21,105 nt of DNA, taken from IMG/VR virus record IMGVR_UViG_3300002334_000208, one strand, 5' to 3'. Both the position numbers and the translations under genes were made by a program. How positions within the stretch are numbered: the stretch's first letter is position 1; the number at the start of each line of letters is the position of its first letter. The notes beneath the pieces were generated by a model. It was not told the DNA's origin. It ran no database searches and was given only the letters and a program-made list of their open reading frames with translations. Shown one piece after another: positions 1-21,105 of this stretch. Origin of the DNA: a virus (lineage: Duplodnaviria > Heunggongvirae > Uroviricota > Caudoviricetes).

Positions 1-237
1 TTTGAATCTGAATGAATGCGCGCGGCCTTGTCTGGCATAAAAGAATGACAGCAATAGAGAGAATTCTTCTTTTGTCTCTATGCCATAACCAATTACCCAC
101 TTGCCACGAGTTTGAGACCAGTCAATGTTTCTCTGTTCATGCCCGGAAGACAGTTCAAAAATCGTGGTTTTAAATCTTGGTCCACCAGTAGCTCCACGTT
201 CAACGTCTTCTGGTAGGCGTGTGTCATGAAAAGCCAT
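1..237 (-). CDS. Distal tail protein, DUF2460/GTA-like (5' part; runs off window)
   Basis: Manual translation from ATG at 237: MAFHDTRLPEDVERGATGGPRFKTTIFELSSGHEQRNIDWSQTRGKWVIGYGIETKEEFSLLLSFFYARQGRAHSFRFK. Carries the G.E.RN..W and F..R.GRA..FRFK motifs recalled for DUF2460. TAATG overlap with the tape measure stop. Confidence 0.88.
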   Translation of the reverse strand, partial: MAFHDTRLPEDVERGATGGPRFKTTIFELSSGHEQRNIDWSQTRGKWVIGYGIETKEEFSLLLSFFYARQGRAHSFRFK

Positions 238-2729
238 TAGTTATTCCTATCGTTGCTACGCGCCAGTTCTTGAGCAAGCTTAGCCTGCACTTGTTCCGGC
301 GACCGCATGAATGAATCAGCGTCAGGTGTGACAATTGTTATAGAGATATTTTGCACGATGCCATTAGATTCGTTTTGACCTGCACCAGCTTTTTTAGAGT
401 TTGGTGATACAATTACATCCTCACCTTTTGACACTTTAACCACTGGGCGATTATTGATGCTCAGAAGATTATTGTCAACCCCCGAACGCCCATCAATTTT
501 GAATGATCCACCTTTTGCAAAACCAAGGAGATTTTCATTCACTTCACCTTTTTCTCCATCGTTCAGTCCACGATTGTTTGGATCGCCAAGCACAGCAAAC
601 TGATTCAGTTTTTCACCTGGCTGGAACGCTATGATACTACTAGTTTTGGTATTACCACTACCTCCAGAACTACTTCCTGTATTTCCTCCGTTTAATCTTA
701 GTTGTACTTTTTGTTCTGTGACCAGTGCTGCTTGTGCTTTTGCTAATTGTGCTTGAGCAGCCAATAGATTACCCTGCTGTTTAACCAATGCTATTTGTTT
801 ACCAACAGCTCTCAATAATGTTTTTGCCCCAGACTCAAAACTACCAGATGCAAGACCTGCTTTATCGACTACAGCCAATGAACTTCGAGAAAATTCTACA
901 CCAGCTGCAGAGAGCAATTTAGCTCCTTGCACACCTCCGACAGCTGCACCTTGAGCCATACTCTCTCCAGCTCTTTTTCCACCTTCGGAAATACCAGCTT
1001 GCATGTCAGCGATGATTTGATCAAAGTTATCTGAATGAGCCTGTCTCTCAGCATCAGCTGCTTCTTTTCTTTTCTTGATAGTTTCAATAGTTGCTTTATG
1101 AATCGAGTCATACATTTTATCGGCGGCTTCTTTTCCGCCTTTAGCAAATGCTTCCTGAATTTTTTGAGAATTAGATTTGGCTGCTTCTTCTCCGCCTTTT
1201 TTATGTGCTTCTAAAATGCTACCGGCAGCAGCTTCGCCGCCTTCAAGATGTCCTGCTTTAATTGCTTCTGCAGCTTCCTGCCCATCAATCAATACATTGA
1301 TAACACTATTCGCTAAACTTGTTATTCCTAGTGCATCCAGAGTTGCTTTTATGCCTTCGAATATAAATTTAACTGCATCCCAAACAGCTTGAGCAATCTG
1401 TCTAACAACTTTGAATTCTTTTCCAAGACTAACTAAGGCTGCGATCATAGAACCCACGATTACAACGATGCGTACTATTGGATTTGCTAGGAGCACTCTA
1501 AAGAATGTAAGTGTCGCTGTGATGGCTGCAGGTATAGCTTGTCGAGCATAACGAATTAAAATTGCTGTAGATAATGCAATCACAGCAACAGTTGTTCGAC
1601 TGATCGCATTCTCCGGTCCGCCCAGCGCCGAAACAATAGCCGATCCAGCATTTGCGAAGACCGTGCCTAATCCTTTTACAACACGCACAAGGAAATCAAC
1701 TGCTGATCCAATCGAACCAATTATTCCACCGGCACTAATCATTTCTCTTCTGAATAGAACCAAAGCAGTAACGGCACCAATGACAACACGCACCAAAATT
1801 ACCATACTGTTGTTAGATAGAATATTAACTGCCGCCGTAACCGCACCGGTTGCTGCAACAAATGCAAACATGGCTGGCACCAGTATGGATGCAATAGCTC
1901 CACCTACAACCAAAACTGCAGGACCAATAATTTTCATATTATTTGCGATGAACAACATTGCTTGAGAGAACGTCGAAGCGATGCCGGTTGCCTCATTCAG
2001 TGTATTAATAAAGAAGATGACGTTGTTTTCAAGAACAGTAAAAGACTGTGCGATTGTTGGCACTGTTTTTGCAAATTTGTCGTTTAATTCCACACGCGCT
2101 TTTTTGAAAGCATCAAGCACAATTTTTGCGGTAATAGCTCCAGATTTACCCAGCTCACGCAATTCACCACGAGCCACGCCCATGCCTTTCGCGATAACAT
2201 CAGCAACAGCAGGCAACTGCTCCAAAACAGAACGCAGTTCGTCGCCACGCAGAGCGCCAGATGCCAAACCCTGACCCAACTGAATGATACCGTTTGATGC
2301 TTCTTTAGCAGACGCACCAGATAGGATCGTCGCTTGGTTCAAGCTCTCTGTGAAGTTTAGGAGTTCTTGTTGGCTCACACCCATCTCAGCCGTAGCCAGA
2401 GCAACACGAGCATAAATATCAGCTGTGCCTTTAAACGCCGATCTGGAGCGGTTAGCGATGTCGCCCAGCTCACTAGTCACACGTTTAAGGTTCTCGGTAC
2501 CAGTTGTTACCAAGCGCAATCTGTTCTGCATTTCTGTGAAAGTGTCTGAATATTCTTTTAAGACTGACAGGGTTTTTCTGATAGCCAGCAAGCCAAGAAT
2601 TGCTCGCAGATCATCAACACCATTAGCGGCTTTTTTGCCTGCCTTGCCTACAGCTTGAAGGTTTGAACGGACAATTTTTGAGCCCCTATCAGTGACGACA
2701 ATCTCAATGCCTTCTCTAATATTTGCCAT
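237..2729 (-). CDS. Tail tape measure protein (830 aa)
   Basis: Long Ala/Gly-rich helical ORF with the tape-measure N-terminal motif (QLGQGLASGALRGDELRSVLEQLP), a central hydrophobic segment, and position between chaperone/neck and distal tail genes. Confidence 0.93.
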   Translation of the reverse strand: MANIREGIEIVVTDRGSKIVRSNLQAVGKAGKKAANGVDDLRAILGLLAIRKTLSVLKEYSDTFTEMQNRLRLVTTGTENLKRVTSELGDIANRSRSAFKGTADIYARVALATAEMGVSQQELLNFTESLNQATILSGASAKEASNGIIQLGQGLASGALRGDELRSVLEQLPAVADVIAKGMGVARGELRELGKSGAITAKIVLDAFKKARVELNDKFAKTVPTIAQSFTVLENNVIFFINTLNEATGIASTFSQAMLFIANNMKIIGPAVLVVGGAIASILVPAMFAFVAATGAVTAAVNILSNNSMVILVRVVIGAVTALVLFRREMISAGGIIGSIGSAVDFLVRVVKGLGTVFANAGSAIVSALGGPENAISRTTVAVIALSTAILIRYARQAIPAAITATLTFFRVLLANPIVRIVVIVGSMIAALVSLGKEFKVVRQIAQAVWDAVKFIFEGIKATLDALGITSLANSVINVLIDGQEAAEAIKAGHLEGGEAAAGSILEAHKKGGEEAAKSNSQKIQEAFAKGGKEAADKMYDSIHKATIETIKKRKEAADAERQAHSDNFDQIIADMQAGISEGGKRAGESMAQGAAVGGVQGAKLLSAAGVEFSRSSLAVVDKAGLASGSFESGAKTLLRAVGKQIALVKQQGNLLAAQAQLAKAQAALVTEQKVQLRLNGGNTGSSSGGSGNTKTSSIIAFQPGEKLNQFAVLGDPNNRGLNDGEKGEVNENLLGFAKGGSFKIDGRSGVDNNLLSINNRPVVKVSKGEDVIVSPNSKKAGAGQNESNGIVQNISITIVTPDADSFMRSPEQVQAKLAQELARSNDRNN

Positions 2730-2737
2730 TTATTATC

Positions 2738-3160
2738 CTAACTCATCCAGACTGATTCTGCTCTGCCCAGTGCATCAATTGCCGCTCGCACCGCTCGTCT
2801 TACGAAACCGGATGGAGCCTGATCACTATGCCCTTCGTTCAAAGCAGTAATGTGTTCTATTCTATTGGTCAAAAACACAGCCTGCTCTGGCTGCGCTTGA
2901 TCAATCGTTCTATTATTTTTGGAAATAGTAGACACACCGCCCTGGTCTAAACCAGTTGATATGTCAGAACCAAATCCTAAAGTTGCACTCCAACCACCTC
3001 GTGCCTCACCAGTGTCAACCGGGGTATCGAGAACTACGAATTGATTTGCAGCTTTCGCTACCAATTTTTTCGCTTCATTGGTGCCTGTGACAACCTGTTT
3101 TGCTCGGCGATTCATTCGGGCTTGAAAGCTGGCAATTCCTGTCTTAAAACTGCCAGCCAT
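2738..3160 (-). CDS. Neck/tail-completion protein, HK97 gp10-like (140 aa)
   Basis: TPVDTGEARGGW and LNEGHSDQAPSGFV motifs typical of this family; located in the tail module. Confidence 0.75.
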   Translation of the reverse strand: MAGSFKTGIASFQARMNRRAKQVVTGTNEAKKLVAKAANQFVVLDTPVDTGEARGGWSATLGFGSDISTGLDQGGVSTISKNNRTIDQAQPEQAVFLTNRIEHITALNEGHSDQAPSGFVRRAVRAAIDALGRAESVWMS

Positions 3161-3163
3161 AAT

Positions 3164-3490
3164 CTAAACCTTCTTTTTACTTTTTGCCGTGTAGAACTTG
3201 TCCTGTGTTGCATCCATTGCCACTATATGATGGTGCATGGCTTCGGTTTGCGTATTATCCAGTTCCAGTTCTTTACAATAATTTTGAACAGCGCTCCAAG
3301 GAATGGCACCATCGGTGCGCTCGCTATTCAAGTCTTTAAATGCATTGTAGAACAATCCTAAACCTAATTGCAGGTCCGGCGCGTCTTCAATGGATTTTGG
3401 GTATTTCTTACCACCAGCACGCTTTACTTGTTCTAATATGTTTCGTTCGGTCGGTCCTTGCTTTAGCGAATAAAGCAGAACCTCTGTTAG
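3164..3490 (-). CDS. Tail assembly chaperone gpT-like segment reached by -1 frameshift (gpGT fusion about 257 aa)
   Basis: The -1 frame is open from the slippery site to the stop at 3164 (LTEVLLYSLKQGPTERNILEQVKR...GLGLFYNAF...KKKV) and includes track ORF 3164..3355. Confidence 0.8.
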   Translation of the reverse strand, partial: LTEVLLYSLKQGPTERNILEQVKRAGGKKYPKSIEDAPDLQLGLGLFYNAFKDLNSERTDGAIPWSAVQNYCKELELDNTQTEAMHHHIVAMDATQDKFYTAKSKKKV

Positions 3491-3936
3491 TTTTTTGCCT
3501 CTTGCTCCAGATCATCGACGCGGAAAGTAGCAGCTTGTTCTGCTGCGTCTTTCACTGCGATAAATAGTTCTGGCAGAGCTTTGAAAGTGGCAACTACATT
3601 TTCTGGCGTGAATGAGATGTTCTTCCCATCTTTGCCTTCAATGGCTGAAACCCAGACATCTTTGTCTTCGTTTTTCTCTTCTTGAGATTTGACAGTCCAA
3701 CCAACAACAATTGATTCGGCATAGGCTTGGTACAGGATGTCCATTGCCACATCTTCGTGCATTGTGTTAGCTGCAAGGGCTCGACGATGTGGACGAGATT
3801 TTGCCTCCATCACTTTTGCATATTTCTTGTTGGCTCCACCGGCGCGCGCGATGCGAATACGGAAAGAACCATAATCCAGTTCAACTCCACCTTTTTCAAG
3901 GTCGTCGTTAGTTTGGAAGCTTGAGTACATTGACAT
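3487..3936 (-). CDS. Tail assembly chaperone gpG-like (149 aa)
   Basis: Directly after the tail tube gene; RIRIARAGGANKKY motif; ends GAG GCA AAA AAC TAA. Confidence 0.82.
   Translation of the reverse strand: MSMYSSFQTNDDLEKGGVELDYGSFRIRIARAGGANKKYAKVMEAKSRPHRRALAANTMHEDVAMDILYQAYAESIVVGWTVKSQEEKNEDKDVWVSAIEGKDGKNISFTPENVVATFKALPELFIAVKDAAEQAATFRVDDLEQEAKN
3490..3496 (-). promoter_or_regulatory. Programmed -1 frameshift slippery heptamer A AAA AAC
   Basis: XXXYYYZ heptamer in the correct phase immediately before the gpG stop; downstream -1 frame is open for 108 codons. Confidence 0.8.
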
Positions 3937-3977
3937 AATAAAATCCTTCGGGTTATCGGGTTTTTGTGGAGCAGTTT

Positions 3978-5534
3978 TTACGCTGCAGCCACGGTAGGTA
4001 GGTAATCAAAGAACACCATCATCATAGTGTAATCTAGAGTTGGATCGATAGACGCAGCTGTCGCAGCATCCATATCAAGAGGGAGCTTGATTGGTTCATC
4101 TTGTTCGATATTTGGACGACCATCACCAAGCGTGATAAGAGGCACATCAAGAACGATACCTGCATTGTTTTTAGACAGTGCGATATCCAGTGTGATGCTT
4201 GTGTTTGCACGAACAGATTCGATGGCAGCCACGTCCGCAAAATAAACTTCGAGAGAACCAGACACTTGGAAAGTACCAGCAGTCACATCGAATGAACCTA
4301 GAGTACCAACCGCTTTGTTTGGAGACAGGTTGTTATTCAGCGTAATTGTGATATCGCTTGCGAAAGCGAATAGTGGGTCTGGCGCTTCGTTAGACGAGCT
4401 CACAGCAGCCAATTTAATGCGACTGAAATCAGAGCTTGTGTTAAATGCGTCAGTTTCGACAAGAGAAGGTCTGTTTCCTGTTTTCAGAGAAGTAGGACCA
4501 TCAATTGTTGAGCTGTTTGTTCCCATGAACGAAAGATCAGCAGTCATGATATCAGCAGTAGGAATGTTGAATGTCACTTCACCTGGTACCTGACCTTCAA
4601 GATATTCGGCTTGAATTTCTGCTGTGAGCGCACCATCTGGCGCACCAAGGGTACGTTCAAAATTATAAGAACGGCGTTTGATCAACGCAGCAAGTTCGTT
4701 TTTCAGCACGCGCCCGAAGAACACATTAACTGTCAGAGAGCCAGCGCTTTCGACAACCATTACGCTGTCAGACTTGTCAAATTCAATGTACGTTGCGGCA
4801 ACGCTACGGATACGTTTGAAGCCATTATTTTCTGCGTTTGTGAACACAGTACCGGCACCATCAGAACCAATGTACATCCACTCGCCGGGGATAAGCCCAA
4901 AATCGGTAAAGTCTTTTGCACCGGTTGTACGAACAAGGCGAGGTAGTGGGTTGGTAACGTCAATTTCAACTTCGCCAGCTACAAAAGCGTGACCGACATT
5001 TACGATGCGCGCAGTTGCAGGCGGTGAAGCCTCCGCGATAAGAACACCATCAGCGACTTCAACAGAAGTGTTGAGTACAATTGCTGTTATAGCATTCACT
5101 GCATTGTTTGCAGCATTCGTGAAATTTTGACCTTGGATCAGGTCGTCAACTTGGTATGCCCCAGTTGCAGCAACTTCGTATTCATCTGGGTTACCAGAAT
5201 CAACGTCAACGACTGTAACAAGTTCTTCACCTTTTATGCGATGATCTGCGAAAAAGAATCCTTGTAGGATATCTTGCAGGTTTGTTTGTGTAACATCGGT
5301 GCCAAAGCCACCATTTGCATCGAGATCAACAACAACACCTTTTTTACGCTGGCGTGAATCGTTGATTGGATTACGGGCTTTCGTCGTGATCGAACCACCA
5401 AAGTCGTCGTAGCCATTAGGCTCAAGAGGAATCCAGTCAGGAGTGCCGGGCAGAGTACCAAGCGTGGCACCAATTACTTCTTCCGCATAGCGCAGCCCAG
5501 TGGCATTACTATCAATTTTTACTGCTGCGACCAT
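3978..5534 (-). CDS. Major tail tube protein (probable ATG start at 5534; about 518 aa)
   Basis: KIDSN.TGLRYAEE, W..LEPN.Y.DFGG and C-terminal GTFQVSGSLEVYF motifs resemble YuA/M6/phiJL001-type tail tubes (recalled). Followed by the chaperone; has its own upstream promoter motif. Confidence 0.88.
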   Translation of the reverse strand: MVAAVKIDSNATGLRYAEEVIGATLGTLPGTPDWIPLEPNGYDDFGGSITTKARNPINDSRQRKKGVVVDLDANGGFGTDVTQTNLQDILQGFFFADHRIKGEELVTVVDVDSGNPDEYEVAATGAYQVDDLIQGQNFTNAANNAVNAITAIVLNTSVEVADGVLIAEASPPATARIVNVGHAFVAGEVEIDVTNPLPRLVRTTGAKDFTDFGLIPGEWMYIGSDGAGTVFTNAENNGFKRIRSVAATYIEFDKSDSVMVVESAGSLTVNVFFGRVLKNELAALIKRRSYNFERTLGAPDGALTAEIQAEYLEGQVPGEVTFNIPTADIMTADLSFMGTNSSTIDGPTSLKTGNRPSLVETDAFNTSSDFSRIKLAAVSSSNEAPDPLFAFASDITITLNNNLSPNKAVGTLGSFDVTAGTFQVSGSLEVYFADVAAIESVRANTSITLDIALSKNNAGIVLDVPLITLGDGRPNIEQDEPIKLPLDMDAATAASIDPTLDYTMMMVFFDYLPTVAAA

Positions 5535-5562
5535 TTCGAATTCCAATCTTGTTGTAAAGGAG

Positions 5563-5612
5563 CGGGAGCATCCAACCCGACAATGGACACCCCCTAACTT
5601 TCCCGAGTCGGG
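5563..5612 (-). promoter_or_regulatory. Structured 5' leader of tail tube mRNA (possible pseudoknot)
   Basis: CGGGA/TCCCG and GTGTCCA/TGGATGC stems; loop GTCGGG is complementary to upstream CCCGAC. Confidence 0.4.
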
Positions 5613-5634
5613 GCCGGTTAATTAATTTGGATAG

Positions 5635-5665
5635 ATTGTCTCACAGCGTTAACCATAAATCAAGA
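5635..5665 (-). promoter_or_regulatory. Late promoter candidate (TTGATT-17 bp-GACAAT) with CtrA-like TTGA-N7-TTAAC
   Basis: 31 bp, 30/31 identical to 19362-19392; intergenic, upstream of the tail tube gene. Confidence 0.72.
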
Positions 5666-5681
5666 AATATTTTAAATGGCT

Positions 5682-7535
5682 CTATATGGGCTTGACACTT
5701 GAAAACCGGTCAATTTGAATAAGACACTGTGTAATTGGGTCTCTTTTTGCCATCCATTGCAATTCATCTCGAATTCCAGCAGGCACATCTTGCGTTGATG
5801 CGCCTCTGAGCTCGACTAAATGGTCTGTGATAATGACGCTAGGAATCGTAAAAACGTAAACATTTCCAGATAAGTCATTGTAATTCCAAGACAAAGATAT
5901 TGTGTCGTGATTCACAAAATTATTGTATAAATCCAGTGTCTCAAAATAAGCTTCTAGCGATCCAGAAATTTCAAAACGTCCAAGTCCTACATCAATCGGA
6001 TATTTTGTTCCAACTGCAAATTGCTTTTTCGCATTTGCATCAATATCCAATACTACTTTTTCCACTGCAGTTGTCATCGGCAAACCATCTTTACTAATAT
6101 TTCCGATATTCGCCGTGCAATGAATTACATTTGTGGTTACAGATCGTAATCTATTATACGAAGATGCATTGAACTGATCCATTTGTGTCAGAGACTCCAG
6201 CACTGTACCCGACACTAAATTATCTCCATCTTTCAGCAGAATGGAATCTCTCGGTGTGACTCTTCTTCCTTCCAGGGCAACCTCGCCCATCACCATTTGT
6301 CCCGCCATCATGTGCAGCGACAATGCAGATACTCTCATGCCATCTTGCAGGCTGCTAATTCCTAAATCTTCGTACTGTTCTTCAATCGTGAATGATTTTT
6401 TTGATGCCTGTGGGTCGGTTGGATTTTTCAACACCGATCCTTTTATTGCTACAGCTCCAAGAACCGCCACACTTGGTGGGTGAGGCGTCACAGTTAGAGT
6501 GTCTGCACCAGCAGCCGTAATCGTGAAGAAACCGCGTGCAGCGGCTGCGCTGGCAACAGAAACAGTAGAAAAAACCATTGCTCCACCTGAATCCACCATT
6601 TCGGCAGCTATGGCGGTTACTAAGTTCGTCAGAAAATACAAAGTGACAACAGAGCCAGATACGGTTGCCCGGATGCCAATGTCTCCAGAGTTGTTTTTTT
6701 CATTGATCGCCGAGCAGATATTAGTAGCAGAATCAGCACTGGTTGCTCCAGTAGCAAAATCGACACCGGCAAATAACGAAATTATATCGATACCGTCAGT
6801 CATAGAGACATTATCGCCAGCAGTCACGGTGGCGCTGAATGTGATTGTTTGATTAGAAAATGTGATTGATCCGGTAGGAATATCAAGATAAATTCTCTGA
6901 CCTACAACAAACGATCCTAATTCATTATTCCCATTGCTATCAATTGTCGAATTACCACCTGTACCCAAACGAATGTCTGAACTTTGAACAACCACATCAT
7001 TTGCATCGATCAGAAACGCATAGCCATTTGTTGCCTCAATAGTGCCGGGAGACGTAGTAAAGGTGATCGTTGTATCAGTAGCACCAAAAGAAATTGTGCT
7101 GATAGCATTGTATCCATTATTGCCTTGAGTCAGAAATCCTTCCAGCTTCACGATTTGACCCACAAAGAAGTATCCAGTTACATCTGCGCCAGACACCACT
7201 ATGGTGTTATTGGCTGTCCAAGCAACGTCACCAAATTTGTCAAACGTCATTGATCTCGACCAAGTGCCTGATAAAACAGCCTCTAAGAAAGCATCGTGTG
7301 ACCCTGCACTTATTTCAAATGATTGTTGGGAATTGGCACCATGAGTCACTTCAACTATTCTGCTCACCATGCGGTCGCTATTAAGCTGCCCATTGAGTAC
7401 TGAATCTTTTTCTGTTATGAGATTGTTATGGATGAAATTTATAACTCGCGCAGAGCCATTGACTGGAGTTTGTCCCCATTCAGTTTCATCAAGGATAACA
7501 AGTTTGGAATCTTGAGGGTGGGCTATTTCGGTCAC
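5682..7535 (-). CDS. Second tail-tube-like protein (617 aa)
   Basis: GTG start after a GGAG SD. N-terminal ETEWGQTP...SDRMV...FEISAGSHDAFL and C-terminal GRFEISGSLEAYF resemble tail tube signatures (phiCbK-like by recall); long beta-rich insertion in the middle. Confidence 0.72.
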   Translation of the reverse strand: MTEIAHPQDSKLVILDETEWGQTPVNGSARVINFIHNNLITEKDSVLNGQLNSDRMVSRIVEVTHGANSQQSFEISAGSHDAFLEAVLSGTWSRSMTFDKFGDVAWTANNTIVVSGADVTGYFFVGQIVKLEGFLTQGNNGYNAISTISFGATDTTITFTTSPGTIEATNGYAFLIDANDVVVQSSDIRLGTGGNSTIDSNGNNELGSFVVGQRIYLDIPTGSITFSNQTITFSATVTAGDNVSMTDGIDIISLFAGVDFATGATSADSATNICSAINEKNNSGDIGIRATVSGSVVTLYFLTNLVTAIAAEMVDSGGAMVFSTVSVASAAAARGFFTITAAGADTLTVTPHPPSVAVLGAVAIKGSVLKNPTDPQASKKSFTIEEQYEDLGISSLQDGMRVSALSLHMMAGQMVMGEVALEGRRVTPRDSILLKDGDNLVSGTVLESLTQMDQFNASSYNRLRSVTTNVIHCTANIGNISKDGLPMTTAVEKVVLDIDANAKKQFAVGTKYPIDVGLGRFEISGSLEAYFETLDLYNNFVNHDTISLSWNYNDLSGNVYVFTIPSVIITDHLVELRGASTQDVPAGIRDELQWMAKRDPITQCLIQIDRFSSVKPI

Positions 7536-7537
7536 GC

Positions 7538-7957
7538 TTAAACTCCTTTAGTATCGATCAAATAACTGATATCTAAAGACAGCGAATACCGCCCATTTTT
7601 CAAAAGCATATTTTCATAATTTGGTTCGCCCATGACAACACGTCCGCCTGTCACAGGATACTCTTTTTCTGCGAAGTAGTTTCCTAGAAATTCAGCAACA
7701 GCATCGCGCTCCGCTGTAGCTGTGTCTTTTGCAGCTGACACTTCTACTTGGAAACGCCCATGAGATCGACGTGGCTTTACAGAGCCAATGCCCGTTCTCA
7801 TCGAATTTCCTGGATACATTTGCGGTGCAACTTCCAAGGCTTCATTTGTTTCATCTCGGTCGTCGTTTTCCCATCTTATTTCAACAGCCGGATACGATGC
7901 TGTGAGCTGTGCCAGCAACCGTGTCTCTAATGCTCGTCTAACTTCTAAGTGGCTCAT
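7538..7957 (-). CDS. Tail terminator-like protein (139 aa; start MSHLEV at 7957)
   Basis: IRWEN...HGRFQVEV pattern and position before the tail tube genes; TAATG overlap with the upstream gene supports the 7957 start. Confidence 0.7.
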   Translation of the reverse strand: MSHLEVRRALETRLLAQLTASYPAVEIRWENDDRDETNEALEVAPQMYPGNSMRTGIGSVKPRRSHGRFQVEVSAAKDTATAERDAVAEFLGNYFAEKEYPVTGGRVVMGEPNYENMLLKNGRYSLSLDISYLIDTKGV

Positions 7958-8331
7958 TATCTTTTTCTCAAATGTAGCATAGCCAAGCCTTCGCCGGGTA
8001 CGCCTTTTGCTTTGACAATATCCCAAACAACGCCTTTTGCTGTCACGGTATCATTGTCGTTTGGTGTGAATGTTTGGTCTTTAAGAGGGAACAGGCATTT
8101 GATATCTGTGCGCCCATTTATGCTTTCATCCTTTTCTTGCTCGGACGCGGTATAGTCCGGCAGAGATGCCAATGAAATGACATGATCAACCACTGTCTTT
8201 GCTGTGTTCGCAGACGTAGCCGGATCATAAGCTGAGTCACCTTGTTCGTGATATGTGATTTGTTCTGATAAGTCGTCTGTGATCTCGAAAGCAGTTACGA
8301 CGAGACCGGCAACTAAATCTTTAAGAGCCAT
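7957..8331 (-). CDS. Head closure / head-tail joining protein (124 aa)
   Basis: YDPATS and WDIV motifs, size and synteny between adaptor and terminator. Confidence 0.65.
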   Translation of the reverse strand: MALKDLVAGLVVTAFEITDDLSEQITYHEQGDSAYDPATSANTAKTVVDHVISLASLPDYTASEQEKDESINGRTDIKCLFPLKDQTFTPNDNDTVTAKGVVWDIVKAKGVPGEGLAMLHLRKR

Positions 8332-8333
8332 GT

Positions 8334-8855
8334 TTAACTCCTTACAATTTTGCCGAACGAACTGCCATTTGCGTTTTTGACACTTCCAAGGTCTTCAATT
8401 AACAGGAACACATCATTTGGAATGGTAATGGCGGTGTATCCTGTAGTGAACGTAATTTCGATTACATCCACGACCAATTTTTCGATGCCTGCAGAATCAA
8501 GAGGCTCGCCAAGATCACGCGCCAGAAGAAACCTTGTCAGTTCCATGATCGCGTATTGCAGTCGGATCGGGATTGTTGTATCCGTGATCAGAATATTTTC
8601 ATGATCATAGGCATAAGACCGAGGCCAAGCCAGGATATATGTCTCGTTCAGTTTTGTTCCTTCGAACGCCATACGGTATTCGATATAGCGGGTAGCCCAC
8701 ACAAGAACTCGCTCTTTTTGATCGTCTGACAATGCATCCCAGACAAGAAAAGCATTAGCGTTCGCTTCAATATAGTCGCTGGCAGCAGCAAGCGTAACGT
8801 AGCCGTTAGCTCCCGCAACTCCTGATCCATCTTCAATTACATAACTGAATGCCAT
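8334..8855 (-). CDS. Head-tail adaptor, DnaT-like family (173 aa)
   Basis: IEDGSGVAGANGYVT and LAWPRS...IP..LQYA motifs recalled for this adaptor family. Confidence 0.8.
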   Translation of the reverse strand: MAFSYVIEDGSGVAGANGYVTLAAASDYIEANANAFLVWDALSDDQKERVLVWATRYIEYRMAFEGTKLNETYILAWPRSYAYDHENILITDTTIPIRLQYAIMELTRFLLARDLGEPLDSAGIEKLVVDVIEITFTTGYTAITIPNDVFLLIEDLGSVKNANGSSFGKIVRS

Positions 8856-8882
8856 ATTTTGTCCAATTCATATTTGAATCGC

Positions 8883-8917
8883 ATTCTACCACAGAGACAT
8901 GGTTAACGCTACATTTA
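8883..8917 (-). promoter_or_regulatory. Promoter candidate for head-tail genes: TAAA-N7-TTAAC plus extended -10 TGgTAGAAT
   Basis: Read directly; shares GTTAACCATRTCTC with the 10173-10186 site. Confidence 0.5.
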
Positions 8918-9616
8918 TTTGAGTTTGGAAAATGCGGTAACCCACTCGCGCGCATGCTCTGATCGAACCACATCCTCCGGTAGGAACTCAACAATGTCGG
9001 CGTCTATGTCAAACTTTTCAATAATCTTCAACACATCTTCCAGACCTGAATCATTTATATCAATTTGTGAGGGATCGCCAGTCACAACATATGTGGTGTT
9101 CTCGCCTTTTCTTGTCAAGAATAATCTCAGATCGGAAAAGGAACAATTCTGTGCTTCATCCAAGATGACGAAAGCATCCCTGAATGTGCGTCCGCGCATG
9201 TGCTCAAATGACAGGAATTCAATTTCTTTTGTCATCAGCATGCGCTGCAGCTCGTTGGTGCTGACTTCATCTTTGAACGCATCCATGAGTGGGACCAACC
9301 ATGGTGCCAATTTCTGTTCCAGCTTGCCTGGGAGAAAACCCTGTGCATGCCGTGGGTCGGAAACAGTAGGTCTGGCGATGAGAATTTTGGAGGTCTGGCG
9401 TGCTTTCAATTTTTGAATAGCGATCCGAGCAGACAGCCATGTCTTGCCGGTGCCAGCTTCGCCTACTGCAAAAACTTGATCGCAATTCTGCAGGCTATCT
9501 ATGAGATCGCGCTGCCGGTCATTTCTTGGGATTATGGGAGGTGCTTGATGTGCTTTTTTCGCAGCTCTTCGCTGTTGACGTTTTCGGGCCTTATTACTAA
9601 TTGATTGCTCAGACAA
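8915..9616 (-). CDS. phoH: PhoH-like ATPase (233 aa)
   Basis: Walker A GEAGTGKT, GFLPG, MRGRTF, ILDEAQN and TGDPSQID motifs; TTG start after an AGGAG SD. Confidence 0.95.
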   Translation of the reverse strand: MSEQSISNKARKRQQRRAAKKAHQAPPIIPRNDRQRDLIDSLQNCDQVFAVGEAGTGKTWLSARIAIQKLKARQTSKILIARPTVSDPRHAQGFLPGKLEQKLAPWLVPLMDAFKDEVSTNELQRMLMTKEIEFLSFEHMRGRTFRDAFVILDEAQNCSFSDLRLFLTRKGENTTYVVTGDPSQIDINDSGLEDVLKIIEKFDIDADIVEFLPEDVVRSEHAREWVTAFSKLK

Positions 9617-9640
9617 TACAGTCTCCTAAGCGTTAGTTTT

Positions 9641-9814
9641 TCAGTTCGAAGTGTGGCAATCGCAGGCCGGGGCGGCGAACGATGCCGGGATAATAGCTTG
9701 TGTTTTATTCTTTTCAAAAGAGTTCATTATAGGAATAGCAAAGAAAATAACCAAAGCAAGTAATAGTGCGCTGGTCCCATATTTATTCCAAAGATAATAC
9801 AGTGCTTTTTCCAT
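9641..9814 (-). CDS. Small membrane protein (57 aa; start MEKALYY)
   Basis: ATG two bases after the upstream stop; single hydrophobic helix SALLLALVIFFAIPIM; C-terminal CDC. Confidence 0.55.
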   Translation of the reverse strand: MEKALYYLWNKYGTSALLLALVIFFAIPIMNSFEKNKTQAIIPASFAAPACDCHTSN

Positions 9815-9815
9815 A

Positions 9816-10043
9816 TTATTGCACAAGCACTTGTTGCATGATAGCTCCGAGGAAGCCAAGAAGAACGAACATCGTGATCCGCATTAGAATGGTATTGATT
9901 TTACTCACACCTTTTTTGATATCTTCCATAGTTTCTGTCATGTGTTCAACGTCTTTACGGTCAAGTGCCGTTTTCAGTTCTTGATCATGCATACGCTGTT
10001 CAAGTTTTTTAAGTCGATCATTGAAATCTGTTATTTCGCCCAT
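9816..10043 (-). CDS. Coiled-coil plus C-terminal TM protein, XhlA-like/holin-like (75 aa)
   Basis: Heptad-rich N-terminus and TM segment ILMRITMFVLLGFLGAIM; GAGAG SD-like sequence upstream. Confidence 0.6.
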   Translation of the reverse strand: MGEITDFNDRLKKLEQRMHDQELKTALDRKDVEHMTETMEDIKKGVSKINTILMRITMFVLLGFLGAIMQQVLVQ

Positions 10044-10066
10044 GGGTTTCTGCTCTCTTGTGGTAG

Positions 10067-10157
10067 CAGCGCCCCGCGCTGGATTGAATGAGTGAGGCCG
10101 GTGTCTAATGCTCGACTTTTAGAATACACTTGAGTTGAAAGAGCTTTCACCGCCTCA
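10067..10157 (-). promoter_or_regulatory. Structured 5' leader upstream of the holin-like gene
   Basis: TGAGGCGGTG/CACCGGCCTCA stem, internal TCTAA/TTAGA stem, GCTC/GAGC pairing and a CAGCGC/GCGCTG hairpin. Confidence 0.4.
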
Positions 10158-10159
10158 AT

Positions 10160-10196
10160 ATTACAGTATCACGAGATATGGTTAACAAGCAATAGA
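10160..10196 (-). promoter_or_regulatory. Promoter candidate: GTTAACCATATCTC plus TGaTACTGT
   Basis: Same core as the 8894-8907 site; intergenic. Confidence 0.42.
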
Positions 10197-10211
10197 TTAA
10201 AAATAAATATT

Positions 10212-10811
10212 TTATACAATCGCGATGACTGTCGTATAGCTTATGTCCAACAGTGCGGAGAAACTGGAAGCATCACCATTGCCAGTATCGATTGTTGATG
10301 GTGTAAAATATTCCAGCGTTCCACCACCATCGTTTGTGGCTCTGAGTCTGAACTGGGCATCGGCTGGAGAAGCCTGCCCTTGTCCAAATTCCATACTGAT
10401 GAAACCTTCGCCATTTGATGCTATTTCCACCTGTCTGAGCGTGTTCGGAGTAGCAACCCAGGTGCTTCCACTATCTACACTGGATTCTACCCATATTAGC
10501 AATTCAGAAGCCTGTCCGCCGCCTGCTCTTTGAAGATGCAGGGATAATAGAGACACAGCGGTAGATAATGCAACTTTCAGTGTCACAACGCCATTGACTA
10601 CAAGCATATCGTCGTTTTCGACAGAGCCAAAGTCAATTGTCACACAGGACGCTGAATCTCCCGAAATAAAAGTTGGTATCGTTGTCCCGGCAGACTCGCT
10701 GTGCGCTGCTACGTTTTTCGTGAACTCAGTGATTAACGTGATAAAATTATCGTTAATTTTACCTGCTGCAACTCCCCAAGTTGTTGAGGATAGGATTGTT
10801 GAAATGCTCAT
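10212..10811 (-). CDS. Putative virion structural/fibre protein (199 aa)
   Basis: N-terminal KINDNF motif often seen at the start of virion fibre proteins; beta-rich C-terminus. Confidence 0.55.
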   Translation of the reverse strand: MSISTILSSTTWGVAAGKINDNFITLITEFTKNVAAHSESAGTTIPTFISGDSASCVTIDFGSVENDDMLVVNGVVTLKVALSTAVSLLSLHLQRAGGGQASELLIWVESSVDSGSTWVATPNTLRQVEIASNGEGFISMEFGQGQASPADAQFRLRATNDGGGTLEYFTPSTIDTGNGDASSFSALLDISYTTVIAIV

Positions 10812-10828
10812 TATATTTCTTTCTCTGA

Positions 10829-12775
10829 TTAAGCAGTTTTTGTTATATGCTCGGCAATCTCAGTTGGAGTTAATGCCCGATCCACTAATGTAGCCACACC
10901 AATTCGACCTAGTATGCCAGCTCCACCACTATTGCTGAGGTCGCCTAAATACGATCTAGTGTGCCATGCAGTGGGGTCAGCCACTGACGTGTTCTCATCT
11001 ATCTCAACACCATCCACATATTCTTTCATAGTTGTAGATGCCGCATCATATGTCACAGCAAAATGATACCATGTGTCTATTGCAGGGGCTGGTGATGCCG
11101 ATGCCACTTGATCGAAGGCACCATTGTGTGCAGCCTGCCAAGCATTTGACGGAACCCAAAGAAGGTGCGAGTGGGTTCCTACAGGAGCATAGTATGCAGA
11201 CCATACATTCATATTGCCAGCCAATGAATCAAATTTTACCCACACTAATTTTGAATAACTGCTGGCAATTAAATCAGCAGTACCATCTAATTCAACACTA
11301 TCATCCGCTGCCGGTACTGATATAACATTTTTACCAACATCAGAATCAAAAACAATTGCTGCTGAGTTCACGAAGGTGACAGTCGCCGATCCAACCAAAT
11401 CATCTGAGCCTACAGACACGTCAATGTGATTAGTGATATTTGCCGCAAAAGTAAATCCGAGTGTTGCGGTCGCTTCTATGTTGCTCGCCACACTTGCTCC
11501 AATCGCATTTATTGCAGATATTCTGTATTGGTAGGAAGTCGCGGCGGCTAGTCCAGTGTCATTGTGAGATGTAACAGCACCTATTCCAGAAGCAACCACA
11601 GAAAAATTACCCCCTGTAAACTTTCTTTCTATCACATAATCTGTGATAGTTGACTCTCCGTCAAACACAGGAGCTGTCCACGCCAAAGCCACAGTTGTTG
11701 CTGCCGGTGTTGCATCAAAAGTTATCACTTTATTTGGCACCGCCGGGCTTGCCGGAATACTTCCATTGTTGCCTCGGGCACTTTCCCAGCTATCAAAATA
11801 TCTACTGCCTAATTTTCTCAGAGATTCAGAATCGAAATGAAGATTGTCTCCTTGTAAAGTGAGATTGGCGGTATCCACATAAGCACAATTTACAAAATTG
11901 TCTGGTATCGCAGCCATGGCATCATCCATCTCTTGTCGATCTGAATTTATTATAAACTCGTCACAGAAACCTCCAGCTACAAATGGCCCAGTTACGTCTA
12001 CAAGCATTTGATCAATCATAGCATACAATAAATTAGGATATGTGACAGGTATGCCTACATCAGACTCGCCTTGCTGCCAGAGTGTTCCTCCCATTAGGGC
12101 GTTTGGTACTAGACTCTTTGCCAAAATAATTCTAGCAACGGCATCAGAATAAAGCGAGTCTACCGGATTCCAAAAATCATTAGAGAAACCTGATCCAGAT
12201 TTTCCATGTGGTACTAAAATTAATGTTGCATTAGGGTACCTTCTCATGAAAGCTATCGCAAATTGTAAAGCAAACCCCATGTCTCCAGGCGTTTCATCCA
12301 CGTGATCGAGAGGTACCGTAGCTGCGACTATTTCTCCAGATTGATTTAATTGCATTACACCATCTGGATATGCCTGCCCACTATCAAACGTATCAGAGCC
12401 TACAGCATTTGACTGACCAAAAACTCCGACAATTGCAGGTCCAGTGATTTCTGCCGGGAACCCTCTTTGTGCCACCGGTACAGAATCAATTGAGAAATGT
12501 AGTTTAACATCTGAAATGGTGATTGTGCCCGAAGGCTCACCATCGGCAAGGATAACGCTGACTGCGCTCCCCGCGCGCGGTCCTACATATACTGCTAAAT
12601 TTGGTGCCACGTAAGTATCATCAGTAGTGGCATCAGTACCATCAACTCTGTAATGAAATCCTTGTTTAGAGATCATACGCACAGTAGCAGAATAATTATA
12701 CGCTGTCGCACTCTCTGCTGTAGCAGCAGCAGCTTCCAACTCTTGCGATGATATTTCGTAGAATGATTCAGACAT
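10829..12775 (-). CDS. Virion protein: shared N-module + SGNH/SASA (DUF303-like) acetylesterase + FN3 + LamG-like domain (648 aa)
   Basis: GQSN, WQQGESD and DNLHF catalytic motifs; FN3 pattern (VALAWTAP...ITDYVIE...YQYRISAINAIG); LamG pattern (WYHFAVTYD...YVDG). Confidence 0.85.
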   Translation of the reverse strand: MSESFYEISSQELEAAAATAESATAYNYSATVRMISKQGFHYRVDGTDATTDDTYVAPNLAVYVGPRAGSAVSVILADGEPSGTITISDVKLHFSIDSVPVAQRGFPAEITGPAIVGVFGQSNAVGSDTFDSGQAYPDGVMQLNQSGEIVAATVPLDHVDETPGDMGFALQFAIAFMRRYPNATLILVPHGKSGSGFSNDFWNPVDSLYSDAVARIILAKSLVPNALMGGTLWQQGESDVGIPVTYPNLLYAMIDQMLVDVTGPFVAGGFCDEFIINSDRQEMDDAMAAIPDNFVNCAYVDTANLTLQGDNLHFDSESLRKLGSRYFDSWESARGNNGSIPASPAVPNKVITFDATPAATTVALAWTAPVFDGESTITDYVIERKFTGGNFSVVASGIGAVTSHNDTGLAAATSYQYRISAINAIGASVASNIEATATLGFTFAANITNHIDVSVGSDDLVGSATVTFVNSAAIVFDSDVGKNVISVPAADDSVELDGTADLIASSYSKLVWVKFDSLAGNMNVWSAYYAPVGTHSHLLWVPSNAWQAAHNGAFDQVASASPAPAIDTWYHFAVTYDAASTTMKEYVDGVEIDENTSVADPTAWHTRSYLGDLSNSGGAGILGRIGVATLVDRALTPTEIAEHITKTA

Positions 12776-12777
12776 TT

Positions 12778-14244
12778 TTATTCCTTACCTGCTTTTTCTG
12801 ATAACCATGTTATCAGTAATGTATCTTCTGCTGCTGTTAATTCTTCTGTTATCACTATTTGATTTGTCAGCCCAGAAAACCTCAAACTATCAGAAGCCGC
12901 TCCCCATCCTGAAAAAGATAAAATATCATTTGTCATATCTAATCCTTTTATGGTTATTACGTGAGGTGTTCCGTCTGATGCTTCGGTGTGTAATTGTTGT
13001 CTCGTATGCGGCGACACAGCTACACCATCGACGAAAGTTCCACGAGTTGCAGCCGGTGAATTTATATCTGCACTTATATCTCCAGAATCAAATCTCCCAG
13101 CGTATGGAGCAGACGTGCCTTCAAATCCTCCAGAAGAAAACAGTACAGAATCATCATCTGACGTTGTGCCTGCCCAATAGAAATCTAAATCGCTAACATT
13201 GGCATTCTCATTTAAAAATCCGATAGCATAGCCATCATTTGTTCCATCAGTATTAATTCCATATATGCCATTTACTATGCCGAGTAAACCACGATATTCT
13301 GCAGTTGATTGTGACATGTGCGCGCCTATCAGCGGACGTTCATATGCGTAATCTATTTCCCATTCAGTAACCCCGGAAAATGCACTAGATATTATCAATG
13401 AAGGATGGGATAGAATGAGTCTCTGATCTATCTCAAACCATTCCCCAATGGTCGATTCTCGTGGCACAATATCAGTCCATGTACCATGATATGTCTGCAA
13501 TGAAGTGGACGTAGAACCACTGACTCTTCTAGCTCTCATGTTTCTTTTATTTATTGTGTTTAGAGGAATTCCCTGCTGTATTCCGGCTAAATTAGCGGTT
13601 GCTGTAAACACATAATTACCATCCACAACGGCTCCCACACTCATATTACTCAGAGCATATGGATTCCAACCATTTGGTATCAATATGCCTCCGCCTGCAT
13701 CATAAGTTCCTTCTGAGAAATTAGGATTCTCCAATATATTAGATTGTTTCGCAATGAATTCATCTGGAGACATGTCACGAATAACGGCCTTATCTAATAT
13801 AGTATAAACTGAATCTAAATGTGCATTGACCGGATCAACAGCAAAGGCATCCTTGTACATTTTTGTCAAGTCAGACAGGTCCCATATGTGTCTCAATTTG
13901 CTGCCCAGCATGAAAGGGTGCCATTTAACATCCGGTGTAGGATTAATTGTGACTGCACCTTTTTGACTGTAAAGCCTTATTGAAGACAAGAATACATCAC
14001 CGGACGTTTCTCCTGAGGCAAGCAGCACGCTTACTAGCGTATCTTTAGGTGGATTGATTAATATTGGATCGTTGGCATCCACCAGAGTATCAGACGTTGT
14101 GGCAACTGTCCCTATAGCATAATGAAATGATTTTGTAGAGACTATTCGAACCAAAGCACCATATGAATAAGCGTCAGCATTGCTAACCACATCTGGGATA
14201 ACACTGACAGATTGAGAAGATATTGTGTGAAAGGCTTCTGCCAT
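12778..14244 (-). CDS. Virion protein: shared N-module + beta-rich, possibly carbohydrate-binding domains (488 aa)
   Basis: N-terminus homologous to neighbours; ILENPNFSEG...PNGW suggests a CBM-like domain; LRHIWDLSDL and QIVIT ends are typical of fibre lectin domains. Confidence 0.65.
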   Translation of the reverse strand: MAEAFHTISSQSVSVIPDVVSNADAYSYGALVRIVSTKSFHYAIGTVATTSDTLVDANDPILINPPKDTLVSVLLASGETSGDVFLSSIRLYSQKGAVTINPTPDVKWHPFMLGSKLRHIWDLSDLTKMYKDAFAVDPVNAHLDSVYTILDKAVIRDMSPDEFIAKQSNILENPNFSEGTYDAGGGILIPNGWNPYALSNMSVGAVVDGNYVFTATANLAGIQQGIPLNTINKRNMRARRVSGSTSTSLQTYHGTWTDIVPRESTIGEWFEIDQRLILSHPSLIISSAFSGVTEWEIDYAYERPLIGAHMSQSTAEYRGLLGIVNGIYGINTDGTNDGYAIGFLNENANVSDLDFYWAGTTSDDDSVLFSSGGFEGTSAPYAGRFDSGDISADINSPAATRGTFVDGVAVSPHTRQQLHTEASDGTPHVITIKGLDMTNDILSFSGWGAASDSLRFSGLTNQIVITEELTAAEDTLLITWLSEKAGKE

Positions 14245-14256
14245 AATTTTTCTTTC

Positions 14257-16449
14257 TTAGCTAACAAATACTGGTGTGCACACTAATTTGAATGTATCAG
14301 TTCTTGTGCCGGAGGTGTTGTAGATATAAAAATCAGATATACCCGTTTGTCTTATAAATGGTCTGTCAATTATAGCACGAGAAAACAGTCGAGTAAACTG
14401 TCCCCCTTGTACAGTATGCTGATGGTGATGATAATATGCGTTGCCGTACCCTTCGCCGCTTATCGTTGCATTTATCATGCTATTTTTTGTTGTATTGGTA
14501 AAACTTCCCCAAGTCGATCCATTATAAGTCGTGAGTAATCCGCCTCTTGTGGCAAAATCTCCCAGACCTATTCCCACAACATAACAAGTCGTCCCATTTA
14601 CTGGCGAAGGCACATCTGCGCTGTCGCTGAAAGCATAATCAACAGTATGTGAAACTGTGCTGGTTGCATCAGTGCTCACAACTTTTACATCCCATTCCCA
14701 GTCCCTATAGCCATTTACTTGCGGCTTCATGAGCTGAATGTATCTACCTATGGTCGTGTTGTATGTTGCTTCAACAGTCAACGGTCTCTTGTTTAAAGAG
14801 TCCATTCGTTCAACAATAATTTGTCCAATATTCACAGTACCTGTGCATTGAATTAAAGACAAAGCTATAGAGGCGTGGTGCCCATTACCGGTATACATTA
14901 TCATTTCATGTATAGCATAATCTCCACCCGTTGACTCATAAGGTAAATTGTATGCCAGATCACCTTGTAAAAGACGATACGAATTTATGTACGAACTAGC
15001 CGTCCCATCTGTATTCCCAGTTTGCGTGATCAGTCCTACTTCCAGCCCATGATTCCTATTTCCAGGGCCTCCGTTGAGCACCATCTCCGTTCCAATTTTG
15101 TAGCGAATTTTTACTCTGTATCTTGTGAACGGATTGACAATGAACGTCTCTGTCTGATATCGAGTTAAATTCACACTGCTTCTATATGCCGTGGCAGTCA
15201 TTAGAATAGAGTGTGCTGATTCATTTAAAGTTTCGCCATCGTCAAACTCACAAGTATCACCAGACGCAGCAACAAATGCTCCATTGTTAACATTTGTGAA
15301 CGCAGAATCATAAATAAGATTTGCCGCGCCAATCGCCGACCATGGCACTAATTGTACGCCACTTTCTACGCACACCCGGCACAGTTCTTCAAGATGGGCT
15401 GCATGAATATACGGTATTCCCTCGGCATCACCTTCGGCAGCTGTCTGTGGAGTGTAATGTGCATAGATAATTGCTGTTTTCTTATGTGATCCACACCCTC
15501 GAACAAAAGCTAGGAGTCTTTGAAAGGCCGCATCATTATTGCTTGGGTCTGCCGGTATCGCAGACCAGTGTTGTGTAAACTCACTTTCCTGATCGGTTAT
15601 GTACAAATGATTTCCGCTGACTCCAATATCCCCATTGATTGATCTCACCTTATCATACAATGAATAGTATGCGTTATCACTATCTGTGTTTCTCGCACCT
15701 CCACGGTAGACAGCACCATTAATTTTGTAATTAGAATATTTCGGGTACGTCAGAGTTCCGGCAACAAAATCATTCCCATTCCAAACCAATTCACCAGTCA
15801 GGAGCTGGACTATTTGTAGATTTTCGGCTGCTGCATCAGCTGCCATTACGTCTTCATCAGCCGATAGATTTAAATTTGGATGATTGCATATTTCCCAACC
15901 ATAATCTTCTATCAGACTGCGCATAGCATCTGCTGTCACCCACGGTCGCCCAGCACCATCTTCGTTGTCCACATCTTCTACTTCAAGAGACAGTGATGCA
16001 GAGAAGCCATGCTTTGCTAAAATTGGCGCAGCTATCTCCCAATTATTGTAATATCCATCATCAAATATCAATACCATCTGAGTTGGTACCAGGCGCGTGG
16101 CTGCAATAACTTGTTCTATAGCACTGGTGTCAGTTACAGCGATTTCAGAAGAGCTGCGGTCGCCCGGATACTTATTGATGGAAGACACATTGATGGTACC
16201 AGCTGATTGCCCAGCAGCAAGGATCAAGCTTACCGGTACCCCTTTAGATGGCGCAACCTCCACAGAGCCTCCAGCATTCACCAAAGTGGAAGAGATCGTC
16301 GCGTCTGATCCATCGATTGTAAAGTGAAATGCTTTTGGTGACGTTAACCGGACCATGGTCGCGAAAGTATAAGCCACCGCTTTGTCTTCCACCATAGGTG
16401 TTAGATCAACGGTCTGCGTAGATGTGACGTAGAATGATTCAGATAACAT
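14257..16449 (-). CDS. Virion protein: shared N-module + NodB/CE4 polysaccharide deacetylase-like + CBM-like domains (730 aa)
   Basis: LIFDDG...APILAKHGF...GWEICNH pattern, followed by a jelly-roll-like region. Confidence 0.8.
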   Translation of the reverse strand: MLSESFYVTSTQTVDLTPMVEDKAVAYTFATMVRLTSPKAFHFTIDGSDATISSTLVNAGGSVEVAPSKGVPVSLILAAGQSAGTINVSSINKYPGDRSSSEIAVTDTSAIEQVIAATRLVPTQMVLIFDDGYYNNWEIAAPILAKHGFSASLSLEVEDVDNEDGAGRPWVTADAMRSLIEDYGWEICNHPNLNLSADEDVMAADAAAENLQIVQLLTGELVWNGNDFVAGTLTYPKYSNYKINGAVYRGGARNTDSDNAYYSLYDKVRSINGDIGVSGNHLYITDQESEFTQHWSAIPADPSNNDAAFQRLLAFVRGCGSHKKTAIIYAHYTPQTAAEGDAEGIPYIHAAHLEELCRVCVESGVQLVPWSAIGAANLIYDSAFTNVNNGAFVAASGDTCEFDDGETLNESAHSILMTATAYRSSVNLTRYQTETFIVNPFTRYRVKIRYKIGTEMVLNGGPGNRNHGLEVGLITQTGNTDGTASSYINSYRLLQGDLAYNLPYESTGGDYAIHEMIMYTGNGHHASIALSLIQCTGTVNIGQIIVERMDSLNKRPLTVEATYNTTIGRYIQLMKPQVNGYRDWEWDVKVVSTDATSTVSHTVDYAFSDSADVPSPVNGTTCYVVGIGLGDFATRGGLLTTYNGSTWGSFTNTTKNSMINATISGEGYGNAYYHHHQHTVQGGQFTRLFSRAIIDRPFIRQTGISDFYIYNTSGTRTDTFKLVCTPVFVS

Positions 16450-16465
16450 CGCCGGTCCTTAATCC

Positions 16466-16492
16466 AAAAAGGCCGGAACTAATGTCCGGCCT
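16466..16492 (-). terminator. Rho-independent terminator
   Basis: AGGCCGGA-7 nt-TCCGGCCT followed by TTTT on the minus strand. Confidence 0.8.
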
Positions 16493-16518
16493 GTTTAATT
16501 TGTGGTAGCCGTTACAGC

Positions 16519-16935
16519 TTACTTTTTGTCTTTGCCTTTACCAGTATTTGCAACTGGAATTTGGGCTTCGGCTTTTTTAACAACCTTCTCTGTTTGTGCA
16601 ACAGCAGGCGCTTCACTTGGTTTTGATCCAGCAGCTTTTTTGATTTCAACTACATCAGGAGAAAGACCTTCGTTTTCTGTAGCTTCGTCCTCTGCAACTT
16701 TCGCAGCATCTGCAGCTTCGTCAGCAGGAGCCTTTGCAGCTTCCTTTGCAGCTTCCTTTGCAGCTTTAACTACATCGTCGGTTGCTGGTTTGAAAATAGG
16801 TTGTACCGGAGAATTTGAGGATGTTTTCCAGCCTAGAAGCTGTACAGCATCAAAAGCATTTGGAACACTCATTGCGTGAACTTTGCCTTTAAGGTCGGTT
16901 ACGTTGAGGGTGATTTCATCTTTAGCAGTTGGCAT
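16519..16935 (-). CDS. Hypothetical protein with Ala/Lys/Glu-rich low-complexity C-terminus (138 aa)
   Basis: Short folded N-terminus followed by KAAKEAAKEAAKAPADEAA repeats. Confidence 0.7.
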   Translation of the reverse strand: MPTAKDEITLNVTDLKGKVHAMSVPNAFDAVQLLGWKTSSNSPVQPIFKPATDDVVKAAKEAAKEAAKAPADEAADAAKVAEDEATENEGLSPDVVEIKKAAGSKPSEAPAVAQTEKVVKKAEAQIPVANTGKGKDKK

Positions 16936-16984
16936 ATTGAATCCAATCGTGTGTGTCGAGTATTATCGAGTTGAAGAAACGAAC

Positions 16985-17008
16985 AGGCCGGGAGATAAGT
17001 CCCGACCT
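16985..17008 (-). terminator. Probable terminator after decoration gene
   Basis: AGGTCGGGA-6 nt-TCCCGGCCT followed by GTTCGTTTCTT. Confidence 0.6.
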
Positions 17009-17024
17009 ATTATGTTAGAGAAGC

Positions 17025-17444
17025 TTATGCAGCGCCTGTGATAGGAGCCATGTATGCCCAGAAACCAGCAGCGGATGTGCCATCAGCTTTAGTTGATTTA
17101 ACGCGGATTGCCGTAGCAGCACCGAGTTGTTCACGAGTTAGCGTATATGTGAATGCGCCAACAGCAGTAACCACTTTTGTTACCTGTGCAACGGTGTCAT
17201 CAAAAGCACCAGTGACTGATGTCTCGATTGTGAGTGTTGCGCCAGAGTCAACAATTGCGTCAATAGCACCGAAAACTGTGAAGTCCAGAGCTACAGCGTT
17301 TTCGCTGTTATTCCAATATGCAGAAAGCAGATCGAAAGAGATTACAGCAGAAGTAACATCGTTGTTAGCTGCTGGGGGAGTTGTGCCAGTGGCAAGAAAC
17401 ACTGTTTCGGCGTCAATTGAGTGGCGGACAGATGATGCAGTCAT
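17025..17444 (-). CDS. Minor capsid/decoration protein (139 aa)
   Basis: Small Thr/Ala/Val-rich beta protein directly after the major capsid gene. Confidence 0.7.
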   Translation of the reverse strand: MTASSVRHSIDAETVFLATGTTPPAANNDVTSAVISFDLLSAYWNNSENAVALDFTVFGAIDAIVDSGATLTIETSVTGAFDDTVAQVTKVVTAVGAFTYTLTREQLGAATAIRVKSTKADGTSAAGFWAYMAPITGAA

Positions 17445-17495
17445 AATTTTATCCTTAAAGTTGCATTCTTTTGTTGTGCGTAGGACTTATTGAAC

Positions 17496-17515
17496 GTGGG
17501 GTTTTTACACCCCAC
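17496..17515 (-). terminator. Hairpin after capsid gene (weak terminator or mRNA stabiliser)
   Basis: GTGGGGT-6 nt-ACCCCAC with a poor U-tract. Confidence 0.45.
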
Positions 17516-17522
17516 TAATCAA

Positions 17523-18452
17523 TTAAGTTGTAACCACTGCGTTAGTGATACCCCAGACGCGAGCAGCTGCGCGACCGTGCATGATTGCCATGCTTACCAG
17601 CCATTCAACGCGAGTACGCATTACCGGAGCTGACTGTAACTGACCAAGGTCCTCAACTTCCATGACACCGTTTTGGATGCCTTGAACTTTGTTGGTACCG
17701 AGGGCGATAACATATAGAGATGTTGATGTAGACCCACCGGCAGGACCAACTTCATTAAAGTCGATGATTTTTGTACCAGTGTCGTCGTAATCAACGTCGA
17801 GGAAAGGGATGCCGTTGTAGAAGTAAACACGGTCACCGAATTCGTTTTTCTCCCAAGTGATGTCCCCACCAACGTTTGCGCGAGCAGCAGCTGAGAGTTT
17901 ACGGAACATATCTTTTGAACCAACGATGTGCGTTGCGCCATCAACTTCGTCGATAGCTTTATCGATAGCTTCAAGAGAGAGTGGAGAGTTGGCAGAAGGT
18001 GCGCCAAGGTTCGCAGGGATTAACTGGTTACCAGTGATGCGGACACGCAGACCATCAAATTCACGAGGCTCAAGAGCCGAGTTACCATTGATCAGTTTGC
18101 CAGTTATGTGCAGGGCCATTGATTTGATTTTCATTGCTTCCTGAGAAGAACGAATTTGCTCACCACGAGTTTTGATAAGCGCGCGATCAACGTCGAGATC
18201 ACCACCCGCAATACGTAGGACTTCTACGTCTGGGTTGATAATGCCAGTTGATTCTGTGTATGATTCGTTGAAACCACGGAAAGCAACACCAGGAAGGGTA
18301 CCTTCAACGTTGTACGAAAGAGACGAACCAGGAATGTCTTCGAACGGCATAGCAGCCAGAAGAGATGAGCTTGCTGCGAACATTTCGATTACAGCAGAGC
18401 GTTTGATGTCGCCTGAATTTTGTTTTGCAGCTTCCATTAGGGTAAGTGGCAT
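17523..18452 (-). CDS. Major capsid protein, HK97 fold (309 aa)
   Basis: LTLMEAAK, LPGVAFRGFNE, IAGGDLDVD, EFDGL and RTRVEW motifs resembling YuA/phiCbK-type capsids (recalled). Confidence 0.93.
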   Translation of the reverse strand: MPLTLMEAAKQNSGDIKRSAVIEMFAASSSLLAAMPFEDIPGSSLSYNVEGTLPGVAFRGFNESYTESTGIINPDVEVLRIAGGDLDVDRALIKTRGEQIRSSQEAMKIKSMALHITGKLINGNSALEPREFDGLRVRITGNQLIPANLGAPSANSPLSLEAIDKAIDEVDGATHIVGSKDMFRKLSAAARANVGGDITWEKNEFGDRVYFYNGIPFLDVDYDDTGTKIIDFNEVGPAGGSTSTSLYVIALGTNKVQGIQNGVMEVEDLGQLQSAPVMRTRVEWLVSMAIMHGRAAARVWGITNAVVTT

Positions 18453-18512
18453 AATATATCCTTACTTGAGGTTTGTTAATTTTCCTTACCCCCGGCAAGA
18501 ATGATACGGTTT

Positions 18513-19316
18513 TTACGCCGCGCTTAGTTTGTTTGCATAATCCAACCGCACATGTGCTGGTTGTTTATTGAATTCTTCTTCGCTCATACCTTTAGGGTAT
18601 TTGCTTTTGCCATCTGAACCCTCTGCATCGCCACCTGTGTTAGGTGCGAAAAAGTGTGGTGCAGTTTTCTGCAGTCCCTGAACAAATTCAGCGCCGGACA
18701 TTGGTGATACACCATCAGTTCCATAAATCACTGTTGTTCCATCGGCTTTCATAGGAACTACTTCGTCTTCGGCATTCACTCTGTAAACAGCGCGTGCGCG
18801 CGTCAGAATGTCTGGTAGTGCTTGGACGTTCACGCCGGACTCTGGGTCAAGCACTGCGTCAGAAATATATTTGTCAACGATAGTAGTGTTGAATTTTTCA
18901 GTGCTGGCAGCCAGCGCCTGAGTCAATGCAACATTCTTGTCCGTAACTTCTGTCAGTTGAGCAGTGTGCTCTTCTGTCATTTGTGCAACACGAGAAACCA
19001 GACCAGCTTCAATAGCCGCTTCGATGTCTTTTGGTGCTTTCAACTTACCATTTTCGACATCTTGGGCTACTATGCGTAGGGCATCGAGATCGGTGGCAAA
19101 TTGATCAGCATCTTCACCAACGATTTTCTTGTATCCTTCAATCACCAGTTTCAGAGCATCGCGATCTTTTGCAATCGCAGTATTGTTATCTCTGAACTCA
19201 GTCAGTTTTTCGTTGGAAACAACGTTGATAGTGAATTTTCCATCATCGGTTTTTTTGATGATGTCTTCAAATCCCGCAGGGATTTGAGCTTCGTCGGCAA
19301 ATGTAATTACGGGCAT
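18513..19316 (-). CDS. Capsid scaffolding protein (267 aa)
   Basis: EFRDNN and coiled-coil region, APHFF...GG C-terminus; upstream of capsid; GGGAG SD. Confidence 0.8.
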   Translation of the reverse strand: MPVITFADEAQIPAGFEDIIKKTDDGKFTINVVSNEKLTEFRDNNTAIAKDRDALKLVIEGYKKIVGEDADQFATDLDALRIVAQDVENGKLKAPKDIEAAIEAGLVSRVAQMTEEHTAQLTEVTDKNVALTQALAASTEKFNTTIVDKYISDAVLDPESGVNVQALPDILTRARAVYRVNAEDEVVPMKADGTTVIYGTDGVSPMSGAEFVQGLQKTAPHFFAPNTGGDAEGSDGKSKYPKGMSEEEFNKQPAHVRLDYANKLSAA

Positions 19317-19361
19317 ACTTTTCTCCCAGAAAAGTTAGTTATCGTTCGGGTTAATGAAGGC

Positions 19362-19392
19362 ATTGTCCCACAGCGTTAACCATAAATCAAGA
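19362..19392 (-). promoter_or_regulatory. Late promoter candidate for scaffold/capsid operon (copy 2)
   Basis: TCTTGATTTATGGTTAACGCTGTGGGACAAT; 30/31 identical to 5635-5665. Confidence 0.72.
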
Positions 19393-19430
19393 TTTATTTT
19401 CAAACGGCTCAAACATTTTTCTTAGAACGC

Positions 19431-19463
19431 AAAAACCCCGCGCTGGTAAATACCAGGCGGGGT
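19431..19463 (-). terminator. Terminator of the tRNA operon
   Basis: ACCCCGC-CTGGTA/TACCAG-C-GCGGGGT followed by TTTT. Confidence 0.8.
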
Positions 19464-19472
19464 ACATCGGAT

Positions 19473-19548
19473 TGGTAGAAGATAATGGATTCGAACCACT
19501 GACGCGCCGAGCTTCAATCGACCGCTCTACACACTGAGCTAATCTTCC
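19473..19548 (-). tRNA. tRNA-Phe(GAA)
   Basis: Cloverleaf; loop TT GAA GC; encoded CCA. Confidence 0.93.
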
Positions 19549-19552
19549 ATAT

Positions 19553-19628
19553 TGGTCAAGGTGGCTGGATTCGAACCAGCGGCCCCCGGAGTCCAAGTCC
19601 GGTACTCTACCTGCTGAGCTACACCAAG
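19553..19628 (-). tRNA. tRNA-Pro(TGG)
   Basis: Cloverleaf; loop CT TGG AC; two U-U mismatches in the acceptor stem; CCA. Confidence 0.88.
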
Positions 19629-19685
19629 TTATTCATTTCTGAGTTATAGCAAAATTCGCTATACCTCATAAGTATTTGCTATATC

Positions 19686-19761
19686 TGGTCCTAGCATAAT
19701 GAGTCGAACATTAATCTCCGAGGCCACAACTCAGCGTCTTTACCATTGGACCATGCTAGGA
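19686..19761 (-). tRNA. tRNA-His(GTG)
   Basis: Loop TT GTG GC; U at -1 opposite A73; CCA. Confidence 0.9.
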
Positions 19762-19765
19762 TATT

Positions 19766-19839
19766 TGGATCACCCTCTAGGATTCGAACCTAGATTCTAA
19801 GGGTCAAAACCTTTTGTCCTCCCATTAGACGAAGGGTGA
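19766..19839 (-). tRNA. tRNA-Gln(TTG)
   Basis: Acceptor TCACCCT/AGGGTGA; loop TT TTG AC; CCA. Confidence 0.92.
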
Positions 19840-19845
19840 ATATAT

Positions 19846-19921
19846 TGGTGCCAGTAACAGGAATCGAACCCATGGCATCCGACTTACAAGATCGGCGCTC
19901 TACCTACTGAGCTATACTGGC
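19846..19921 (-). tRNA. tRNA-Thr(TGT)
   Basis: Cloverleaf; loop CT TGT AA; CCA. Confidence 0.95.
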
Positions 19922-19930
19922 GTTGTTAAT

Positions 19931-20021
19931 TGGTGGGTCGCCAAGGAATCGAACCTTCTCGTCAACCACCTGTGTGTTTCATAGACAGCGGGATTACAAT
20001 CCGCTCACAGGGAGGCGACCC
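19931..20021 (-). ncRNA. Atypical tRNA-Tyr(GTA)-like RNA (91 nt; no canonical D-arm)
   Basis: 8-bp acceptor GGGTCGCC/GGCGACCC + ACCA; 4-bp T-stem with TTCGATT loop; anticodon arm with TT GTA AT. Confidence 0.75.
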
Positions 20022-20043
20022 TGTGTATAATAGCTTTCGTCTA

Positions 20044-20106
20044 GTAATCGTTTTTCGAGTTTTTTGTTCTCAGTAATCATTTTTCGATCCTTGTAATCAC
20101 TTTTCG
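20044..20106 (-). repeat. Three 14-bp direct repeats CGAAAARYGATTAC
   Basis: Copies at 20044-20057, 20073-20086 and 20093-20106. Confidence 0.85.
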
Positions 20107-20140
20107 CCGTTTGGTGTCTGAGTGATCTGTTTTCATGGAC

Positions 20141-20216
20141 TGGTACCTGCACTCAGAGTCGAACTGAGAAATTTAGGATTTTAAGTCCCTTGACTTTACC
20201 GTTTGCCCATGCAGGC
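20141..20216 (-). tRNA. tRNA-Leu(TAA), short variable loop
   Basis: Loop CT TAA AA; 76 nt; CCA. Confidence 0.9.
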
Positions 20217-20224
20217 ATGTTGAT

Positions 20225-20302
20225 TGGTGTCCCACCTCGGACTCGAACCGAGAAAACTCTTGAGCCTAAATCAAGCGACTTTACCAATTTGCCCAGCAGG
20301 AC
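20225..20302 (-). tRNA. tRNA-Leu(TAG), short variable loop
   Basis: Loop TT TAG GC; 78 nt; CCA. Confidence 0.92.
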
Positions 20303-20314
20303 TTGATTGAATTT

Positions 20315-20359
20315 TATGCGCTAACCCGTATAATTCAGTTTTATACGGGTTAGCGCATA
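20315..20359. repeat. Perfect 19-bp inverted repeat, 7-nt loop
   Basis: TATGCGCTAACCCGTATAA-ttcagtt-TTATACGGGTTAGCGCATA. Confidence 0.95.
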
Positions 20360-20363
20360 TGAT

Positions 20364-20438
20364 TGGTACCCAGTAGAGGAATTGAACCTCTGACGCGGGG
20401 TATGTAAAACCCCCGTTCTCCCACTGAACTAACCGGGC
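20364..20438 (-). tRNA. tRNA-Val(TAC)
   Basis: Loop TT TAC AT; CCA. Confidence 0.93.
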
Positions 20439-20444
20439 ATGTGT

Positions 20445-20520
20445 TGGAGCTTACGGTAGAAGTCGAATCTACGGCCTTCCCATTCGTAGCGGGACGCTCT
20501 TCCAGCTGAGCTACGCAAGC
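20445..20520 (-). tRNA. tRNA-Arg(ACG)
   Basis: Loop CT ACG AA; A20 in D-loop; CCA. Confidence 0.94.
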
Positions 20521-20529
20521 ATATTTGTT

Positions 20530-20605
20530 TGGCCTTCCCGGTAGGACTCGAACCCACGACACGCGGGGTAGAAGCCCACTGCTCTTCCAGCTGAGCTACG
20601 GAAAG
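20530..20605 (-). tRNA. tRNA-Arg(TCT)
   Basis: Loop CT TCT AC; A20; CCA. Confidence 0.93.
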
Positions 20606-20611
20606 ATGAAT

Positions 20612-20685
20612 TGGAGCGGGTAGAGAATTTCGAAATCTCGCACGCGGGGTGGAAGCCCACTGCTCTGCCTCTGAGCTATACCTGC
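20612..20685 (-). tRNA. tRNA-Gly(TCC)
   Basis: Loop CT TCC AC; U73; CCA. Confidence 0.9.
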
Positions 20686-20693
20686 ATAAATTT

Positions 20694-20767
20694 TGGCGGT
20701 CTATGGGAGAGTTGAACTCCCGACTTCGCACTGACAATGCGCTGATTTACCACTAAACTAATAGACC
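20694..20767 (-). tRNA. tRNA-Asp(GTC)
   Basis: Loop TT GTC AG; G73; CCA. Confidence 0.9.
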
Positions 20768-20817
20768 TAAATGTGGTCCTTATATATGATGTATTAAGGA
20801 AAATTGTGAGGGAGGGC

Positions 20818-20894
20818 TGGTTGCCCATATCGGATTTGAACCGATGCCGCTAGGGTGAAAACCTAGAATTCTAACCAGACTAAACTAATGGGCC
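20818..20894 (-). tRNA. tRNA-Glu(TTC)
   Basis: Loop TT TTC AC; G1-A72 mismatch; CCA. Confidence 0.88.
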
Positions 20895-20902
20895 ACTATT
20901 AG

Positions 20903-21046
20903 TGGCGTGTCTCGTTTTGTCCGACCAGATCGACCGTGAGATAATCTCGTAACGGTCGTTGGTATCTACCGACAACCCGCACAGGTGTACCCACGGTCAA
21001 GCCGTGTTGTAGTCCTGTAAATCGCTGGTTGTTTCTAGTAGACATA
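20903..21046 (-). ncRNA. Candidate CCA-terminated structured RNA (about 143 nt; 5' end uncertain)
   Basis: Ends GAGACACGCCA just upstream of tRNA-Glu; several nested stems; no T-loop or anticodon arm. Confidence 0.5.
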
Positions 21047-21105
21047 ATCGTATCCATTAAGTTGAATAATTTCATTAAAGGGATACTCTCATATCCCTCA
21101 GCTCT

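What the first reader, a model, noticed from the sequence alone, without database searches (positions are those of the whole stretch)
10829..16449. Modular display system: one ~92-aa anchor module fused to three different glycan-active cargos next to capsid genes
Seen: three consecutive proteins begin with a homologous module (MSESFYEISSQ...VRMISKQGFHYRVDGTDATTDDTYV...VSVILADGEPSGTITISDV; MAEAFHTISSQ...VRIVSTKSFHYAIGTVATTSDTLV...VSVLLASGETSGDVFLSSI; MLSESFYVTSTQ...VRLTSPKAFHFTIDGSDATISSTLV...VSLILAAGQSAGTINVSSI) and then diverge completely: SGNH acetylesterase+FN3+LamG, beta-rich binding domains, and CE4 deacetylase+CBM-like. They follow the capsid/decoration genes rather than the baseplate genes. 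Inference: a common docking domain mounts interchangeable O- and N-deacetylases and lectins on the head (or neck) to bind or strip acetylated EPS/capsule/holdfast. This would be a natural plug-and-play capsid display cassette.
Basis: partly seen in the sequence, partly recalled or inferred. Interest (0 to 1): 0.85.

Follow-up and report, generated by a model that had tools for sequence, protein, structure and literature searches.

The report
Shared anchor on three phage enzymes
Three neighbouring genes of an uncultured long-tailed phage start with the same small 92-residue domain and then carry a sugar esterase, a lectin-like domain and a deacetylase-like domain. In related phages that small domain is a separate protein always paired with a neck-fibre "bead" protein, so it is probably a docking piece that hangs sugar-acting tools on the virus particle.

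Summary
ORFs 14257-16449, 12778-14244 and 10829-12775 (minus strand) share residues 1 to about 93 (38-42% identity, BLASTP E 2e-16 to 7e-10) and nothing after that.

**Cargo**
- One ORF carries SASA/SGNH esterase + FN3 + LamG.
- One carries a ConA-like beta domain.
- One carries a CE4-like unit plus a CBM-like unit.

**The module**
- It is a confident small jelly roll (pLDDT 94) with no Pfam or PDB family.
- A profile search of 1.84 billion proteins found it elsewhere only as free-standing 88-103 aa proteins (phrog_12998, which includes CcrRogue gp073).
- In 8 of 8 loci with readable downstream DNA, the next gene is a Gp80-type bead protein. In solved phages (GP4, A1002, Bas63) these beads are strung on a rope that hangs from the neck or tail.
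- This phage has three modules, no bead gene, and cargo fused directly to the module.
- Relatives of the CE4-like cargo carry other N-termini, including the tail-fibre domain Mtd_N.

**Reading**
- I read the module as a virion-docking adaptor (about 0.75).
- The site is unresolved: neck collar about 0.45, capsid shell about 0.25.
- Binding is not shown.

It is a new variant of a known principle (conserved N-terminal anchor, swappable distal domains). This scan has noted head-module esterases in other phages, but not this module.

The parts
16165..16449 (-). Module copy 1 (P0001 aa 1-95)
   Evidence: Alignments. The profile hit has E 2.4e-40 and 1.1e-27 with the 24-sequence profile.
15325..16083 (-). 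CE4/NodB-like domain of P0001 (aa ~123-375)
   Evidence: PF01522 scores 15.5 bits, below the cut-off. Six of the seven homologues P0033-P0039 pass it. The motifs FDDGY, GWEICNHP, YRGGAR and IIYAH are present, and the second metal-binding His is absent. The model matches PdaC 6h8l_B at E 1.7e-5.
14260..15282 (-). C-terminal beta-sandwich (CBM-like) region of P0001 (aa ~390-730)
   Evidence: The model has pLDDT 70-90 in this region. It matches CBM4, CBM6 and CBM16 at E 1e-7 to 1e-5. Homologues show weak DUF2793-like stretches.
13966..14244 (-). Module copy 2 (P0002 aa 1-93)
   Evidence: (E 8.8e-40).
12781..13965 (-). P0002 cargo, probably a ConA-like/LamG-like beta domain
   Evidence: No Pfam family and no sequence homologues. 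Atlas features score 0.93-0.95 against viral Laminin_G_3 clusters, and TM is 0.5-0.54 to viral beta-sandwich proteins. This is a lead only.
12494..12775 (-). Module copy 3 (P0003 aa 1-94). This copy was the one modelled.
   Evidence: AlphaFold2 model with pLDDT 94.4 and pTM 0.83: a compact 7-8-strand jelly roll.
11792..12421 (-). SASA/SGNH acetylesterase domain of P0003 (aa 119-328)
   Evidence: PF03629 E 1.2e-22. GQSN at residue 120 and DNLH at 310.
11480..11704 (-). Fibronectin type III domain of P0003
   Evidence: PF00041 E 7e-8.
10853..11308 (-). Laminin_G_3 / ConA-like lectin domain of P0003
   Evidence: PF13385 E 1.1e-17.
16470..16492 (-). Terminator-like hairpin (8 bp, 6 GC, then TTTTGG) between the P0005 gene and the first module gene
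   Evidence: This is a consensus match only; attenuation is inferred.
16519..16935 (-). P0005: a conserved ~40-aa N-terminal domain plus a charged low-complexity tail. It is the core gene that precedes the module in relatives.
   Evidence: Alignments A6 and A9. The HMM hit has E 1.7e-24, and the same domain is present in the relatives.
17025..17444 (-). P0004, a homologue of the phiCbK-type minor capsid protein
   Evidence: A BLAST chain links P0004 to the L011 148-aa protein (7e-15) and that protein to CcrRogue gp071 (4e-8). The phiCbK gp69 orthologue was found in virions (PMC3556154).
17523..18452 (-). Major capsid protein (phrog_212, PF20911 GP7 type)
   Evidence: It is 69% identical to the MCP of Microcystis phage Mwe-JY26.
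10212..10811 (-). P0006, a 199-aa beta-rich protein of unknown role that closes the cassette
   Evidence: Only weak matches to PHROGs of unknown function. It has no likeness to the module or to Gp80.

Best explanation
The ~92-residue N-terminal jelly roll is a virion-docking adaptor of a previously unnamed family (relatives fall in phrog_12998).

In related phiCbK-type siphophages it is a separate 90-100 aa protein. It opens an optional appendage cassette and is always followed, tightly abutting or overlapping, by a Gp80-type 'bead' protein. In this phage the adaptor gene has been triplicated. Each copy is fused through a 10-30-residue linker directly to a different glycan-directed cargo:
- an SGNH/SASA O-acetylesterase with FN3 and LamG;
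- a ConA-like lectin-type domain;
- a CE4-like deacetylase with CBM-like sandwiches.

I think the docking site is most likely a low-copy site at the head-tail junction. That would be a collar-type ring on the connector, as for the collar proteins that carry Gp80-type whiskers in Bas63 and GP4, or the collar-domain-plus-whisker protein gp40 of XM1. The three paralogues would share or divide these sites, so the particle carries esterase, lectin and deacetylase-like heads that bind and de-acetylate the host's surface polysaccharide before the tail tip engages.

**Shown:** homology and boundaries of the module, its fold class, the cargo families, the module-bead gene pairing in relatives, and the swapping of the CE4-like cargo onto other N-termini.

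**Inferred:** docking itself, the site, the stoichiometry and the enzymatic activity.

My confidence that the module is a virion anchor of some kind is about 0.75. The confidence figure given for this explanation is for the neck/collar version.
For: 1. Similarity among the three proteins is restricted to residues 1-93. This is the classic pattern of a conserved N-terminal anchor with variable distal parts.
2. A profile of the three modules searched against 1.84 billion representatives returns, besides themselves, only free-standing 88-103 aa proteins. The few long hits are repeat artefacts. These proteins match phrog_12998, and CcrRogue gp073 matches it at 6.5e-56.
3. Synteny: scaffold, MCP, minor capsid protein, P0005-like, module is conserved in CcrRogue and in loci L007, L011, L013 and L015, with MCPs 55-67% identical to the window's.
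4. In 8 of 8 independent loci with readable downstream DNA, the next gene is Gp80-like (PF23140 type). This holds even in L008, where the pair sits upstream of the scaffold gene. The own record has three modules and no Gp80.
5. Gp80-type beads are strung on ropes hanging from an Ig-like collar on the connector (Bas63, Sf14, GP4) or from the nozzle (A1002). XM1 gp40 fuses a collar domain to a whisker (PMC12609058; PMC13730344).
6. The CE4-like cargo is a mobile unit, 37-44% identical over ~610 aa in seven proteins with different N-termini. One of these is Mtd_N (E 1e-13), the N-terminal domain of a tail-fibre protein.
7. The module and what follows it are optional. They are absent from vB_EliS-L02 and Mwe-JY26, which keep the core genes.
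8. Hints of low copy number: a terminator-like hairpin at 16470-16492, and the phiCbK homologue is not among the eight virion proteins seen in 2012.
Against: - No binding has been shown.
- The module is a jelly roll, not the Ig-like fold described for the Bas63 and GP4 collars. Fold searches return only generic jelly rolls and cupins: best Z 9.1 to a designed protein, viral turret and spike domains at Z 6.6-7.8.
- The three fused modules do not hit phrog_12998 directly at E <= 0.01.
- They have lost part of the family's GETDG-x-W motif, so the surface that serves the bead partner may have changed.
- Three paralogues competing for 12-15 neck sites is less natural than sharing hundreds of capsid sites.
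- Gene pairing with beads shows a functional link, not which part of the assembly the module is.
- The record is an 11%-complete fragment, so a bead or rope gene could lie elsewhere.
Confidence: 0.45

Rival explanations
1. Capsid-shell display. The module binds the MCP lattice at hexamer centres, quasi-threefold sites or vertices, as the anchors of T4 Hoc, T5 pb10 or the HFTV1 turret base do. The three cargos would form a mosaic coat of enzymes and lectins on the prolate head.
For: - The genes lie directly after MCP, minor capsid protein and P0005.
- The module-bead pair travels with scaffold-MCP rather than with the connector genes in L008.
- HFTV1 displays a CBM plus a deacetylase-like head on a 114-aa turret base on every hexamer (PMC12494034). 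That chain appears among the fold hits at Z 6.7.
- Many capsid sites would accommodate three paralogues.
- phrog_240 (the Gp80-like family) is labelled 'head protein'.
Against: - Z 6.7 is within the noise of generic jelly rolls.
- All solved Gp80-type assemblies I read about hang from the neck or tail.
- A terminator-like hairpin precedes the cassette.
- The phiCbK head was described as two main proteins, and gp71 was not detected.
- The slot already holds a minor capsid (cement-type) protein, P0004.
Confidence: 0.25
2. The module is not an anchor but a small carbohydrate- or ligand-binding jelly roll (CBM- or cupin-like) shared by three glycan-active proteins. Attachment to the virion, if any, would be through another part.
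For: - The fold class is jelly roll / double-stranded beta-helix. CBM36 and many cupins are among the weak Foldseek hits.
- Free-standing members conserve His41 and a GETDG motif that could bind a metal or ligand.
- The cargos are all glycan-directed.
Against: - The putative ligand residues are not kept in the fused copies: GEPSG, GETSG, GQSAG.
- The cargos already carry their own LamG or CBM-like domains.
- The CE4-like cargo occurs on the tail-fibre N-terminal domain Mtd_N in another protein. This suggests that this position holds the virion-specific part.
- The free-standing form is a fixed member of structural gene blocks and is paired with a fibre bead.
- No CBM or cupin family reaches significance.
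Confidence: 0.12
3. The proteins are side fibres docked on the tail (tube, terminator or tip), or soluble enzymes released at lysis. Under this reading the position next to the capsid genes is incidental.
For: - Homologues of the CE4-like cargo sit on tail-fibre-type N-termini and fold-match phage tail fibres and tailspikes: SFP21A Gp09 and CBA120 TSP4.
- A1002 hangs Gp80-type chains from the nozzle.
- Soluble phage depolymerases are known (own knowledge).
Against:
- The cassette lies upstream of the connector genes.
- A conserved structured N-terminal domain shared by three proteins has no obvious role in soluble enzymes.
- No signal peptides or lysis genes are nearby (sequence reading).
Confidence: 0.13

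Closest known systems
Collar-whisker / chain-like fibre systems: GP4 fibre-tail adaptor + rope + gp80; Bas63 and Sf14 collar + whisker; A1002 nozzle-rope + gp40/gp41; XM1 gp40
   Same: - Free-standing relatives of the module are always encoded next to a PF23140 Gp80-type bead.
- In these systems a small beta-sandwich protein docks an appendage at the head-tail junction.
- XM1 gp40 is likewise an N-terminal docking domain fused to the projecting part (PMC12609058).
   Different: - This phage has no bead or rope gene in the record.
- The module is a jelly roll, not the Ig-like collar fold described. No sequence or fold match to those entries was seen.
- The cargo here is enzymes and lectins rather than beads or coiled coils.
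- Three paralogues are used.
phrog_12998 (CcrRogue gp073 and, by colinearity, phiCbK gp71): ~93-aa proteins of unknown function
   Same: - Homologous by profile and BLASTP: A3 HMM against gp073 gives 5e-20, and P0003 against gp073 gives 3.7e-6.
- Same place in the gene order, after MCP, minor capsid protein and the P0005-like gene.
- Same predicted fold as many ~90-110 aa phage proteins in BFVD, with TM 0.7-0.8.
   Different: - Members are free-standing and paired with a bead gene. Here the domain is fused, triplicated and unpaired.
- The fused copies do not reach phrog_12998 at E <= 0.01.
- They have a degraded GETDG-x-W motif.
Anchor-plus-cargo capsid decoration: T4 Hoc, T5 pb10, HFTV1 turret (gp30 base + gp31 CBM/deacetylase-like head)
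   Same: - A small docking part presents glycan-binding or glycan-modifying domains outside the particle.
- HFTV1 shows that a deacetylase-like domain plus a CBM can be mounted on a tailed-virus head (PMC12494034).
- pb10 fused to foreign proteins keeps its capsid binding, so it works as an anchor-plus-display module (PMC10766600 abstract; the N-terminal position of its anchor is my own knowledge).
   Different: - No homology to these anchors was detected.
- The site here is unknown and more likely the neck.
- HFTV1 uses two separate proteins.
Branched or multiple tailspike systems with a conserved N-terminal anchor (T7-like gp17 N-terminus, CBA120 TSP1-4, multi-depolymerase Klebsiella phages). 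From my own knowledge, not tested here.
   Same: One virion-specific N-terminal domain is combined with interchangeable enzymatic receptor-binding domains, and several different ones sit on one particle.
   Different: Those anchors are tail or baseplate parts encoded in the tail module. This module is encoded in the head-to-connector slot and belongs to a different, uncharacterised family.
Neck passage structure of lactococcal siphophages, carrying carbohydrate-binding modules. From my own knowledge, not tested here.
   Same: An optional neck appendage of a siphophage, with glycan-binding domains, encoded between the capsid and tail genes.
   Different: No sequence relation was tested or seen. 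No enzymatic cargo is known to me there.

Membership tests
phrog_12998 (free-standing ~93-aa phage protein, function unknown) | Direct profile match to the PHROG model | tested here: not met
   hmmscan of the full P0001-P0003 against PHROGs at E <= 0.01 gives no family.
phrog_12998 (free-standing ~93-aa phage protein, function unknown) | Homology to bona fide members | tested here: met
   The profile of the three modules finds members at E 1.5e-9 and weaker. Those proteins hit phrog_12998. The A3 profile hits CcrRogue gp073 at 5e-20. BLASTP of P0003 against gp073 gives 3.7e-6.
phrog_12998 (free-standing ~93-aa phage protein, function unknown) | Stand-alone gene immediately followed by a Gp80-type gene | tested here: not met
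   This holds in 8 of 8 relatives. In the window the domain is fused to cargo, and no PF23140 match exists in the record.
Collar / fibre-tail adaptor of Gp80-type chain-like fibres (GP4, Bas63, Sf14) | Ig-like collar fold forming a 12- or 15-fold ring on the connector | tested here: inconclusive
   The module model is a jelly roll. None of these entries appears among the listed fold matches, but absence from the lists does not exclude similarity. Ring formation is not testable with these tools.
Collar / fibre-tail adaptor of Gp80-type chain-like fibres (GP4, Bas63, Sf14) | Genetic association with Gp80-type beads | tested here: met
   This is met for the free-standing relatives only. It is not met for the window itself.
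Capsid decoration anchors (Hoc, pb10, HFTV1 turret base) | Homology or a specific fold match to a known capsid-binding domain | tested here: inconclusive
   No Pfam or PDB sequence match. The HFTV1 turret chain 8qpg_TD scores Z 6.7, rmsd 4.5 over 86 residues, within the range of unrelated jelly rolls.
Capsid decoration anchors (Hoc, pb10, HFTV1 turret base) | Binding to the assembled MCP lattice | not testable with these tools
   This needs capsids or a model of a large assembly.
SASA / SGNH carbohydrate esterase (PF03629), P0003 | Profile match above the curated cut-off, plus the GQSN Ser block and the DxxH block | tested here: met
   81.1 bits against a cut-off of 24.8. GQSN at residue 120 and DNLH at 310. 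Activity was not tested.
CE4 / NodB polysaccharide deacetylase (PF01522), P0001 | Profile match above the curated cut-off | tested here: not met
   15.5 bits against a cut-off of 23.1. However, homologues 37-44% identical over ~610 aa score up to 39 bits.
CE4 / NodB polysaccharide deacetylase (PF01522), P0001 | Catalytic and metal motifs: TFDD, H(S/T)xxH, RxPY, LxH (own knowledge of the family) | tested here: inconclusive
   IFDDG, one His in GWEICNHP (the second His is absent across the whole subfamily), YRGGAR and IIYAH are present. The model matches PdaC at E 1.7e-5, TM 0.57 by target.

The most novel reading that the evidence does not exclude
The three paralogous modules co-assemble into one hetero-oligomeric docking ring. 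An example would be a 15-fold collar built as five copies of each paralogue, echoing the pentadecameric collars of GP4, A1002 and A-1(L). Every particle would then carry a fixed, ordered set of esterase, lectin and deacetylase heads. By extension, phrog_12998 would be the missing docking subunit of the phiCbK-type appendage, possibly the head filament, whose composition has been unknown for decades.
Probability: 0.1. Interest if true: 0.75.

Novelty: new variant of a known kind. Interest (0 to 1): 0.55.

Why it matters
If the module is a docking domain, three things follow.
- It gives a first functional handle on a conserved protein of unknown function in phiCbK-type phages, and on its obligate pairing with bead-type fibre proteins.
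- It shows a natural case in which bead-on-rope appendages have been replaced by directly fused enzymes.
- It offers a compact (92-residue, well-folding) candidate tag for mounting foreign domains on this class of virions.

It also adds to a growing picture that phages carry polysaccharide esterases and deacetylases away from the tail tip. Examples are the HFTV1 turrets, and the Hoc- or Soc-linked esterases noted by this scan in other genomes.

The principle of a conserved N-terminal anchor with swappable distal domains is textbook for tailspikes, so this is an extension and not a new kind of system.

Tried and rejected
- **Complex prediction.** A job with MCP + P0004 + the P0005 N-terminal domain, with the module as partner, gave no verdict (score 0.00). 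It counts neither for nor against binding.
- **Searches of the phage collection.** DNA and tblastn searches with the cassette and with a module found nothing.
- **Pattern scans.** Scans of viral contigs with the fused-module alignment, and of metagenome contigs with both alignments, found no relatives. A3 was too divergent for the scan.
- **Search for other fusions.**
  - The word-based search for longer proteins carrying the module returned only P0003 (weak evidence, because long candidates were crowded out).
  - The four long hits of the profile search are repeat proteins with multi-stretch scores. I dismissed them as spurious.
- **Other proteins in the window.** P0004 and P0006 are not module or Gp80 homologues.
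- **Nearest isolates.**
  - Mwe-JY26 has no module, and no shared N-termini in its equivalent slot.
  - vB_EliS-L02 has none either.
- **L019 neighbour.** The 94-aa protein upstream of the CE4 homologue in L019 hits the module profile only at E 0.017. I did not count it.
- **Fold searches.** PDB by Foldseek, VIA wide and VIA second look, plus AFDB clusters and the ESM Atlas, gave only generic jelly rolls or cupins and unnamed ~90-aa viral proteins.
- **Other look-ups.**
  - Exact look-up of P0003 on other contigs found nothing on record.
- **Literature.** No atomic structure of a phiCbK-type head or neck was found in the paper library.

Full report
**Anatomy**

The window is almost all of a 22.5-kb IMG/VR fragment, judged 11% complete. 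All its genes are on the minus strand. Read in the direction of transcription, the order is:

| Gene | Coordinates |
|---|---|
| tRNA region | upstream of the scaffold gene |
| Scaffold | 18513-19316 |
| Major capsid protein (phrog_212 / PF20911) | 17523-18452 |
| P0004, 139 aa | 17025-17444 |
| P0005, 138 aa | 16519-16935 |
| P0001 (first ORF in question) | 14257-16449 |
| P0002 (second ORF in question) | 12778-14244 |
| P0003 (third ORF in question) | 10829-12775 |
| P0006, 199 aa | 10212-10811 |
| PhoH | 8915-9616 |
| Head-tail adaptor Ad1 | 8334-8855 |
| Head closure Hc1 | 7957-8331 |
| Tail terminator | 7538-8026 |
| Two tail-tube paralogues | 5682-7535 and 3978-5546 |
| Tail assembly chaperone | 3487-3936 |
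| Tape measure | 237-2729 |

**The observation**

- P0001 (730 aa), P0002 (488 aa) and P0003 (648 aa) align over their first 92-95 residues, with 25 invariant columns and 38-42% identity.
- BLASTP between the full proteins finds only residues 1-93 (E 1.9e-16, 6.9e-10, 1.6e-11). No other segment scores below E 0.1.
- The record contains exactly three copies. This is far beyond chance.
- Each module starts at the annotated ATG, with a conserved M-x-E-S/A-F motif. A 10-30-residue linker follows it.

**The cargos**

- **P0003** matches SASA (PF03629, E 1.2e-22), fn3 and Laminin_G_3. It keeps the GQSN and DxxH blocks.
- **P0001** scores below the CE4 cut-off on its own (15.5 against 23.1 bits).
  - Residues ~124-729 form a unit that is 37-44% identical over about 610 residues to seven metagenomic proteins. 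Six of the seven pass the PF01522 cut-off.
  - The subfamily keeps FDDGY, one His in GWEICNHP, YRGGAR and IIYAH. It lacks the second metal-binding His, so activity is uncertain.
  - An AlphaFold2 model (pLDDT 63 overall, 70-90 in the C-terminal half) matches the PdaC deacetylase and CBM4/6/16 modules.
- **P0002** cargo has no sequence relatives. It resembles viral ConA-like/LamG proteins by language-model features and by the Atlas model, which is a lead only.

**What the module is**

- With a 24-sequence alignment it folds as a compact 7-8-strand jelly roll (pLDDT 94.4, pTM 0.83).
- No Pfam family and no PDB sequence match it.
- Fold searches give only generic jelly rolls. The best is Z 9.1 to a designed double-stranded beta-helix. 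Cupins, PirA, the PM2 P1 spike, STIV A223, the HFTV1 turret and Ena pilins score Z 6.5-8.
- The viral model library and the ESM Atlas hold many unnamed 90-110 aa phage proteins with the same fold, at TM 0.7-0.8.
- A profile of the three modules, scored against 1.84 billion representative proteins, found 28 proteins at E <= 0.001: the three themselves, 21 free-standing proteins of 88-103 aa, and four long repeat proteins that I judge spurious.
- The free-standing proteins match phrog_12998, a family of unknown function. Its members include CcrRogue gp073 (6.5e-56) and, by colinearity, phiCbK gp71.
- No other fusion of the module was found.

**Context of the free-standing relatives**

- In CcrRogue and five other loci (L007, L008, L011, L013, L015) the MCP is 55-67% identical to the window's; the context of L009 is not known.
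- The shared order is scaffold, MCP, a ~146-aa protein, a small protein, then the module.
- The ~146-aa protein is homologous to P0004 and to CcrRogue gp071. Its phiCbK orthologue, gp69, is the minor capsid protein found in virions (PMC3556154).
- The small protein shares a ~40-residue N-terminal domain with P0005.
- The decisive regularity came from HMM scans of all fetched loci. In 8 of 8 independent loci where DNA downstream of the module is readable, the very next gene is Gp80-like. It often abuts or overlaps the module gene.
  - This family is PF23140, 'Podophage GP4 fiber I protein gp80', equivalent to phrog_240.
  - It occurs either as a single domain or as a tandem 266-aa double domain.
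  - The pairing holds even in L008, where the pair lies upstream of the scaffold gene.
- The window's record has three modules and no Gp80 match.
- Two relatives that keep the core genes, vB_EliS-L02 and Microcystis phage Mwe-JY26 (MCP 69% identical), lack the module and carry other genes, or none, in the slot. The module therefore opens an optional, variable appendage cassette.

**What is known about the partner**

Gp80-type proteins form dimers threaded like beads on a 'rope'.
- In GP4 the rope interlocks with an Ig-like, 15-fold fibre-tail adaptor around the neck.
- In Bas63 and Sf14 the rope is the N-terminal extension of an Ig-like collar protein. That protein forms a 12-fold ring on the adaptor and head-completion proteins.
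- In A1002 the rope comes from the nozzle.
- XM1 gp40 has an N-terminal collar domain fused to a C-terminal whisker (PMC12609058; PMC13730344).

In none of these is the assembly anchored on the capsid shell.

**Inference**

Three points make a virion-docking role for the module the best reading (about 0.75):
- the pattern of a conserved N-terminus with a variable remainder;
- the existence of the module as a fixed member of a structural cassette;
- the CE4-like cargo elsewhere carries other N-termini, including Mtd_N (E 1e-13), the N-terminal domain of the Bordetella phage tail-fibre protein.

For the site, three points favour a low-copy position at the head-tail junction (about 0.45) over lattice-wide capsid display (about 0.25):
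- the strict pairing with beads;
- the terminator-like hairpin at 16470-16492 just upstream of the first module gene;
- the absence of the phiCbK homologue from the eight virion proteins detected in 2012.

Capsid display remains a serious rival. HFTV1 mounts a CBM plus a deacetylase-like head on a small turret base on every hexamer (PMC12494034). Three paralogues would also share many sites more easily than few. A further rival is that the jelly roll is itself a glycan- or ligand-binding domain. I rate it lower because the family's candidate ligand residues (GETDG) are not kept in the fused copies, and the cargos carry their own lectin or CBM domains.

**Limits**

- No interaction was demonstrated. 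The single complex-prediction job gave no verdict.
- The record is a fragment.
- No atomic structure of a phiCbK-type head or neck was found in the library.
- The host is unknown. The nearest capsid relative infects Microcystis, and most of the next-closest listed relatives infect Alphaproteobacteria.

**Comparison and novelty**

Conserved N-terminal anchors with interchangeable enzymatic distal domains are standard for tailspikes (own knowledge). Glycan-active domains on heads or necks have precedents: HFTV1, and collar-whisker systems. This scan's unchecked notes also describe Hoc- or Soc-linked esterases and a bead-rope-anchor-esterase block in other genomes.

What is new here:
- the anchor family itself, which was previously uncharacterised;
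- its triplication;
- its direct fusion to three different cargos in place of the bead-type partner;
- the 8-of-8 module-bead gene pairing, which gives phrog_12998 a testable role.

I class it as a new variant of a known kind, of moderate interest.

Noticed in passing
L006 (CcrRogue) 11914-15247 and 15754-24171; by colinearity phiCbK gp71-gp76: In phiCbK-type phages the module gene (gp073) and a Gp80-type bead gene (gp074) sit a few genes upstream of the 2,800-aa glycine-rich protein proposed in 2012 as the head filament. A bead-on-rope construction for that filament, or for an unseen neck fibre, has not been considered in the papers I read.
   Followed up: partly
L011 10292-11092, L013 10295-11095, L015 3970-4770: Here the Gp80-type protein is a 266-aa tandem of two Gp80 domains, each matching the single-domain form at E 1e-29 to 1e-36. 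This is a covalent version of the bead dimer seen in solved fibres.
   Followed up: partly
L017 (Erythrobacter phage vB_EliS-L02) 8852-9256: An unannotated 135-codon ORF between the minor capsid gene and the adaptor gene encodes a P0005-like protein (HMM E 1.4e-11) with an acidic tail. The public record lists no gene there.
   Followed up: partly
window 16519-16935; L010 15501-16049 and 21900-22112; L013 18120-18973; L015 11762-12178; L008 8356-8598: The ~40-residue N-terminal domain of P0005 (V-x-D-x-x-G ... G-W) recurs in several paralogues per phage, once as a tandem. Where I read the sequences it is joined to charged low-complexity tails. Its function is unknown.
   Followed up: no
L019 7723-13630: In an unrelated podophage-like contig, a homologue of the CE4-like cargo (P0037) also lies between the MCP gene and two SU10-type adaptor genes. 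It is preceded by a 94-aa beta-rich protein that matches the module profile only weakly (E 0.017).
   Followed up: partly
window 16982-17011 and 16470-16492 (minus strand): Two GC-rich terminator-like hairpins bracket the P0005 gene, one after P0004 and one just before the first module gene. This suggests stepwise attenuation after the capsid genes.
   Followed up: no
window 8915-9616: A PhoH-like gene sits inside the structural operon, between the appendage cassette and the head-tail adaptor. This placement is conserved in Mwe-JY26 and in loci L008 and L013.
   Followed up: no
window 3978-5546 and 5682-7535: There are two long tail-tube paralogues (PF18906, 522 and 617 aa) in tandem. Mwe-JY26 has one tube gene annotated in the region I read, 37% identical to the 617-aa copy.
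   Followed up: no
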